Of a stretch of 59,551 nt of DNA, positions 1-59,551 are shown piece by piece (position 1 is the first letter of the stretch; each line of letters opens with the position of its first letter). Where the stretch lies: positions 1 through 59,551 of IMG/VR virus record IMGVR_UViG_3300036768_001410; one strand, 5' to 3'. The position numbers and the translations under genes were made by a program. This DNA is from a virus (taxonomy: Duplodnaviria > Caudoviricetes). The notes under the pieces are model-generated. The model was not told where the DNA came from. It did not search any database and worked only from the letters and a program-made list of their open reading frames with translations.

Positions 1-116
1 GCAATCTTCCCGAAGTCCGCCGTAGCCCTAGATAACCCCGGTATCGCCTGAGCAAGAAAATATGCCGCTCGTGGATGAGATGTTATTACCTGCCCAGAAC
101 CTACATCGAGACGTGG
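1..116 (-). repeat. Exact inverted copy of 48338-48453 at the window edge (probable chimeric contig end)
   Basis: The reverse complement of 1-116 (CCACGTCTCGATG...GGGAAGATTGC) matches 48338-48453 base for base; the match stops at 117. Confidence 0.9.
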
Positions 117-122
117 GCAGGC

Positions 123-155
123 AAATAAAAAGCCCAAGCAGATGTTTGCTTGGGC
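123..155 (-). terminator. Intrinsic terminator of the leftward operon
   Basis: Stem GCCCAAGCA/TGCTTGGGC followed on the minus strand by TTTTTATTT, just past the 183 stop. Confidence 0.75.
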
Positions 156-182
156 CCAAACTAACTTGTGGGATGGGTTAGA

Positions 183-671
183 TTAGAAAATATCTGCCTC
201 CTCTACTGGATGCTCCAACGGTGGCACATTTAGAGTGGGATTTGAGCCATTGTGAGTATAGACACCACGTGAAAGGCGAGCGATAATCCCTTTCCGTCCA
301 AGCGAATGGACGTAATTGGAGATTGTTAGGACATACTTCTTCGGAACGTCGCATGTCCCAAACAACTCAATGTAGAGGTCTTTGGTTGAGAATGGCTTAT
401 CAAAAGTCTCTACCGCAGCCGCGACCGCTTTCAGCAGAGACATACCTGAATATCTAGACTGCAAGGAGACTTCATCGGCTCCCTCCACATGACCTCCACT
501 ACCATGCTCCCCATTGGTAATCAGAGCCCACGTGGACTCAAGGTTATTGCCAAGTTCTTCAAGCTGTTGTAGGATAGTGCGCGCGCGAGACAAGCGCTCA
601 ACTTCGGCGTAAAGCCTTTCCATAGAACGTTCAATCTCGTCCTTTCGCTTCCGAATCGTTTCCAAGTCCAT
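183..671 (-). CDS. Coiled-coil plus winged-HTH DNA-binding protein
   Basis: N-terminal heptads; C-terminal FSTKDLY...ISNYVHSLGRKGIIARLSRGVY wHTH pattern; AAGGAG SD. Confidence 0.55.
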   Translation of the reverse strand: MDLETIRKRKDEIERSMERLYAEVERLSRARTILQQLEELGNNLESTWALITNGEHGSGGHVEGADEVSLQSRYSGMSLLKAVAAAVETFDKPFSTKDLYIELFGTCDVPKKYVLTISNYVHSLGRKGIIARLSRGVYTHNGSNPTLNVPPLEHPVEEADIF

Positions 672-683
672 GTTGGACTCCTT

Positions 684-998
684 TCACTCTTCAATGTGAT
701 GGCGCCTTAGAAAGGCGTCCTCCGATTCCAAAGAGTTCTTTGGTCTCCCAACGAGACGATGCTTGTTGAGATAACTTGCGAAGCGTTCAACATCCGACCG
801 TAAAAACAGTACCTTCCGCCCGTTCTTTTGAAATGGAAGGTACATTCTAGTGATAACACCATCCATTACGATGTATACCCCTTTCTTGTAATACCTACTT
901 ACCGTAGGTGTTGTTACGTCCAGATACTCGGCCACCTCCTTCGTCGTCATCATGGTCATAAGTTCGCCAGTCGTGTAGGGTTTGATTCCATCGAGCAT
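684..998 (-). CDS. Excisionase-like/MerR-type HTH protein
   Basis: MTTKEVAEYLDVTTPTVSRY...KNGRKVLFLRSDVERF HTH_17 pattern; GAGGTG SD. Confidence 0.7.
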   Translation of the reverse strand: MLDGIKPYTTGELMTMMTTKEVAEYLDVTTPTVSRYYKKGVYIVMDGVITRMYLPFQKNGRKVLFLRSDVERFASYLNKHRLVGRPKNSLESEDAFLRRHHIEE

Positions 999-1002
999 GC
1001 GC

Positions 1003-1515
1003 TCACCTCTTTTCTGGATAGATGCTCACCTCAACACGGGGGCGAGCCTTGTCCACAGCGAACCTGTCCACAATACAGGCAACGTACTTCCAACCGTCAC
1101 CGGCAAGTACGCCTGCCTCTACGAGGGCATCCGATACGAATTTCTCTCCTCCGCGAATGTTTCCCTTGTCCCGACGGCGATTAGGTTCCACCCAAAGATA
1201 CTCCAAGACTACCGGGTACCAGTCTTCAGGTACTGCCGGCACCTTACTAACTCGCAGGGAATTCACGATTTGGCTATCTACTCGTCGCTTCATTTCCGTA
1301 TATCCGTTCCATAAGCGCCCTTGCCGCTTTACTCGAATCCGAGCGTCTATAATCTCATTCAATCCCGGCAAAGTACCTTCTATCGTAAATGAGATTATGT
1401 TCTTTCTACGGGATCGTCCCCGTGCTGGAGTATTTTCGACAGCTTTGCTAACCATCTTTCGTGGGCTTCCCCTTCTCTCACAAACTGGCGTATACTGGCT
1501 AACTTTGCTAGCCAT
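1003..1515 (-). CDS. rusA: RusA-like Holliday junction resolvase (start uncertain; conserved part begins near 1398)
   Basis: FTIEGTLPGLN, RRRDKGN...DALVEAGVLAGDG, PRVEV motifs. Confidence 0.75.
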   Translation of the reverse strand: MASKVSQYTPVCERRGSPRKMVSKAVENTPARGRSRRKNIISFTIEGTLPGLNEIIDARIRVKRQGRLWNGYTEMKRRVDSQIVNSLRVSKVPAVPEDWYPVVLEYLWVEPNRRRDKGNIRGGEKFVSDALVEAGVLAGDGWKYVACIVDRFAVDKARPRVEVSIYPEKR

Positions 1516-1661
1516 TGTTCGTATGCTTCCTCTTTTGTTAGCGCTATCTTATATACCCCAGGGAAGTGAGCGCTTTCCGCAACCCAACAATCCTTGTAGC
1601 CATACAGTTTGACCGGGATGATTCCATCCGGCGTCTCGTGGAAGACGATGGTCACTTTCAC
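1395..1661 (-). CDS. HicB-like domain protein (GTG start overlapping the endolysin stop)
   Basis: WVAESAHFPGVYKIALTKEEAYEQW resembles the HicB N-terminal fold; internal duplication EEAYEQWLAKL/GEAHERWLAKL. Confidence 0.45.
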   Translation of the reverse strand: MKVTIVFHETPDGIIPVKLYGYKDCWVAESAHFPGVYKIALTKEEAYEQWLAKLASIRQFVREGEAHERWLAKLSKILQHGDDPVERT

Positions 1662-2152
1662 GCAAGGTCTCCAATCATTTTCTTTGCAATTTGAGTCCAG
1701 TTTGGTATCTCGAAGTGGCCCCAGTCCTTTTTTCGCCAGTCTCCTCCCCAAACTAAACCCAAAGACTTACCGATGCTTCCCATCCGCTTGAACAGGTCTA
1801 TCCTGTCCCAAGCGGCTTTTCCATCAACGAGCGGGCATAAGTCTATGGCAAGCCCCCATTGATGAGCCGATTCAAGGGGCAGGGCGTTGGTAGCCCATGG
1901 TCCAGTACTTGGGCCCGCTTTGATAAGATATTCCGCCTGCTTTTGTTGAAATACCGTTCCTTTTTGCAGGCGTTGAATTGTGTTCTGCACTTCCTCTGCG
2001 GAACGGCTCTGCCGCCATAACACGGCTTGTTCGAGAGGCGAGCGCTTTGTGAACACAATAAGGGGTTCGATGCCCTCCGCTCTACATCTAGAAATTAGAG
2101 CCTCAAACAAGGGTCTCGCTTCGGGATGAAGGTCTTGGAGACTCCTAGACAT
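1658..2152 (-). CDS. M15-family L-Ala-D-Glu peptidase (endolysin)
   Basis: SRSLQDLHP, R..EQ, SAHQWGLAID, WGGDW..KDWGHFE Zn-peptidase motifs. Confidence 0.85.
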   Translation of the reverse strand: MSRSLQDLHPEARPLFEALISRCRAEGIEPLIVFTKRSPLEQAVLWRQSRSAEEVQNTIQRLQKGTVFQQKQAEYLIKAGPSTGPWATNALPLESAHQWGLAIDLCPLVDGKAAWDRIDLFKRMGSIGKSLGLVWGGDWRKKDWGHFEIPNWTQIAKKMIGDLA

Positions 2153-2354
2153 TTCCCGGCTTCTCCAATAAGTGGCGCATCCGTTCATATTCTCGGATAC
2201 GCTTTCTCAATTCGGCTCGTTGTTTTGCCCGCTCCATGCAAGCAGGGCATACAACGGCCCCCTTGTTACGGAGCTCTGCATCAAGAAACACCGTATCTTT
2301 TAGTTTCTCTCCGCAGAGTTCACAATTCGTGATGATGAGGTGTGCCCTTTGCAT
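2145..2354 (-). CDS. Small zinc-finger protein
   Basis: CELC...CPAC followed by a charged helix; coupled to neighbouring genes. Confidence 0.55.
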   Translation of the reverse strand: MQRAHLIITNCELCGEKLKDTVFLDAELRNKGAVVCPACMERAKQRAELRKRIREYERMRHLLEKPGNV

Positions 2355-2536
2355 CGAAGCACCCTTTCTACACTTGCTGTATTCCCCTTCGGCCGCAAGT
2401 GTTCATACTCACGACCAGTATCTTGCCGGCGCCGGGAAGTATTCCCGGCGCTCATCACCACGCAAACAGCGACCACTGTGCAGAGTAGCATCAAAACGCC
2501 GCTGACCATGCCGAGGATAAACCCTGCCCAGAACAT
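2300..2536 (-). CDS. Small single-TM membrane protein
   Basis: MFWAGFILGMVSGVLMLLCTVVAVCVV hydrophobic N-terminus; start overlaps the upstream stop. Confidence 0.45.
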   Translation of the reverse strand: MFWAGFILGMVSGVLMLLCTVVAVCVVMSAGNTSRRRQDTGREYEHLRPKGNTASVERVLRCKGHTSSSRIVNSAERN

Positions 2537-3879
2537 TACTCCAATGCCCTTCGGAAAGTGGCTTTCACTTCTGCGCGAGCCCACACCTCTGGGGCCGACA
2601 TCAAGGAAGCCAAACTCAACAGCGTCTCCCGTTTCTCAGACGGGCGCTTACAGAGTGCAACCGCATTCAACTGTCCCGCCTGAGTACTGGAATCTATGCG
2701 ACTGTTGAGCTTAATAAGATACCCCGGAGTAGTGCGCTGGCGAAGGAGGACATCCTTCAATTCCGTGCAAAGAGGTACCGGGTCCGTTGCCTCAAGACAT
2801 TCCCGATACCCTTCCCATGTGAGCCAAAGAGTTCCGTCTTTCTCATTAGTGCACCAGCGCGATGCTTCCTCCTTTACTTCGAGTACCGTTTCCTCTTCTT
2901 CCTCGTCCTCGTCCTCTTCCTCCTCTCCCTTATCCTTCCCCAAGCTTATTTGTTGTTGCTCAGGTTCGGGTTTTGATTGGGGTTGCGGTTCTAGACTGAA
3001 TACGGATTCCAAAACCGGTTCTGCTTGCTTAGGCTCGTTCTCTTCGGATTGCGGTTTTTCCTCCGCGCGAGGGTTCCCTTTTTTGAAAAGACCGAGTAGC
3101 GCCTCGTGGTCTTCCCAAGGCGTAACTCGAAGCAATTCTTCCGCTTGCTCTGGCGTGAGTTCTGAGAATGACGTCAATCCGGTCTGACGCCGCCAATAGT
3201 TACGGAACTCCTCCTCCGACACACCGCTCTTCAAAGCAACCGTCTTGGCTTCTCTCATGCGCTGATTGAGAAGCACTATCGGGTTGCCGTTGGGGGGAGA
3301 TTCCCGGCGGGTTGCCTTCGTAAATGGTGGTGATGCGGGCGTGGTAGGGCGACTTTTCGGAATCTCTACGACAGGAACGTTCCCGCCGTGCTTGCTTAGC
3401 CATTCCGAGTAAGCCATTTCAATGAAACTCTTCGGGATGACCCCCATCAGCGCATTCCTCTGAGCCTTGCTACATGCCTTCTCAAAGGCATAGGGGTCTT
3501 GCCGGACTACGCCGCTCTGTAACTGGAGCGCCTTTTCCTGTCGCTTGACACCCCAGTTCTCTACATGACCCCCTTTCGGGAAGTCTACCTCCACTTTTAC
3601 ACGGACTAAATAGGCATCCTCCGTTTCCTGAACATTCATGTCCCCGAACCGGAAGGACAGCCCCATCTTGTCCGCGTATTGCCGTGCAATCTCGCGGACA
3701 CCATCAAGGGAGATGCCAACGACGGAAAAGTTACCCTGATTGATAACATAGAACATTTGAGAGGCCAATATGGCCCCATCCAGTGATGCGACAATCGCCT
3801 GGTCGTCTAGATATTCAAGCGCCTGGAAGTCCTCCGTGGACCTCGGCTTCCCTTCCTCCAAACTGCGCGGTATCTCCAT
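2536..3879 (-). CDS. Putative ssDNA-annealing recombinase (Rad52/RecT superfamily-like) with a long acidic tail
   Basis: GISLDGVRE...YLVRVKVEV...AFEKACSKAQRNAL motif; AGGAGGT SD; first gene of the leftward operon. Confidence 0.5.
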   Translation of the reverse strand: MEIPRSLEEGKPRSTEDFQALEYLDDQAIVASLDGAILASQMFYVINQGNFSVVGISLDGVREIARQYADKMGLSFRFGDMNVQETEDAYLVRVKVEVDFPKGGHVENWGVKRQEKALQLQSGVVRQDPYAFEKACSKAQRNALMGVIPKSFIEMAYSEWLSKHGGNVPVVEIPKSRPTTPASPPFTKATRRESPPNGNPIVLLNQRMREAKTVALKSGVSEEEFRNYWRRQTGLTSFSELTPEQAEELLRVTPWEDHEALLGLFKKGNPRAEEKPQSEENEPKQAEPVLESVFSLEPQPQSKPEPEQQQISLGKDKGEEEEDEDEEEEETVLEVKEEASRWCTNEKDGTLWLTWEGYRECLEATDPVPLCTELKDVLLRQRTTPGYLIKLNSRIDSSTQAGQLNAVALCKRPSEKRETLLSLASLMSAPEVWARAEVKATFRRALE

Positions 3880-3904
3880 ACCGCACCTCCTTTCTAAGGA
3901 GAGA

Positions 3905-3930
3905 AACGTATAATATAAGACGCTGGTTAC
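3905..3930 (-). promoter_or_regulatory. Putative ECF-sigma (middle) promoter GTAAC-N17-CGTT
   Basis: The same motif and spacing recur at 4384, 9231, 13170, 14097, 50038 and 51479. Confidence 0.6.
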
Positions 3931-3958
3931 TATAATTTTCGCTGTTGGGGAAGAGTCT

Positions 3959-4315
3959 ATGAGATACGACGAGCGAGGCAGGCTTATGTTATCGCCTAAG
4001 GAAGCTGAGCAACGCCAACGGGAACGGTTGAAAAAGATTCGGGAGATGCGTTTGAAACTACAACGAGAGGGGCGTATTCCAGTGAGACGGCGTGGCGGTC
4101 GGCGCGGTGTCCCGAATGTCTCTGGTGAGCATCCAATCTACATGAGCAGGTCGCAAGTCTTGGAATTCTGTGGGCTGAAAATAAGCGAACTACGGAATGC
4201 CATTCGTAACGGAGAGCTTCCCTACGAACGAATCGGGAAGTACATGGTTTTCCGACGCCGAATCGTAATGCGATGGCTTAACGAACGAGGCACCAAGAAA
4301 AAGGAAGAGGCGTGA
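3959..4315 (+). CDS. Basic excisionase-like HTH protein
   Basis: YMSRSQVLEFCGLKISELRNAIRNGELPYERIGKYMVFRR HTH_17 pattern. Confidence 0.65.
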   Translation: MRYDERGRLMLSPKEAEQRQRERLKKIREMRLKLQREGRIPVRRRGGRRGVPNVSGEHPIYMSRSQVLEFCGLKISELRNAIRNGELPYERIGKYMVFRRRIVMRWLNERGTKKKEEA

Positions 4316-4383
4316 GCGCCCACAAAAGGGAAAGCACTCCGCCTCTTCGGAGGAAAAGAAATGACGTGACATGACTAAGAAGA

Positions 4384-4409
4384 ATAACGTATTACAAACG
4401 AAAACCGTT
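4384..4409 (+). promoter_or_regulatory. Putative ECF (middle) promoter ATAAC-N17-CGTT
   Basis: Motif match upstream of the sliding clamp gene. Confidence 0.5.
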
Positions 4410-4476
4410 TCGCCTTTCTAGGACGAAACCTATATCGAGCACAATACGTAGTTCTTAATGAAAAGGAGGATTCCAC

Positions 4477-5796
4477 GTGAAAGTCCGAGTCAAACGAGAG
4501 GAACTGCTAGAAGCAGTCAGCGCAATTCGTGGTATCTGCGCGGAAAACCGAATAGTCACAACGTATAGACACATCTTCCTTTTGGTGGAAGAGAACAGCT
4601 TGTTCGTGGCAGCTACCGATGGCGAGCAAGCCGCTAAGTTTTTGGTGCCCGCTGAGATAGAGGAAGCGGGGTCGGGAAACATCCACGGCCAAAAGTTGTA
4701 CTCTCTCCTACGAGCACTAAATTGTGACTACGTAGAGATAGAGAGTTACGAGGAAAAGAGTTTCGTACGCTACCCTGGTGGCACTGTACAGTCGGCGTCA
4801 TACGACATAGAGACGGCGCCTTGGAGGTTGCCCGAGGAGGTAACCACGTTGGCTTACCTCCGATATCCGTACGGTCAATTCGTGGGGGCGTTGGATGCTG
4901 TCAAGCACGCCACTGCTTCAAATAAAGATCGACCTATCCTCCAAAGCGTCTGCTTAGAGGTATCCCGGAATCGAAGCTTGTTCATAGCCACTGATGCGAG
5001 GCTACTCTCCGTATGGGAGATGCCTTTCACCGGGGACATATTTTCCGATGAACCGATTCGTGTTGTGATTCCGTCGGATGTTCTTCCGACTATCCGAAAC
5101 TTGTTCAACAACCGAGAGACATCCATAACCGTGTATGGAAATGTTCTCGAAATAGAGGCAGAAGGCCGGTCTTATTGGACTCGCCTTTTGGACGGGGATT
5201 ATCCACATGTTCAAGAACTTCTCAACAATTTTGCGGCGCTAGAAAGTCATGCATTCATAGTTCGCGTGAACAAACGCGCGATGGAAGATGCCGTGAAGCA
5301 TATCGCCGCCTTCGGGTTACCGGAGAGCCTCTCGGTGGGGCTTACCATCACGGAAGACCTTACGATGGAAGTGAGGTCGTCGTCTATGGTCTCTTCTTCT
5401 ACAGAGACCATTGACATCATCGAAATTGATAACGTTGGGAACATGCGTGCAGTGGATTCTCCGTATCTGATTTTCCTCAACACCAAGTATCTTCTCGATA
5501 CCATCAACAGCTTCCATCCTGAGCCAACAGAGCTTTATCTTCACTTTCTAACCCCGATTGATGGTGTTGTAATAACAGACGCAGAGCTCGGCCTCGACTT
5601 TGGATGTCCGCGCTTTACGATTGTCATGCCAATAAGGCATGAGGACATGGAAGCAACCAATAAGTACATTGCCCTCTCAAACGAATGGAAGAAAGGGGTT
5701 GTCAAGACACACACATCAGAAAAGAACGAAAGCCCCAAGGCATTACCTAACGTCTCGATGGAGCGTTACCCCAGCGAGGAGGAGGAATTACCTTGA
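4477..5796 (+). CDS. dnaN: DNA polymerase III beta sliding clamp, with C-terminal extension
   Basis: MKVRVKREELLEAV, ATDGE, RPILQSV, ATDARLL, RLLDGDYP, NTKYLLD, IVMPIR motifs. Confidence 0.9.
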   Translation: MKVRVKREELLEAVSAIRGICAENRIVTTYRHIFLLVEENSLFVAATDGEQAAKFLVPAEIEEAGSGNIHGQKLYSLLRALNCDYVEIESYEEKSFVRYPGGTVQSASYDIETAPWRLPEEVTTLAYLRYPYGQFVGALDAVKHATASNKDRPILQSVCLEVSRNRSLFIATDARLLSVWEMPFTGDIFSDEPIRVVIPSDVLPTIRNLFNNRETSITVYGNVLEIEAEGRSYWTRLLDGDYPHVQELLNNFAALESHAFIVRVNKRAMEDAVKHIAAFGLPESLSVGLTITEDLTMEVRSSSMVSSSTETIDIIEIDNVGNMRAVDSPYLIFLNTKYLLDTINSFHPEPTELYLHFLTPIDGVVITDAELGLDFGCPRFTIVMPIRHEDMEATNKYIALSNEWKKGVVKTHTSEKNESPKALPNVSMERYPSEEEELP

Positions 5797-6089
5797 ACTA
5801 CGAAACGAAGGTTTATCACAAGGAGTGGCGTGAGCTCTCTCCTGAGAAGCAGCAGGAAGTGCTTCAGCACTACGAAGCGGCCGGAGTGCCTTTGAGCGAG
5901 GAAGAGCTCAAAGAGCACATAAGGACGTGTATCGTAGAAGAGACAGTGTTGCTGTATGAGGACGGCTCTACCGAGAGCTACTACGTCTTCCAGTCCCGCG
6001 CCATTGCCAACGGCACAGGACAATGGGTTGACCACCGCTGGTCGGACAATCAAGCAAGGATTAATTGGTCACACCACTATTGGTTCTGA
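5793..6089 (+). CDS. Hypothetical protein
   Basis: TTG start overlapping the clamp stop with GGAGG SD; ends immediately before the array. Confidence 0.55.
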   Translation: MNYETKVYHKEWRELSPEKQQEVLQHYEAAGVPLSEEELKEHIRTCIVEETVLLYEDGSTESYYVFQSRAIANGTGQWVDHRWSDNQARINWSHHYWF

Positions 6090-6243
6090 GGCAACGCCAA
6101 AAGAAAAGAGAGCCCCAATCGTGGAGAGCGAGTCAACGTCAACGAGAACCCCAAGGACTTCGAGCGAGCCATGCAGAGTGAAAACCCCATCATCAAAGAG
6201 CGAGCCAGTGCATCAGATAACCTCATGCGGAGGGAGCGAGCCA
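6090..6243 (+). ncRNA. TIGR-like array, upstream block (4 x 36-nt units)
   Basis: GAGCGAGCCA and GAGAACCCCA-like 10-mers alternate, separated by unique 8-mers, with an exact 36-nt period. Confidence 0.85.
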
Positions 6244-6272
6244 CCAAACCCTGTAAATGAAAGGAGTACGCC

Positions 6273-7256
6273 ATGCCTGGCCTAGACTTCAAGGCGGACG
6301 TGGCGCTCACTTTTGAGAAAGCGCGTGTCGCCAGCAACAACAGAATCAAGCACTTAGGGCGCCACAATCGTGTGGATGAGGACGCCGAGAACCTTCTCGC
6401 GATTGTTGGGCATGTCGAGAAAATCCTCGATTACATGCTCAAAAAGGAACTCTTGGAGCATCCCGCCTCCGAATGGTTCCTCCGTCTAAACCTTCCGCTC
6501 CAACCGATAGCAAAGGTCATCGGACGAATCGAAGCATTCGGACGCTGGTATCCAGCGGAGAATGCAGACCTGCTACCGGTGAAGCGGGAACCGGTCGTGC
6601 TGGAGGACGGCAAATCCTACATCTGGGTTGAGGGGATTGAGCGTCTTCCGACGCGTTCCGCTCTCCACAAACTCGCCGGTTACGCCCCTGGGTTCGACCG
6701 GCCACAAAAAGGCATGAAGCGACCCTACGACGGGGAACTCAAAACTATGTGCTACCGCGTGTGGAAATACGGCATGCTGTTCAACCGCACGCGATACTAC
6801 GAACTGTACCGGGAATACAAAGATAACCTGATTCATCGCTACGAATCTGCGGGCATTCGAGTACTTCCCACTCCATCTGGACGGTTCTGCCTGTCCTGCA
6901 TGGAAGATAAGCCCGTACCGTCCACCACGTCCATCTGTCCAGACTGCGGCCAACGGCTGGAAAAGAAAGAGGAACCGGAAGGCGTTCGGTGGCTAGGTCA
7001 CGTGGACAACATGGCAGTACGCTGGACAATCAAGCTGTTTCTGTCGCATCTATGGGAGGTTTGGCGAGCTAAGCTGAATCTTCCCGTGAGGGCTCCCTAT
7101 GCTGAGGAGTATCTAGGACATACTCACATCATCTCCCCCTGGGAAGTATGCGATTTCGATGAGCCACGCACGGTCAAGCTTCAATTGCCGCGCAATGCGG
7201 ACAAATTCTTGAAGCACGTGCTCGAAGCTAAGAACGAAGCAAGCGGGGGAACATAA
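6273..7256 (+). CDS. tasA: Tas protein (TasA-like: Nop/IS110 RNA-binding domain, no nuclease) with Zn-ribbon insertion
   Basis: ARVASNNRI coiled coil, SALHKLAGYAP, YDGELKT, GHVDNMAVRWTIKLFLSHLWEVWR..LPVRAPY...LGH; CLSC..CPDC insert; no RuvC/DEDD or HNH; arrays on both sides. Confidence 0.8.
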   Translation: MPGLDFKADVALTFEKARVASNNRIKHLGRHNRVDEDAENLLAIVGHVEKILDYMLKKELLEHPASEWFLRLNLPLQPIAKVIGRIEAFGRWYPAENADLLPVKREPVVLEDGKSYIWVEGIERLPTRSALHKLAGYAPGFDRPQKGMKRPYDGELKTMCYRVWKYGMLFNRTRYYELYREYKDNLIHRYESAGIRVLPTPSGRFCLSCMEDKPVPSTTSICPDCGQRLEKKEEPEGVRWLGHVDNMAVRWTIKLFLSHLWEVWRAKLNLPVRAPYAEEYLGHTHIISPWEVCDFDEPRTVKLQLPRNADKFLKHVLEAKNEASGGT

Positions 7257-7266
7257 CGCTCTCCCA

Positions 7267-7565
7267 CTTGTAGCCGTTCCCCGAAAGAACCCCATAGAAA
7301 GAGAGCGAGCCTTGGGAAAAGAGAACCCCATTCCACGTGGGCGAGCCATAAAAGTAGAGAACCTCAAGTCGGCAGAGCGAGCATTTAAGACGAGAACCCC
7401 AGGGGATTTGGAACGAGCCATTCAAAGGAGAGAACCCCACCCTCGGTGAGCGAGCCATTTCCGTCGAGAACCTCATTCTGAGGGAGCGAGCAAGAGGGCG
7501 TGAGAACCCCACCTTAAGCGAGCGAGCCACAAGTGTTGAGAACTCCAGTAGAGCGGAGCGCGCTC
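7267..7565 (+). ncRNA. TIGR-like array, downstream block (about 8 x 36-nt units)
   Basis: Loop repeats at 7285, 7321, 7357, 7392, 7430, 7466, 7502, 7538; edge repeats at 7303, 7339, 7375, 7411, 7448, 7484, 7520, 7556. Confidence 0.88.
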
Positions 7566-7590
7566 TCAAGCTAAAACAGGAGACCCTATC

Positions 7591-8364
7591 ATGAATCTGA
7601 ACGAACTCGTGGCGCAGGCGGAACAACGACTCCAAGAAAACGAACCCTTACGCCAAAGCTTATACCAACTCGGTATAACCGATAACACCATAAAGACCTT
7701 CAAGATAGGATACGCCGAAGGCATCACTCCACTCACTGAAGTGGATAACATTGGCGTATATTTCTACTACCCCGACGAAGACATCACACCACTTAATAAA
7801 CCTTCCGATATTATCGGATTATGTACATATAAAGGCATCACTATACCACTCACTGAAAAAGAAGATATTATCGGAGTATATGTCTACAAGCTTGAAGACC
7901 ACACTATAAAACCCCATACGCTCATAGGAGATAACTCCATAATTTGGAACTCCTATTCCATAAGTAGGTCTAATCTAAAGCCGGTAGTTATAACTAATAG
8001 CGTTATACATGCCTTAATGGTGCATGAGTGCGTGGGGGATATTGTAAACACCATTGCAATTGAGTGGACAGACCCAGATATTCATCCTGAGTATTTGGAT
8101 TGTATAGGCAAGATACTTTTATCCCCTGTTATAGTTATGGCTCCTATATGTGAGGACGATATTTGGTATCTTCAGGAGTGGGAGAAGACTTTCAGATACT
8201 ACCGTTCTGAGTTGAAATTGACTTGGGTTTTTAACAAGAGGGGCTGTCTGAGTTACGAGGAAAGCATCAACATTGACTTGGCTAGAAGCGCCGTCAACGG
8301 TCTTCGTAGCCATATAGAATACAAAATCGAAGAGGCTCTCCGCCGGACTGAAGACGAAGAATGA
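7591..8364 (+). CDS. Degenerate DnaG-primase-like protein
   Basis: LYQLGITDNTIKTFKIGYA matches the DnaG catalytic-core N-terminus; the TOPRIM EG..D position reads TNSVIH. Confidence 0.45.
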   Translation: MNLNELVAQAEQRLQENEPLRQSLYQLGITDNTIKTFKIGYAEGITPLTEVDNIGVYFYYPDEDITPLNKPSDIIGLCTYKGITIPLTEKEDIIGVYVYKLEDHTIKPHTLIGDNSIIWNSYSISRSNLKPVVITNSVIHALMVHECVGDIVNTIAIEWTDPDIHPEYLDCIGKILLSPVIVMAPICEDDIWYLQEWEKTFRYYRSELKLTWVFNKRGCLSYEESINIDLARSAVNGLRSHIEYKIEEALRRTEDEE

Positions 8365-8367
8365 GCT

Positions 8368-9234
8368 ATGCCCTACCTGCTGGTAACCGCAGACGCGCGG
8401 CATATCCCCCTGAGAGACGAGAGCGTTCAATGCGTGGTGACCTCGCCTCCGTATTACGGGCTACGTAACTACGGCGTGCCGGGGCAGATAGGGTTGGAAC
8501 CTACTCCTGAAGAGTACGTGTCCAACATCGTATCCGTGTTGAGGGAGGTAAGGCGCGTATTACGCCGTGACGGAACTGTCTGGATTAACTTGGGCGACAC
8601 CTATGCCAACATCGGTCGGGACACCTACCATCAAGGGCCATACAACAGTCGTATACAAGCAACAACGCGGTACCGCTTTGAAAACGAACGTAGAAACTTG
8701 AAAGGTCATCCCATATTCAAAGACAAGGACTTGATGATGATACCGCACCGAGTCGCCATTGCCGCTCAGGAAGACGGCTGGTGGGTCAGATGCGACATCG
8801 TTTGGGACAAGCCCAACGCACTACCAGAGCCAGTGAAGGATAGACCCACATACGCTCATGAGTACATCTTCCTACTCACGAAGAGTAGGACTTACTATTA
8901 CGATGCCGATGCTATTCGTGAGCCGATAGCCCAATCCCGCCAAGAGCACAGCAGGCTAAAGAACAAGCGCAGTGTGTGGAGGGTTCCAACCGATTCGTTC
9001 AAGGATGCGCATTTCGCTGTGTTTCCGCCGGATTTGATAGAGCCGTGCATCTTAGCGGGGTCTCGGCCTGGGGACATCGTGCTCGACCCCTTTTCAGGTT
9101 CCGGCACGACCGGGTTTGTGTGCGCCAAGCACGGACGCATCTACATCGGCCTTGACCGCAACCACGCCTACCACGAGCTAGCCAAAAAGCGAATTGAGCC
9201 TGAAGCTCAACAAGAAAAGCTACTTCTCCCGTAA
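8368..9234 (+). CDS. Orphan beta-class N4-C/N6-A DNA methyltransferase
   Basis: TSPPY motif IV at the N-terminus, HFAVFP, VLDPFSGSGTT motif I at the C-terminus. Confidence 0.92.
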   Translation: MPYLLVTADARHIPLRDESVQCVVTSPPYYGLRNYGVPGQIGLEPTPEEYVSNIVSVLREVRRVLRRDGTVWINLGDTYANIGRDTYHQGPYNSRIQATTRYRFENERRNLKGHPIFKDKDLMMIPHRVAIAAQEDGWWVRCDIVWDKPNALPEPVKDRPTYAHEYIFLLTKSRTYYYDADAIREPIAQSRQEHSRLKNKRSVWRVPTDSFKDAHFAVFPPDLIEPCILAGSRPGDIVLDPFSGSGTTGFVCAKHGRIYIGLDRNHAYHELAKKRIEPEAQQEKLLLP

Positions 9235-9256
9235 CCTTTTCCCGGTTTCGTGCGTT
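9231..9256 (+). promoter_or_regulatory. Putative ECF (middle) promoter GTAAC-N17-CGTT
   Basis: Motif match upstream of the replication initiator genes. Confidence 0.6.
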
Positions 9257-9448
9257 AATGATAAGTGGATAGACGCGGTTCCGGCTGGCCCCCGGCGACC
9301 GCAAAGTGAGGCTATCCCTGTGTGCCTCAGCCGCGTCTAGCCCTCCAGAGTCTCAACAGGGAGAGAGCCATGAATTCCGACCACAATCTACGTCCCTATT
9401 CTCAATCCTCAACACACCCTCAAACTCTGCCATTCAGGAGCAAAGTCT

Positions 9449-9841
9449 ATGTCCACAGAGAAAGAGTCTGTGCACAAGACACTTGTGCGGAAAATGCTCG
9501 CCCGAAAGATTGAGTCGTTAACGAGGGATGATGTGCTGTCCGTACCCAAGGACTTCCTTCACCTGACCCAAAACGCTAACGCGGCACTGATACTGGCACT
9601 GGCTTGTGAATATAGCACCGCCGTGCCTAACGGCTGGTTCCAAAAGAGCCAGAAAGAATGGACTGAGGAAACGTCTCTCACACGAGGAGAGACCGAACGT
9701 GCGCGGAAACTCCTCCGAGAGAAAGGGTTCCTCGAAGAGAAACAAGAGGGCCCAGGAGAGACTCTTCACTTTCGAGTGAACGGATGGAACCTTTATCGCG
9801 CCCTCACCGCCCTGAAGAATGGGAAGGAGCCCATCCAATGA
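9449..9841 (+). CDS. Short replication-initiator wHTH paralog
   Basis: DFLHLTQNANAALIL...GWFQKSQKEW..ETERARKLLREKGFLEE, nearly the same as the N-domain of the next gene. Confidence 0.7.
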   Translation: MSTEKESVHKTLVRKMLARKIESLTRDDVLSVPKDFLHLTQNANAALILALACEYSTAVPNGWFQKSQKEWTEETSLTRGETERARKLLREKGFLEEKQEGPGETLHFRVNGWNLYRALTALKNGKEPIQ

Positions 9842-11649
9842 GCGGCAACGAAAACGGAAAGGGTAAGAGCACAGGAAGTATGGCCTATCGAAGCGAGGTG
9901 TCCCGTCAGATTGGCGAATTTACAAGCCCACGCGTGATATGCCTAAGAACGGACTTCATTCACATTACAGGAAGCCACAACGCCGCACTGCTATTGAGTC
10001 AAGCGTTCTACTGGTTTCAGAAGGCAAAAGACCCTGACGGCTGGTTCCAAAAGAGCCAACGGCAATGGACACGAGAACTAGGCCTCTCTCGATTTGAGAC
10101 AGAAACCGCACGGAAAATCCTCCGCGAGAAAGGATTTCTCGAAGAGAGATGCGAGGGGCCTCGAAAGCCCACCTCCTACCGAGTGAATGAACAGAAACTC
10201 TTGGACGCCCTCTTGCAATATGCTAGTAACTCGCATATTGCTAGTAACTCGCATATTGCTAGTAACTCGCATATTGCTAGTAACTCGCATAGCCAACAGT
10301 ATGCTAGTAAGTCGCAATATGCGGCCGACTCGCATAGTCAGCAATATGCGAATAGCCCGCAATATGCGACTAACTCGCATAGCCAGCAATATGCGAATAA
10401 CTCGCAATATGTGGCCGACTCGCATAGTTATACGCAAGAAACTCACATGCGAAAAACTAGCACCCTTGGAGACTATAGTACCCTGGGTACTATAGTACCA
10501 GGGTTATCTTCTTCTTCTTCCTTAGAAGAAGAAGAAGAAGATAACCTCGGTACTATAGAGATTAACACCCCCTTCCTTAAGGTTTCCCCCTCACCGGGTG
10601 AAACCTGGTCTGAAGAAGAGAAAAAAGAAGAACCAGAACCAGAAGAAGGTCTCGAAGGTATCGAATGGGCGAAGGACGTTCGAGAGGGTCGTGGTGTATC
10701 GGAGGTGGTCGAGAGGCCCGACACCAAGTCGGAAGTCAAAACCGCTTTCGGTACGGCCGAAGAGGAGTCAGAGCCCTTTCGTAATTCTCTTTCGTCCTCG
10801 GACCAGGGCCCGGAAAACATTAGAGAAGGTCGGTCGAAGGATGGAAACGACGAGGAGGTCTCCCTCGACTCGAAATCGAGTGGACTATCGGCTGAAGGTA
10901 CGGGAGAGTACTCTTCTGCCTCGAAGGCGTCTGAACAACCGGTAGGACAAGAATCAACTTCCGCCGCCGCGCCGCCCGCCTCCGACGCCGCTCTGCCTGT
11001 CCCCGCCGCATCACTGCCCGCCACGGCGGCTTCGTCCGCGCCTGCTTCGCCTCGCCGTCGAGGAAAGAGACGAAGCATTCCCTATGCTGAGCGGCTCTGG
11101 AACGAGTGGCAGGCTCGGTTTCTTCCCTCAGAGCGGCGCGCCTTCGGACTTACTCACACGCTCAAAGAGTCCGAAACGATTCTTGCCCTGAGGGAAATAG
11201 AGAAAAGCGGCGTCCCGTATAAGAACCTTTCCGACGTCCTCCAACAGGCGTTGGGTAACTACGACCTCAACAAGAACCCAATGAGGATGCCCGTAAAGCA
11301 CTTCAACTACTTCCACAACTTCTTCGTTAACGCCGCCGATAGATATCATCACATAACACGAGCGCTAGCAAACCTCGGCACCCCGTATCGTGACGGCCAT
11401 CGGCGAGAACGCGTGATTCTCGACTACGAGGCCGAAGCCTACCCCAAAGAAGAAAGTCAGTTCGAGGAGTTCCTTCTCGCAGTCCACGACGAATTCGGCC
11501 TAACGGATGCAATACTCGAAGACCCCGACCTCCGTAATCATGTGGCACGAATCGCCGTGAACCATTTCGGATACGACCGGACACAACTCATAGAAATCAA
11601 CCGCTACATTGCCAACTTCCTCTCCGAACTGAAAGGAGACCCCAAATGA
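9838..11649 (+). CDS. Lambda-O-like replication initiator containing the origin
   Basis: N-terminal wHTH, internal iterons, directly upstream of DnaB; ATGA coupling at 9838. Confidence 0.75.
   Translation: MSGNENGKGKSTGSMAYRSEVSRQIGEFTSPRVICLRTDFIHITGSHNAALLLSQAFYWFQKAKDPDGWFQKSQRQWTRELGLSRFETETARKILREKGFLEERCEGPRKPTSYRVNEQKLLDALLQYASNSHIASNSHIASNSHIASNSHSQQYASKSQYAADSHSQQYANSPQYATNSHSQQYANNSQYVADSHSYTQETHMRKTSTLGDYSTLGTIVPGLSSSSSLEEEEEDNLGTIEINTPFLKVSPSPGETWSEEEKKEEPEPEEGLEGIEWAKDVREGRGVSEVVERPDTKSEVKTAFGTAEEESEPFRNSLSSSDQGPENIREGRSKDGNDEEVSLDSKSSGLSAEGTGEYSSASKASEQPVGQESTSAAAPPASDAALPVPAASLPATAASSAPASPRRRGKRRSIPYAERLWNEWQARFLPSERRAFGLTHTLKESETILALREIEKSGVPYKNLSDVLQQALGNYDLNKNPMRMPVKHFNYFHNFFVNAADRYHHITRALANLGTPYRDGHRRERVILDYEAEAYPKEESQFEEFLLAVHDEFGLTDAILEDPDLRNHVARIAVNHFGYDRTQLIEINRYIANFLSELKGDPK
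10218..10463. repeat. 18-bp iterons (putative replication origin)
   Basis: Four tandem near-perfect ATTGCTAGTAACTCGCAT copies, then degenerate ATGCG-N7-CGCA copies. Confidence 0.8.
10472..10558. repeat. Overlapping palindromes next to the iterons
   Basis: ACTATAGTACCC-T-GGGTACTATAGT (10472-10496) and CTATAGTACC..GGTTATCTTCTTCTTCTTC / GAAGAAGAAGAAGATAACC..GGTACTATAG (10490-10558). Confidence 0.8.
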
Positions 11650-13049
11650 GGAACATCAGAAAGAAGAGCACCATGTCCAAGCCGTTGCACAAACCCAACA
11701 AACCCAACAAAACCGACACTGAATTGTTGCCGGCGGAGATGAGTGAATCCGAATACCTAATCGAAATGGCAATCCTCAGCTGTTGCATCCATTCCGAAGA
11801 GCACGTGGCCGTTGCAAAGGCGGGATTGCCAACTTCAGGACAGGTGTTCCGGCTGCCCAAAAACCAGATAATTTGGGAAGCGATAAAGGAACTACATCAA
11901 CAGGGGATTCCCATTGACCTCTTGTCCATGACAAAACACTTGAAGGAAAAGGGACTTCTCGACAAAGCCGGAGGGGTAGAATACCTGTATCACCTAACGG
12001 ACGTGTATCTCTGCGGGGAAAACCTAGAATGGTATATCTCTCAACAAGTAGAAGTTTCCAAGCGTATGTATTTGGTTGAGATGGGGAGAATGATATCAGG
12101 AGGAGCCTTGTACGGGAACCTCTCTATGGAAGACCTCGAAGAGAGAGTCGAACTACTAGTCCGCCGGCTTGAGGAGAAATCTCCTGTCTCTATCAAGAAC
12201 ACCGCGCAGCAGATTGCCACCACCATCGCCCAAACGAAAGAACGTATTCACAGCGGGAACCTCGGTGGCATCCCAACGGGACTTCCCTCTCTTGATTACC
12301 TTATTGGTGGTCTGGTTCCTAGGCAAATGGTGATTGTGGCGGGACGACCTTCAATGGGCAAATCCGCGTTGGCCTTTCAAATCGCCACTCACGTTGCCCT
12401 GCGTGAGAATAAAGGCGCGATTATCTTTTCCTGCGAGATGAACTATGCCGACGTATGGAGGCGAATTATCTGTGGCGAAGCCAAAATCAATTCCCACCAA
12501 CTCCTCATGGGAGACCCTGACCACCATTGGGATGACTTTGAAACTACCGCAAACGCGCTCGCTAACACGCCACTCATCGTGGACGACTCCGCCAATATCA
12601 CCATCTCTTATATCGAGGCTACATGCCGAGCCCTTGTCCAAAAGAGATTCCCGCTGAAACTGGTCGTGGTGGACTATATCCAATACATGATTCCAGAGGG
12701 GCAACGTAATATAGAGCTGCGAGAACGTGAAATCGCCGAGTTCTCACGCTCTCTCAAGCACATCGCCAGCGAGCTCAACGTCTCCCTGCTTGCGGTCTCC
12801 CAACTCAATCGAAGCGTCGAATCCCGCACCACTAAACGGCCTCTCCTCTCCGACCTGCGCGAATCCGGCGCCATCGAGCAAGACGCCGACATAGTCCTAG
12901 CCATCTACCGACCCTCTTACTACGAATACAATTCCCCAGACGAACCCGACGAAATCATCGTCCTCAAACACCGCAACGGACCCGTAGGAACTGCAAAAGT
13001 CAGGTTCAACCCCAACCTCGGTCGCTTCTTTGAGCTGGATGCCTTCTAA
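11646..13049 (+). CDS. dnaB: Replicative DNA helicase DnaB
   Basis: GIPTG, AGRPSMGKS, FSCEM, VVDYIQ, SQLNR, LSDLRESGAIEQDAD, KHRNGP. Confidence 0.96.
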   Translation: MRNIRKKSTMSKPLHKPNKPNKTDTELLPAEMSESEYLIEMAILSCCIHSEEHVAVAKAGLPTSGQVFRLPKNQIIWEAIKELHQQGIPIDLLSMTKHLKEKGLLDKAGGVEYLYHLTDVYLCGENLEWYISQQVEVSKRMYLVEMGRMISGGALYGNLSMEDLEERVELLVRRLEEKSPVSIKNTAQQIATTIAQTKERIHSGNLGGIPTGLPSLDYLIGGLVPRQMVIVAGRPSMGKSALAFQIATHVALRENKGAIIFSCEMNYADVWRRIICGEAKINSHQLLMGDPDHHWDDFETTANALANTPLIVDDSANITISYIEATCRALVQKRFPLKLVVVDYIQYMIPEGQRNIELREREIAEFSRSLKHIASELNVSLLAVSQLNRSVESRTTKRPLLSDLRESGAIEQDADIVLAIYRPSYYEYNSPDEPDEIIVLKHRNGPVGTAKVRFNPNLGRFFELDAF

Positions 13050-13180
13050 AACGCACAAAATCGCCCGTAGGGACGTTCCAACACACGCTCCCGTATCCGA
13101 AGTATCCCGAACCCCTCCGACGTCCCTACGGTCAAATCTGTGCGTTTTTCGACCTTCCACAACCCTGATGTAACTAACCC
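13048..13180. repeat. Long palindromic element, copy 1, with downstream ECF-like promoter
   Basis: Arms AAAACGCACA..CCGTAGGGACGT / ACGTCCCTACGG..TGTGCGTTTT; homologous to 13973-14122 and 51345-51445. Confidence 0.8.
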
Positions 13181-13213
13181 CCTACGGTCGCTGTATAGTG
13201 CAATGGTCAGGAG

Positions 13214-13954
13214 GTGACGAAAATGAAATTGAAGTCGTGTTGCGAGTTGGTCGAAGCTAAAACAACGAACGAAAAGGACGCTAGGCCATGGATGACCGGA
13301 ACGGAATTGATGGAAGCACTCGCAAGGGAATACATAGTGGAGGGGCTTCTTCCATACGGACTCTCGGTTCTCGTAGGAAGTCCCAAAACTGGAAAGTCCT
13401 TTCTCGCGCTTGACATTGCCGCTGGGGTAGCTAGTGGAAAGCCTGTGCTCGGTAGGCGCGGTTGCTGCGTGCAGGGCGGTGTCATCATGCTCGCTTTGGA
13501 TGACACCGAGCACCGTCTTTCCCGACGCCTGATGCCTTACCGGGAACGAGACCTATCGAGTCTGTACTTCGCATTGGAGTGGCGTCGGATGGACGATGGG
13601 GGGCTTGAAGACCTTCGGTTAGCTCTAGACGAGCATCCAGACACACGGCTGCTGGTGATAGATGGCTTCCCGCGTATTATCACGAAGCGGCGCATCTCGA
13701 ACGCCTTTGCGGCATTAAAGAGCCTAGCAGATGAGCGAAATGTCGCCGTGCTGGTTGTGCTCCCTATCCTACCCCCCAACACGGCCACTGTGGACACTCT
13801 TCTGTTCCTCCTAAGGGGATTTGGAAGGGAAGAAGCAGTGCTCCAAGTTACCAGCAGGGATACCAGAACAAAGGAACTGTCTCTAAAATTCAGACCCGAC
13901 AGCCCCTCTCGAATGCCGTGGACAGAGACGTGGATAGAGATGATGGAGACGTGA
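13214..13954 (+). CDS. RecA-fold AAA_25/RepA-like ATPase
   Basis: YIVEGLLPYGLSVLVGSPKTGKS Walker A, LALDD, LLVIDG Walker B. Confidence 0.85.
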   Translation: MTKMKLKSCCELVEAKTTNEKDARPWMTGTELMEALAREYIVEGLLPYGLSVLVGSPKTGKSFLALDIAAGVASGKPVLGRRGCCVQGGVIMLALDDTEHRLSRRLMPYRERDLSSLYFALEWRRMDDGGLEDLRLALDEHPDTRLLVIDGFPRIITKRRISNAFAALKSLADERNVAVLVVLPILPPNTATVDTLLFLLRGFGREEAVLQVTSRDTRTKELSLKFRPDSPSRMPWTETWIEMMET

Positions 13955-13972
13955 ACGCCCCGGATAGTCGCC

Positions 13973-14122
13973 AAAAACGCACAAAATCGCCCGCAGGGAC
14001 GTTAGAGAAGGCCGGGGATACTTCCGATACGAGAGACTCCCCTCCGACGTCTCTACGGGCAAATGCGTGCGTTTTTCGACCTTCCACAAACCTGATGTAA
14101 CGAACCCGACCCAAGAGTCGTC
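13973..14122. repeat. Long palindromic element, copy 2, with GTAAC-N17-CGTC promoter
   Basis: Direct repeat of copy 1 but with the central core inverted. Confidence 0.8.
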
Positions 14123-14192
14123 TCTATATCCCAAAAGAATGCTAACCAACATGGCATTCTCTGCCTCACATTTCCTTCCGCCCCATGCTTCC

Positions 14193-14230
14193 GCCCCATG
14201 AAGCAAGTCCCCGTTGCATGGGGCTTTTTT
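14193..14230 (+). terminator. Possible intrinsic terminator
   Basis: GCCCCATG...CATGGGGC followed by TTTTTT. Confidence 0.5.
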
Positions 14231-14570
14231 CATGAAACGAATCCAGTGCCGGAAGCGTAAACAGTACTCGTAGTGTCTTGACGAAGGGAGACACTACACG
14301 GGTGTAGTTTTCCCCGCCTTTTCCATGTCTGCTGCTCCTTGCCTCGCGTTGAGCCCGTCCCCCTCAGTGCGAGGCATTTTTATTCCCTGACATTAACATG
14401 GCCCTTTCACGCTCGTATATTAACGCCAGCCTTTAATACCGCATGCCAACCCAGCGTATATGAAAGTCTGCCATTAATACAGCACTCCAAATCAGAGCCC
14501 GTACAGAGCCTTCGAGGATAGACTGCGCCTAGCTTAACTAAAAAGACCCCCGAATAGTCGTCTCCCCCTC

Positions 14571-14599
14571 TTGACAATGAAACGACGTTGGCGTATCTT
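14571..14599 (+). promoter_or_regulatory. Sigma70-type promoter upstream of ECF sigma 1
   Basis: TTGACA-N17-TATCTT. Confidence 0.55.
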
Positions 14600-14673
14600 A
14601 CGTAGTATGTATGGCGTAGACGAACTCTATTAGCGGCAGTCGCCGCTATTTCCGTAGGACAGGAAGGGAAAGT

Positions 14674-15282
14674 ATGTCAGGGAGCAGCTTGGACGATAGA
14701 GTCGAGGGATACGTGTCTCGTATTCTGAACGGGGAGGGGGAGGAGGAAGCGTTTGAGCGGTTGTATGAGGCGCTCAAGCCGTTGGTTCTTCAGAGAGCCC
14801 TCCGAGTTCTGAAGAACCGAACCGATGCGGAGGATGTCGTCCAGCTCGTATTCATACGGGTCTGGAAATGCATGTACCAATGGAATCCAGCCCGAGGTGC
14901 CTTCATGGGCTGGTTCAATGAGATAACTAAGAATATCATCATAGATGTTCTTAGGAATAATCGAAGGAGGAGAACTGACTATCTGTTTCAAAACGAGATT
15001 CTTGACGAAGAATTTCGTGAGAATCTCGTGTTTGAAACGAAGGAGAGGGTTGTTGCCTCCCCACATGAGGAGGTGGAGAGAAAGGAAATCATCGAAAAGG
15101 TTTTGGAGACGGTCGAGGGATTCGAGGATTCGCGGAAGCGACCGTGGAAGGCTCGATACCTGGACCATCTCAATGTCCGCGAAGTCGCGGACTTAGAAGG
15201 GAGGAATGAAAATACGATGAAGGTGGTGCTTCTTCGTACGAATCGGGCTATCAGAAACAAACTTGATTACATGTTGGTTTAG
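14674..15282 (+). CDS. ECF-type RNA polymerase sigma factor 1
   Basis: AFERLY...DAEDVVQLVFIRVW...WFNEITKNIIIDVLR (region 2); EVADLEGRNENTMKVVLLR (region 4). Confidence 0.9.
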   Translation: MSGSSLDDRVEGYVSRILNGEGEEEAFERLYEALKPLVLQRALRVLKNRTDAEDVVQLVFIRVWKCMYQWNPARGAFMGWFNEITKNIIIDVLRNNRRRRTDYLFQNEILDEEFRENLVFETKERVVASPHEEVERKEIIEKVLETVEGFEDSRKRPWKARYLDHLNVREVADLEGRNENTMKVVLLRTNRAIRNKLDYMLV

Positions 15283-15305
15283 GTGGGTTTAGGCTCTTCC
15301 CGCCG

Positions 15306-15347
15306 AAAAGAAAAGCCGATGGAAAAATCCATCGGCTTTATTTTTTT
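15306..15347. terminator. Bidirectional terminator
   Basis: AAAGCCGATGGA-AAAA-TCCATCGGCTTT with A and T tracts, between convergent genes. Confidence 0.85.
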
Positions 15348-15363
15348 GCGATTCCTCCAAGCC

Positions 15364-15900
15364 TTATTTTATCACAACGCCCTCTTCCTTTACATCACTA
15401 GGAGATATTTCTTTTGCGGTTATCATGATTCTGTATGTAAATCCATAGAACAACGATTCGTCCGTGAAATATTCCTGCCACCAAGCAAACGTCCCTTGTT
15501 GACCAGCGGCTAGAATTTTTGGATAGTAGACTCCAAAAGAGCCCAACTCTGGATTTGGAGATAAAGGCGTTGACGATTTAATCGGCTCAACAGAAATCGA
15601 GAAATCGTCAATCTTATAATTCTTTGTGGCCCTCATTACGCCCTCGAAAACTACACCAAATATAATATTTCCATTTGCGAGGGTTTGCGTATAAATTCCA
15701 TCGCGTTGAATCTCAATATATAGTGGCGACCCTAAAAGGTCGAGTTTCAATGTCGCCAATTTGATTTCGTTGGGGATAGTGGTCGTCACTGTTACGGAGG
15801 GCTTTTCCGCTGTTGGTAGCGTAGGAGGGCTATCATCCCCGCAGCCCAGAAAAAGCCACAAGAAAAATATACCTAAGGCTAGATGAGTCAATCGTCTCAT
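15364..15900 (-). CDS. Lipoprotein
   Basis: MRRLTHLALGIFFLWLFLGC signal peptide and lipobox. Confidence 0.7.
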   Translation of the reverse strand: MRRLTHLALGIFFLWLFLGCGDDSPPTLPTAEKPSVTVTTTIPNEIKLATLKLDLLGSPLYIEIQRDGIYTQTLANGNIIFGVVFEGVMRATKNYKIDDFSISVEPIKSSTPLSPNPELGSFGVYYPKILAAGQQGTFAWWQEYFTDESLFYGFTYRIMITAKEISPSDVKEEGVVIK

Positions 15901-16220
15901 CGAGACCCCCTCCCATCTATCTTGTTGTCAATAGCATCAATCTTAGATTCGATTCTTTCAAGGCGCTGGAAGAGAGCTGAGTAATTTGCTTCTGTGATTG
16001 CTATCTTTTTATTGAGTTCTCCTATAGAGGCAATAAATTCCGCTTTCGATACAGCGTTTTGGCTTGTAGACCACGATAGGATTACCGCGCTGATTAACGC
16101 GATAATTCCTGCCGAAATAAGAGTCCTCAGCAAAGTCGTATCGAGCCAATAGTTCTTTTCGGGCTCTCGTGTATTATCCATAGGATATTCCCTTTCGATT
16201 CGAGTTGGGGTGTCTCTCAT
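15897..16220 (-). CDS. Single-TM coiled-coil membrane protein (holin- or spanin-like)
   Basis: TM LISAGIIALISAVILSW, then heptads LERIESKIDAI; 4-bp overlap with the lipoprotein gene. Confidence 0.55.
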   Translation of the reverse strand: MRDTPTRIEREYPMDNTREPEKNYWLDTTLLRTLISAGIIALISAVILSWSTSQNAVSKAEFIASIGELNKKIAITEANYSALFQRLERIESKIDAIDNKIDGRGSR

Positions 16221-16224
16221 ATAC

Positions 16225-16256
16225 TTGTAATGATTGAAGCGTGCTGTGGCATTACA
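16225..16256 (+). promoter_or_regulatory. Putative late promoter GTAAT-N17-GCATT (possibly bidirectional)
   Basis: The same motif occurs at 21442 and 34503, with a variant at 42650. Confidence 0.6.
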
Positions 16257-16301
16257 AATAATAGAGATATCGGGTTCTTTTAGCGAAGGAGGCTTGCCAT
16301 T

Positions 16302-16562
16302 ATGTCTGCACGGTTCACCCTAGACAAGAAGGACTTCAAGAAGATTTTGCGCGGCGCATCGGTTGCCGCCGTAGGAGTTATTTTGACTGGAACAACAGAA
16401 CTCGTGCTGAAGACTGACCTTGGCAACTGGACTCCTTACGTGGTTGCAGGGTGGTCTGTTGTTGCCAATGCAGTTCGTAAGTGGATTTCCAATGAACCAG
16501 AAACGGGATGTACTCCCTCAGATGTCTTGGAATTTCCTCCCCAAGACGTAAAGAAACCATAG
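16302..16562 (+). CDS. Holin-like two-TM protein
   Basis: Two hydrophobic segments, basic N-terminus, AGGAGG SD. Confidence 0.5.
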   Translation: MSARFTLDKKDFKKILRGASVAAVGVILTGTTELVLKTDLGNWTPYVVAGWSVVANAVRKWISNEPETGCTPSDVLEFPPQDVKKP

Positions 16563-16568
16563 CGGCAC

Positions 16569-18497
16569 ATGATAAATCGAGATATTCTCGTTACGCCGGA
16601 TGAAGAAATAGTCTCATTCTTCAAAAAGGCGTATACCCAGTTTTATCGTCTATCCAGTGAGGTAGAACCAAGTAAAGTTGAGCTAGCCACAAAGGCTCAG
16701 GAAGCGATTCGTAAACGTAAAATCTACTTCTTCGAGAACTGCCTTTGGATTCGTACCAAAGAGGGCGGAAGTCAACAATTACTTATATTGAAATCATCTC
16801 AAATAAAGTTCCACGAGGAACTGAAGAAGCAAAAGAAAGCCGATGAGCCATTACTAATAATCTGCTTAAAGGCGAGGCAGATGGGAATATCTACTTATAT
16901 TGCGGCCGATTTCTTTACGGACGTTATTACAGAGCGGAACGTTAGAGCTTGTATTATGGCTCATGACAAGGCTACGGGTTCTCTCCTGTACAACATTTAC
17001 CGGTTCTTTTACGATAGTCTTGAAGAAGAACTTAAGCCGGTAATGGGAACAGGTCGTCGAGAGGGGACTCGGCTTGTATTTCGGGAAGGTTCTGATAGGC
17101 GTAAGGGGTTGAATTCGGAGATTGAGGTGCTTGTTCCTCAGGAGGCGTCCAATGATGCGACTGGTAGTTTGGGTCGTGGCATGACGTCTCATTACCTTCA
17201 CATTTCGGAACTTGCCTTCTGGTCAAATCCTTCGGCTTCTCTTACTTCTCTCCTGCAATCGTTTGCAGATAAACCAAACTCTAAATGCATCATTGAGTCT
17301 ACGGCTCGGCAAGCGGGAGATTACTTCCACGTGGAGTGGGAACGCGCCTGCGAGGGAAAATCCGATTATCATCCGATATTTCTGCCGTGGTTTACTGACG
17401 ATACTTATACGCGACCCTTTAGAACACCAGAAGAGAGAGATAAATTTGAGAAAGATTTACGTCAAGAATATGACTCGGAATACGGCAATGAATGCGCCAT
17501 TATGGAACAATACGGACTCACCCTAGAACAGATGAACTGGAGACGTAGAGTAATCCGAAACAAATGCAATGGGGATAAAAACATATTCTTTACCGAGTAT
17601 CCGTCGAATCCAGAAGAGGCGTTCCAGCACGCCAAGGGAAATTATTTGAGCGGTAGCCGAATGAGTATCTTTATCAAGAAGGCGTTTCCTCCAACAGCAA
17701 CGGGGGATTTTGTTGTTGGTGGGATGGTATCTAAGCCTTACTTGAAGCCGGTAAGGCATCCTCTTGTTGCGATATGGAGCAGGAAAGGCGAGGAGGAACC
17801 GTTTCAGTATGCCGAGTACATTATTGGCGTGGACGTATCGGAAAACCTGCCGTCTGGAGATTACAGCGCCGCAGTGGTATTGAGAAGGATGCCTCTACGT
17901 GTTGTGGCTAGGCTTCGTGGTAATGACCATAGGAAGCCCTTAACAGAAGAGTTCTGTGAGCAACTCGCCCTTATGGGAAAGTACTTTAACAACGCCAAGA
18001 TTTTGATTGAATGTAACTCTATCGGCCAAGAAGTTATAAGGCGCGTACGAGATATTGAGGGTTATACTAGACTTATTACCTTGCAGGAACTTCATCCCGA
18101 ACTGAATCGCCCGGTTATTCAGTATGGGTTGAGAACAAGTACAACAACTAGAAGACAGCTTGTTGATAGCTTTAAAGAGATTTTTGAAGGGAAGGAGGAT
18201 TTTGAATGCCCTGATGAAATACTCTTGAAAGAGTGTATGGCGCTTGCACCAAATGAGCATGGAAAAGTAGAAGCACCTAAGAAGGGGCGACCTCGCGCTA
18301 AGACAGAGCCGGAGGTAGGCTATTATGATGACCTTGCATTTGCGCTTGCAATTGCTTATTACGCCCACCTTAGGTTGCCTGCTCCAAGAACACAGGAGCA
18401 ACTTCGTTTTGACATGGAAAGACGAGAGTCTATACTGTACGAGAGAGCACATGAAGAACTACGACACCCAGATTACGCCTATCTTGATTACGTTTGA
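16569..18497 (+). CDS. terL: Terminase large subunit
   Basis: KARQMGIST Walker A, LHISE Walker B, IESTA, IIGVDVS..GDYS, IECN, DDLAFA nuclease motifs. Confidence 0.95.
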   Translation: MINRDILVTPDEEIVSFFKKAYTQFYRLSSEVEPSKVELATKAQEAIRKRKIYFFENCLWIRTKEGGSQQLLILKSSQIKFHEELKKQKKADEPLLIICLKARQMGISTYIAADFFTDVITERNVRACIMAHDKATGSLLYNIYRFFYDSLEEELKPVMGTGRREGTRLVFREGSDRRKGLNSEIEVLVPQEASNDATGSLGRGMTSHYLHISELAFWSNPSASLTSLLQSFADKPNSKCIIESTARQAGDYFHVEWERACEGKSDYHPIFLPWFTDDTYTRPFRTPEERDKFEKDLRQEYDSEYGNECAIMEQYGLTLEQMNWRRRVIRNKCNGDKNIFFTEYPSNPEEAFQHAKGNYLSGSRMSIFIKKAFPPTATGDFVVGGMVSKPYLKPVRHPLVAIWSRKGEEEPFQYAEYIIGVDVSENLPSGDYSAAVVLRRMPLRVVARLRGNDHRKPLTEEFCEQLALMGKYFNNAKILIECNSIGQEVIRRVRDIEGYTRLITLQELHPELNRPVIQYGLRTSTTTRRQLVDSFKEIFEGKEDFECPDEILLKECMALAPNEHGKVEAPKKGRPRAKTEPEVGYYDDLAFALAIAYYAHLRLPAPRTQEQLRFDMERRESILYERAHEELRHPDYAYLDYV

Positions 18498-18506
18498 GGA
18501 GGACAT

Positions 18507-18839
18507 ATGGATATTCCCGTATCAAATGAAAGAACTTCCGGCAAGGATGAACTTCTAGAAGGCGCCCAAATACAAGAAATGGTTATTGGACTCGCGGATA
18601 TTTTGGAGGACTACTTCAATTTGTTGCGCTTGTCTGATGTAGGTCGTTTAGATAAAGATGAAGTCGCTCGTTTATATCTTTATAGGAACGCGCTGAATGA
18701 GATTCGTATAACAATAAAAAAGCCAAAGCCAAAGAGGGCGCCGTTTGTTATAACGGACAGGAGGGCTTCTGAAGCCGAATACGAAGAGCGTATGGAAGCG
18801 AAACTTGATGGGGAATCAAAACGAACAGGAGCATGGTGA
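18507..18839 (+). CDS. Hypothetical protein
   Basis: GAGGAGG SD; lies in the head operon. Confidence 0.65.
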   Translation: MDIPVSNERTSGKDELLEGAQIQEMVIGLADILEDYFNLLRLSDVGRLDKDEVARLYLYRNALNEIRITIKKPKPKRAPFVITDRRASEAEYEERMEAKLDGESKRTGAW

Positions 18840-19414
18840 TGAAACGCTTTGAGTACCGCCGTTTGGAAATACAAGCCCCGTCGCTGTACATATCGAATGA
18901 AACAAGCTTTTACGTTCGGTTGGACAAAGAGCTCTCAAAGTTAGCTAGCGAGGGGTGGATTGTTCAATATAGCTTCTATGAAAAGACGCTACGTTTCCAG
19001 AATGGCGTATATAACTTCTTGTTGTATCGGGAAGTAGGTGATGAAGAGGAACCGGAGCAAATTGAACCCTCCGATTGGGATGAAAGGGTTCCGCAGGGGG
19101 TAACATCGGCGGGACTTAAAAATGTCTATACGCTCGTAGAGATTGCGCGGGTACTTGGCATTTCTTCGGAGAATCGTGCAGTTCAAAAAAAGCGCGTTCT
19201 TGAACTAGAGCAACAGGGTCTTGTTATTCGGGACGTGAATGGGGATGCCACTCAGCTAGGGCTGCCTCCTAAAACGCGTCGTTATGTAGCGGGTGATGAT
19301 TTTCGGCGATTTTTGTTGGAACATCACCCGGACAAGCTTTATGCCTTGGAAGGAAAGTCATCCATTGAGGATGAGGCCCCTCAATCTCTTTATCCTGATG
19401 GAGATGAGTCGTGA
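18833..19414 (+). CDS. Hypothetical protein (DUF4177-like N-terminus, HTH-like C-terminus)
   Basis: KRFEYRRL..LSKLASEGW; YTLVEIARVLGIS. Confidence 0.5.
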   Translation: MVMKRFEYRRLEIQAPSLYISNETSFYVRLDKELSKLASEGWIVQYSFYEKTLRFQNGVYNFLLYREVGDEEEPEQIEPSDWDERVPQGVTSAGLKNVYTLVEIARVLGISSENRAVQKKRVLELEQQGLVIRDVNGDATQLGLPPKTRRYVAGDDFRRFLLEHHPDKLYALEGKSSIEDEAPQSLYPDGDES

Positions 19415-21432
19415 ACGAAGAGCGCGGGTTTGGTAAACGCCGTTCACGTAGGCGAATTTTTTCTACGACGATGTATCCGCGTAGGAATGCTGATAGTGCA
19501 TTCGACTTATCGAATACGTCCAAGATAGCGAATCTTGACCGAGAGAAGGACGACGAAAAGATAGTCAAGGCGGTAAAAGCCGCTGTTGAGGACGCGGAAT
19601 CTTCGACAAACTACCAGCGGTTTGTTCGTCAATTCATCGAATCGTGGGAGTTTTACAAGGGGCAGCAATGGCTTGACGAAGACTTGGAACCCTCCGAAGC
19701 GCCCTCATGGAGATTCCGGGCAACGCGAAATATCACGTTTTCAACAATCAGGAGCATCGAAGGGCTCTTGATGGACGCTCGACCAGTTCCCTACATTGTG
19801 GCGGATTTCCGGCAAGGACGAGCGGAAGAGTTCATTCGTGCGCATCAAGCCCAAATGCCGTATCGCCCTAATATCGGGGACAAACTGTCTGATGAATATA
19901 TCGCCCGGCGATTGACGGACATTCTTCATGCGGAATATGAGCGGCGAGATGAGGAGATTCTGCTTGGTCAAGTGATGTCCGATTGCGTTGTTGCCGGACT
20001 CGGCGTGCGAAAAATCACTTGGGATACCAAGCGAAATCGTCCTGCTGCTGTGCAGGTATATCCCCCAGATGTGCTAATAGACCCGTATTGTTCCGATCAT
20101 TTGTTGGACACCGCGAAGTATATTGTGTTCCGTAAAACAATGGACGTAGAAGACTTGCAACACTACTACAACGTGTCCAAATCCCGGATGCGAAAAATTG
20201 TGGAGTCCGCCGGCTATTCAGAATGGGATTATGAAGGCGGGTTGTTCGGAGAACGAAAGTTCAAGTCTCCGTTTCGTGATGGATATGTTCCAAAATCCGC
20301 GATGGCGGACTCCATGAAGCGGATGCGCGTTGATGTTTATGAGATGTGGTTCTTCGGAACGACCCTATATGAATTAGAACACGAGCAAGATGAAGCATTA
20401 GAGCACCCATTCGGAAGAAATATCATAGTCGCTGGAGATGAGCTTCTTTTGGACCAACCTAATCCATATCCTCATGGACTTTTGCCCTTTGTGTTTTTCA
20501 GAAACTACGGCGACCCAAGAGACCCTTATGGTTTCGGGGATGTGCTTCCGATTCGAGGGGACCAGGTTTCTCTGAATGTAGTGTTGTCTCAGATAGTCAT
20601 GAATTTGATATTGATGGCAAACTCTCAATGGGTCTTTGAGGAAGGCGCGTTATTGAGAGATTGGCTTACTAATCAGCCGGGTCTTGCCATCGAAGTACCT
20701 CGTGGAATGATAAACTCAATCCGTAAAATTGAGGGGACTAGCGTTCCACCACAGCTATTCCAGCTCGTCCAATTCTTGGAGCAATCCGTAAAGAACATTT
20801 CCAACATCAATGAGACGGTACAAGGGGCGATGCCGCAAACTCATACTCCAGCAATTGCTATCTCGGCATCGCAGAATGCGGCTCTTGTTCGTATTCGAGA
20901 AAAGGCAAAGCTCCAAGAAGCGGCTTACAGAAAGCAAGCTTATATGGAAATACGAAACATGCAGGAATTTGCGGTATTGCTAGACCCACTCAGGACAGGA
21001 GAGTTAGACATGGGAGAGTGGCTAGCTTGGGACGAGCGAATGCGTAACCTCGTTTTTGATATTCAAATCGAAAGTAAAGTGGGTCAACCGGCCAACTTGA
21101 TGGATAAGTTGAACTTTGCGCTTCAGCTGATGCAGACAGGCGCAATGGATGCGTTGGCCCTTATTGATTACGTGGAACTGCCGATAGACGAGCGTTATCG
21201 CCGGAAGATGGAAATCGCCGATGAGATTCAAATGCTTCAGGCAGAGTTGATGCGTATCCAACTTCAAGCGCAGCTAGCCCAAGTTCAACAGCAATCCCAA
21301 CAACCTCAGCAACCAGCTCCTCCTCAAGGTGGTCAGGCACAAAGCGCCCCGCAACAACAAACGCCACCGCCATCAATGTCTCCTGAGGAAGCACAGCGAT
21401 TAGCACAACAATTGTCTGCGTCTCAAGGGTGA
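19411..21432 (+). CDS. Portal protein (P22-like)
   Basis: FYKGQQW, NITFSTI, GLGVRK, PYGFG, Gln-rich C-terminal barrel; follows TerL. Confidence 0.9.
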   Translation: MNEERGFGKRRSRRRIFSTTMYPRRNADSAFDLSNTSKIANLDREKDDEKIVKAVKAAVEDAESSTNYQRFVRQFIESWEFYKGQQWLDEDLEPSEAPSWRFRATRNITFSTIRSIEGLLMDARPVPYIVADFRQGRAEEFIRAHQAQMPYRPNIGDKLSDEYIARRLTDILHAEYERRDEEILLGQVMSDCVVAGLGVRKITWDTKRNRPAAVQVYPPDVLIDPYCSDHLLDTAKYIVFRKTMDVEDLQHYYNVSKSRMRKIVESAGYSEWDYEGGLFGERKFKSPFRDGYVPKSAMADSMKRMRVDVYEMWFFGTTLYELEHEQDEALEHPFGRNIIVAGDELLLDQPNPYPHGLLPFVFFRNYGDPRDPYGFGDVLPIRGDQVSLNVVLSQIVMNLILMANSQWVFEEGALLRDWLTNQPGLAIEVPRGMINSIRKIEGTSVPPQLFQLVQFLEQSVKNISNINETVQGAMPQTHTPAIAISASQNAALVRIREKAKLQEAAYRKQAYMEIRNMQEFAVLLDPLRTGELDMGEWLAWDERMRNLVFDIQIESKVGQPANLMDKLNFALQLMQTGAMDALALIDYVELPIDERYRRKMEIADEIQMLQAELMRIQLQAQLAQVQQQSQQPQQPAPPQGGQAQSAPQQQTPPPSMSPEEAQRLAQQLSASQG

Positions 21433-21441
21433 AGGATTCTT

Positions 21442-21469
21442 GTAATAACTATATTTGCCTGGTGCATTA
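21442..21469 (+). promoter_or_regulatory. Putative late promoter GTAAT-N17-GCATT
   Basis: CTTGTAAT...GCATTA, as at 16224. Confidence 0.6.
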
Positions 21470-21519
21470 TAGAATTATGAGAAGCCAATGCGGCTTCTGA
21501 TGTACGAAGGGAGGCACTG

Positions 21520-22587
21520 ATGAAAGGTGAGCGGACATCTGGAAATCAGGGTCCTATTCCCGGTACGGAACACTTGAGCGAAACCGCGCAAGCGATGATG
21601 TCGCAGATAGCGCTTGGAAATATCTCCAGCGACACGGGAACAGCGCCTGCTGAGGAAGCGGGGTCCGATTCCACGTCCACCGCTGTTGATAGCCAAGACG
21701 CCGAAGAGTATTCCGAGGAACCGGAGGATAGCGATACAGTTTCCGAAGGTGATGTCGCTGAAGAAGAAGTGCCCGAGGACCTCGCCGAAATTCAGCAACA
21801 GTATGGGGCCGAGGTCGCGCGCTTGATGGAGCAATATCAGCGCGCTATTCAAGAGCGAGACCAAGCGAAGGCTGATTATCAGCATGCGGTCTCGTTTGGT
21901 ACGCGGAAATCGCAGGAAGCGGCGGAAGCACAGCGCCTCATCGAGGCGCTCAATCAACGCATCGCTGCGTTGGAACAGCGAATAGCTACTTCCGCTGTGC
22001 AAGCATCTGCTGAGCAGGGAACATCCCCGGAAGTTGAGGCACTTTCCGAATTGGGTTTGACCCCACAAGCCCTTCGGAGTTTGCTTGCACAAACGCCGGA
22101 GTATCAACAGCTTGTCGGTGTTGTGCAACAAATGTTGGCAAGAGAACAGCAACGTGAATATGAATCCCAAGTCTCGGCGAAAACACAAGCCTTGATCAAC
22201 AAGGTGGAAAGTTGGAGCCAAGAACTCTATGGGGTTCCCACCTCTCAGTTGACTGATTCAAATGCACGACAAGTCCTCACTACCGCTTTGCATCTTTACG
22301 GCACAGGACAGGTCGAAGAAGCCGAGCGACTTATTCGCGCGGAGTTTGGCCGTCAAGTAGCCGTGAGGGTTGCAATGCGCCAGCAGAAGGCTAACTCTGC
22401 GGGACTTCGAGCGGTATCGGAATCTGCTCGTGGCAATTCACCGAAGGGAGGCAAGCCGCGTTCCTCCATACCAGAAGTGGACTTCGGTGAAGATTTCGCA
22501 AGGCTTTCTGCGCCAGAAGCATCTGCTCGGCGTCAGGAAGTTATGTTGCGAATGATTGACGCCCTTGGGAAGAAAAGGGCTTCGTAG
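21520..22587 (+). CDS. Capsid scaffolding protein
   Basis: Acidic N-terminus and coiled coil; located between portal and capsid. Confidence 0.75.
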   Translation: MKGERTSGNQGPIPGTEHLSETAQAMMSQIALGNISSDTGTAPAEEAGSDSTSTAVDSQDAEEYSEEPEDSDTVSEGDVAEEEVPEDLAEIQQQYGAEVARLMEQYQRAIQERDQAKADYQHAVSFGTRKSQEAAEAQRLIEALNQRIAALEQRIATSAVQASAEQGTSPEVEALSELGLTPQALRSLLAQTPEYQQLVGVVQQMLAREQQREYESQVSAKTQALINKVESWSQELYGVPTSQLTDSNARQVLTTALHLYGTGQVEEAERLIRAEFGRQVAVRVAMRQQKANSAGLRAVSESARGNSPKGGKPRSSIPEVDFGEDFARLSAPEASARRQEVMLRMIDALGKKRAS

Positions 22588-22736
22588 GCTCACTCTCGGC
22601 TCCCAGAGGGATAGGGAGCCGAGCCGATGCCTATGTGGCATCGTATCCCTGGTGAGATACATCCCGAACTCCTGCTCTCTTAGAGCACTATCTCTCTTGT
22701 CTCTCTTTTAGAGAGAACCGGTAGAAGGAGAACGGA

Positions 22737-23762
22737 ATGTCTCTCATTTCCGAACTCAATGCAGTTACGAGAGCAGCTTGGGTTGCATCCAACACCAAGC
22801 TGATTGACCGAAACTTTGCTCTGATGAAGATGCTGCTTCAAAGAGCAAAACGGGATGTACCCATCGGTCAAAAAATCGAATTTGGACTCTGGACCAAACG
22901 CATTCCTACAGGCGTTTTGGCTAACGCGTACAGCGAATACCAAGGCGCCAATCAAGAGTACACCGTTGTTGGGAGCCTCCAGTACGTCACGGCATATGGC
23001 GTGATGGAAATCACGGGTCAACAACTGCGCGCTCAACATGGTATTGACATTGACGTACTCGAGAACATGGACTCCTTGAGGAGTCTTTCTCGAAACGAAC
23101 AAATGGTTTTGATTTCTATTGTGGACGGTCAGATTGACCGTGCCATTGAACACCTTGTGTTCTCTTTGGGGTCGCAAGCCTATAACGGTACAGGAGCCAG
23201 TGGCGCGGAGCTGATTGGGTTGAAAGCCATCATAGACAACGCAACATCTGTTTATGCGGGCTTGGACCCAGCAGACCCGGTATTTACCACTGACGAGGTA
23301 ACCGGTAATGGGTGGTGGACTCCACAGGTGGACTCAAACGGCGGCACAAATAGGGAACTCACGCTGGAACTTATCAGCAGGATGTTGAATAAGGTACGGC
23401 GTGGGAATGAACGACCAGAGGACGTTATTGTTCTGATGAATAATGACCTCTGGAGTACGTTCGAGCTCATCCTCGAAGGACAGCATCCCAAAGACAGCCG
23501 GCTTGCACAAGTCGGTTTTGATGCGATTGAATGGCATCAGGCGTCGTTCCTTCGTGATGAGATGTGTCCCCCCAACAAGATGTACTTCCTCAATCTCAAC
23601 CATCTATGGCTTCAGATTCGTCCATCCCAGGACTTCAAGTTCAAAGGATGGAGATTAGCCCCGAAGCAGGATGTTGTGATTGGGATTGTGCAGAGTGACC
23701 TCCAAATCGTTTGTAATGACCGCCATCGCCAAGGGGTCATTACGGACATCGCCACCATCTAA
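22737..23762 (+). CDS. Major capsid protein
   Basis: 341 aa; YNGTG..LIGLKAII, GFDAIEW, MYFLN, CNDRHRQGVI C-terminus. Confidence 0.85.
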   Translation: MSLISELNAVTRAAWVASNTKLIDRNFALMKMLLQRAKRDVPIGQKIEFGLWTKRIPTGVLANAYSEYQGANQEYTVVGSLQYVTAYGVMEITGQQLRAQHGIDIDVLENMDSLRSLSRNEQMVLISIVDGQIDRAIEHLVFSLGSQAYNGTGASGAELIGLKAIIDNATSVYAGLDPADPVFTTDEVTGNGWWTPQVDSNGGTNRELTLELISRMLNKVRRGNERPEDVIVLMNNDLWSTFELILEGQHPKDSRLAQVGFDAIEWHQASFLRDEMCPPNKMYFLNLNHLWLQIRPSQDFKFKGWRLAPKQDVVIGIVQSDLQIVCNDRHRQGVITDIATI

Positions 23763-23776
23763 GGAGGGGATGAACG

Positions 23777-24610
23777 ATGTGGGTTGAACTTCAATTCCAG
23801 CAGGTCTGGGAGCAGTCGGCATCTCCCTCCATGAAAGCTGGGACGATTGGTCGAACTCCAGACGGGCGATTGTGGCGTTACGTGCAAGCATCAGAGGCGC
23901 TGTCCGCCGGAAACGTCTGCGTCAAAGTCAACAACACCGGTATTGTTATTAATGCCGATGTGGACGCTGCCGCAGCAGCGGATACCATCCGAGTAACCGG
24001 CGTCGGCGATTTCACTGCAACGGCACTCGAAGATGCTGATTACGAGTCCGGGAACAATCAAGGACTTGGGCATCAGTACTTCTTGTGGATTGATGCAGGG
24101 GGATCGCAGGGTCAGGGTGGTATTGTGACCTCTCGCGTGTCCGATAATGTCGTCGAGGTGTACTGGGTCAATTCTGACGACGGCAAAATCAGTACGGCCT
24201 TGACAACATCGTCGGACTACGTCGTCATGACCGACGCGCGGGTGGCGAAGTCGTCTGCGTCAACCCAGAACGCCGTATGCGTGGCGCAGATTGCGGTGGC
24301 AGACGAGTACTGGTTTTGGGGATTGTACTTCGGTAAGGGCATTGTGCTCTTCGATACCGATGACAACCCCGTAAAGACCACTGACTTGGCGCTAATCCCG
24401 TCTTCCAGCACGGCCGGATATTCGCAGGGAACTACCGCCTCTGGAGCAACGGCAGGGGAAGCTCTCTGCGTGTTCGGTCGAACTTACATTGACCAAACTG
24501 CAGACGGATTGATTCTGTTCAATGCTAACTGCATGTGGACAGACCCGTCTACAAACATCCTCCTGCCGACGGAAGTTTCGCTCGGTTATCCGAAGATGTT
24601 CCGTCAATAA
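23777..24610 (+). CDS. Capsid decoration/cement protein
   Basis: GTIGRTPDGRLWRYVQASEAL...YWFW pattern; follows the major capsid gene. Confidence 0.6.
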   Translation: MWVELQFQQVWEQSASPSMKAGTIGRTPDGRLWRYVQASEALSAGNVCVKVNNTGIVINADVDAAAAADTIRVTGVGDFTATALEDADYESGNNQGLGHQYFLWIDAGGSQGQGGIVTSRVSDNVVEVYWVNSDDGKISTALTTSSDYVVMTDARVAKSSASTQNAVCVAQIAVADEYWFWGLYFGKGIVLFDTDDNPVKTTDLALIPSSSTAGYSQGTTASGATAGEALCVFGRTYIDQTADGLILFNANCMWTDPSTNILLPTEVSLGYPKMFRQ

Positions 24611-24683
24611 CCCTTTCTTCGGCGTGGGATGAGAGCAATCTCGTCCCACGCTAGGCGGGAAGGTAGGGAAGAAAGGAAATCTC

Positions 24684-25508
24684 ATGCCCACGTTCTATAC
24701 CGGCAAGGCGCCGGATTTCTCCTCCGATAACGCGCGTAAGAACCCAAACGTTGTGTTCCTTCGGGAGCATATGTTTGGAGCGGGGCTATCCCAAACAACG
24801 GGAGACCCTATCTTTTGGGCGCCCATTACATTCCAACCAAACAGCAATAACGCCGGGGTGGCGGTCACCATAGACCAGACCACGAGCAATGTGGCCGCCG
24901 AAATCAGGCAGTCCACTACCAGCAGCGTGTTGCTCATCAAAAACACGAATGCTGGTGCTACGGGTGCCGTGCTGGACATTAAGCACGACTCTGAATCTCC
25001 GGCTGTGGACGATGTACACGGTAGAATCCGGTTCATCGCTAATAATAGTTCCGGTGCAGAGGTCGTAGACCAACGCATTGACGCTGTCATTTCGACGGCA
25101 ACGGCGGGGTCATTTTCTACGAAATTTGTCTTTTGGACATCGGACGCAGGCACGGGAAATGAAGCCTTCCGAATTCTGTCCGAAGGACGAATCCAAGTGG
25201 ATGTGGCGTCTGCCATTGCTGGTACCACCGGAACTGCCGATGTCTTTGACGACTACGACGACATCGCGGTTATTTCAAAGTGGAACAAGAATCCCGCGAT
25301 GCGTATCGAGTTCATGAAAGAACTCGAAGCCATGGGTATTGCAGAAAGGAAGAATACGGGCTCCGGGTGGATGCTCAATCTCCAGCGAGCTCTCTTCCTT
25401 GCCTACGGTGGCATTACCCAGCTGTATAAATCGATGGACGCGCGGTTGAAAGCAATCGAAGAAAGACTCGGTATCTCTCAACCGCTTCGCCTCGTAGACA
25501 TCGAGTAA
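24684..25508 (+). CDS. Virion fibre-like structural protein with C-terminal coiled coil
   Basis: Beta-rich Gly/Thr core; LKAIEERL C-terminus. Confidence 0.5.
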   Translation: MPTFYTGKAPDFSSDNARKNPNVVFLREHMFGAGLSQTTGDPIFWAPITFQPNSNNAGVAVTIDQTTSNVAAEIRQSTTSSVLLIKNTNAGATGAVLDIKHDSESPAVDDVHGRIRFIANNSSGAEVVDQRIDAVISTATAGSFSTKFVFWTSDAGTGNEAFRILSEGRIQVDVASAIAGTTGTADVFDDYDDIAVISKWNKNPAMRIEFMKELEAMGIAERKNTGSGWMLNLQRALFLAYGGITQLYKSMDARLKAIEERLGISQPLRLVDIE

Positions 25509-25578
25509 AAGACCTACATGGGGCGGTACTCATACCGCCCCTTCCTTAGACCCTTTCCTTAGAAAGGAGAATCACCAA

Positions 25579-25749
25579 ATGAGTCGGACAAAGAGTATTC
25601 CTAGTGGCGTTAGAATGCCGAAGAACTTAAAAAGAACCCTACAGCCTATACTCGTCATGGAGGTGACCCCTCAGGAGAAGCCTGCCCTGCCAAAGAACTT
25701 CAACATAAATAAGTACTCCGCTTCCCGTATTAAGAAAGGGATGCGTTAG
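25579..25749 (+). CDS. Small basic protein (not in the ORF track)
   Basis: AAGGAG SD; MSRTKSIPSG...KKGMR, 56 aa. Confidence 0.45.
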   Translation: MSRTKSIPSGVRMPKNLKRTLQPILVMEVTPQEKPALPKNFNINKYSASRIKKGMR

Positions 25750-25750
25750 T

Positions 25751-26392
25751 GTGCCAATGATTGATGCTAAAGTTCTTATAGGAGTCCCATGTAGTCTGGG
25801 CGATGTACCAAAAGAGTTTACGCTTAGCCTTTTCAATTTAGAGAGGCCGTGCCCATGCCAGTTATATTTTCAGAATGGGTACGAATTATCAACAATGAGA
25901 AATAATATAGTCGAGTATGCATTATCAGGAGATTATACGCATGTGCTCTTCCTTGACTTGGACATGATATATCCTACAAACACCATTAAGGCTTTGTTGG
26001 AAGCGGATAAGAATATAGTATGCTCTTTTTATGTTAGAAGGTCTCCTCCAAATATACCGTTGTTCCTATTAGCTACAGAGACTCGTTACGTGATGAGACC
26101 TGAATGGCCTCCCGGAATGGGAGTGTATGAGGTAGGGGCAGTTTCTCCAGGGGGATTATTGGTAAGAACGGAAGTATTTAGAAAAATTAGACCGCCATGG
26201 TTCTCTTACAATAAAAAGGCGCCTAACGGGAATATAGTTAGCGAAGACATATATTTCTCGGTTAGGGCAAGAGATGCAGGATTCAAGTTGTGGTGCAGAA
26301 CTGACTTGATTCTAGGTCATATTTCTAAAGTTGCATTGATACCTGTGCTGAGAGAAGGAAGATGGTCATGCGAGTCAATGCAGCTGGTTTGA
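25751..26392 (+). CDS. GT-A (family 2-like) glycosyltransferase
   Basis: VLIGVP, RNNIV, LFLDLDM DxD, GGLLV..EVF, SEDIYF, GH. Confidence 0.85.
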   Translation: MPMIDAKVLIGVPCSLGDVPKEFTLSLFNLERPCPCQLYFQNGYELSTMRNNIVEYALSGDYTHVLFLDLDMIYPTNTIKALLEADKNIVCSFYVRRSPPNIPLFLLATETRYVMRPEWPPGMGVYEVGAVSPGGLLVRTEVFRKIRPPWFSYNKKAPNGNIVSEDIYFSVRARDAGFKLWCRTDLILGHISKVALIPVLREGRWSCESMQLV

Positions 26393-27264
26393 GAATATCA
26401 CGAACTTATGTACGAACAACCGATGAACTTAAGAATAATATAAAACACGCCATAGAAAACATACCTAATATAGAGAATGAAAAGCCCCCTGAGATAAAGT
26501 TTACATATGATGAGTTTAACAAAATTATGGACGATTCACTGTCAAAATATTATTTTGGTAGTGGTCAAGACCAAGTGAGGAAAAAACGTATTATAGAGGA
26601 AGCGAACGTGCTGATTGCAATCCCGTGCTCTTGGGAGTATATGCACGTGGCTTTTGTTAAGTCTTTCTTCGAGTTGCGTAAGTTTAATTGGACGTATGGG
26701 GTTTGGGGAAGGGCGCAGTTAGATGCGATGCGCAATGAGATGGTCGCGGAGTGCTTGAAGGGCGACTATACTCACTTGTTCATGTTGGATGCGGACATGG
26801 TTTATCCGCCGGATACGATTGTTCAGCTATTGCTCTCGGATGTGGATATTGTCGCAGGCTTTTCAGCACGACGGATTCCGCCACATATTCCGTTGTTTTT
26901 CGTGGAGTCAAAAGCGGAAAATGCGGCGACCTGTGAATACCTATGCGATGCGGGATTTCCCGCAGGGAAACCGGGGCTTTATGAAGTTAAGGCCATAGGA
27001 GCCGCGGGTATGCTCATCAAACGGAAAGTACTAGAATCTATCGAGCCGCCTTACTTTTCGTTTGGAGAGCGAACTCCCGATGGCAAGCAGGTAGGGGAGG
27101 ACGTTTACTTTTGCATCAAGGCTAGAAAAGCAGGCTTCAAGGTTTATTGTCGTACCGATTTGCCGTACGTTCATCTCGTGACGAACGGGATTTGGTATGA
27201 ACCAGCGTTAATGAAACCGGACGGGAATGTTGAGTGGAAGCTTCAATGCGGAGCATTCCACTAA
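26362..27264 (+). CDS. GT-A (family 2-like) glycosyltransferase, paralog
   Basis: VLIAIP, RNEMV, LDADM, GMLIKRKV, GEDVYF. Confidence 0.85.
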   Translation: MVMRVNAAGLRISRTYVRTTDELKNNIKHAIENIPNIENEKPPEIKFTYDEFNKIMDDSLSKYYFGSGQDQVRKKRIIEEANVLIAIPCSWEYMHVAFVKSFFELRKFNWTYGVWGRAQLDAMRNEMVAECLKGDYTHLFMLDADMVYPPDTIVQLLLSDVDIVAGFSARRIPPHIPLFFVESKAENAATCEYLCDAGFPAGKPGLYEVKAIGAAGMLIKRKVLESIEPPYFSFGERTPDGKQVGEDVYFCIKARKAGFKVYCRTDLPYVHLVTNGIWYEPALMKPDGNVEWKLQCGAFH

Positions 27265-27282
27265 CCATTAAGAGAACGAGCA

Positions 27283-28842
27283 ATGCCTACAACACTCTTA
27301 GAGCTTCGGACTCGACTACGTCGGTATATTGGAGAGCCCTACTCCGCAGGAGAGACGTCTCTTGACGGAACATGGCTTGACTCTGAGCTTAACGACGACA
27401 TAAATGATGCCGCTCGCGTTGTCTGCTCAGAGTGTATTACTCCAGACAAAAGAGCCCTCCTTCAGAAGGTTCATGTCATACGTGTTGTACCGAAACAAAG
27501 AGAATACTTGCTTCCATACGAAGTGGCGGAAGTTCTCTTCGTAGAATATTGGAACAATGGGGTTCGGTATATTCTTCCACAAGACCCTTCTCTGCAGGCG
27601 ATGATTGGTTCTATCACGAATAACGTGGCTACTACGATTCCATACGGCTATCAGGTGTATAGAAGCGGTCGTAGTATTATCACGGAGGGAATTGCGACGG
27701 GCGGTTCGTCCACGACGCTTGTAGACTCAGACAGAACGGGTAGCGCTCAGTACGCTTTTGATACTGGAAGCGCTGTAAAAGACGATGAAGGAGCCGCGCT
27801 TTCAGCTGGAGATGTAGTCATCAACGTAACAGATGGATCGGAAGCGACCATTACTGCTGTAACAAATGCTTCTACGTTGACTTTTTCCTCCCTTTCAGGA
27901 GGAAGAAGAAATAACTTTGAGAAGGGTGATTACTATCGTGTAGTTCAAAAGGAAGCGAATCGTCCTGTTATGTTCATCAACCCGCCAACTACAAAGGGCG
28001 ATGAAACTACTGCGATTGAGTTTGATAATGCTTCGGATGGAACCTATGCCATTGGAAATATCAGTGGCACAGAGCAAAAGGTTGCCCAGTCGTTCAAGCT
28101 TACTCGTGATACCGTTGTACGTTCAGTAAAGCTTTATCTTGGGAAGAAAACCGGTACTCCTCTTGGCAACATAACTGTTCGTATTGAGACGAATAACGGT
28201 TCCGTTCCTTCTGGAACGCTTGCGAATTTTTATGCCAAAGCCACGTTGGATGAAAATTCTATTATAGAATCCGGTTGGAATCACTTTGTATTTAACAACC
28301 CATTTCGTTTGTCCACAAATACTACTTATTGGATAGTAGCGGAAATACCAGCGCAGTCAAATTACTATGCAACACCTAATAACAATTATTGGACATGGGC
28401 ATACAACAATGGGAATGGCTACGAGAATGGCACGGCGGCACTTTACAATGGGACATCTTGGTCAGCAGTTAGCGCGAACGATATGCTGTTCACTGTAAAC
28501 GCGGCTATGTCTGATGAATCTATCTACGTCCATTACGCGGCGTTGCCAGCGACGATGTCTTCTAATTCAGACATTTTGGAACTGCCTTATCGTGCGGAGG
28601 AGGTCGTGCTTCGATATGCCATTTGGTTGGCTTTGAGGAAGCGAAGTACCGTAGGCAGTATTGTAGACAACGCCTATCAGATGTATGTGCTGGGGTTAGA
28701 AGATTTGAAGCGGTGGGTGCATCGAGAAGGACAGCAAGGTTATTGGGCGGTACGCAATGTCTTGCCAACCGCTGGCAGACGTTTGAATGTAAGACAGACC
28801 GCAGACCCTGCCCAATTCAAGTTTCCTCGTACGTTTGGATAG
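27283..28842 (+). CDS. Head-tail adaptor/tail tubular A-like protein with inserted beta domains
   Basis: TLLELRTRLRR..ELNDDINDA N-terminus, VHYAALP..LPYRAEEVVLRYA C-terminus, AQSF beta-sandwich insert. Confidence 0.6.
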   Translation: MPTTLLELRTRLRRYIGEPYSAGETSLDGTWLDSELNDDINDAARVVCSECITPDKRALLQKVHVIRVVPKQREYLLPYEVAEVLFVEYWNNGVRYILPQDPSLQAMIGSITNNVATTIPYGYQVYRSGRSIITEGIATGGSSTTLVDSDRTGSAQYAFDTGSAVKDDEGAALSAGDVVINVTDGSEATITAVTNASTLTFSSLSGGRRNNFEKGDYYRVVQKEANRPVMFINPPTTKGDETTAIEFDNASDGTYAIGNISGTEQKVAQSFKLTRDTVVRSVKLYLGKKTGTPLGNITVRIETNNGSVPSGTLANFYAKATLDENSIIESGWNHFVFNNPFRLSTNTTYWIVAEIPAQSNYYATPNNNYWTWAYNNGNGYENGTAALYNGTSWSAVSANDMLFTVNAAMSDESIYVHYAALPATMSSNSDILELPYRAEEVVLRYAIWLALRKRSTVGSIVDNAYQMYVLGLEDLKRWVHREGQQGYWAVRNVLPTAGRRLNVRQTADPAQFKFPRTFG

Positions 28843-28851
28843 GAGATAGCC

Positions 28852-29298
28852 ATGCCGTTGATTTCTGCTCTCATCAAGGACTTCGAGAGCGCGGATTCTA
28901 CGTCCGTAGAGACTACCTCGGCGGTTCATGTCCCCGGCGGAGTCATCTATGGGGAGCTGGAACTAGTCGTCGCAACGACGGTCATCGGTACCGGAGATAA
29001 ACTGGACATCTATGTTCAGTGTGCGAATGAGAACGCATATTTCCGGGACTACGCATGTTTCACTCTTCAGCAGGCTCATACTGCGTCGCCAACGGCTCCT
29101 CTTGTGATTCGGTATCCTATTGTTCCTCCGGCTACGGCGGTTGCTGGTACTGGCGGTTCAGATGGGACTATGGCGTCGAGCACCGTTTCAACATCATTGA
29201 TGGCGGGAGCCTTCTGGAGGGTGAGAGAAAAAATAGGTAATACCGGTGGGACGTGGAACTATCGGCTAACCCTATATAGAAGGAAGTATCCTCAATGA
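28852..29298 (+). CDS. Structural protein
   Basis: Beta-rich, AGGAG SD, lies in the tail operon. Confidence 0.55.
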   Translation: MPLISALIKDFESADSTSVETTSAVHVPGGVIYGELELVVATTVIGTGDKLDIYVQCANENAYFRDYACFTLQQAHTASPTAPLVIRYPIVPPATAVAGTGGSDGTMASSTVSTSLMAGAFWRVREKIGNTGGTWNYRLTLYRRKYPQ

Positions 29299-29549
29299 GA
29301 ATTGTATTAGAAGGTGAACAAAAGGCACGTCTTTGCGAGCTAGTTCGATTGAGGAAAGACTTAGCAGACGAAATTCAAGAGCGCGTAAAAGTTGCTCAAA
29401 TGATGATTGAATCCTTGACGCGTAGGATTCAAGTGGTTGCGTTTGAAATCGCAAACGAAATGGGCATTTCCTCCGATGCTCAGCTGAACATAGACGAATG
29501 GTGCTTCGAGCTACCAGATAAAGAGAAGGAGGACGCAAATGCCAGCTAA
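29295..29549 (+). CDS. Hypothetical protein
   Basis: ATGA-coupled to the upstream gene. Confidence 0.55.
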   Translation: MRIVLEGEQKARLCELVRLRKDLADEIQERVKVAQMMIESLTRRIQVVAFEIANEMGISSDAQLNIDEWCFELPDKEKEDANAS

Positions 29550-29712
29550 AAGCAAGGCGCAATTCCGTCTGATGAAGGGAATCGCAGAAGGTAGTATCAA
29601 ACCCCGTAAAGGACTCCCGTCTAAAAAAGAAGCGGCGGAGTTCGTGGAAGGACAATCTCCGAAGGGTCTTCCTGAGAGAGTAAAGAAGCGAAAGAAGAAA
29701 TCCGGATACTAG
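29539..29712 (+). CDS. Small basic MPAKSKAQ-type (DUF3008-like) protein (not in the ORF track)
   Basis: AGGAGG SD; MPAKSKAQFRLM...KGLPERVKK, 57 aa. Confidence 0.65.
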   Translation: MPAKSKAQFRLMKGIAEGSIKPRKGLPSKKEAAEFVEGQSPKGLPERVKKRKKKSGY

Positions 29713-29729
29713 CCGGAGGAAATGCTTCT

Positions 29730-31862
29730 ATGCCGATTCTTCGACTGAGAAACTTCAGCAGAGGACTTGTCACAGACCCCGCCTTTGATGGAAAAGGCGG
29801 GGCTGATGATATTCAAAACCTGGAGATTGACCGACACGGAAGACTTGTATCTCGTAAAGGATATAAAGTGCTTCTTACATCTGCCCCTGGTGGCGGACTT
29901 GTTACTAACTTGTATAGAGGATATTATGCACAATACGCCAGCACGGAAAAAAAGGATTACACTAACGTCATCGCAACAGTTGCTGCAACAACAGCATTGC
30001 ATAGAGCCCAGGTTACGGAATACTTGGAAATACTTAACTACTCCAAGAGTCCTACGGCTTCTTTCAAGCCAAAACGTATTGAAGACCTATTTTGCGGAGG
30101 TATTGTTTTTCAGAATAGATTTTTCATTGGATTTAGTAGTAATGAAGAGAACCCTGCGTGGGTTGACTTGGATAGTACCTCTACGTTGAAGGGATATACA
30201 TTGGGAAGAGATGCTCCTACGAACCCAACATTATCTCTCGTGTCGGGAGTAGGAGATTTAAATACATTATCGTGGTATGGGTTTGCATATACGTTCTATA
30301 ACAGCACCTATGGCATAGAAACAAAGCCAACGTCCACTATTGCAATTCAAACAACGGCTTCTGATAAAAGGGTGAGAATTACTTTGACAAGAGACGTAGA
30401 CCAGCAATGGAATAAATTCAGAATTTATCGTACGACCGCCCAAACTACGCAGGCTGCTGCTCAAAGCGCGTCCATATTCTTTGTTGGTGAGGTTACTCAT
30501 ACGCCCGGTACTGGAACCGTAACGGTTGATGTGGATGCTACGACTATCGGGGGAGTGTCTTATACGCTAGGTGCTGAGAATGATACGGATGATCACGACC
30601 GATTGACCCATCGTTGGGCTTTTGCAAAAGGATATGCTGGTAGGATATGGGCAGTTATTCTTCCGCGTACCATTGTGTTCTCGAAGTTAACTACTACGGG
30701 AATGTTTCCAGATTGGTTCCCGCAAGAGAACAGCATAGAAATAGGCTCCGCATCCGATACTATAACCGGGTTGGAGCTAATCCCCGGCGGCGGGGGATTA
30801 TTGGTATTCACAGACCGACGTATATTTGTACTACGAGGAGATTCTATTGCCAATATAGACATATCGTCTAATTTGAGTGCCGCAGGGTGCGCTTATCCTA
30901 GAACAATAGTGGACATGGGAGATTACATATACTACGTTGGAACAGACAATCAGATTTGGAGAACAAATGGTTCCACTGCGGAAGTTATATCTCGACCTAT
31001 AAACAACTTGATTTCTCATTTGCGTCCTTCATGGAAGTATATTCCCTGCGCTGTAAAGTACAGAAATCAATACTGGTTGTCTTTTCCAAGTGGAACCCCA
31101 GTAACGGAATCCAGTGCAAATACAACAATTACGTCCACCTCACCAATAATATTTAGTTCGTTAGTTGGGATGGGTACTTTTAAAATAAAAGATAATAACG
31201 GATGGGACTTGTCTAAGGTAAAGCCGGGTATGTTTTGTTTCACGTCGTCAGCTCCTGGTACGAACCCTGATAATATAGGCATGGTTACTTCCGTATCAGA
31301 TGCCACAGATGAAATCGTAGTAGAGCAAATATCCGTAAATATAACAAGTGGAGTTAAGTACTCAATAATAGCGAACGATACATGTTTGGTTTTTGACGCC
31401 ACGTTCGGTTACTGGACGAAGTTTAGTAATATTAATGCGTATTCTTTCCTGTGGTGGTATGGCTATGGTGGTAGTGATGATGTATATGATTCAGAAGTCT
31501 ATGCGTTTGGCGGTTTATGGTTTGGAAAATCGGACGGCGGGTTATATAGGTACAATCGAGGAACCTCCGATAACGGTTCTGCAATCGCATGCAAGTACAA
31601 AACCGATTGGAACATGTGGGATGATGAAACTAAAATAACAGGCGTTCGAGTAATATATGAACAAGGGACTGCTACAACAACGTCCGTCATACTTTACAAG
31701 AACTTCTCTTCTACGTCGGACGTATTTAAAACTTACCTTCCCGTATTGAACAAGGATTATCGTGTCGGTCTATGGAGTAGGGGACGCGCCCACCAGCTTG
31801 AAATATCGGGCAATGCGCTAGGGAAAATTCAAGAGATCGTCGTGGAGTACGAGAAGGGATAA
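29730..31862 (+). CDS. Tail nozzle/tubular protein B (P22 gp10-like)
   Basis: NFSRGL..NLEIDRHGRL N-terminus, propeller-like core, GCAYPRTIV; position in the tail operon. Confidence 0.7.
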   Translation: MPILRLRNFSRGLVTDPAFDGKGGADDIQNLEIDRHGRLVSRKGYKVLLTSAPGGGLVTNLYRGYYAQYASTEKKDYTNVIATVAATTALHRAQVTEYLEILNYSKSPTASFKPKRIEDLFCGGIVFQNRFFIGFSSNEENPAWVDLDSTSTLKGYTLGRDAPTNPTLSLVSGVGDLNTLSWYGFAYTFYNSTYGIETKPTSTIAIQTTASDKRVRITLTRDVDQQWNKFRIYRTTAQTTQAAAQSASIFFVGEVTHTPGTGTVTVDVDATTIGGVSYTLGAENDTDDHDRLTHRWAFAKGYAGRIWAVILPRTIVFSKLTTTGMFPDWFPQENSIEIGSASDTITGLELIPGGGGLLVFTDRRIFVLRGDSIANIDISSNLSAAGCAYPRTIVDMGDYIYYVGTDNQIWRTNGSTAEVISRPINNLISHLRPSWKYIPCAVKYRNQYWLSFPSGTPVTESSANTTITSTSPIIFSSLVGMGTFKIKDNNGWDLSKVKPGMFCFTSSAPGTNPDNIGMVTSVSDATDEIVVEQISVNITSGVKYSIIANDTCLVFDATFGYWTKFSNINAYSFLWWYGYGGSDDVYDSEVYAFGGLWFGKSDGGLYRYNRGTSDNGSAIACKYKTDWNMWDDETKITGVRVIYEQGTATTTSVILYKNFSSTSDVFKTYLPVLNKDYRVGLWSRGRAHQLEISGNALGKIQEIVVEYEKG

Positions 31863-31896
31863 GTTCGGTCTCTTAATCAGATTCCGTAGGTGAAGC

Positions 31897-34164
31897 ATGC
31901 CCGTCCTTCCTAATCTGTCACCAACACTATCAGATACGAAGCAGCTGATACATGCGCTTCGACTCATTTTGTCTGAGATAGAAAAACGTATTTCGCCCAC
32001 CATTGTAACGAGTTCACCAAGTTCTGAGAAAAATGATGGGTTCTTCGGCGAACTTAGAGTTAAATCGAGTGACTCATCTACAAATCTTTTCTGGAATCTA
32101 ATAGGTTCAGATGGACTTCTGCAATGGAAAAAGATTCTTATTAGAGATGTCGTAGAACCGTCTACAACAAATGATAATGATGTGCTTGCTTATGATGCGG
32201 CTTCCGGTGAATGGATTCCACAAAGTGCTAGTGCCGCTGGACTCGTTGGAGGCCCTACCTCTTCAACTAACAACGCCGTAGTTCTTTGGGATGGAATAAC
32301 CGGAGCCCTTGTAAAAGATAGTAGTATTCTCTCAGGCACAGATACACCAGCAGACAATTATCTCTATGGCGGGGGCTCCTCGTTTGGACTTGCTACTGGG
32401 GTTTCTGCTGGAAAGGTGCTTAAGTTATCTGGATACAACGTTTCAGGAGGCACATGGACAGACTTTCTAACAATTACTGCGAACGCAACAGCTTCCGCTG
32501 ATTTGAACTCGTCGGTAACAATTGGTGGGTCTTATATATATCGTACTGGAGGAACGGACGTATCTGTTTCCGACGGCGGAACTGGAGTATCTTCCCTATC
32601 GGGACTCGTTGTAGGTAATGGCACCAGCCCTTTTACTGCTGTTACGACAAGTGCTGGACTTGCATCCGTAATTACGGATGAAACAGGATCAGGCGCGCTT
32701 GTCTTCAATACATCCCCAGGGTTTATAACCGCGGCAAATCCTTCCACAAATGACGGGGCTTCTCTTGGAACATCATCGCTTGGATGGAGCGACCTGTTTC
32801 TAGCCTCCGGTGCTGTAATCAACTTCGCTAATGGTAACTTTACCGCTACGCACTCTGCCGGAATGTTGACCCTAAGCGGCGACTTGTTAGTAGATGGTGG
32901 CGACATTGGCTTGACTACGGATACCGACCTTATTGGCTTGGGGGCGAATGCCCTTACCGTTCGTGGAACGCTTACCACGACGAGTACAATAACGGTACCA
33001 AATAATGTTGTTGTTCGGGGGGAACGTATTACTGCTGGTACTTATTTTGACCTTGCTTGGGTAGACACTTCCGATAATGTTCAACTTGCTGCCGGTACGA
33101 TAGTTAGAAACACGTCCTCTAATATTGGTATAGGTACGGGAACGAGTAATATCAACCTAACAGGATATAGTGGACAAGTAGCGTCATTATACCATGCTAA
33201 CTTGAGTTCTACGTTGGAGCTAGCCTCCGGTAGGACAGATGCCGATGCTGCTTCGGTAGGGACAGTAGGATGGGCGTTTAAGAACAACACGTTATCTTCT
33301 ACTGCGAAGCAGATAGCGGCAATAGATGGTATTACGGATGGGTCTACGGCAAATGATCGTGGCGGTAGAATAGCCTTTCGTACTCGGTCGAATGGTGCCG
33401 GTTCCGGTACGGGTGCCGTAACGCGTTGGGTGATAACAAGTACTGGTGACTTTCTCAAAGCATCGTCGGGTGGGGATATTGGGTTGACTACGGATACCGA
33501 CCTTCTTGGTCTCTCCGCGAATGCCCTTACTGTTCGTGGAACGCTTACTATATCAGGTGATCCTCGTATAGGTATAGGAACATCTCCTGTATCAAATACA
33601 GCAATAAGAATTGCTCCAATTGCTTCTGGAATAGGAACTCCATTTTATTTGATTACTGGTTTTGGTGCTAATACTAGTTGGCCTATATCTTTGTGCGGAA
33701 TTTATGATGCGGCTTATGTTGATACTTATCTTACGTTGAATGGCTATGTGGATGGCGGTACTAGGTCATCACCTACTTTTACTGGCGGAAATAATGGTGG
33801 TGCCTTCATACGTAGGCAGGGCGACGCAACTCCGGCTTTGGAAATGGGATATTATGGTGCGGGAAGTGGCGTTTCCGGGACAGTAGCATTATCTTTTGAT
33901 ACGTCTAGTAATGTGAAAATCACTGGGGACTTATTGGTAGATGGAGGTGACATCGGATTAACTACGGATACCGATCTTCTAGGATTGGCATCAAATCAAT
34001 TAACCGTACGTGGGGACATAATGTTTGCGGGAACAAATACTACCGGGTCGGGATCGGCTTCGCTGGGCTCTAACTGTCCAGCGGTTACTCTATCGGCTCC
34101 TTATACTTGGATTAAAGTTATAACTTCGGATGGTTCTACTGCGTACATTCCTGCGTGGAAGTGA
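31897..34164 (+). CDS. Tail fibre
   Basis: Gly/Ser/Thr-rich; VSDGGTG; three copies of GGDIGLTTDTDL.GL..N.LTVRG. Confidence 0.8.
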   Translation: MPVLPNLSPTLSDTKQLIHALRLILSEIEKRISPTIVTSSPSSEKNDGFFGELRVKSSDSSTNLFWNLIGSDGLLQWKKILIRDVVEPSTTNDNDVLAYDAASGEWIPQSASAAGLVGGPTSSTNNAVVLWDGITGALVKDSSILSGTDTPADNYLYGGGSSFGLATGVSAGKVLKLSGYNVSGGTWTDFLTITANATASADLNSSVTIGGSYIYRTGGTDVSVSDGGTGVSSLSGLVVGNGTSPFTAVTTSAGLASVITDETGSGALVFNTSPGFITAANPSTNDGASLGTSSLGWSDLFLASGAVINFANGNFTATHSAGMLTLSGDLLVDGGDIGLTTDTDLIGLGANALTVRGTLTTTSTITVPNNVVVRGERITAGTYFDLAWVDTSDNVQLAAGTIVRNTSSNIGIGTGTSNINLTGYSGQVASLYHANLSSTLELASGRTDADAASVGTVGWAFKNNTLSSTAKQIAAIDGITDGSTANDRGGRIAFRTRSNGAGSGTGAVTRWVITSTGDFLKASSGGDIGLTTDTDLLGLSANALTVRGTLTISGDPRIGIGTSPVSNTAIRIAPIASGIGTPFYLITGFGANTSWPISLCGIYDAAYVDTYLTLNGYVDGGTRSSPTFTGGNNGGAFIRRQGDATPALEMGYYGAGSGVSGTVALSFDTSSNVKITGDLLVDGGDIGLTTDTDLLGLASNQLTVRGDIMFAGTNTTGSGSASLGSNCPAVTLSAPYTWIKVITSDGSTAYIPAWK

Positions 34165-34182
34165 CAAAAGGGGAGGTATCTC

Positions 34183-34506
34183 ATGGCTCGAAGCACGCAT
34201 GTCGTTTTGGGGGAGATTGAGTTCCGGGCTATTACGTACAGCATCTCCGTAAAGGATGCTGTATTTGTGGTGGACGTGAAAGCTTTCGATCGCGATGGCA
34301 AGGAGATAAGAGAGCTTTCGTTCACTATAACGCTTTCTGACGAGGACTTCAACGCATTCTATGTGAATGGGTTTACGTCAGATGCCGATTTAGACACGCT
34401 TATAGTGGAATACGTGCAGCGGAAGATAGGAGACGGCTTCTGGAAGGGATTTGATAAGGTTATCCCAGACCCTTCTTACCTGCCGGATTACAAATCGGAA
34501 TCGTAA
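34183..34506 (+). CDS. Hypothetical protein (possible fibre chaperone)
   Basis: GGAGG SD; follows the fibre gene. Confidence 0.55.
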   Translation: MARSTHVVLGEIEFRAITYSISVKDAVFVVDVKAFDRDGKEIRELSFTITLSDEDFNAFYVNGFTSDADLDTLIVEYVQRKIGDGFWKGFDKVIPDPSYLPDYKSES

Positions 34507-34529
34507 TCCAATGTCTGTAATTCGGCATT
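34503..34529 (+). promoter_or_regulatory. Putative late promoter GTAAT-N17-GCATT
   Basis: Motif match upstream of the 1924-aa gene. Confidence 0.55.
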
Positions 34530-34552
34530 TTAGTTAATAGAGGAGTACCCTT

Positions 34553-37500
34553 ATGCCCCCAATCTATGACCCGCTTTCTACTGTAATCCTCAATACAAAT
34601 AACATATTGGGTAACTCTCGGACGAGCCAATCTGGTACTAGCCAATCTGGTATAAATCAGTTCGGTACAAGTACTTCTACTGCGAATCCTTTTCAAAATG
34701 AAATGCTCGATGTCTGGAATAGAACAGGAGACATTGCCCAAGTTATCCGCTTGATTCAACAGCGAAATGCTGGGCAAGCAACATCTACTACCGGCGGTAT
34801 ATTCTCTCCGACGACGACAACGGCTTCGACAGGAAGCGTTTTTCGCCCGACTACTACGACTACCGGTGGCATATTCTCTCAGACTACGACGACAACTACG
34901 GGACAGGTTTTCCCGTCAATAACGGCAACGTCGGTACTAGATGCGTTGAATAATGCCGCTAGAGAAAATAACAGTTCCCTGGGCAATAATTCTTCAACTG
35001 ACAATATCTATAATGAAACATATGGTATAGGCGCGCCTGGAGCTCCCGGAGCTCCCGGTTGGCCGAGTGGTATTAATATCAACGTAAATAGTGCTGCCGG
35101 AACCACTACGGTTGAAATTGGGCCAGATAAGGTTGGTGCTAGACATACGTTTACGTTTTCTAACCTGCGTGACTTATGGGGACAACTCAGAGCAATATTT
35201 TCAAATGAAACAGTTGACTCTATTAGGTCTAAAATAAAAAGTATATTTCTTAAGATGGGAAAAACTCCGCCATCGGATGACGAAATAAGCAAGGTAGCAT
35301 CTGACTATGGGGAGTCTGTAGGCGGCGGGCGTAGCGGAGGCGGCGGGGGGAATAATAACGGCGGTAATCCTGGAGGTAATCCTGCTGATTATTATACGAC
35401 CACTGGTATAGTTAGCACTGGTATATTCAGCACTGGCATTCCTGATAATTTTAGTAGTAGTGCTGGTTTTAATCCAGGGTATCAACCCCCTCGCCAAGAT
35501 AATACTAGTGCCACGACTACTTGGGCGGATTTGAAAGTTAATCCTGAAAATACGAAATCGGTTAGTGCCGGAAGTGGGTGGAATAATGTAGGCAACTGGA
35601 CGTGGGACCAGGCGCTCGGTGCTCAATTCTCTGATTTGAGGAGAATGAACGGATTTCAGAATCCTAATGCGGGAAGATTGTTCAATTACGCAAATGAAGG
35701 ATTTGAAGATGTCCTTAGGAACTTACGTTCTATATATGATCAAGAAATTCCCTTCGGCACGGAATCTCGTCAGGCTATCCCGCAGCTTCGTTCAGCCCTC
35801 GTCGGCGGCCTTGGCACTCAGTCTCCCGAAGAAACGGCCCTTCAACGCGCTCTCTCCTCTTTTGCTCGCTCTGGACTAACACAGTCGGGTTCGGCACAGC
35901 AATCATTACTGGATGCTTTGAACGCTCTCGGAGGAAACGTTTCCGCAGTGTCTCCAAATGGAGACATACCAGAATCCTTAATAAGGTTATCTCAATCCGG
36001 TACACCACAAGATACTGCCGTACAACAGGCATTGACCCGGATGCTAACGCAGACAGGAATCACCAATGCGGCATTGAATCAGCTGTTGTCCCCGACGGGC
36101 GCCGGGTTTACGCCGAGTAACTTGTCCGGTCTCAGGGATGTGTCGTTGCCCGGTATGGGTCAAGACTTCCAGAGTTCCTTGGGTCGGATGCTTAGTCAGA
36201 CGGGGATTACCAATGCGGCGTTGAATCAACTGTTGTCTCAGACGGGCGGCGAGTTTACGCCGAGTGCGTTGGAGAGTCTTTCTAGTGCGGTGAAAACGCA
36301 AGCTCCTCTGAGACCTGGTGATCCTGGATATGACCCTCGATGGGATAGAGAACGTCCGTATGATCCTGTGCGGAATCCGATGGGGTACCGTTCAGATATA
36401 CAAGATATAGCAAGAACGGCATCCCAACTTTCAGGATTTCAGCCAGCGGCGCTTCAAAATGTTCCCGCAGCACCTTCGGCACCTCAACTGGGAACAATAG
36501 ATACAAGGGCGGCTTCCAATGCACAGGCGGCATTGTTCAGTCAGGCAACCCAAAATGCTCTTTCCGGGACAAACCCTGCAATAGAGCGCTTGCTGTGGGG
36601 AGTCGGAGGGAGCGCCGCCGCAGATGCCCTATACAACTACAATCCAACTGCTCAACTTCAAACGCCTACGACGACTACTCCACAGGCAATTACTGCCGAC
36701 CAAACACAACTTGGAAATATAAATGCCGCGGTATCTCAATTGCTCAATCAGCAGACTCCTAATGTAGGAGTATCTCAAGATGAAGTAATGCGCAGGGCCT
36801 TTAATCGGGCGTTGATGATTTCGGATTTGCAACCCGGAATGGAGGGGTATGACCAGGGATGGGATAGAACACATCCGTTCAATCCGATAACGAATCCAGA
36901 AGGTTATCGAACGCCGGTAACAATAAGTGCTCCTAGCGAAAATATTCAAGCGTTCGGCGAAGCAGATCGCCAGCGGCAGATATTGGATCAAGCAATCCAG
37001 CAGCAACTTTCACCAGAGCAACTTTCAGAAGTACAAGCGGTTCGTGGTGCAAATGTTGGAGTTAGCGCAGACACCGCTCAATCTCGTTACTATCAAACTC
37101 TCGTAGAGCAAGGGCTTCCAGCATTTCAGGCAGAGCTTTTGGCACGTGCGCTAGGTCAAACGACAGAGGCGCAACGTGCAGCGGAGGAAGCCCAACTAGC
37201 GTCTGCCGCGAGGGCGCAGCGGTTATTTCTTGCCAATGATCCATATAGTTTGGGAGGACGCGGGCTTGCTGGTTCCGGTATAGGACAAGGCATTGCCGCT
37301 CGTGAGATGTCGAGGGCAATGCGTGATGTCGTGGAGCAGCAGGCACAACAACGCTTTGCGGCACAGCAAGCTGCTGCGCAACAGTATGCGGCGTTGAACG
37401 CAGAGCTCGCCGCTCGTCAACTTGCCCAAGCACGGCTAGGTCTTGATACCACGACCACGCAAGCGGGGTTGAATCTGCAACAGGCCGCTACCGCCGCTAA

Positions 37501-40327
37501 TTTGATGGCGGAAGCCCGTGCAAGGGGTATGCAGGGTGCTCAGAATCTTTTGGGCACTAATGTACAGCAGGCGCTTGCTCTACGTCAGATGGAGGAGGTC
37601 AGAAATATTGAGCAAGCACGGTTGGCACAACAAGGTCAAGAACTAGCAGACCAGTTTGGGCTTGCCTATCGCGGTCAGAACCTAAATGCCTTACTTGCTG
37701 GACTGGCGGAATCTAGACAGGCTCAAACCGCGAATGCACAACTAGCCTTGCAACAAGCAGAGCTTGCTCAACGCGGAATATCCGCCGCTGGTGGTCTTGC
37801 GGGGCAGACGCTAGGTCAGCTGGGAGCATTGCGAACGTCAGAAGCGGAACTTGCTCAGCAGGCACAACTCGCACAGCGTCAATTGCAATTTGCTCAGGCA
37901 CAAGAAGCGACACGTCAGCAATTATCTGCTCGTCAGGCAGGTGTTCAGGCGGCATTAGGTACCGCAGAACTACTGAATCAACGTCAAATAGCACAGGCAG
38001 CAGCGGCAAGAGAAGCATTACAAGCCGCGCAGGCAGGGGGTCTCGACCTATCAAGACTTGCCGCTCAGGTCGCTACTACGCAAGCCGGCTTGACCCAAGC
38101 TCAGCAATTGCAAACACAGCAGCTTGAATACCAGCGGGCGGCACAAATAGATAATCTTAGAATGGCCGCCCAGCAGCTTGCGTTGCAGGGACAAACAGAG
38201 GCGGCTCAACTCCTTACTCAACATGCAGACCTTCTCTCTCGTAGCACATTAGCCGAGCGCGGCATGACTCTACAAGAGCGCCAACTGGACGTTCAACGAG
38301 CGGCACAGATAGACGATTTACGTCTCCGCGCTCGTGAGTTAGAGCAACGCGGGCAGATAGAAGCCGCACGTGCGTTGAATGAACAGGCAGATATCCTTTC
38401 CCGGCAGACATTGTCGGCACAGGGTATTGCCTTGCAAGCGCAGGGACAGCTGGCGGGTCAGCAGCTCGATGTAGCCCGTTTGGAGACGCAGCGTGCGGCA
38501 CAGATAGACGATTTGCGCCTTAGAGCGCGTGAATTAGAGCAGCAAGGTCAGATAGCCGCCGCGAGGGAATTGAATGCACAAGCAGAGATACTTGCCCAAA
38601 CAACCTTAGGGGCGATTGGGCAGGGGTTACAAGCTCAGCAACTAGCGGGTGCTCAGCAGCTTGATATAGCACGACTTCAGGAGCAGGCCCGTCAGTTTGA
38701 GCGTAGCACATCCCTTCAAGCGGGATTGGAGGCGCAACGGCTTACTCAGCAAGGGCAAATAGCGCGTGCTCAGGGATTGATGGACGTAAATAGGACGGCG
38801 TTACAATCGGCATTACAAGCCGCAGGATTGGGTCAAGCAGGGGAACAATTCGGACTACAATATGCTCAACAAGAACGATTGACTTCCGCCCGGAATCTGA
38901 TTGATTTTACGAACGTGCTTCAATCAGGAGAACTCAGCCGGGCTCAAATAGGGGAGCAAGCGCTACAAGGGCGCCTAGATGGTTACTTGAACGCAGTAAG
39001 GACGTTGGCGACTAATGCCCTTCAATATGAAGGATTGGCGACTACTCAACGAGAACAGGCTAATGATGTGCTACGTATAGCCTCTGGCTTACAGGCAGAG
39101 AGGGAAAGAACCGCAACTATTGTGAAGGAGCTGGAAAGCCAAGACAAAGCTAGGGAAGCCGATAGCGTTCGCCAATTTTATGGTGCCCTTATCCAAGCCG
39201 CAGCTGCGGTTATAGCAACAACACTTGGTAGAGGTGGCGGGGGGATTTCTTTTGGAATAGGACTAGGCAATAGTGGGAATAAACAACGAGGAGGCGCCTC
39301 TGTATCAGTAAACATTGGCGGCGGAAATAAGGGTACCGGAGATAATCAGGGTACCGGAGGTAATCAAGGTACCGGAGAAAATCAGGGCACTAGCAATAAT
39401 CAGGGTACCGGAGGAAATCCAGGTACGGGAGGAAATCAGGGCACAGGAGGAAATCAAGGTGCCGGGGATAATGATACTTTTTACGCGCCGTCAATTAATG
39501 CGGGGGAGCCTAATAATACTCGGAGCACTAATGAGCGAGGGAGGATAAGTGGTTATCGTGGGATGGAAGAACTTCCTATGGCTCCGCAAGCGCCGGCATC
39601 GCAGACTGCCGCTGCTACGGCAAGAGGGTTTGAATCCGATGCTAGAATGATTGCCCAGCAGACTACCAATCCAGCGGCATCTCCGTCGGCGCAGGCACTA
39701 TCTAGATTGAATACTGCGCTAGATTCTATTAGCAATTTATCTAATGATGTATTGCAGAATGTACCATGGAATGAGTTCCGTAATTCCATGACAAACTTGC
39801 TACGGACATTGCCTCCTAATATACCAGAGGCCGCTTCCATTGCCTCAATATTGGAAAACTATTCTCAAGGTGGTAGGTTGTGGTCAGCACAAGCAAACGT
39901 AGAGAATAACCCTCAGCTACGAGCTCAAATGGTAGGTGAGGTTTTGAGGCGTCTGAACGATGTAAGAGCTACTCTAACTGCTAATGTTTCTAGGGAACAA
40001 CAAGCTGCTTCCCAACAATCACTTGGAGGCATTGAGCAACAGGCACTTCAAAATGCACTTCAGACAATATCGTCCTTACGACAGAGTAATCTAGGTCAGA
40101 TGGACTACGGCACGGCGTTGAATACCTTGTATGGTGCGTTGAATAGATTTCCGGGAGGATTTTCCGCTCCTGAGATAAGCGCATTGGCAAATAGTTATAT
40201 TCAGGGGGGTGCTAATTGGAACGCCAATGCTAACATATTCAATAGCCCCCAAGTAAGGGCACAAGCGTTGAATGCGATTTTGGCTCAAGCGGAGAGTGCC
40301 CTGAGGAGACGGTTTCCTAACGCATGA
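34553..40327 (+). CDS. Very large Gln/Ala-rich internal virion (ejection) protein
   Basis: 1924 aa, long Q/A helical region, late TM-like segment, GxNQGT repeats; podovirus ejection-gene position. Confidence 0.6.
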   Translation: MPPIYDPLSTVILNTNNILGNSRTSQSGTSQSGINQFGTSTSTANPFQNEMLDVWNRTGDIAQVIRLIQQRNAGQATSTTGGIFSPTTTTASTGSVFRPTTTTTGGIFSQTTTTTTGQVFPSITATSVLDALNNAARENNSSLGNNSSTDNIYNETYGIGAPGAPGAPGWPSGININVNSAAGTTTVEIGPDKVGARHTFTFSNLRDLWGQLRAIFSNETVDSIRSKIKSIFLKMGKTPPSDDEISKVASDYGESVGGGRSGGGGGNNNGGNPGGNPADYYTTTGIVSTGIFSTGIPDNFSSSAGFNPGYQPPRQDNTSATTTWADLKVNPENTKSVSAGSGWNNVGNWTWDQALGAQFSDLRRMNGFQNPNAGRLFNYANEGFEDVLRNLRSIYDQEIPFGTESRQAIPQLRSALVGGLGTQSPEETALQRALSSFARSGLTQSGSAQQSLLDALNALGGNVSAVSPNGDIPESLIRLSQSGTPQDTAVQQALTRMLTQTGITNAALNQLLSPTGAGFTPSNLSGLRDVSLPGMGQDFQSSLGRMLSQTGITNAALNQLLSQTGGEFTPSALESLSSAVKTQAPLRPGDPGYDPRWDRERPYDPVRNPMGYRSDIQDIARTASQLSGFQPAALQNVPAAPSAPQLGTIDTRAASNAQAALFSQATQNALSGTNPAIERLLWGVGGSAAADALYNYNPTAQLQTPTTTTPQAITADQTQLGNINAAVSQLLNQQTPNVGVSQDEVMRRAFNRALMISDLQPGMEGYDQGWDRTHPFNPITNPEGYRTPVTISAPSENIQAFGEADRQRQILDQAIQQQLSPEQLSEVQAVRGANVGVSADTAQSRYYQTLVEQGLPAFQAELLARALGQTTEAQRAAEEAQLASAARAQRLFLANDPYSLGGRGLAGSGIGQGIAAREMSRAMRDVVEQQAQQRFAAQQAAAQQYAALNAELAARQLAQARLGLDTTTTQAGLNLQQAATAANLMAEARARGMQGAQNLLGTNVQQALALRQMEEVRNIEQARLAQQGQELADQFGLAYRGQNLNALLAGLAESRQAQTANAQLALQQAELAQRGISAAGGLAGQTLGQLGALRTSEAELAQQAQLAQRQLQFAQAQEATRQQLSARQAGVQAALGTAELLNQRQIAQAAAAREALQAAQAGGLDLSRLAAQVATTQAGLTQAQQLQTQQLEYQRAAQIDNLRMAAQQLALQGQTEAAQLLTQHADLLSRSTLAERGMTLQERQLDVQRAAQIDDLRLRARELEQRGQIEAARALNEQADILSRQTLSAQGIALQAQGQLAGQQLDVARLETQRAAQIDDLRLRARELEQQGQIAAARELNAQAEILAQTTLGAIGQGLQAQQLAGAQQLDIARLQEQARQFERSTSLQAGLEAQRLTQQGQIARAQGLMDVNRTALQSALQAAGLGQAGEQFGLQYAQQERLTSARNLIDFTNVLQSGELSRAQIGEQALQGRLDGYLNAVRTLATNALQYEGLATTQREQANDVLRIASGLQAERERTATIVKELESQDKAREADSVRQFYGALIQAAAAVIATTLGRGGGGISFGIGLGNSGNKQRGGASVSVNIGGGNKGTGDNQGTGGNQGTGENQGTSNNQGTGGNPGTGGNQGTGGNQGAGDNDTFYAPSINAGEPNNTRSTNERGRISGYRGMEELPMAPQAPASQTAAATARGFESDARMIAQQTTNPAASPSAQALSRLNTALDSISNLSNDVLQNVPWNEFRNSMTNLLRTLPPNIPEAASIASILENYSQGGRLWSAQANVENNPQLRAQMVGEVLRRLNDVRATLTANVSREQQAASQQSLGGIEQQALQNALQTISSLRQSNLGQMDYGTALNTLYGALNRFPGGFSAPEISALANSYIQGGANWNANANIFNSPQVRAQALNAILAQAESALRRRFPNA

Positions 40328-40340
40328 GGAGTAAGGTTTC

Positions 40341-42569
40341 ATGCGATTTCTTCCTAAAGGTAGTGCCAACAGATACGCCGCGCTGACGGGAATCCTGGAG
40401 GGATTTACTGATGCCCTGAATCTGTATCAGCAACGTAAGATTGAAGAAGCAAATCAAAAGCTCAAACAACAACAGGCGCTACTAGAACAACTCTATCTCA
40501 ACGAGCAAATAAAAAGTAAGCAAGAGGAACGAGCCCGTGCTGAGAAACAAGATACAGAAGAAACGCAAAAGAAGGACGAAATCAACCGCGCGTTTAATAT
40601 TGTGAATACTATGCATGAACATAGCCCGGATGATGTGTGGAATGCAATTATGACTTTGGAAAGATACAATGTTATAAGCCAAGAGTCGCGTCAACTTTAT
40701 AATAACGCATATGCTGGCTACCTTGCAGAAAAGCAATTACAAGAATCACAAACGTCTAATGCTCCATTAGGGGCTATCACAACGACACCGCCGTCCCCAA
40801 TGTCCTCACTGATGGCGCCTGCGGCGCCTCTGTCTTCACCAGTTACTACACCGACGCCGCCGGCAACATCTTCGCCTACAGAACCCACGACGCGTCCACT
40901 TTCGTCAGCTACTACACCAACGGCGGGACGAAAGCCTCAGAATCCAGTAGCCAGAGCTGTATTGGAAGAGCACCTTCAGCGCCAAGAAAAGGACACGCTT
41001 GATAAAAGACTGAAAGAATTACAGCTTCAAGTTTATGCACAGAACTTAGAAGAGGGTAAGGCAAGAACGGCCGCATTTGAACAAGAGCAACTACATAAAA
41101 AGACACTTTATCCTTTTGAGGAGAGAGAGGCACAAGCAAGAGCAGACAAAGCGGAACTTGGCCTTCAAGCCGAAAAGCAAGCGCAAGAGAGAGAACTCAA
41201 TAGGATAGACACTATAAATAGAATGAGCAAGGCATTTCACGACCGTGTGAATGAAAGTGGGCATACAGCGGAAGTGAAAGAATATCTCCATGCTCTAATA
41301 GATACTGAAGCAGAGGCGGCGAAATTTAATCCAAACATCTCGTTTGGTAGCGCGGAGTTACGGAGCGCTGTCTATTCATCAGAATCTACCGCATTAGAGG
41401 TTAATAGAAAAGCACAGGCGCTAGACGCTGCTCTTAAGGCGAATGGATATAACGAAAATGATCCTAACTACAAGGTTATAAAACAGATAGCCCTGCATAA
41501 GGAACTTCTTGGAGAGAATCAACCCCTTCCACCAGGCCTTGCTACAAAGCTTGGGGAGATGTATTCACAAGGACTTGACCCTAAAATAAAGGGCACCGTA
41601 GCGAATGTCTTATCTTTGACATTCATGGGAGTACCTGCGAGGTCGATTGAGGAACTGGTCTTGCCTAAGAAGGAGCAAGTCCCCCCGGACGTCGTGACTC
41701 TTAATACAAAAATTGCTCTGGTAAACAACGCCGTTTCTAGACTAACTAAGAATCCCGACGACAAAGGTGCGAAGGCTCTCCTTATTACTGCTTTAGGAGA
41801 CAAAAGCACGCTTGTAATGAAAGCGCTTGGAATAGATGTCCCCGATGAACTTACTCAGAGCGATATAACAAACACGGAGAAATTTATTAAGAGTAGGAGC
41901 GCGGAGGACTCTGCAAACGTACGAGCGATTCTTAGTAGGTATGGGCTTATTGTACCGAATGCGAATGGTGCCGGATACACAGTTAATATGGCTCCTCGCG
42001 AGCAAGATAAAGAAGCTGCCCAAAGGGCATTGGATGCTTTTTATAAAGCCAAATCTCAGGAAAGAGGTAACGTTTATATTCTTGAAGATGATGTGCTAAC
42101 CTTTCTTTCTCATCTTTTTGGTGAGAACTATACTTCGGATGTGAGTAGTAATTATAATAATGTTTATTTCTCCCTGCCGTACCCATATATAACCAGAGAA
42201 CTTACTACTTCCTTTTTATCCCCCTCTAGAACCTCGCAGGCAGGTGTGGGGGAAATGACTACTGAGCAAAAGGCCTCGATGGCTAGTGGATTGGGTGCGT
42301 TCGGGTCGGTACAATCGCTACCCTCACCTAGTAATACCGCCCGTACCCCCGCTTCACCAAGAGCCTCCTTACCTACTGCATCGAAGAAACCCGTAGATAT
42401 AAATGTGAGTATGGCAAGCAATATCTATAATAGGCTTCTTACTCAGGCTCTTCGTAAAGGACTCCCTATAACTGGATTAGATATTGCTAGCGAAGTAGAT
42501 AAAATAAGTCCTCAAAATAGAGATGCCGTTTTACGTGCTCTTGAAAACCTTTTGCAGAGGAAACCGTAG
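40341..42569 (+). CDS. Internal virion (ejection) protein
   Basis: Coiled coil with a Pro/Thr linker; position after the first ejection gene. Confidence 0.55.
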   Translation: MRFLPKGSANRYAALTGILEGFTDALNLYQQRKIEEANQKLKQQQALLEQLYLNEQIKSKQEERARAEKQDTEETQKKDEINRAFNIVNTMHEHSPDDVWNAIMTLERYNVISQESRQLYNNAYAGYLAEKQLQESQTSNAPLGAITTTPPSPMSSLMAPAAPLSSPVTTPTPPATSSPTEPTTRPLSSATTPTAGRKPQNPVARAVLEEHLQRQEKDTLDKRLKELQLQVYAQNLEEGKARTAAFEQEQLHKKTLYPFEEREAQARADKAELGLQAEKQAQERELNRIDTINRMSKAFHDRVNESGHTAEVKEYLHALIDTEAEAAKFNPNISFGSAELRSAVYSSESTALEVNRKAQALDAALKANGYNENDPNYKVIKQIALHKELLGENQPLPPGLATKLGEMYSQGLDPKIKGTVANVLSLTFMGVPARSIEELVLPKKEQVPPDVVTLNTKIALVNNAVSRLTKNPDDKGAKALLITALGDKSTLVMKALGIDVPDELTQSDITNTEKFIKSRSAEDSANVRAILSRYGLIVPNANGAGYTVNMAPREQDKEAAQRALDAFYKAKSQERGNVYILEDDVLTFLSHLFGENYTSDVSSNYNNVYFSLPYPYITRELTTSFLSPSRTSQAGVGEMTTEQKASMASGLGAFGSVQSLPSPSNTARTPASPRASLPTASKKPVDINVSMASNIYNRLLTQALRKGLPITGLDIASEVDKISPQNRDAVLRALENLLQRKP

Positions 42570-42649
42570 TCACGACGCCTCCCCTTCATTGGCTTCCATC
42601 TAAGCCCATACGTATCTACCGCTTCCTAACCAAACCGACGACAATATCA

Positions 42650-42776
42650 GTACAAACGCTGCTCAACCGCAGCATTCTAGCGAACCTCTAGTAACGGGTG
42701 TATACTTTTGTAGACACTGTATACTTTTGTAGACAGTGAGCTTGACAAAATGTCGCAGTCCCTTGACAAAATGTCA
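42650..42776 (+). promoter_or_regulatory. Late-promoter variant followed by two pairs of repeated operator-like sites
   Basis: GTACA-N17-GCATT; TGTATACTTTTGTAGACA twice; CTTGACAAAATGTC twice. Confidence 0.55.
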
Positions 42777-42793
42777 TGGTCTAGAAAGGTAGG

Positions 42794-45700
42794 GTGAGGG
42801 CGATGCGTAGTACGCCAATGTCGACGGCTCTTCAGAGGGCGCGGGAGGAGCAGGAGGCTCGTGAGCGCCGGCTTCGGGAACTAGCGGATGCGATGAACCG
42901 GTCAATTGGGTTTGCCGGTGCTCGTGATAATTTGTCGTCTGCGCCGGCTTTGCCGGTATCTCGTCCTGATGTGGGGATGATGACTACGGCTCAGCGTGCT
43001 CAGGTTGCACGGGGATTGAGCGCATTTGAGCCTCCTACGGCCTCGGAACGGCATGCTCTTGGTATCCAAGTATCCAAGGGGCTACTTCCTTACGAACACG
43101 CCCCAAAGGCACTCCCGTCCTTGCCTTCGCCGCCTTCGCCGTCTTCGCCACCCTCTCCGTCTTCACTGTCTTCCTCGGCGCCTTCATCGCCATCACCATC
43201 TTCATCGCCGTCTTCCTTGCCAGCGCCATCTGCTCCGGCAGATGTAGTATCGGAGGATTCTAATGGGGATGCGGAAAGTGGGCGTTATCAGCAGCTCGCT
43301 GATGCAATGAATCAAGCGTTTGCTAGGGAATTGGGGCAACAAGGGCCGCAGGGCACGCCGCGATTTCGAGGTCATGGTGCCACTGCAGAGATACCGGAGC
43401 CGGAAGTCCCTATTGGAACGTTCATCAAGCCGGAACTTCGAGAATGGGCACGTAATCCCCTTCGCAATCCTTTGAATCCTCTCGACCCGCGCAATATATC
43501 TTTCCTTTCTGCGTTGGGCGCAGAGGCGGGGCTTGTTGCTGGAAAGACCGTTCAGGAGACGGTGAAGGGAATCGTAGGGCTTTGGACTGCTACGGAGAAT
43601 GAACTCAAGCAGATGCCGGAGACTATCCGTAGGAATAGTCGTTCTATTGTGGAATCTGTAGGCACAGCGGCAGGATTGCCGGAGGAGGATATTCAGCGTG
43701 GAGTATCTACTGCATCGGTGGTGTCCTCCGTGGCGGGGGCGCCGGCATCTGCCGCCGGGAAGGGCATGGAGCTTCTAGGGCGCGGTGTCGTTCAGGGGTT
43801 GATTTTGCCCGCATTCAATGCCGCGCAATCCGCGTGGTGGGGAGTACTTACGTTAGGCAAGGAACAAACGATAGGGCGCCTTGCAGGGAAGGAACCTACT
43901 CTTGGGTTGTCTGAATTAGGGGGCGCGGTGCTTGGTAAAACCGAGCCTATTGAGGCGCGCCGTTTCCTCTTCGGAGAGACGCCACGTAAGGGGAAGCAAC
44001 ACCTCATAGAAGCCCGAATCCAGAACATTCGCGGGGAACTTTCCGATGAGGAACTGGTCAAGGCCGTCCGAATGGAGGCGATGAAATCTATTATCTCCGG
44101 CGCGTCTAATATCCTTTTTGACCCACTCAACTGGATTACGGTAGGGGAGGGAACTGCGGCGAAAATCGCCGGTCGAGAAGGCGCCATTGCGCTTACTCGT
44201 CAAGGCACGCGGCGGCTTGCCGAAGCCATTGCCCTCGGCTCAGAAAAAGCAAAAGGGTTGGTGCAATTAGAAAAGAACGTTCTCGTGAACCGTACTCTAG
44301 AAGAAGCCAATGCAATTCGCACTGGAGCATCTGACCTTTCAAGTGTCATCCAGAGAACGGTTTCCCCTCAATTTACCGCGAAGAGTCAGATTATCAATCC
44401 TTCTATCGCGAAGGATTTGATGGCACGTGGATTTAAGGATGCGGAAGTAATAGACCGTGTAGGGGAAATAACCGGTCGAGCCATACAACGTGAGGTGGCT
44501 GATTGGCTAAAAGACCTTCAGTTCATCGCGCGAACAGGAAAGCGTAAACTACCGGATGGAACCATCCAAGCAGTAGCCCCGCAAGAACGCGCCTTTGCCA
44601 AAGGGTTCATTCGAGAGAACGTTGCGTCCGGCCTGCTTCACGTCAACTATCCTACAGTCACTAAATCAAGCACGGGCGCGGTTCGTCTTGCCATGTCCGA
44701 GAAGCAGTTCCTCGACGTAGGAAAGTACGCCGCAATTGCATCTACGATACCTCAGCTTCAATCAGTTCAAAAGGCCGTAGAAGGCGCGCTTGCGGTTCCC
44801 TTGAGTCTCATCTCCAACAACTGGGTTACCGACTGGAAGAACCTTGGCCGCGGCGGCGTTCAAGGACGTGTTCCCCCAGTAGTGGCAAAGCTTATCGGTA
44901 TCAGCCGAGACAACATGATGTTCCGTACCCAGGAGGTGCTCAAACGACTTTGGAATACCGCCGTTGAAAACAATTTAACTCCTGAAGAATCGGAATTGGT
45001 ACAAACCGCTCTTGATACCGGTCGGAGCTTAGATAATCCGCGACTGGAATCCTTGCGCCAGTCTTTGGCTAATGACCCCGTTGTCAATGAAGGCATCCGC
45101 GATGGAAAGCGTCTTCTCGACCTTCATACTCATATCCTTCGAGCCTACCCCGATATTGATGCCGCTGATGCGACGACTATCCTCTCGGCTATCAAGCGCA
45201 ATATTTCCCTTGAGAATCCGCGCTTAGAAGCCGTTCGAGCACAGGTAGCCGATTTATACAAGGACATGATTCGGATTGAACAGGCATCGGGGTTGACTAT
45301 CTCCGAGATTGAAGAGGGATATGCTCCGCATGTCTTACCGCCATATCGAGATGCCCTTAAGCAGACCAAAGAGCTATTGAAGCGGCGCGGGATTAGTAAA
45401 GAATCCCCTGAATGGGAAACAACCATCCGACAAGTACAATCACGATACGAAGAGGAAGGCTTCCTGAAAAAGGCAACTACCGGCAAGAATCCCGCCTTTG
45501 CAAAGCACAGAGGCCTCTTCTTACTAACATACCAAGACGAAGCCGGAAATCTCCAACAAATTATTGCTTCCCCATCTACGTTGCTGGCTAAGCCAACTAC
45601 GTTGGATAAGGTGCTTAATGGCATTCTGGCGAAGCCTCTCTCTATAAGGGAAAAGCTTAGTCAGCGTATTGAAGACTACAACTTTTCTATTCAGCAGTTA

Positions 45701-48661
45701 CGGGAGCAGATAGGGGATTCTACTCGTGCTGATATTGGGGAGCGAATAGCCGTTTTGGATAGGAGTGTGGGTCGTTTGGAAACGGCACTTCAGCGGGGAA
45801 AATTGACTGAGCGGGCTATCCAGCGGTTGGAGCGTCAGCGACAGCGATTGTTGGAAGAGCGTCAAACGTTGATGTCGCGTTATAGTAGCGTTACGGAGGA
45901 GCCGTTTGATGTGGACACGGTGAAGGAGCATCTCAAAGACGCTCAGAGTGTCTTGAGGCAGGTGCGTCGAGATACGGCGTTTCACGAGCGTATTCGGGAG
46001 CGTGCGGACAAGATTCAGGTGACTATTGACTCTATCTTGTCGGATGAGGCGGCGCTCTTTGATAAGCTAGATGCCATCGCTGGTAAGAAGAACACGCCCC
46101 CAGAGGCGATTGATGCCGTGAAAGAGCAAATCCAGCGGGTTCATGGGCGCAGGATGAAGGTGCTCAATCGCCAACTGGAATCTCTTCAACAAGCTTTCAA
46201 GGAGCCCGATGCATATGACCCGTTGGTGTTCCATGTGGACGAATCCGGGAAGGTCATTACAACGCCTCTAACTCAAGCCGTCAACCGAGTCGAGCAACTA
46301 TCAAAGGCTCTCTCCGATGCCCGTTCCGTAGAAAAACTCTCTTCACAGGTTGCCGGCGTTGAAAAGGAACTCGAATTAAAGAACCAACGGCTTTCTACGT
46401 TATATCGCCAGACAGCGGATGCTACTACGGAAGATGCGCGGAATGCTCTAGCAGAGGAGATTACCAGCACGAAAGACGAAATCCGAGAGCTCAACAAGAA
46501 GCTTACCGTAGCAAGGAAGGTGGAGAAGAAAGAACGACTCCTTCGTCGAACCGAAACGGAACAAGAACGTATTGAAAATCAAATTGCTAACCTTATAGCC
46601 GGCATGCAAGAAACTCTAACGCTTGGGAGGAATGTTGACCTTGAAGAGCGTATTTTCGTCCGGCGAACACGTCGTACCGCCGAGCCTGTTGTCAGCGGAA
46701 AAGATGCAATCCTGAGGAATACAAATGAACGTGTCCGGGTAGTCAATGTATTCGACGAACCGCAACCCGATGGCTCTGTGCAGAAGAGGGCGATTATCCG
46801 ACGGAATGTAGGAACTACGGAGGAACGCGAAGAATCGGTTGAATATTCTAAGTTAAAGAGCATGCCGTCGTTCCAGCATCTTAGAATATTCACTCCAACG
46901 CAGGCCCATATCGAGCTAGTCAACGACGAGTTTGGCTTCATGTTTGACCCCAACTTTGTTCGTGCCGCGGCTACACGTGCTCAGGCACATGCGCGAACCG
47001 TGACTCTCAGTGAGTTATATGAGGAGTTAATTGATTCGGGGTTTGCAAAGCCGGTCTCGGAGGCTCCAAAGCAGGGATGGACTGAATCTCGTTACATAGA
47101 GGGCTATGCGGTTCCTAAGGAGGTAGAACAAGCCATTCATCAGGCGTTCTTCAACTGGGGAACCATGAATCCGGTATGGAAAAAGGCGGGGCTTATCTTC
47201 GATAAAATACAGCAAATTGATAAGCGATTCAAGACGCAGTACTTCCCCGGATTCACAATACAAAATATATGGTCGAACATGTGGAACATGTATACCACGA
47301 TTGGGGCAGAGACGTTCAATCCTGCCACGTCTGCGCTGGCCATGCAGCTTGTCCATCGGGACATGGTCACTAAGCGGTTGGAACGGAAAGCCGCTCTTGT
47401 TACGGAGGAAGGTGTTGCGGTACGTCGTGCATTAGAAACCCTCAATAATGAACCTATCTTGACGGATTTCAGTGGAAAGGAATGGACATGGGGGCAACTA
47501 AGGCAGGAGCTTCAGCGCCGCGACGTCGCCTTCACCGATTCATACTACGGCATTATTGACGATATGGATGCGCCCTTTGTAAAGAAGGCGCAGGGCATTC
47601 AGAAGCAAACGCCTCTGCGAAGGGTTATGGCTGCCGGAGGTAAGGTGCTTGAGGCCCCTATCGAGATGAACCAAGTGGTGGAGGAATTGGCCCGTGTTCA
47701 TGTGTTTCTATCGGAACTCAAAAAGGGAATGTCCCCGGATTTGGCGGCCGAGAGGGTTCAGCAGGCGCTCTTCCACTATCGCTCTGTAACGCCTTTCGAG
47801 AAATACGTCCTTTCTAGGCTCATCCCATTCTATAAGTTCTCTCGGAAAAACCTCGAACTTCAGGCAAAGGCATTAATCTCAGCACCGGGGCGCCTTGCTA
47901 TTCAACACAGAATGATGAATGCCCTAGAGGATGCCCTGGAAGAGGAACCCCTCGATGAAGACACCATGCAAACCCTGCCCCCTCACGTGAGGCAAGGGCT
48001 GGGGATTGTAATAAGGGCTAAGGAAGGCGGGCTAGTAAGTACAGTTAACTCTTTGCGAACTCCATTTGAGTCGGCGATGGAGACTGCTGAGGCTTTTGTG
48101 CCGGTTAAGCTAGCGCCGGAGATGAAGCTTAAGTCTCTGCAAGAGGGATTTTTGACATCGGGCGGGTTTGGCCTGCAGGCAACATCTTCGTTGATTCGAG
48201 TGCCTTTTGAAGTGCTAGCTAACGTGCGTGTCTTTGGTGGGTTCCGACAAATTGGCGATACGGTAGATATAACTTCTCTTTATAAACTGTCTCGATATAT
48301 TCCTCCTTTGGCTAAGACTGTAGACCTTCTTTTGGAGCCACGTCTCGATGTAGGTTCTGGGCAGGTAATAACATCTCATCCACGAGCGGCATATTTTCTT
48401 GCTCAGGCGATACCGGGGTTATCTAGGGCTACGGCGGACTTCGGGAAGATTGCTAACGAAAAACCTACAGCAATCGAAAAGTGGGTCGAGTTCATTAACA
48501 TCGCAGACCTATCTCACTTCACTCCAAAGGACTTTGTCGCTCTCAGGCAAAAGTGGTTCCAAGAGCAGGCTAAGAAGCAACGATATCTCCTATCGCCTAC
48601 TCCTCAGCAGATAAGCAACAACCAACCAGACATGCTCAACACGGAAAACTACATCAGATAG
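42794..48661 (+). CDS. Very large internal virion/DNA-transfer protein
   Basis: 1955 aa; FDPLNW, YAPH, PGFTIQN, and C-terminal LFHY..TPFEK..SRLIPFYKF typical of large podophage ejection proteins. Confidence 0.65.
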   Translation: MRAMRSTPMSTALQRAREEQEARERRLRELADAMNRSIGFAGARDNLSSAPALPVSRPDVGMMTTAQRAQVARGLSAFEPPTASERHALGIQVSKGLLPYEHAPKALPSLPSPPSPSSPPSPSSLSSSAPSSPSPSSSPSSLPAPSAPADVVSEDSNGDAESGRYQQLADAMNQAFARELGQQGPQGTPRFRGHGATAEIPEPEVPIGTFIKPELREWARNPLRNPLNPLDPRNISFLSALGAEAGLVAGKTVQETVKGIVGLWTATENELKQMPETIRRNSRSIVESVGTAAGLPEEDIQRGVSTASVVSSVAGAPASAAGKGMELLGRGVVQGLILPAFNAAQSAWWGVLTLGKEQTIGRLAGKEPTLGLSELGGAVLGKTEPIEARRFLFGETPRKGKQHLIEARIQNIRGELSDEELVKAVRMEAMKSIISGASNILFDPLNWITVGEGTAAKIAGREGAIALTRQGTRRLAEAIALGSEKAKGLVQLEKNVLVNRTLEEANAIRTGASDLSSVIQRTVSPQFTAKSQIINPSIAKDLMARGFKDAEVIDRVGEITGRAIQREVADWLKDLQFIARTGKRKLPDGTIQAVAPQERAFAKGFIRENVASGLLHVNYPTVTKSSTGAVRLAMSEKQFLDVGKYAAIASTIPQLQSVQKAVEGALAVPLSLISNNWVTDWKNLGRGGVQGRVPPVVAKLIGISRDNMMFRTQEVLKRLWNTAVENNLTPEESELVQTALDTGRSLDNPRLESLRQSLANDPVVNEGIRDGKRLLDLHTHILRAYPDIDAADATTILSAIKRNISLENPRLEAVRAQVADLYKDMIRIEQASGLTISEIEEGYAPHVLPPYRDALKQTKELLKRRGISKESPEWETTIRQVQSRYEEEGFLKKATTGKNPAFAKHRGLFLLTYQDEAGNLQQIIASPSTLLAKPTTLDKVLNGILAKPLSIREKLSQRIEDYNFSIQQLREQIGDSTRADIGERIAVLDRSVGRLETALQRGKLTERAIQRLERQRQRLLEERQTLMSRYSSVTEEPFDVDTVKEHLKDAQSVLRQVRRDTAFHERIRERADKIQVTIDSILSDEAALFDKLDAIAGKKNTPPEAIDAVKEQIQRVHGRRMKVLNRQLESLQQAFKEPDAYDPLVFHVDESGKVITTPLTQAVNRVEQLSKALSDARSVEKLSSQVAGVEKELELKNQRLSTLYRQTADATTEDARNALAEEITSTKDEIRELNKKLTVARKVEKKERLLRRTETEQERIENQIANLIAGMQETLTLGRNVDLEERIFVRRTRRTAEPVVSGKDAILRNTNERVRVVNVFDEPQPDGSVQKRAIIRRNVGTTEEREESVEYSKLKSMPSFQHLRIFTPTQAHIELVNDEFGFMFDPNFVRAAATRAQAHARTVTLSELYEELIDSGFAKPVSEAPKQGWTESRYIEGYAVPKEVEQAIHQAFFNWGTMNPVWKKAGLIFDKIQQIDKRFKTQYFPGFTIQNIWSNMWNMYTTIGAETFNPATSALAMQLVHRDMVTKRLERKAALVTEEGVAVRRALETLNNEPILTDFSGKEWTWGQLRQELQRRDVAFTDSYYGIIDDMDAPFVKKAQGIQKQTPLRRVMAAGGKVLEAPIEMNQVVEELARVHVFLSELKKGMSPDLAAERVQQALFHYRSVTPFEKYVLSRLIPFYKFSRKNLELQAKALISAPGRLAIQHRMMNALEDALEEEPLDEDTMQTLPPHVRQGLGIVIRAKEGGLVSTVNSLRTPFESAMETAEAFVPVKLAPEMKLKSLQEGFLTSGGFGLQATSSLIRVPFEVLANVRVFGGFRQIGDTVDITSLYKLSRYIPPLAKTVDLLLEPRLDVGSGQVITSHPRAAYFLAQAIPGLSRATADFGKIANEKPTAIEKWVEFINIADLSHFTPKDFVALRQKWFQEQAKKQRYLLSPTPQQISNNQPDMLNTENYIR

Positions 48662-48999
48662 CAAAGGAGATACGTATGTAAAAACGAAAAGCAAAACGAA
48701 TTTCAATCAAAATCAAATCGCTCCGAAACAGTTTTCGGTTCGATGACGGCCCTTTGCATACACAATCCAGAAAATTCGATTCGATGACGGCTCAAAACAT
48801 AATAAAACGACGTGATTTTTAACGAAATGCGCGTGTTTTCCTAGTATCTCACGTTATTGTTGCTATGTAGGGGTCATGTAGAGATGTTGAGGTAACGTAG
48901 ACATGGTGCGGGTTAGTGGTGGGTAGTCGGTGGTCATAGGGATAGTACTGAAGAGACGGGTGATGCGGTGTTAGAGGTCGTTTATGAGGGGAGATAGAG

Positions 49000-49482
49000 A
49001 TGAGTAAGGGGCGTCGTATGCGAGTGGATTGGTCGCGATTGGAGTTGTATGCGTCGCAGGGGATATGGAGTGAGAGTCGTTTAGCGGTTTTATTGGGGTT
49101 GAGTCCGACGTTGTTGCATGCCCGATTGATGAGCGATGCGGAGTTTCGTAGTCGTTGGGAGGAGGCATTGAATAGGGGGAAGGTGGAGATGGAGCTTCGG
49201 TTGTTGAATCGTTTAGAGGAGCGTAGTTCAGAGGGGGATGTTGGGGCGACGGTACAGTTGCTGAGGCGTTTGGAGAAGGACGATAGGGAGGGTTTGTTAG
49301 GAGGGCGGGGTGAGGTTCGCGTTGTAGTGGAGGATGTAGACGTAGCGGGATTGTTGTCGTCGGCAGAGGTTCAGGAGGTGGAGTGGTCACGTCGTAGTCT
49401 AGGTAGGCGTTTGGCGGTTCATGGGCAACGGGAGTTAGAGATAGAGGTGGAGGGGGATGGAGAGGAAGTCGAGGAAGGTTAG
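49000..49482 (+). CDS. terS: Terminase small subunit (putative)
   Basis: HTH followed by EFRSRWEEALNRGK...EGDVGATVQLL pattern. Confidence 0.6.
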   Translation: MSKGRRMRVDWSRLELYASQGIWSESRLAVLLGLSPTLLHARLMSDAEFRSRWEEALNRGKVEMELRLLNRLEERSSEGDVGATVQLLRRLEKDDREGLLGGRGEVRVVVEDVDVAGLLSSAEVQEVEWSRRSLGRRLAVHGQRELEIEVEGDGEEVEEG

Positions 49483-50041
49483 AGATAAGGGTCGTATAGA
49501 GGAGTTGGCGTTGCGTTATAAGGAGAGTCGCGATGAGGCTACATTTGGGTTGTTATACGAATCTTGTAGGGGGTTAGTTTTGGAGTGGAGTAGGGGGATG
49601 GGATTGGATTCCGATTTAGAGGACGTGGAGCAGGAGGTATGGCTATTGGTATTCCGTAAGATAGGCCTGTGGGAGAGTAGAGGGAATAGTTTTTTGAATT
49701 GGCTTTATGTATTGACTCGTAATGTAGTTCGTATGTGGCATAGGAGTAGGAATAGAGAGTTAGAGGGTCGTAGTAGTTATACGAGTTATATGGAGTATCG
49801 TCGTTCTGCGGATGAGTTGCGATGTGTATTGGAGTTGGAGCGTCGGTTACGGATATTAGATGTAGAGCGTTTATCTAGGGAAGTATTAGGGTCTAAGTTA
49901 TCCGAAATAGTATCGTATAGGGTTCAAGGACTATCTCCGGCCGTAGTAGCAGAGTTGCTAGGCAAGAGTAGGGGATCAATTTGCGTATCGTTTCATCGAG
50001 GTGTACATCGCCTTCTGTCGAGGATGTCATGTATTGCGTAA
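49457..50041 (+). CDS. ECF-type sigma factor 2
   Basis: FGLLYE..DLEDVEQEVWLLVFRKI..FLNWLYVLTRN; GLSPAVVAELLGKSRGSI..HRG. Confidence 0.85.
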   Translation: MERKSRKVRDKGRIEELALRYKESRDEATFGLLYESCRGLVLEWSRGMGLDSDLEDVEQEVWLLVFRKIGLWESRGNSFLNWLYVLTRNVVRMWHRSRNRELEGRSSYTSYMEYRRSADELRCVLELERRLRILDVERLSREVLGSKLSEIVSYRVQGLSPAVVAELLGKSRGSICVSFHRGVHRLLSRMSCIA

Positions 50042-50063
50042 CGTAAGGCTCTTCGTAGTCGTA
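50038..50063 (+). promoter_or_regulatory. Putative ECF (middle) promoter GTAAC-N17-CGTA
   Basis: Motif match about 30 bp upstream of 50094. Confidence 0.6.
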
Positions 50064-50093
50064 TATACGTAGGAAGAAGAGAGGAGGTATGGG

Positions 50094-50486
50094 ATGTCGA
50101 ATGGTCAGAAGGTTCGGGTGGATAATCGAGAGGTGATACGGTTACGTAGTGAGAATGAGAGTTTGCGTAGTGAGTTGGAGCGGTTGCGTGCTGAGCAAAA
50201 GAATGTTCAGCAGGCGCTTCAGGAGGAGGCAGTGGCTCGTGAGCAGTATTTGAATTACTTGTTAGAGTTGCGGATGTTGGTAGCGACGTTAACGACGGGC
50301 ATGTATCAGGCGGTGCATTTGTTCAATCCGGCGGACATGGTAGAGGCTGGTCGTCGGATAGAGGCGATGATGACGGCACAGTTGCGAATGGGGGATGCTC
50401 GTCAGAAGGTAGCGGCGACCGTAGAGAAGGAGTTGTCTGAGAAGAAGGGTACAGAGGAAGAAGAGGAGGAGGTAGAGAAGGTATGA
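50094..50486 (+). CDS. Coiled-coil protein
   Basis: GAGGAGG SD; heptad repeats. Confidence 0.6.
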   Translation: MSNGQKVRVDNREVIRLRSENESLRSELERLRAEQKNVQQALQEEAVAREQYLNYLLELRMLVATLTTGMYQAVHLFNPADMVEAGRRIEAMMTAQLRMGDARQKVAATVEKELSEKKGTEEEEEEVEKV

Positions 50487-50716
50487 GGGGATATTATACG
50501 TTGCGAGAGATAGAGAAGTTGTTTGGTATAGGCAGTCACCGTATTACTCGTTGGATACGGGAGGGTCGTTTTCCGGTGAGTTGGGAGAAGGTAGGGCCGT
50601 ATTTCAATTCGCCGATATTGGTTGTTAGGGAGGAGTTTGATGAGTGGTGGAAGGAGCATAGTTATTTAGCGGAGCTTCCGATGCGTCGAAAGGATGAGGA
50701 AAAGGCGGAAGATTGA
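50483..50716 (+). CDS. Excisionase/AlpA-like HTH protein
   Basis: YYTLREIEKLFGIGSHRITRWIREGRFP. Confidence 0.7.
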   Translation: MRGYYTLREIEKLFGIGSHRITRWIREGRFPVSWEKVGPYFNSPILVVREEFDEWWKEHSYLAELPMRRKDEEKAED

Positions 50717-50806
50717 CTTCCGCCTTTTGTACAGGTCTCGCAGTGAGGTATTCCGCATCATAGATGATAAGGGTTTGGCTTGATTGAATCAAGGGAGGGC
50801 TGTCTC

Positions 50807-51382
50807 ATGGACAACGAGGCGATGGATGCAATGCGTGTGAAGAACGCAAATGCGGTTCTTGCGCGAGTGATATTCCGCCATGCGTGGATAACTCGTCGAA
50901 TCGAGGAGATTGAGCATGAACTTTCCATTTATCGAGAGTACTACGACTCGCTGTCTTCATTGTTGTCTCTCGTAGAGGGGCGTTCGAGGGATTCAAGGGA
51001 GTTGGATTCAGCAAAGTCGCCGTTGGATGATGGCTTTCGATTCCGTAATGCGGAAGTAGAGGTTAGCCGGTGGCTACGACAACATTCGTTCGTGGATGGG
51101 CCCGTAACGGATATGAGCGGGAAGGTTGGGTTCAAGCTTCCCGACGGTAATGTTTGGGTTGATGCGTCCGCGTTTGAAGAGGCTTTTGGAGAGAGATACG
51201 ATGTGCGGGCATTGCTGGGTCATCTGGCTCGGCAGGGCTTGATAGAGACGATTCGGGACCACGAAGGGAAGCTTCGGTTTCGTGTGTATCGAAGGATAGG
51301 CGGGCATCGTCGTTCGTTTATCGTGTTTCGTAAGGGGTTCGCCGGAAAAACGCACGCATTTGCCCTTAGGGGCGTTCGATGA
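50807..51382 (+). CDS. Protein with a DUF927/Cch C-terminal wHTH-like domain
   Basis: VGF..VWV..AFEE..YDVRALL..L...GLIE..GK..IGG pattern; its 3' end runs into palindrome copy 3. Confidence 0.45.
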   Translation: MDNEAMDAMRVKNANAVLARVIFRHAWITRRIEEIEHELSIYREYYDSLSSLLSLVEGRSRDSRELDSAKSPLDDGFRFRNAEVEVSRWLRQHSFVDGPVTDMSGKVGFKLPDGNVWVDASAFEEAFGERYDVRALLGHLARQGLIETIRDHEGKLRFRVYRRIGGHRRSFIVFRKGFAGKTHAFALRGVR

Positions 51383-51445
51383 GGGTCTCACGTATCTGAA
51401 CTATCCCGGCACGATTTGAAGCGCTGTACGCGCCCCAGAATGCGC
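51345..51445. repeat. Long palindromic element, copy 3 (degenerate, reversed relative to copy 2)
   Basis: GAAAAACGCACGCATTTGCCC..CTCACGTATCTGAACTATCCCG aligns to the reverse complement of 14014-14077. Confidence 0.7.
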
Positions 51446-51478
51446 CGTATATAGCAACGCCTTTCAGAAAATTTCGTA

Positions 51479-51600
51479 GTAACTTTTTTCGTGCGCTTTT
51501 CGTTTATCCTCTTGACATACTACGCCGTTCGTAGTATACTGTAGTCAACGTCGTCGAGGGTTGGTCGGGCATGGGGTCCGGCGCGGCGGCGGAGGAGAAA
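51479..51600 (+). promoter_or_regulatory. Cassette 1 control region: ECF promoter, sigma70 promoter with operator, leader hairpin
   Basis: GTAAC-N17-CGTT; TTGACA-TACTACGCCGTTCGTAG-TATACT. Confidence 0.8.
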
Positions 51601-51605
51601 AGGGA

Positions 51606-52286
51606 ATGTTGCCTGAAGAAGTTATTACTATTCTTCTACAGGAGACGAAGTCTCTTGTAGGTAGAAATTTCAAGGTCTTCGAGTCTGCCCTCCGTAGGGC
51701 AGCTCAAGAGCTGCCATTGGAATGGTGGCAGCAACGGCTGAATCTCACTGTAGAGGAACTCCTCCGTCAAAGTGAGATTCGGTGGCGGGTGGGAGAAGTA
51801 GCCGCAGAGGTGGTGAAGGCCACAAGAGCGGCTGCAGCAGAAAGGCTCCCGGAAGCCGTGAAAACGGTTGCCCAGGAGATCGAGACCGAATTTTTCGGTC
51901 TTCCTCACCCACCAATTAAGGGTGGCGTGATGGAGACTGAACAATATCTCACGCGGGAATGGTTCGCGTGGGGTTCCGAAAAGGAGGAGGGTCACTATAC
52001 GGAGACGGTGCCCCTCCTTCCGAAGGGGGCACACGACTCCGCAGCGTGGAAGGAGATAATCCTTGCACGTCTTGCGGAGGTGTGCGGCCTCCAAAGCCCT
52101 CCTGTCGAAATTGAGGAGGGCGCGGAGGAAGGTGCCGAGCCGGAGTCCTCTATTTTGAGGGAGGCCCGGCGTATCTACAAGGAACTCTTTGTGGAGGTGG
52201 AGTGTCGCCTCCGCAATGAGGATAAGTACGAAAGCCCCGTGCGAGTACGGGTGGCCGTACCTCGTGGATGGCTATCGGAATCTTAG
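51606..52286 (+). CDS. Hypothetical early protein
   Basis: ATG follows the conserved leader and SD. Confidence 0.65.
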   Translation: MLPEEVITILLQETKSLVGRNFKVFESALRRAAQELPLEWWQQRLNLTVEELLRQSEIRWRVGEVAAEVVKATRAAAAERLPEAVKTVAQEIETEFFGLPHPPIKGGVMETEQYLTREWFAWGSEKEEGHYTETVPLLPKGAHDSAAWKEIILARLAEVCGLQSPPVEIEEGAEEGAEPESSILREARRIYKELFVEVECRLRNEDKYESPVRVRVAVPRGWLSES

Positions 52287-52298
52287 GAGGAAGAGAAG

Positions 52299-52556
52299 AT
52301 GAGTCATCATACATTCGATTCCCTCCTCGGCAATGCCGAGGTGAGGATGAAGAAGGCATGGTGGCGGTATGTATCCGCCATGAGAGAGGAGGACAAACTG
52401 AAAGACGCCATCAAGTTTGGCGTCATCAAAGAAACCCGCAAGGTGAGAGAACTTCGGAAGCTTCTCCGAAGAAAAACGGAGAAGGCTTCTAAGGAATGGA
52501 TAGACTATTCTAATCGTCTCATCGCCCTCTACGAGAGGGCTAAGAAGGAGGAGTAA
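52299..52556 (+). CDS. Small helical basic protein
   Basis: AGGAGG SD. Confidence 0.6.
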   Translation: MSHHTFDSLLGNAEVRMKKAWWRYVSAMREEDKLKDAIKFGVIKETRKVRELRKLLRRKTEKASKEWIDYSNRLIALYERAKKEE

Positions 52557-52557
52557 C

Positions 52558-52920
52558 ATGTTCTTTAACGTAAGCAACCACCCTCACGAGAAGTGGGGGG
52601 AACGCCAGCTGGAAGAGGCTCGGCGGCTCGGCGGGGAAATTGTGGACATCCCCTTCCCCAACGTATCGCCGACGCTGGATACCGAGGAGTTGGAGGACCT
52701 CGTGTATTCTGTTATCAAGCAGGTACACGAGAAGCGGGATGGCAAACAAGATGTCGCTCTTGTCCAGGGCGAGCACACTCTTACGTTCTTGCTAGTCAAT
52801 AAGCTGGCGGAACTTGGGGTCGTGCCCGTCGCTGCCACTTCGGAGCGGCGAGTGACCGAGACTCCACAAGGGAAAGTCTCGGTATTTGAATTCTGCAAGT
52901 TCCGCCGCTATCCGTTTTAG
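52558..52920 (+). CDS. Csx20-like stand-alone protein (candidate ring nuclease/anti-CRISPR)
   Basis: N..NHP..W...Q, DIPFP, D.ALVQGE, ATSER..E, F.F.KFRRY, matching the Csx20-family layout. Confidence 0.6.
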   Translation: MFFNVSNHPHEKWGERQLEEARRLGGEIVDIPFPNVSPTLDTEELEDLVYSVIKQVHEKRDGKQDVALVQGEHTLTFLLVNKLAELGVVPVAATSERRVTETPQGKVSVFEFCKFRRYPF

Positions 52921-52928
52921 GTTTCCAT

Positions 52929-52961
52929 AGCGCCCGTCGCCTACAAGCGGCGGGCGCTTTT
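52929..52961 (+). terminator. Intrinsic terminator
   Basis: AGCGCCCGTCGC/GCGGCGGGCGCT followed by TTT. Confidence 0.7.
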
Positions 52962-52976
52962 GCTTAGGAGAATAAA

Positions 52977-53159
52977 ATGCGCCCATACTCATTTTTGTAT
53001 GAGACACCGGAAGAGGCGGAGGAAGCCCGCCTCTTGGACTTCCTAGAATGCCTTCACGACGAATACGAAGGCATGGAACTTCTGTTCGACGATGTCCGTG
53101 AGATGTTGCGGCAAGCGGGAGTTTTCCTCCATCAGGAGGATGAATATGAGATTTCGTAA
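52977..53159 (+). CDS. Small acidic protein
   Basis: AGGAG SD; Glu/Asp-rich, 60 aa. Confidence 0.55.
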   Translation: MRPYSFLYETPEEAEEARLLDFLECLHDEYEGMELLFDDVREMLRQAGVFLHQEDEYEIS

Positions 53160-54117
53160 GATTGTCCTTAAGAACTGGAAGAACTTCAGGGAAACTGAAA
53201 TTAAGGTCGGTGACCATCTCATTCTCGTCGGGGAAAACGCGTCGGGCAAGTCTAACTTGCTCGATGCGTTCCGGTTTTTAAGGGACATTTCCTCCGATGG
53301 AGGAAGCCTGCAGAAGGCAGTGCTGAGTCGAGGAGGAATGAGAAGTATCCGTAACTTTTATGTAAAACAAGAAGATGTATCAATACGCGTGGAGATGGAA
53401 GACGAGTTCGGGAAGCAATGGATTTACGAACTTGTCTTCAAACAAGCCTCACGACCACGAAAAGAAGTGGAGGTCGTGAAAGAATATGTTGCATTCGATG
53501 GACGTTCCTTGCTGGAACGTTCGAATGAAGAAGACAGGAAAGACCCGGCTCGATTGTCTGCGTCTTTTCTGCGTTCTACTGTGGCAAACAAGGACTTTCG
53601 GGTGATTCCAGAGTTTTTCTCTTCTATTCGATTCGCGGGAAGCTTCCTGTGGGAAATGGAAACTACGCCTACTGAGATTCTAGCGTCAAATTTGACGCTC
53701 ATTGAGTGGGAGCTTCAGGATGCCTTGAAGATTAATTTGAGGCTTTCAGTAGAGGAAGAGTACGGACGTACGTCTATCCTCTTTCGGATTGGGCGTAGGA
53801 AAATAAGGGAAGAAGATGTCTCAGAGGGAACGTTTCGGCTGATGGGGTTGCTTTGGGATGCCCTCAATGCAACGGGTCCTCTCCTGATAGAAGAACCGGA
53901 ACGTCATCTTGCTCCAGGGACAGCGTTAAAGCTGTCCAACATCTTGAAAAGGATTAACCCCGACCTCCAAATCATCGCGACTACGAATTCCCACTACGTA
54001 ATTGACAGTTTCGGAGCCATCAACACCGTACGTCTGTTGCGGGCATCGAAGGAAACCCACGTTGTAGAGGGATTAACCTATGTGATGGCGATTATGTTGA
54101 GCCATGCGGAACTCTAG
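53146..54117 (+). CDS. AAA_21/SMC-like ABC ATPase of the defence type, without a nuclease partner
   Basis: LKNWKNF, VGENASGKSN, SEGT signature, LLIEEPE..L.P, and TTNS in place of the usual TTHS. Confidence 0.85.
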   Translation: MRFRKIVLKNWKNFRETEIKVGDHLILVGENASGKSNLLDAFRFLRDISSDGGSLQKAVLSRGGMRSIRNFYVKQEDVSIRVEMEDEFGKQWIYELVFKQASRPRKEVEVVKEYVAFDGRSLLERSNEEDRKDPARLSASFLRSTVANKDFRVIPEFFSSIRFAGSFLWEMETTPTEILASNLTLIEWELQDALKINLRLSVEEEYGRTSILFRIGRRKIREEDVSEGTFRLMGLLWDALNATGPLLIEEPERHLAPGTALKLSNILKRINPDLQIIATTNSHYVIDSFGAINTVRLLRASKETHVVEGLTYVMAIMLSHAEL

Positions 54118-54133
54118 TCCTCACTCTCGTCCT

Positions 54134-54431
54134 CGCCCCTACCAGAAACCCAGTAGGGGCGTCATCATCTATGCCGTCACCGAACCCGTCATCGCAACCG
54201 TCAGCGACGCCGTCAGCGACTCCGCCGCGTAGCCGCCTGACCGCGCCCCCCGACCCCAACAACCGCGCCCTCTACCTGAGAACGAAGCCCGCCCCACGAC
54301 TCCCCAACAAAATTTTCGAGATTCGCGCAAAATCCCCTTGACACACTACGCATTGTGTAGTATGATACGTATAGAAGCCGCTGGGGACGGTCGGGCAAGG
54401 AGCCCGACGCGGCGGCGGGAGGAGAGAAGAA
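54134..54431 (+). promoter_or_regulatory. Cassette 2 control region: hairpin, CCGTCA repeats, sigma70 promoter with operator, leader
   Basis: TTGACA(54338)-CACTACGCATTGTGTAG-TATGAT. Confidence 0.85.
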
Positions 54432-55277
54432 ATGAACTCGGTGGCTTTCAGCCCGGACGGACAATATTTCGCGACGGGTTTGCTGGATAAGACGGCGCGG
54501 CTTTGGGAAGTCGATTCGGGTCGGGAAGTCCGCACGTTCACCGGACATACGCGCGGAGTGAATTCGGTGGCGTTCAGCCCGGACGGACGCTATCTCGCGA
54601 CGGGCTCGTGGGATAGGACGGCGCGGCTTTGGGAAGTCGATTCGGGTCGGGAAGTCCGCACGTTCACCGGACATACGCGCGGAGTGACCCCGGTAGCGTT
54701 CAGCCCGGATGGACAATATTTCGCGACGGGTTCGCTGGATAAGACGGTGCGTCTTTGGGACGTCGCCTCGGGGCGGGAAGTCCGCACGTTCACCGGACAT
54801 ACGCGCGGAGTGACCTCGGTAGCGTTCAGCCCGGACGGACAATATTTCGCGACGGGCTCGTGGGATGATACGGCGCGTCTTTGGGACGTCGCCTCGGGTC
54901 GGGAAGTCCGCACGTTCGTCGGGCATACGCACTGGGTGTGGTCGGTAGCGTTCAGCCCGGATGGACAATATCTCGCGACCGGTTCGGATGATAAGACGGC
55001 GCGTCTTTGGGACGTCGCCTCGGGTCGGGAAATCCACATGTTCACCGGACATACGCACTGGGTGTGGTCGGTGGCGTTCAGCCCGGATGGACAATATCTC
55101 GCGACCGGTTCGGATGATAAGACGGCGCGGCTTTGGGACGTCGCCTCGGGTCGGGAAGTCCGCACGTTCACCGGACATACGCGCGGAGTGACCTCGGTAG
55201 CGTTCAGCCCGGACGGACGCTATCTCGCGACGGATTCGGCTGACAAGACGACGCGGATTTTGGAGGTCGCGCTGTAG
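54432..55277 (+). CDS. WD40 beta-propeller protein A (7 repeats)
   Basis: Seven VAFSPDG..AT..D.T.R repeats, about 126-bp near-identical units. Confidence 0.95.
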   Translation: MNSVAFSPDGQYFATGLLDKTARLWEVDSGREVRTFTGHTRGVNSVAFSPDGRYLATGSWDRTARLWEVDSGREVRTFTGHTRGVTPVAFSPDGQYFATGSLDKTVRLWDVASGREVRTFTGHTRGVTSVAFSPDGQYFATGSWDDTARLWDVASGREVRTFVGHTHWVWSVAFSPDGQYLATGSDDKTARLWDVASGREIHMFTGHTHWVWSVAFSPDGQYLATGSDDKTARLWDVASGREVRTFTGHTRGVTSVAFSPDGRYLATDSADKTTRILEVAL

Positions 55278-55282
55278 GTTGC

Positions 55283-55618
55283 GCCCCGCCATTGACAACA
55301 ATGGCGGGGCATTATTATGTACGCCCTCCGACGTCACCACCAACGACGGCAACGTCATCGCGACCGTCACCTTTGGCCGTCATCTAGCCGTCAGCGACTA
55401 AGCCGATTAGCCGCTTGACCGCGACTCCACGACCCCGCCTACCGCGCCCCCTCCCCCACCTGAGGGCGAAGCCCACTCCACGAAGCGACTACAAAATTTT
55501 GGGGGCTTCGCTCAAAATCCTCTTGACACACTACGCAATGCGTAGTAGGCTACGTATAGACGCCGCTGGGGGACGGTCGAGCACAACGCTCGACGCGGCG
55601 GCGGCAGGAGGAAAGGGA
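55283..55618 (+). promoter_or_regulatory. Cassette 3 control region
   Basis: Hairpin GCCCCGCCATTG/CAATGGCGGGGC; TTGACA(55523)-CACTACGCAATGCGTAG-TAGGCT; leader. Confidence 0.85.
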
Positions 55619-56272
55619 ATGCTTCTCGCGACGGGATCGGATGATAAGACGGCGCGGCTATGGGAAGTCGCGTCGGGCAGGGAAGTCCGCACGTTCGCAG
55701 GGAATATGGGCCCTGTGTGGTCGGTGGCGTTCAGCCCCGACGGCCGTTATCTCGCTACGGCCTTGGCGGATAGGACAGCGCGTCTTTGGGACGTCGCTTT
55801 GGGTCGAGAAGTCCGCATGTTTGCCGGGCGTAGGGACTCGGTGAATGCGGTGGCCTTCAGCCTCGACGGCCGCTATCTCGCGACTGCATTGGCGGACAGG
55901 ACAGCGCGTCTTTGGGACGTCGCTTTGGGTCGAGAAGTCCGCATGTTTGCCGGTCATACGGGCCCGATGTGGTCGGTGGCGTTTAGCCCCGACGGACGCT
56001 ATCTCGCCACGGGCTCCTGGGATAGGACCTCGCGTCTTTGGGACATCGCTTTGGGTCAGGAAGTCCGCATATTCGCCGGACATACGGGCCCGGTGTGGTC
56101 GGTCGCCTTCAGCCCGGACGGGCGGTATCTCGCTACGGGTTCGGCGGACAGGACTGCGCGGCTATGGGAAGTCGCGTCGGGTCAGGAAGTCCGTCGGCAT
56201 AACGGGCATACGGACTTAGTGAGATCGGTTGCGTTCAGCCCGAACGGACTCCATCTCGCGACGGGCTCATAG
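55619..56272 (+). CDS. WD40 protein B (5 permuted repeats; probable start 55619)
   Basis: Begins MLLATGS and ends LATGS; the upstream ORF extension is promoter sequence. Confidence 0.9.
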   Translation: MLLATGSDDKTARLWEVASGREVRTFAGNMGPVWSVAFSPDGRYLATALADRTARLWDVALGREVRMFAGRRDSVNAVAFSLDGRYLATALADRTARLWDVALGREVRMFAGHTGPMWSVAFSPDGRYLATGSWDRTSRLWDIALGQEVRIFAGHTGPVWSVAFSPDGRYLATGSADRTARLWEVASGQEVRRHNGHTDLVRSVAFSPNGLHLATGS

Positions 56273-56288
56273 GAACGGACGTAGCCGG

Positions 56289-56625
56289 AAGCCTAGCCTA
56301 CTCATCACGTAGGCTAGGCTTCTTTCTTTCAAGCCGCCGCAACCCCCGCCGCCAACGTCATCCAAACCGTCAGCGAACCCGTCATCGCGACCGTCAGCGA
56401 GGCCGTCAGCGAATCCTCCGAGTAGCCGCTTGACCGCGCCACCAGACACACCAACCGCGCTCTCTACCTGAGAACGAAGACCGCCCCACGACTCCCCGAC
56501 AAAATTTTGGGGGATTCGCGCAAAATACCCTTGACAATCTACGCAAGACGTAGTATGCCTACATACAGAAGCCGCTGGGGACGGCCGAGCGTGGTGTTCG
56601 GCGCGGCGGCGCAGGAGGCAGAAAG
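56289..56625 (+). promoter_or_regulatory. Cassette 4 control region
   Basis: Terminator AAGCCTAGCCTAC/GTAGGCTAGGCTT; CCGTCA repeats; TTGACA(56531)-ATCTACGCAAGACGTAG-TATGCC. Confidence 0.85.
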
Positions 56626-57495
56626 ATGAAGTGGGTTTACGGTCATACGGCGGGGGTGCGGTCGGTCGCGTTCAGCCCGGAAGGGTGGTATCTAGCTACC
56701 GGCTCTTCGGACTGGACGGCGAGGCTGTGGGAGGTGGCCTCGGAAAGGGAGGTCCGCCGTTTCGTCGGGCATACGGACGCGGTAACGTCGGTCGCGTTCC
56801 GCCCGGACGGACGTTATCTCGCGACGGGTTCGGAGGATAACACGGCGCGGCTTTGGGAGGTGGAATCGGAAAGGGAGGTCCGCCGGTTCGTCGGGCATAC
56901 GTACTGGGTGAGCGCGGTCGCCTTCAGCCCGGACGGCCGCTATCTCGCGACGGGTTCGCTGGATAAAACGGCACGGCTTTGGGAAGTCGCTTCGGGGCGG
57001 GAAGTCCGCCGGTTCGACGGCCATACGACAACCGTATGGTCGGTCGCGCTCAGCCCGGACGGGAGGTATCTCGCAACTAGCTCGTGGGACGGTGAGGCAC
57101 GGCTTTGGGAGGTCGCCTCAGGGCAGGAAGTCCACTGCTTCTCCGGTCATACGGACCCGGTATGGTCGGTTGCCTTCAGCCCCGACGGCCGCTATCTCGC
57201 GACGGGCTCGCTGGATAAGACTGCACGGCTTTGGGACGTCGCCTCGGGTCGGGAGGTCCGACGGTTCACCCGACACGCTAAGGCCGTGCGGGCGGTTGCC
57301 TTTAGCCCGGACGGGCGGTATCTCGCGACCGGTTCGGAGGATAAGACAGCGCGGGTTTGGGACGTCTCCTCGGGTCGGGAGGTCCACCGTTTCTTCGGAT
57401 ACATGGACTGGGTGAGCGCGGTCGCGTTCAGCCCGGACGGCCGCTATCTCGCTACCAGTGCCGATGAGAAAGCGGCACTGGTGTTGACGCTATGA
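56626..57495 (+). CDS. WD40 beta-propeller protein C (7 repeats)
   Basis: Seven GH..V..VAFSPDG-type repeats. Confidence 0.95.
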   Translation: MKWVYGHTAGVRSVAFSPEGWYLATGSSDWTARLWEVASEREVRRFVGHTDAVTSVAFRPDGRYLATGSEDNTARLWEVESEREVRRFVGHTYWVSAVAFSPDGRYLATGSLDKTARLWEVASGREVRRFDGHTTTVWSVALSPDGRYLATSSWDGEARLWEVASGQEVHCFSGHTDPVWSVAFSPDGRYLATGSLDKTARLWDVASGREVRRFTRHAKAVRAVAFSPDGRYLATGSEDKTARVWDVSSGREVHRFFGYMDWVSAVAFSPDGRYLATSADEKAALVLTL

Positions 57496-57512
57496 AGCTA
57501 TGATTGCGTCAA

Positions 57513-57909
57513 AAGCCCCGCTTAATCCAACAGCGGGGCTTCATTATGTACGCCCGCCGACAACGCCACCAACGACGGCAACGTCATCTAGCCGTCATCG
57601 CGACCGTCAGCGAACCCGTCATCGCGACTGTCATCGCGACCGTCAGCGACGCCGCCACAAGTCTCCGCGCCTTCCGCCCACGCGGAAACTTGTGACCGCG
57701 CCCACAATCTCATGGCGCCGGCATATGAGATGGCCTTGCGAACGTGCTCTCAATCACAATCTCATCTGCGTGGACACCAAAAGAAAATTGCGTGACGCGC
57801 GCAAAATTCTCTTGACAGTCTACGTAGGACGTAATACTATACATACAGACGCCGCTGGGGACGGTCGAGCACAACGCTCGACGCGGCGGTGCGAGTAGGA
57901 GAACGGAAG
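57513..57909 (+). promoter_or_regulatory. Cassette 5 control region
   Basis: Hairpin; CCGTCA repeats; TTGACA(57812)-GTCTACGTAGGACGTAA-TACTAT; leader nearly identical to cassette 3. Confidence 0.85.
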
Positions 57910-58299
57910 ATGAGCGAGAGACACGTCGTAGACGTGGACGACGGCCAAGTACTCCTAATCGTAGACCAGGCAGGGGTGTTTGACGTGGCGGCCGGGAATG
58001 TTCCTGGCCACGTTTGGATCGTTGAAGAAGGTGACGAAGAGGTCCCTTGGGTTGTGTACTCACGGGACAATGCAAGGGTTGTCATCCTCCCGCCCCCGAG
58101 AACATGGGGGGCAAAGACCGAAGAGGAAATGTTCCACCGATTTGGTGACCTTCGATCCGCCCGTTTCTGGCATCACCAAGCCTTTGAAACGGGTGCCTTT
58201 CGGGAAATTGTCGCCCACTACAGGCCAGACCTTCTGGCCGTATGGGCGGAAAATGAGGCGGCGGTCGCCGCGCTAGATGAACCCCTTGTAACTGAGTAG
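57910..58299 (+). CDS. Hypothetical early protein
   Basis: AGGAG SD after the leader; followed by a hairpin at 58303-58330. Confidence 0.65.
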   Translation: MSERHVVDVDDGQVLLIVDQAGVFDVAAGNVPGHVWIVEEGDEEVPWVVYSRDNARVVILPPPRTWGAKTEEEMFHRFGDLRSARFWHHQAFETGAFREIVAHYRPDLLAVWAENEAAVAALDEPLVTE

Positions 58300-58302
58300 G
58301 GA

Positions 58303-58992
58303 AATGCCCCTCTCGTGAGAGAGGGGCATTATTATGTACCGGGAGAGCCGTCACCTAGCCCTCATCTAGCCATCAGCGGCAACGCCTTCCAATCCGTAGT
58401 CACCTAACCGTCATCCAACCCGCCAACGCCAACGTCATCCAAACCGTCAGCGACAATCACGTGACCGTCATCCTGCCGTCATCCAAACCGTCAACGACAA
58501 CGTCATCGGTGTCGGACGCAACGTGACTCCGCCGCCGGCAAGAGCCGAGGGGTGTTCGACTCTGCCTTATTCGCGCCCTGATTCTGGCCAGATTCTTCGT
58601 GATATTGTAAGAGAATCGCTTGTCCAAAGTATGAGATATCCTGTCTTATGAGACGTCCTTGTGATTGTGAGCGCAATCACAATGTCCTGTCGTCTGCTGT
58701 GGCATGGGCAAGGGCATGGCTATGAGATGGCCTTAGTCTGCTGTGGCGTAGGCATGGCATAGGCAAGGCTAGGGATAGGGTTGGCGTAGGGATAGGGATA
58801 GGCAAGGGATAGGCTAGGACGTGGGCTTGGACGTGGGCTTGGACGTGAACGTGACCGCCGAAAGAAAATTGCGTCGAGCGCGCAAAATTGTCTTGACACA
58901 CTACGTGATGCGTAGTATGATGGGGATAGGCGCTTCCGTAGGAGAGTCGGGCACGGCGCCCGACGCGGGAGCGGCAGGAGGGAAAGAAAGAG
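58303..58992 (+). promoter_or_regulatory. Cassette 6 control region, including a G-rich tract and an inverted-repeat arm
   Basis: TTGACA(58893)-CACTACGTGATGCGTAG-TATGAT; CCGTCA repeats at 58345-58510. Confidence 0.8.
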
Positions 58993-59388
58993 ATGAGCGT
59001 CGAGGACATGGACGAGTCGTGGGACGAGGAAGAGGACGAGTACGAAGACGAGTGGGAAGAAGAGGTGGAGTTTCGTTCCACGGTAGACGCCATTGTAGGC
59101 GTCGTCGTGGACGATGATGGTGAGGAACACTATGTGCGACGGTTAGAAACCGTCTACACGTCGTGGACGGAATATGAGCAGGATGCCTCTGTAGTGGAGG
59201 TGGACCTGAGTGACTGGGCGCGGTGGTTGTGGTCTATCCACCTGGCCAAGTGCCGGGCGGAAGAATTGCCACCTGGCCACCCCTCCTTGGACCACTGTCC
59301 ACTCCGCGAGCAGTGGCGATGGCAAGAGCGTGGAGATATCGCGGGCCTCGCGGAGGCCTGCGATGAGTGGAGGATGACGACGGGCTAA
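58993..59388 (+). CDS. Highly acidic protein (DNA-mimic candidate)
   Basis: MSVEDMDESWDEEEDEYEDEWEEEVE; AGGAGG SD. Confidence 0.7.
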   Translation: MSVEDMDESWDEEEDEYEDEWEEEVEFRSTVDAIVGVVVDDDGEEHYVRRLETVYTSWTEYEQDASVVEVDLSDWARWLWSIHLAKCRAEELPPGHPSLDHCPLREQWRWQERGDIAGLAEACDEWRMTTG

Positions 59389-59390
59389 GA

Positions 59391-59466
59391 TATAGCCCGT
59401 CGCAGTCAAGCGACGGGCTATCCTAAGCCAAGGCGTCTCGCTCGTGAGAGCGAGACGCTTTCTTTA
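59391..59466 (+). terminator. Tandem hairpins/terminator
   Basis: ATAGCCCGTCGC/GCGACGGGCTAT and GGCGTCTCGCTC-GTGA-GAGCGAGACGCT followed by TTCTTT. Confidence 0.75.
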
Positions 59467-59517
59467 TGCCTCTCCCCTTGACCGACTCATCCGTCCTCCT
59501 AAGGACGCTTCATCCTA

Positions 59518-59551
59518 ACATTGTGATTGCGCTCACAATCACAAGGACGTC
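59518..59551 (-). repeat. 34-bp perfect inverted copy of 58652-58685 at the window end
   Basis: Reverse complement is GACGTCCTTGTGATTGTGAGCGCAATCACAATGT. Confidence 0.9.

What the first reader, a model, noticed from the sequence alone, without database searches (positions are those of the whole stretch)
6100..7556. Predicted guide targets share a fixed central GC
Seen: nearly every spacer is followed by an invariant G, then AG (the position where described TIGR repeats typically have UG). Read as 9-nt spacers with the opposite-strand rule (spacerA + revcomp spacerB), the targets are ACGTCAACG-CGAAGTCCT, TGCAGAGTG-CTTTGATGA, GTGCATCAG-CCCTCCGCA, TGGGAAAAG-CACGTGGAA, TAAAAGTAG-CTGCCGACT, TTTCCGTCG-CCCTCAGAA, GAGGGCGTG-CGCTTAAGG and CAAGTGTTG-CCGCTCTAC. 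Inference: either the system needs an internal GC core (recalling the IS110 core dinucleotide) or it is an 8-nt-spacer variant. No full self-target was noticed by eye, but the check was not exhaustive.
Basis: inference. Interest (0 to 1): 0.7.

Follow-up and report, generated by a model that had tools for sequence, protein, structure and literature searches.

The report
Phage TIGR array with 8-letter spacers
The fixed G after every spacer is real, but it most likely belongs to the repeat of an already described kind of phage guide-RNA array (TIGR-Tas) with 8-letter spacers, and is probably not a letter that every target must match.

Summary
Confirmed: window 6091-7565 holds a TIGR-Tas locus on a 59.5-kb tailed-phage contig. 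Two dual-repeat arrays (4 and 8 units, 36-nt period) flank a 327-aa Tas gene with no nuclease domain. The letter before box D is G in 23 of 24 half-units (P about 2e-12); the eight letters before it vary.

The GC-core reading is not supported. The same position is a purine in 142 of 142 in-register half-units of seven related loci (122 G, 20 A). It is A in 14 of 16 in the Salicola phage CGphi29 array, whose edge repeat differs from the window's only at that letter. For that system the papers I read report 16 variable letters and 8-bp heteroduplexes.

Purine frequency jumps from about 0.55 at spacer position 8 to 1.0 at this position. Strain variants in public runs carry other spacers but keep the G.

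No self-target beyond chance was found in the window. Searches for targets in outside collections could not be run. Interest is low: a new member of a known kind.

The parts
6091..6243 (+). TIGR array 1, upstream of tas: degenerate leading edge, 4 guide units (edge, spacer A, loop, spacer B) starting at 6091, 6127, 6163 and 6199, and a closing edge repeat at 6235-6243. Loops at 6181 and 6217 depart from AG at box D.
   Evidence: Coordinate lay-out; 36-nt period. Edge versus loop phase follows from the end letters of the 4-nt gap: C and G (complementary) in edges, A and C in loops. This is the criterion described in Xu et al. Methods.
6273..7256 (+). tas gene, 327 aa (P0001): N-terminal coiled-coil hairpin (helices 4-29 and 36-61) and a Nop-type RNA-binding domain. 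No nuclease domain, so TasA-like.
   Evidence: Sequence hits to solved TasR 9mty (E 6e-6) and TasH (E 4e-4). AlphaFold model mean pLDDT 90.9. Foldseek top ten are all TasH or TasR chains (best 9w04_B, E 8e-7). No Pfam family. PHROG 4285 labelled 'transposase', E 5e-19.
6888..6947 (+). Codons of the four-cysteine zinc ribbon (C206, C209, C222, C225). It lies inside an insertion (about residues 187-242) at the site of the shorter beta-hairpin insertion of SpTasH.
   Evidence: C206, C209 and C222 are invariant and C225 nearly invariant in 20 homologues. The insertion is placed from the gapped BLASTP alignment, and from the strands in the model.
7098..7121 (+). Codons of Y276 and H283. They align with SpTasH Y289 and H296, reported as the residues that process the array transcript.
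   Evidence: Alignments. Y276 is invariant and H283 is present in at least 90% of 20 homologues. Their role in SpTasH is taken from the NAR 2026 paper, section 15.
7269..7565 (+). TIGR array 2, downstream of tas: degenerate leading edge, then 8 guide units starting at 7269, 7304, 7340, 7376, 7411, 7449, 7485 and 7521, and a truncated closing edge at 7557-7565. The edge at 7376 lacks one letter; the unit at 7411 has one extra letter in the edge and one in the spacer interval.
   Evidence: No terminator-like site follows. The next ORF starts at 7591.
6108..7556 (+). The 24 positions in question, each the letter just before box D: 6108, 6126, 6144, 6162, 6180, 6198, 6216, 6234, 7285 (A), 7303, 7321, 7339, 7357, 7375, 7392, 7410, 7430, 7448, 7466, 7484, 7502, 7520, 7538, 7556. 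I read them as the first letter of a 10-nt repeat.
   Evidence: 23 G, 1 A. Relatives. Purine profile.

Best explanation
The locus is a phage-borne dual-repeat TIGR-Tas system of the nuclease-less (TasA-like) kind. Its repeats are 10 nt long: a fixed purine, box D (AG), four letters, box C (CCA). Its spacers are 8 nt, as in the CGphi29 TIGR array. The invariant G is the first letter of each repeat and does not specify the target.

Inferred working: the arrays are transcribed with the phage replication genes. The Tas dimer binds the transcript through boxes C and D and cuts it in the middle of the edge repeats into 36-nt guides, using the conserved Tyr/His pair. Spacer A pairs with one DNA strand and spacer B with the other over a 16-bp site (A8 + revcomp B8), perhaps with a 1-2 bp gap tolerated. 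Having no nuclease, the complex acts by binding, for example by blocking transcription or replication of a host or rival element.

The fixed purine probably stacks on the end of the 8-bp RNA-DNA helix or contacts the protein next to box D. That would set the helix length at 8. This last step is my inference.
For: Shown here:
- Tas fold and family.
- Array anatomy with AG and CCA in both edge and loop repeats.
- The position is G in 23 of 24 half-units, while its eight neighbours vary.
- In seven related loci found through the protein (L001, L002, L003, L005, L006, L009, L010) it is a purine in 142 of 142 in-register half-units (122 G, 20 A, no C or T). The filter did not use that column.
- In the CGphi29 array the edge repeat differs from the window's consensus only at this position. 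The position is A in 14 of 16, G in 1 and T in 1.
- Purine frequency at spacer position 8 is 0.54 in the window and 0.55-0.61 in relatives, then jumps to 1.0 at this position. It is therefore not the end of a gradient.
- Contigs of strain variants carry different spacers between the same repeats. By my reading of table 7, seven distinct array-internal loose ends show 10 G, 1 A and 1 ambiguous case.

From papers:
- SpTIGR has 16 variable letters per guide (Faure 2025, section read).
- 'The 8 nt Spacer A ... base-pairs' (Guan preprint, section 8).
- In the SpTasH complex the flanking duplex starts at position 17 (NAR 2026 passage), which I read as a contiguous 16-bp site.
- TasA and inactive TasR repress transcription when guided (Xu preprint, section 12).
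- Y276 and H283 align with the SpTasH processing residues.
Against: - There are no data on this system itself.
- SpTasH shares only 24% identity over 189 aligned columns with this protein and carries an HNH domain that this protein lacks.
- In the canonical geometry (CCA, 9 letters, two-letter box D, 4-nt gap) the G sits where TaTasR has its ninth spacer letter, and that letter does pair with DNA.
- In L009 the position alternates between G (22) and A (14), as a constrained spacer position might.
- TaTasR tolerates 1-2 bp gaps between the half-sites, and a 'gap dsDNA' TasH complex is deposited (9vzx, title only). Pairing of the two G's with a central GC in an 8+2+8 site is therefore not excluded.
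- No natural target was found, so the central letters of real targets are unknown.
- I could not see the supplementary figures (S4, S5A, S8 of Faure et al.) or the Mol Cell 2026 TasH paper. These would show what the fixed A does in SpTasH.
Confidence: 0.8

Rival explanations
1. Internal GC core. Spacers are functionally 9 nt, and the fixed G of each pairs with a C at the target centre. Every target would then carry a central palindromic GC (R-Y in relatives), acting as an internal target motif.
For: The position matches the ninth, DNA-paired spacer letter of TaTasR in the CCA / 9 / box D / 4-nt-gap geometry. The unit length is the same 36 nt. G and A alternate in L009.
Against: - SpTIGR, with the same repeat type and a fixed A there, forms 8-bp heteroduplexes on what I read as a 16-bp site.
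- No targeting motif was found for TasR or TasH.
- The column is purine-only in 142 of 142 half-units across loci whose spacers are otherwise unrelated. This is the behaviour of a repeat column.
- The jump in purine frequency from 0.55 to 1.0.
- The 18-mers have no match of 3 or fewer mismatches in the window.
Confidence: 0.1
2. Acquisition footprint. The G is copied from the source DNA together with each spacer, because the unknown spacer-uptake process picks sites next to a fixed letter. It would be a fossil of uptake, not a structural or pairing letter.
For: How TIGR arrays gain spacers is unknown. Arrays differ completely between close strains, so turnover is active.
Against: The same purine stands before both edge and loop repeats. 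It is conserved in clades with 38-45% identical proteins, and as A in SpTIGR. It is also kept in degenerate units. A letter with no function in the RNA should drift, as the neighbouring repeat letters do.
Confidence: 0.05
3. Decayed or non-functional array. The regularity is inherited from recent unit duplication, and the G says nothing about function.
For: Array 1 has two loops that depart from AG at box D, and array 2 has two units with one-letter indels.
Against: The spacers are all different. The tas frame is intact, with conserved processing residues. Variants in other runs keep the repeats with other spacers. Eight of 11 related loci show arrays with a 35- or 36-nt period.
Confidence: 0.03

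Closest known systems
TIGR-TasH of Salicola phage CGphi29 (SpTIGR / SpTasH)
   Same: Phage-borne dual-repeat array with a 36-nt unit, 10-nt repeats and 8 variable letters per spacer. AG at box D and CCA at box C in both repeats. The edge repeat equals the window's consensus except for the first letter, A instead of G. Same Nop-domain fold, and the Tyr/His processing pair aligns.
   Different: SpTasH has an N-terminal HNH nuclease; this protein starts directly with the coiled coil and has none. This protein has a four-cysteine zinc ribbon where SpTasH has a short beta-hairpin. Arrays lie on both sides of the gene here; in CGphi29 I found one only downstream. Identity is 24% over 189 aligned columns.
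TIGR-TasR of a Thermoproteota archaeon (TaTasR, PDB 9mty)
   Same: Tas fold. Tandem-spacer targeting rule. 36-nt guide. Box C is CCA. The edge repeat has an extra base pair next to the box C/D pair.
   Different: TaTasR has a RuvC nuclease, UG at box D, and 9-nt spacers all paired with DNA. Here box D is AG and only 8 letters vary.
Nuclease-less TasA systems (FpTasA, MbTasA, PlTasA)
   Same: Nop domain plus coiled coil only. Guide-dependent DNA binding and transcriptional repression are reported for MbTasA. TasA is the commonest Tas form.
   Different: PlTasA uses stem-loop guides and 9-bp heteroduplexes, and FpTIGR has 18 variable letters. I did not compare sequences with these proteins. The zinc ribbon is not mentioned in the parts of the papers that I read.
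IS110/IS621 bridge-RNA recombinases (core dinucleotide)
   Same: Related Nop-type RNA-binding domain. Weak fold matches to IS621 chains (E 0.33 to 1.1). A PHROG labelled 'transposase' matches residues 118-291.
   Different: No DEDD/RuvC-like or Tnp catalytic domain, no two-loop bridge RNA, an array of many guides, and no terminal repeats looked for. The core dinucleotide of IS110 targets is something I recall, not something from a call. The fixed G here shows no sign of playing that part.

Membership tests
TIGR-Tas system | Tas protein with a Nop-type RNA-binding domain and a coiled-coil dimerisation domain | tested here: met
   Sequence hits to solved TasR and TasH. Model pLDDT 90.9. The ten best Foldseek matches are all TasH or TasR chains, E 8e-7 to 6e-5. 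Dimerisation itself was not tested.
TIGR-Tas system | Adjacent array of two alternating short repeats (edge, loop) with two short spacers per unit of about 36 nt | tested here: met
   12 units on both sides of the gene. Ten of 11 parsed units are exactly 36 nt.
TIGR-Tas system | Box D at the start and box C at the end of both repeats, the same in edge and loop | tested here: met
   AG starts 18 of 24 repeats, and the CCA-type ending is shared by edges and loops. Criterion from Faure 2025.
TIGR-Tas system | Edge repeat able to form an extra base pair next to the box C/D pair; loop repeat not | tested here: met
   The end letters of the 4-nt gap are C and G in edges and A and C in loops. Criterion.
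TIGR-Tas system | Array transcript processed into 36-nt guides bound by Tas | not testable with these tools
   No run on record as RNA was listed. Indirect only: Y276 and H283 align with the SpTasH processing residues.
SpTIGR-type array (8-nt spacers, 10-nt repeats) | Only 8 variable letters per spacer, with a fixed letter before box D in both repeats | tested here: met
   Window: 23 of 24 G. SpTIGR: 14 of 16 A. The papers give 16 variable letters and 8-bp heteroduplexes for SpTIGR.
SpTIGR-type array (8-nt spacers, 10-nt repeats) | The fixed letter does not pair with target DNA | not testable with these tools
   Known only for SpTasH, from text. No target of the window's guides was found.
TasA (nuclease-less Tas) | No HNH or RuvC domain | tested here: met
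   No Pfam family at E 0.01 or better. The model begins with the coiled-coil helices at residue 4. The only extra element is a four-cysteine ribbon.
IS110-family bridge-RNA recombinase | N-terminal DEDD/RuvC-like catalytic domain, C-terminal Tnp domain and a single bridge RNA | tested here: not met
   No such Pfam domains. IS621 chains match only at E 0.33 or worse. The RNA here is a multi-unit array.

The most novel reading that the evidence does not exclude
The fixed purine is a constrained ninth guide letter. It pairs at the target centre, so this clade of TIGR systems, unlike the motif-free TasR and TasH, reads an internal R-Y (here GC) core. That would be a built-in target motif placed where the two half-sites meet.
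Probability: 0.1. Interest if true: 0.6.

Novelty: new member of a known kind. Interest (0 to 1): 0.25.

Why it matters
It sets how spacers of this clade should be read when looking for targets. Treating the G as a guide letter forces a central GC and would miss contiguous 16-bp sites. Treating it as a repeat letter gives 16-letter guides, whose chance matches are 16 times more frequent than those of 18-mers. Motif-based annotation that assumes 9 letters between box C and a two-letter box D would list a ninth 'spacer' letter that never varies.

Beyond that, the locus is an ordinary TIGR-TasA system. Its zinc-ribbon insertion and the complete turnover of spacers between close strains are the points that might repay further work.

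Tried and rejected
Self-targeting. I searched the whole contig (the window is the whole assembly), with the arrays masked, for A8 + 0-2 letters + revcomp(B8) for all 12 units.
- No hit with 2 or fewer mismatches, and 23 hits with 3.
- Mispaired controls (all 132 A-B pairs with i not equal to j, scaled to 12 guides): 2.0 hits with 2 or fewer mismatches and 20.6 with 3.
- The 9+9 form: 0 hits with 3 or fewer mismatches, against 0.8 in the control.
- Wrong-order control (revcomp B + A): 3 hits with 2 mismatches. Same-strand control (A + B): 3 with 2 mismatches and 1 with 1 mismatch.
There is no enrichment.

Held loci. The same search over L001-L012 (87,713 bases) gave two 2-mismatch hits, as chance would give. 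The nine parsed SpTIGR guides have no hit with 2 or fewer mismatches in their own phage genome.

Shared guides. Among 105 parsed units of all loci, none is shared between loci. One pair within L006 differs by one letter. Two other close pairs come from off-register parses.

Base pairing of the fixed letter. I looked by eye at the rows for covariation with the middle C of box C. I saw none: A goes with C in SpTIGR, and both G and A go with C in L009. I rejected this idea without a formal count.

Other searches.
- Rfam: only a sub-threshold isrG match on the other strand.
- Tandem Repeats Finder: nothing.
- Viral-contig scan with the protein alignment: no relative.
- No RNA holder listed among the sequencing runs.
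- The joints that read laying reports between the two arrays (table 5) have sides of 25-29 letters inside repeats. I take them as repeat artefacts.
- Papers: supplements are closed and the Mol Cell 2026 TasH paper is not held. What the fixed A does in the SpTasH structure is therefore known to me only from the sentences cited.
- Slips corrected: a search term that was too short and an end coordinate beyond the record.
Full report
WHAT IS THERE. The window is the whole assembly, one contig of 59,551 bases. It encodes a large terminase subunit, a portal protein and a major head protein. It also encodes a replication block: a sliding-clamp-like protein at 4477-5796, an N6/N4 DNA methyltransferase at 8368-9234, a replication initiator-like protein at 9784-11649 and a DnaB helicase at 11646-13049. 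It is therefore a tailed-phage genome or a large part of one. Inside the replication block, on the + strand, lies ORF 6273-7256 (327 aa, P0001), flanked by two repeat arrays.

THE ARRAYS. Laid out by coordinates, array 1 (6091-6243) has four units and a closing edge repeat. Array 2 (7269-7565) has eight units and a truncated closing edge. [quoted passage not shown]
- Both repeats start with AG and end with a CCA-type triplet.
- The four letters between have complementary end letters (C, G) in the edge and non-complementary ones (A, C) in the loop. This is the criterion used to tell edge from loop and matches the extra base pair described for TasR edge repeats.
- The leading unit of each array is degenerate.
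- Two loops of array 1 (6181, 6217) depart from AG.
- Array 2 has a one-letter deletion at 7376 and one-letter insertions at 7411.

THE PROTEIN. Pfam finds nothing, and a PHROG labelled 'transposase' matches residues 118-291. Against solved structures the sequence hits TaTasR (9mty, E 6e-6) and SpTasH (E 4e-4) over the C-terminal helices.
- An AlphaFold model built on 20 homologues has mean pLDDT 90.9.
- Its ten best Foldseek matches in the PDB are all TasH or TasR chains (E 8e-7 to 6e-5). IS621 recombinase follows only at E 0.33.
- The model starts with two long helices (4-29, 36-61), the coiled coil. There is no room for an HNH or RuvC domain, so this is a TasA-like protein.
- A four-cysteine ribbon (C206, C209 and C222 invariant, C225 nearly so) sits in an insertion at the place of the shorter SpTasH beta-hairpin.
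- Y276 and H283 align with SpTasH Y289 and H296. The NAR 2026 paper (section 15 read) gives these as the residues that process the array transcript. Faure et al. 2025 had instead suspected a host RNase (Discussion read).
- The wider family is large: 948 cluster representatives at E 0.001 or better, 137 at 1e-10 and 19 at 1e-30.

THE OBSERVATION. The letter before box D is G in 23 of 24 half-units; the exception is in a degenerate leading unit. The eight letters before it carry all four bases. The chance probability is 2.5e-12.

WHAT THE G IS: FIVE LINES OF EVIDENCE.

(1) Relatives. Scans with the protein alignment found 3 loci in genome contigs and 8 in metagenome contigs and none in viral contigs.
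- Eight of the 11 loci show 35- or 36-nt periodicity next to the gene. L003 and L007 give the same consensus.
- L004 has three edge motifs at 36-37-nt spacing about 1 kb upstream. L008 and L011 show none in the short flanks that are held.
- After a register filter that did not use the column in question, 71 units (142 half-units) from L001, L002, L003, L005, L006, L009 and L010 have 122 G, 20 A and no C or T there. Units dropped as off-register or of odd length are listed per locus; for example 18 of 24 were kept for L009 and 17 of 22 for L006.
- These loci share no guides with each other or with the window.
- A column that stays a purine while every spacer changes is a repeat column.

(2) The characterised system. 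I read the CGphi29 genome and found its array downstream of the TasH gene.
- It has 10-nt repeats and 8 variable letters per spacer.
- Its edge repeat is the same as the window's consensus except for the first letter. That letter is A in 14 of 16 half-units, G in 1 and T in 1.
- The papers give this system 16 variable letters per guide and an 8-nt spacer A that base-pairs.
- They describe heteroduplexes one base pair shorter than the nine of PlTasA and TaTasR, mismatch positions numbered 1 to 16, and a flanking duplex that starts at position 17.
- So in the closest studied array the matching fixed purine is not counted among the paired letters.

(3) No gradient. Purine frequency along the eight variable positions ends at 0.54 in the window and at 0.61 (spacer A) and 0.55 (spacer B) in relatives. 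It then jumps to 1.0 at this position.

(4) Strain variants. Three runs of three studies hold the stretch or part of it; X1 may be the source. Their contigs include relatives whose tas gene and flanks differ by roughly 6-10% of letters but whose arrays do not fit the window (tables 7 and 8).
- By my reading of the seven distinct array-internal loose ends, the repeats are the same and the spacers are different. The letter before box D is G in 10 cases, A in 1 and ambiguous in 1.
- One X2 contig has 338 letters where the window has 122 (6111-6232). The difference is 216, which is six units of 36.

(5) No target. There is nothing above mispaired controls in the window, in either the 8+0-2+8 or the 9+9 form, and nothing in the other held loci.

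WHAT REMAINS OPEN. In the canonical geometry the G occupies the place of TaTasR's ninth spacer letter, which does pair with DNA. TaTasR accepts 1-2 bp gaps between half-sites, and a TasH complex with 'gap dsDNA' is deposited (title only). An 8+2+8 site whose centre happens to be GC could therefore be read by the two G's as well. In L009, G and A alternate. I rate obligatory central pairing at about 0.1. What the purine does physically (stacking on the end of the 8-bp helix, or a protein contact next to box D) is my inference only.

HOW IT MOST LIKELY WORKS.
- Shown: the fold, the array anatomy, the conserved processing residues, and the repeat-like behaviour of the G.
- Inferred from the family: transcription with the neighbouring genes (no promoter-like or terminator-like site stands out); self-processing into 36-nt guides; a dimer holding one guide; spacer A on one strand and spacer B on the other. 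With the order A + revcomp(B), the 3' ends of both spacers meet at the target centre, which is the order that gives the reported 3' overhangs (derivation mine).
- Inferred from TasA work: action by binding alone, such as repression or interference with a rival element. The target is unknown.

COMPARISON AND NOVELTY. This is a member of the TIGR-Tas family. Its array is of the SpTIGR type and its effector is TasA-like with a zinc-ribbon insertion. The fixed letter and the 8-nt spacers are already implicit in the description of SpTIGR. The parts of the papers that I read do not mention the zinc ribbon or the fixed purine as such. I ran no search aimed at either, so I make no claim that they are absent from print. 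Searches were for TIGR-Tas literature in general. Verdict: a new member of a known kind, of low interest. The practical point is that guides of this clade should be read as 8+8 when looking for targets.

PAPERS SEEN.
- PMC12045711: outline; sections 4, 5, 6, 7, 8, 10, 24 and 49; passages.
- 10.64898/2026.09.09.750476: outline; sections 5, 12 and 21; passages.
- 10.64898/2026.08.11.744272: outline; sections 5, 6, 7 and 8; passages.
- PMC13421893: outline; sections 15, 16 and 18; passages.
- 10.64898/2026.07.30.739390: passages only.
- The Mol Cell 2026 TasH paper is known only from a reference list.
- No supplements were seen.

Noticed in passing
window 6111-6232 and 7300-7560; runs X1-X3: Close strain variants, whose tas gene and flanks differ by roughly 6-10% of letters, carry entirely different spacers between the same repeats. 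One X2 contig has 338 letters where the window has 122, a difference of exactly six 36-nt units. An X3 contig has 226 letters where the window has 125. TIGR arrays seem to turn over fast between co-occurring phage strains, which bears on the open question of how they gain spacers.
   Followed up: partly
window 2479-2495 (+): Spacer A and spacer B of the unit at 6163 match one strand in the same orientation (A, one letter, B) with a single mismatch. This is a control arrangement that the published targeting rule does not use. A hit this close occurred about 0.09 times per 12 guides among the mispaired opposite-strand pairs.
   Followed up: no
L001, L002, L003, L005, L006, L009, L010 arrays: Spacer B of the relatives is purine-rich at positions 3, 4 and 7 (0.80, 0.87 and 0.77 of 71 units), more so than spacer A. 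The window's 24 spacers peak at position 6 (0.75). This may reflect the stability of short RNA-DNA helices or the kind of site targeted.
   Followed up: no
window, first letter after box C of each spacer: T stands at the first spacer position in 12 of 24 half-units.
   Followed up: no
window 6858-6992 (residues about 196-240 of the Tas protein): A four-cysteine zinc ribbon is conserved in the 20 closest homologues and is inserted where SpTasH has the beta-hairpin that docks its HNH domain. Its role in a nuclease-less protein is unknown.
   Followed up: partly
window 7376-7430: Two neighbouring units of array 2 carry a one-letter deletion in one edge repeat, then one-letter insertions in the next edge and spacer interval. 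The register slips by one and is not restored, and these guides may be defective.
   Followed up: no
window 7548-7566: The last spacer and the truncated closing edge form a short palindrome with no T run after it. Described TIGR arrays typically end with a rho-independent terminator, but none was found here.
   Followed up: no
L006 2665 and 4144: The arrays upstream and downstream of the same tas gene share one guide unit that differs by one letter. Both copies have A instead of G before the loop repeat, so a unit seems to have been copied between the two arrays.
   Followed up: no
L005 2440-2780 and 3930-4323: This relative's arrays have a 35-nt period: a 10-nt edge repeat but a 9-nt loop repeat. 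This departs from the 36-nt unit described for dual-repeat guides.
   Followed up: no

Follow-up and report, generated by a model that had tools for sequence, protein, structure and literature searches.

Three free-standing WD40 propeller genes under a repeated regulatory module in the right arm of a metagenomic phage contig

Conserved phage proteins are detected by bacterial NLR-like receptors whose sensors are of the WD40 or TPR type, and phage countermeasures are barely known. A metagenomic contig of 59,551 nt, analysed here at its full length (the window), raises the question of what a phage might do with small WD40 genes of its own. A sequence-only reading had described three stand-alone WD40 proteins and had proposed a repertoire of shufflable binders or decoys against host immune sensors.

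WD40 genes and predicted fold

The three stand-alone WD40 genes proved real (WD1–WD3, Table 1). Whole-protein scores against Pfam PF00400 (327, 217 and 295 bits; cut-off 27) place the products of all three in the family, and 19 of the 20 WD40 matches in the record lie above the cut-off; the WD2 match reads through one TAG. A WD2 start at TTG 55415 was discarded, as ATG 55619 sits behind a Shine-Dalgarno site. Only WD40-type families match these proteins, with no NTPase part (NACHT, NB-ARC, nSTAND), and no N-terminal signal-like stretch could be read from their sequences. The tandem period determined by TRF is 126 nt, and 20 units of 42 aa were counted in exact register over the three genes, 3–5 of them partial, at gene ends. 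The genes start and end at differing phases of the repeat.

The AlphaFold2 (AF2) model of WD1 (pLDDT 97.8) has 27 strands in seven blades without a closing strand: the protein begins at strand a of blade 1 and the N-terminal velcro strand is absent, so blade 7 has three strands. WD2 begins with strands b-c-d of a blade, continues with four complete blades and finishes with strands a-b of another. Its AF2 model (pLDDT 97.7, 21 strands) overlays on seven-bladed propellers with an rmsd of 0.7–1.1 Å and a TM by target of 0.72–0.73, and the model is therefore an open five-sevenths arc. WD2 stops at codon 23, a hypervariable position, and the three codons that follow continue to read E-R-T (cf. D-[KR]-T). 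The closest solved structure to the WD2 model is the WD40 domain of PkwA (5yzv; 50% identity, rmsd 1.0–1.1 Å), and 2ymu is also matched. WD3, whose units are the most diverged of the three genes, carries seven units and an N-terminal K-W-V-Y strand that reads as able to close the ring, and it is predicted to be a complete velcro-closed propeller.

Table 1. Genes and regulatory features of the WD40 region, in window coordinates
Feature	Coordinates	Strand	Description	Evidence
Regulatory module copy 0	51512..51605	+	TTGACA-17-TATACT, spacer palindrome CTACG-N5-CGTAG, leader hairpin, Shine-Dalgarno	Pattern search, promoter scan, hairpin alignment
First regulon unit	51606..54117	+	orf226, orf85, Csx20-like gene, small acidic ORF, HEC-01A/AriA-like ABC ATPase	
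orf226	51606-52286	+		
orf85	52299-52556	+	Basic, pI 10	
Csx20-like gene	52558-52920	+		PADLOC, NCBIfam
Small acidic ORF	52977-53159	+		
HEC-01A/AriA-like ABC ATPase	53092-54117	+		PADLOC HEC-01A E 5e-66; Pfam AAA_21 E 5e-23
12-nt tandem repeats	54161..54232	+	CCGTCANCG core, in front of WD1 promoter	Repeat family D3
WD1 regulatory module	54338..54431	+	TTGACA-17-TATGAT with palindrome, leader hairpin ~54376-54417, Shine-Dalgarno	Pattern search, promoter scan, hairpin alignment
WD1	54432-55277	+	281 aa, seven blades	Pfam WD40 E 7e-101, 7 matched stretches
Terminator hairpin after WD1	55283..55310	+	Then conserved ATTATTATGTAC	Terminator scan, repeat family D19
WD2 regulatory module	55523..55618	+		Pattern search, hairpin alignment
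WD2	55619-56272	+	217 aa, 5-blade fragment	Pfam WD40 E 5e-66, 5 matched stretches
Terminator hairpin after WD2	56287..56323	+		Terminator scan
WD3 regulatory module	56531..56625	+		Pattern search, hairpin alignment
WD3	56626-57495	+	289 aa, seven blades	Pfam WD40 E 9e-91, 7 matched stretches
Terminator-like hairpin after WD3	57513..57541	+	Then CATTATGTAC	Read from sequence; repeat family D19
orf4 regulatory module	57812-57909	+		Pattern search
orf4	57910-58299	+	129 aa, pI 4.6, without family; fourth cassette 57812..58326	
orf4 terminator	58309-58326	+		Terminator scan
orf5 regulatory module	58893-58992	+		Pattern search
orf5	58993-59388	+	131 aa, 39 D+E, pI 4.05, without family; fifth cassette 58893..59388	
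Arrays similar to the CCGTCANCG-core 12-nt repeats	55388-55396, 56354-56413, 57591-57662, 58407-58522			

A regulatory module shared by six transcription units

Each WD gene lies between a promoter and a terminator of its own. The promoter belongs to a module found at six transcription units, with a common sigma70-type promoter, a palindrome in the -35/-10 spacer and a covarying 5' leader hairpin. The promoter/operator pattern has six matches in the window, all on the + strand between 51.5 and 58.9 kb and none in the phage core, and was absent from 100 shuffles; the palindrome CTACG-N5(6)-[CT]GTA[GA] is present in all six modules. The leader hairpin comprises 15 pairs with 97.8% of cells paired, and four pairs show compensatory changes among the six copies, which are related to one another. 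None of 500 shuffles reached its covariation score, and slid controls paired at 31–51%. Since the module is common to all six units, they probably form one regulon, and the WD genes are in all likelihood co-regulated with the unit that holds the Csx20-like gene. The six-fold module also marks regulon members that lack homology, including the two acidic orphan genes orf4 and orf5.

Among the neighbours, the Csx20-like protein aligns over residues 1-118 with positions 1-114 of the 114-position PADLOC profile PDLC01397 (E 7e-29); it scores 49.6 bits against NCBIfam NF040559, under the cut-off of 70, and the precomputed Pfam family of its gene is PF27247. Csx20 degrades cA4 (10.1101/2024.09.24.614671). 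Besides WD40, the family-assigned genes of the regulon are defence-related only (Csx20-like and HEC-01A-like), and cas genes are absent. No HTH- or RHH-type regulator was recognised; orf85 gave only a KorB match at E 0.021, and Atlas look-ups of orf85 and orf5 returned nothing usable.

The 12-nt repeat pattern occurs 20 times in the window, where 2.0 occurrences would be expected, and 15 of the 20 fall within 54174-58496. In IMG/VR it was found in at least 119 stretches; nearly all of the 80 examined were unrelated six-base CCG-TNA/GAA coding repeats and were rejected, and the only one of these 80 with a CCGTCAGCGAAC unit (L147) had nothing further in common with the window. The leader pattern was found in no IMG/VR stretch and Rfam gave no match at gathering thresholds. 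The promoter motif occurred in 27 IMG/VR stretches, none with the same leader, and none of 24 extracted downstream ORFs matched the window. Several of these stretches resemble genuine promoters built on the same plan.

Homologues and relatives

The view that WD40 genes are unusual phage cargo was borne out: among 50,697 phage records, WD3 has only 2 matches at E<=1e-5, each with less than 37% identity, and in PHROGs WD40 occurs only within profiles of 1023 and 4158 positions. The best WD40 matches are scattered over many phyla, and identity to bacterial proteins peaks at 59–64%; a search for host STAND-WD40 donors, as the sequence-only reading had envisaged, found none above 64%. Most of the 120 longer homologues listed are plain WD40 proteins, while 23 are named TIR, nSTAND1, NACHT, NB-ARC, caspase or trypsin-STAND and 10 are Ser/Thr kinase fusions. 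Judged by these homologues, the WD scaffold appears to be of the kind that bacteria fuse to conflict-system domains.

Pattern scans of IMG/VR with WD3 and with the three-gene alignment found no relatives, and neither did an ATPase-anchored search of the same resource. In JGI metagenomes the ATPase anchor led to 11 loci whose relatives are 29–49% identical. The only close relative came from a portal search: a 97% identical fragment of 21.8 kb that has no WD40 and stops short of the WD region. When 24 kb of core sequence was compared with phages by megablast, no match resulted.

Repeat variation and selection

The sequence-only reading had counted about 19 near-identical repeats. The 42-aa repeats stood, at 20, while their near-identity did not, as unit DNA identity spans 59–95% (76–95% within WD1, 70–87% within WD2, 59–84% within WD3). 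Between units, mean amino-acid identity is 0.82 for WD1 (best pair 0.93), 0.75 for WD2 and 0.74 for WD3. Concerted evolution, claimed for all three genes, holds for WD1: with scaffold dS at 0.22 in WD1, 0.69 in WD2 and 0.82 in WD3, only WD1 looks recently amplified or homogenised. WD1 units form one clade in the tree, which also includes the first unit of WD2, and WD2 and WD3 units lack this within-gene homogenisation pattern. Scaffold dN/dS is 0.17–0.37 pairwise and 0.24 on the tree, and the scaffold of WD2 and WD3 (0.17–0.19) is apparently kept by purifying selection.

Entropy is highest at unit positions 4, 5, 7, 23, 25, 40 and 42 (1.8–2.8 bits; at most 1.4 elsewhere). The variable positions named earlier, after G-H-T, before V-A-F and around the D, coincide with these peaks: positions 4, 5 and 7 lie after G-H-T or before V-A-F and 23 and 25 flank the D, while positions 40 and 42 differ mainly between genes. 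In the WD1 AF2 model, the d-to-a loop holds positions 4-5 and 42, position 7 falls where strand a begins, and the b-c loop holds 23 and 25; from established topology we take the d-a and b-c loops to be the top-face loops of the WD40 blade.

Diversification, in turn, was not upheld by the substitution counts. Tree-based counts at the seven variable sites (N=77, S=16) give an omega of 1.15–1.30, on sites picked after seeing the data, with saturation present and recombination left out of the model, and a binomial test for non-synonymous excess gave p=0.21. With an omega of ~1.2, diversifying selection is not demonstrated, and the variable sites are therefore compatible with neutrality. Positions 4, 5, 7, 23 and 25 are also the most variable ones inside ordinary bacterial homologues; the pattern is therefore a general one in this WD40 class, and the repeat variability is ordinary for this kind of WD40. 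Repeat shuffling, another element of that reading, was not visible at the contig level in public contigs; many apparent "joints" have sides of 20–32 nt at the 85% threshold and were taken as cross-mapping of other organisms' WD40 genes. Pfam and PHROGs scans, which covered all but several ORFs (the 1924-aa and 1955-aa ones among those outside), found no reverse transcriptase of a diversity-generating retroelement.

Comparison with known systems

The bacterial PkwA/WRAP propellers (5yzv, 2ymu; "WD40-family recently amplified propellers") resemble the phage proteins in their 42-residue units, consensus and seven blades, and, according to PMC6805158 and PMC9218822, also in high internal unit identity and truncated copies. 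They differ in that the phage proteins are free-standing (217–289 aa), without a kinase, NTPase, TIR or caspase part, and stand under a phage-type regulatory module. WRAP blades show no synonymous differences, in contrast to the dS of 0.22–0.82 in the phage genes.

Fungal HET-E/D/R and NWD NLR WD40 domains have a similar scaffold with variation at few surface positions per unit, as here, but their repeats are ~85% identical and both concerted evolution and positive selection are reported for them (PMC4986451). In the phage genes, mean identity is lower (0.74–0.82), only WD1 clusters by gene, omega is non-significant and there is no NACHT. Highly conserved-repeat WD40 proteins are defined in the same source by an internal identity of at least 85% over at least 100 aa; the means of all three phage genes fall below this value, WD1 being borderline.

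According to PMC13551039, csx20 homologues occur in mobile-element anti-defence operons whose promoters contain an inverted repeat to which Aca14 binds; hairpins in the 5'UTR are bound as well by Aca1 and Aca2, and further copies of the motif precede adjacent operons. The island resembles such Aca-controlled loci (acr-aca, csx20-aca14) in its strong promoter with an inverted repeat, 5'UTR hairpin, several units and csx20 cargo; the inverted repeat recurs in all six modules and the structured 5'UTR is conserved. The island differs in having no recognised Aca-like HTH or RHH protein and in the position of its palindrome, within the -35/-10 spacer.

A literature search found no WD40 proteins among known Acr and anti-defence families. 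Giant-virus BTB/WD proteins and Salicola phage SCTP-2 show that viral genomes can hold canonical WD40 propellers, as here, although these are 13–37% identical, mostly parts of larger proteins, and belong to giant viruses or a 440-kb phage. No sets of small single-domain WD40 cassettes are found among them.

Proposed role and alternatives

We favour, at a little short of even confidence, a reading of the locus as a set of co-regulated accessory WD40 binders in a counter-defence-type island of a phage. The WD proteins would be free-standing cytoplasmic beta-propellers of the type seen in bacterial PkwA/WRAP, and their genes would lie in the right, accessory arm of a large metagenomic phage. Every gene would act as its own transcription unit, with a putative host-type sigma70 promoter, spacer operator, leader hairpin, Shine-Dalgarno site, gene and terminator. 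The same module would drive the upstream operon, with its predicted Csx20-like cA4 ring nuclease and defence-type ABC ATPase, and the two downstream acidic orphan genes. The regulon is probably switched on early and then shut down by a putative protein that binds both operator and hairpin, in the manner of Aca-controlled anti-defence loci.

Most likely, the propellers bind proteins through the top face (d-a and b-c loops), which varies between blades as well as between genes. The likeliest targets would be host proteins of defence or regulation, or else phage proteins detected by host sensors. In this reading WD3 is a closed ring, WD1 has no closing strand, and WD2 is a five-blade remnant that may be decaying or may work as an oligomer. 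A counter-defence role for the WD genes is tentative and somewhat less secure than the reading as a whole; it is suggested through guilt by association, by the module they have in common with the operon holding the Csx20-like ring nuclease. Several free WD40 propellers, wired like a ring-nuclease-like gene, are concrete and testable counter-defence candidates.

Alternatively, the genes could be captured, decaying fragments of a host WRAP-type array, produced by inter-cassette recombination and of little or no function, which we consider unlikely. The truncation of WD2, whose five-blade arc ends at an in-frame stop inside a blade, and the three different unit phases at which the genes start fit fragment capture; WD1 lacks a velcro strand, GC3 is high, and disrupted WRAP propellers are common in bacteria (PMC9218822). 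Against decay, promoter, leader, Shine-Dalgarno site and terminator are intact in all three genes, WD3 is apparently a complete ring, and the scaffold dN/dS of 0.17–0.37 indicates constraint, though some of this constraint may be older than the capture. In vitro, fragments of PkwA and WRAP with five blades also fold and dimerise (PMC6805158). If the propellers are inert, the locus still illustrates repeat-protein fragment capture and turnover in phage accessory regions.

A more specific form of the favoured counter-defence reading is improbable in our estimate: the phage would have taken a WRAP-type sensor propeller from STAND, TIR or caspase effectors, detached it from the effector, and would carry several copies with differing surfaces as competitive decoys or poisons under an Aca-like early regulon with a cA4 ring nuclease. 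Such free propellers would copy the WD40 sensor of host NLR-like STAND, caspase or TIR proteins and either soak up the sensed phage protein or poison oligomers. WD40 propellers are sensors in bacterial defence STANDs (PMC13581612), WRAP-type propellers are implicated in bacterial innate immunity (PMC9218822), and both the 23 conflict-type names among the 120 longer homologues listed and the co-regulation with the Csx20-like gene agree with the proposal. With a best bacterial identity of 59–64%, however, no sensor is closely mimicked; the listed homologues also include 10 kinases and are mostly plain WD40 proteins, the surface-site omega is ~1, and no literature joining WD40, phage-encoded and anti-defense was found. 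If true, this proposal would describe the first WD40 anti-defence family, and the first virus that uses the ligand-binding domain of the receptor itself to disarm NLR-like immunity in bacteria.

Equally improbable to us is a use of the propellers as host-takeover scaffolds unrelated to immunity, which would recruit or sequester host regulators; in a mat-forming host these could be, for instance, partners in cell-cell signalling or kinase or protease partners. The WD40 fold serves as a scaffold of general use, 10 of the 120 longer homologues listed are Ser/Thr kinase fusions, and the closest solved structure belongs to the kinase PkwA; yet the only family-assigned regulon genes are defence-related.

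Genomic context and assembly

The contig carries terminase, portal, major head protein, DnaB and clamp genes, and the WD genes are very probably real phage-borne genes. The six modules are all confined to the right arm, past the point (48661) where the last clear virion gene ends. The WD genes have an accessory, acquired look, with GC3 values of 0.70–0.75 against 0.41–0.61 in core genes. The island is tied to the phage core by one shared repeat, a 31%-identical sigma-like paralogue and a CheckV completeness of 43%. The repeat is an element of ~63 nt whose copies at 14015-14077 and 51345-51407, the latter just upstream of module 0, are 83% alike.

That the island is a bacterial defence island, that is, host chromosome or another mobile element beside an integrated prophage, is decidedly improbable. 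Csx20, HEC-01A and WD40 genes are each typical of defence islands in bacteria, the GC content (62% vs about 50%) is distinct, and the core holds no copy of the module. On the other side stand the repeat element common with the core, the co-orientation of island genes with the virion genes, a GC3 that is mosaic (0.45–0.75) and not uniform, the lack of cas genes and the estimate that the contig represents 43% of a larger phage; no integrase, tRNA (0 tRNAs) or att-like feature was found in the subset of ORFs scanned.

The sequence-only reading had named repeat misassembly as an alternative, and the locus is not a chimera by public contigs. Contigs of run X1 cover 51146-54476, 55204-55598, 55924-57021, 57135-57886 and 57857-59520 with no differences at a depth of 9–12, and run X2 holds 56055-56375 and 57237-57581 (2 differences) and more. 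A repeat-driven chimera or collapsed array is a very remote prospect: although the WD1 interior (54476-55204) is unbridged by any single listed public contig, many foreign WD40 contigs cross-map and the contig repeats internal sequence in inverted form at both ends, the longest exact repeat within 54400-57520 is 71 nt, X1 contigs span every gene junction at even depth, with several spanned in X2 too, the frames are intact, and the two proteins folded, WD1 and WD2, reach a pLDDT of ~98.

Regulatory Context of the WD40 Genes

The three stand-alone WD40 genes near the right end of the window (WD1, WD2 and WD3) are best read as accessory binders that share their regulation and belong to an island of counter-defence type, and the most informative result concerns their surroundings rather than the variability of their repeats. 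The locus is notable for combining free-standing WRAP-type propellers, which are rare in phages, with a ring-nuclease-like gene in a six-unit regulon that would be controlled by operators and hairpins.

Each of the five right-end genes (WD1–3 and the acidic genes orf4 and orf5) forms one cassette of common parts: terminator hairpin, conserved ATTATTATGTAC, 12-nt tandem repeats, A/T-flanked element, promoter, leader hairpin and Shine-Dalgarno site. The promoter is TTGACA-17-TATGAT-like with the palindrome CTACG-N5-CGTAG within its spacer, a pattern present six times in the window and in 0 of 100 shuffles. At 51512, the sixth copy precedes an operon encoding orf226, a basic 85-aa protein, a Csx20-like protein and a HEC-01A/AriA-like ABC ATPase. 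The CCGTCANCG core of the 12-nt repeats matches the window 20 times, where 2 matches would be expected, and 15 of the 20 fall in the cassette region. The called ORF of WD2 starts at TTG 55415 and crosses the gene's own promoter; the homologous start is ATG 55619, located 3' of the Shine-Dalgarno site.

In the leader fold, 15 pairs make up two stacked helices, and 97.8% of all cells are paired. Compensatory changes were observed at four pairs, one of which is split evenly between G-C and A-U (three copies each); the covariation score, calculated from a small sample of six related copies, was reached by 0 of 500 shuffles, and slid controls were 31–51% paired.

12-nt units of the CATCC type recur at 59450–59551, 3' of the terminators of orf5, so the cassette array probably continues past the contig end. 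Similarly built promoters (TTGACA, CTACG-N5-CGTAG spacer, TA-rich -10) were also seen in unrelated IMG/VR contigs (L016, L017, L018/L026, L027/L034, L029/L033 and L035); some precede a leader hairpin, and in L016 an XRE-type HTH gene lies directly 3'. This operator-in-spacer design may be widespread among phages. Another IMG/VR contig, L147, carries the 12-nt unit of the cassettes 3' of a hairpin (6780–6839) and otherwise has nothing in common with the window.

Features of the window discussed in the text
Feature	Position	Description
Iteron-like repeats	10212-10436	18 nt, at least 9 copies (CTCGCATATTGCTAGTAA) plus inverted copies, within the O-like replication initiator gene
Palindromic element	13048-13148, 13974-14107, 51345-51407	AAAACGCAC...GGGACGT / ACGTCCC...GTGCGTTTT; three copies
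Divergent sigma-70 region-2 proteins	14674-15282, 49457-50041	31% identical over 67 aa
Csx20-like protein	52558-52920	120 aa; PADLOC E 7e-29 over full length; NCBIfam 49.6 bits vs cut-off 70
HEC-01A/AriA-like ABC ATPase	53092-54117	HEC-01A E 5e-66; AAA_21 family; same operon as the Csx20-like gene
12-nt tandem repeats	54161-54232, 56354-56413, 57591-57662, 58407-58522	CCGTCAGCGAnn / CCGTCATCGCGA; between terminator and next promoter
WD1	54432-55277	WD40 (Pfam E 7e-101)
WD2	55619-56272	WD40 (Pfam E 5e-66)
WD3	56626-57495	WD40 (Pfam E 9e-91)
orf4	57910-58299	Acidic
orf5	58993-59388	Very acidic: 39 D+E of 131 residues (30%), pI 4.05

Neighboring Genes of the Regulon

The Csx20-like protein is a candidate anti-CRISPR ring nuclease directed against type III cA4 signalling; a JGI contig of 2.6 kb encodes a protein 84% identical to it. 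The ATPase of the same operon is a defence-type gene carried by a phage, and no partner gene for it was recognised. Neither a family nor relatives were found for orf5, whose composition we take to resemble that of DNA-mimic anti-restriction proteins.

The layout of the regulon matches Aca logic, with its inverted-repeat promoters, recurring motif, leader hairpin and csx20-like cargo. Csx20 has been proven to act as a ring nuclease on cA4 (10.1101/2024.09.24.614671), and a 2026 study describes mobile-element csx20 homologues in operons whose promoter inverted repeat is bound by the repressor Aca14, recurrence of the motif before neighbouring operons, and binding of Aca1 and Aca2 to 5'UTR hairpins (PMC13551039). 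No regulator of the phage regulon was recognised, however.

Architecture of the Three Propellers

Cutting the proteins at the V-A-F-S-P-D-G anchor gave 20 units, each exactly 42 residues long. The three genes (Pfam E-values of 5e-66 or better) are real. Entropy maxima lie at unit positions 4, 5, 7, 23 and 25, and also at 40 and 42. In an AlphaFold2 model of WD1 (pLDDT 97.8, 27 strands), strands a to d correspond to unit positions 6–11, 17–22, 27–31 and 37–41, placing positions 4, 5, 42 and 7 in or at the d-a loop and 23 and 25 in the b-c loop. The sequence-only reading had assigned the variation to ligand-binding positions of the top face; by textbook WD40 topology the top face is made up of these loops, and that far the description stands.

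The three proteins differ in how they begin and end. WD3 has an N-terminal K-W-V-Y before the first G-H, equivalent to strand d, and its last element is strand c of blade 7; by this anatomy the K-W-V-Y strand can close the ring in the canonical velcro arrangement. WD1 opens directly with strand a of blade 1 and finishes as WD3 does, with strand c of blade 7, so its last blade is three-stranded in the model. WD2 opens with strand b and contains four full blades; it breaks off past strand b of the sixth unit, its stop being a TAG at hypervariable codon 23, and the three codons that come next still encode E-R-T (cf. D-[KR]-T).

The WD2 model (pLDDT 97.7) overlays seven-bladed propellers over 214–217 columns (rmsd 0.7–1.1 Å, TM by target 0.72–0.73) and is an open arc, five-sevenths of a ring, rather than a closed five-blade ring. 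WD2 would be either a remnant or functional as an oligomer. Five-blade fragments of PkwA and WRAP are described as dimeric in vitro (PMC6805158). The leader–gene junctions of WD1, WD2 and WD3 fall at three different repeat phases, as would be expected had longer arrays been captured or truncated separately for each gene.

Divergence and Selection

The repeats had been described as near-identical and evolving in concert. They are not near-identical, unit DNA identity spanning 59–95% across the three genes: 76–95% in WD1, 70–87% in WD2 and 59–84% in WD3, with scaffold dS of 0.22, 0.69 and 0.82 and scaffold dN/dS of 0.37, 0.19 and 0.17, respectively. In a tree of the 20 units, all seven WD1 units form one clade with the first, partial unit of WD2 nested within it; WD2 units 2–4 group together, and WD3 units are deep and scattered. 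Given these dS values and clades, recent amplification or homogenisation is visible only in WD1, and outside it the common scaffold is maintained by protein-level selection.

Diversifying selection at the surface positions, also proposed earlier, is not shown. At the seven variable sites, parsimony counted 77 non-synonymous and 16 synonymous changes (omega 1.15–1.30; excess not significant, p = 0.21), with the sites chosen post hoc, divergence near saturation and recombination ignored by the counts; omega at the remaining 35 sites was 0.24. Such values are as compatible with unconstrained surface loops as with diversifying selection. Positive selection is not shown, nor, for WD2 and WD3, is continuing homogenisation.

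We also applied the unit profile to the three phage proteins and their 120 best homologues of similar length, which were picked by likeness to WD1 and are biased toward consensus-like repeats; 53 proteins gave at least four clean units. In the 50 bacterial proteins, mean within-protein entropy is 1.7–1.9 bits at positions 4, 5, 7, 23 and 25 and does not exceed 0.96 bits at any other position. The median of mean unit identity is 0.65 and the highest value 0.86; of the 53 proteins, WD1 ranks 3rd (0.82), WD2 17th (0.75) and WD3 20th (0.74); the fungal NWD benchmark is given as ~85% (PMC4986451). By this comparison, with its bias toward WD1-like homologues, the phage genes appear ordinary for the bacterial class, and the position-specific variability is real but a normal signature of this WD40 class. 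"Recently amplified" propellers of the PkwA/WRAP type are described as common in Cyanobacteria, Actinobacteria and Chloroflexi, often broken by stops or frameshifts, and tied to innate immunity (PMC6805158, PMC9218822).

Viral Rarity and Cellular Relatives

The genes are indeed unusual cargo for a phage. A tblastn search with WD3 matched 2 of 50,697 phage records, Salicola phage SCTP-2 (36.5%) and a Clostridioides phage-plasmid (31.7%); PHROGs matches to the WD40 genes came solely from profiles with 1023 and 4158 positions, and in BFVD the closest structural matches belong to BTB/WD proteins of giant viruses and to a small number of phage propellers.

Cellular relatives are abundant: of 8000 scored candidates similar in length, 7977 reach E ≤ 1e-3; of 8000 longer candidates, 7759 reach E ≤ 1e-60; and of 600 pattern stretches from species-representative genomes, 596 are relatives. 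The best cellular identities are only 63%, 64% and 59%, with matches scattered across many phyla, and the search for a host STAND-WD40 donor yielded no nameable host or donor. Among the 120 longer relatives listed, 23 are named TIR, nSTAND1, NACHT, NB-ARC, caspase or trypsin-STAND and 10 are kinases; these names mark the WD40 scaffold as the one that bacterial proteins of conflict and signalling carry as their C-terminal module. Defence STANDs with WD40 sensors are documented (PMC13581612), and the proposal that the phage proteins are sensor decoys is an attractive minority hypothesis.

Genome Context and Phage Affiliation

The record is linear (59,551 bp), with CheckV estimating 43% completeness. 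It encodes a clamp-like processivity factor, an O-like replication initiator, DnaB, large terminase, portal, major head protein, RusA, an N6/N4 DNA methylase and an M15 peptidase. Two sigma-like proteins with sigma-70 region-2 similarity suggest that the phage may redirect transcription itself, and the iteron-like repeats are likely the replication origin. No tRNAs or Rfam families were detected in the window, and 24 kb of its core had no nucleotide matches among deposited phages. GC content is ~50% as far as 54 kb and 62% over 54–58 kb.

Two public microbial-mat sequencing runs contain the stretch: X1, probably the source sample, holds 94% of sampled words, and X2, whose parent study is a different one but shares the year and habitat, 42%. 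X1 contigs at depth 9–12 match with zero differences at 51146–54476 (spanning the GC step and reaching into WD1), 55204–55598, 55924–57021, 57135–57886 and 57857–59520; X2 gave several pieces, including 57237–57581 with 2 differences. Although the WD1 interior is not shown bridged, the longest exact repeat of the WD region is 71 nt, resolvable by ordinary reads, making a chimera or collapse unlikely and speaking against the three genes being repeat misassemblies.

Every one of the six modules is located past the last gene recognisable as a virion gene, so packaging of the island in the phage is less certain. We consider host flank improbable: a 63-nt element at 14015–14077 and 51345–51407 (83% alike) links island to core, a second sigma-like gene at 49457–50041 is 31% identical to the one at 14674–15282, gene orientation is uniform, and GC3 is a mosaic (0.45–0.75). 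Two copies of the palindromic element flank an AAA_25 gene, and the third is just upstream of the first regulon promoter.

Each end of the contig perfectly repeats an internal stretch in inverted orientation (1–116 / 48338–48453, 116 nt within the 3' end of a 1955-aa gene; 58652–58685 / 59518–59551, 34 nt flanking the orf5 cassette), which could be genomic inverted repeats or invertible segments, or assembly-graph branch points. A 36-nt periodic repeat (GAGAACCCCA...GAGCGAGCC) occurs in seven copies at 6144–6241 and 7285–7563, around a gene (6273–7256) with a weak "transposase" PHROG match, and seven 18-nt repeats coding N-Q-G-T-G-x lie at 39308–39487 within a 1924-aa ORF.
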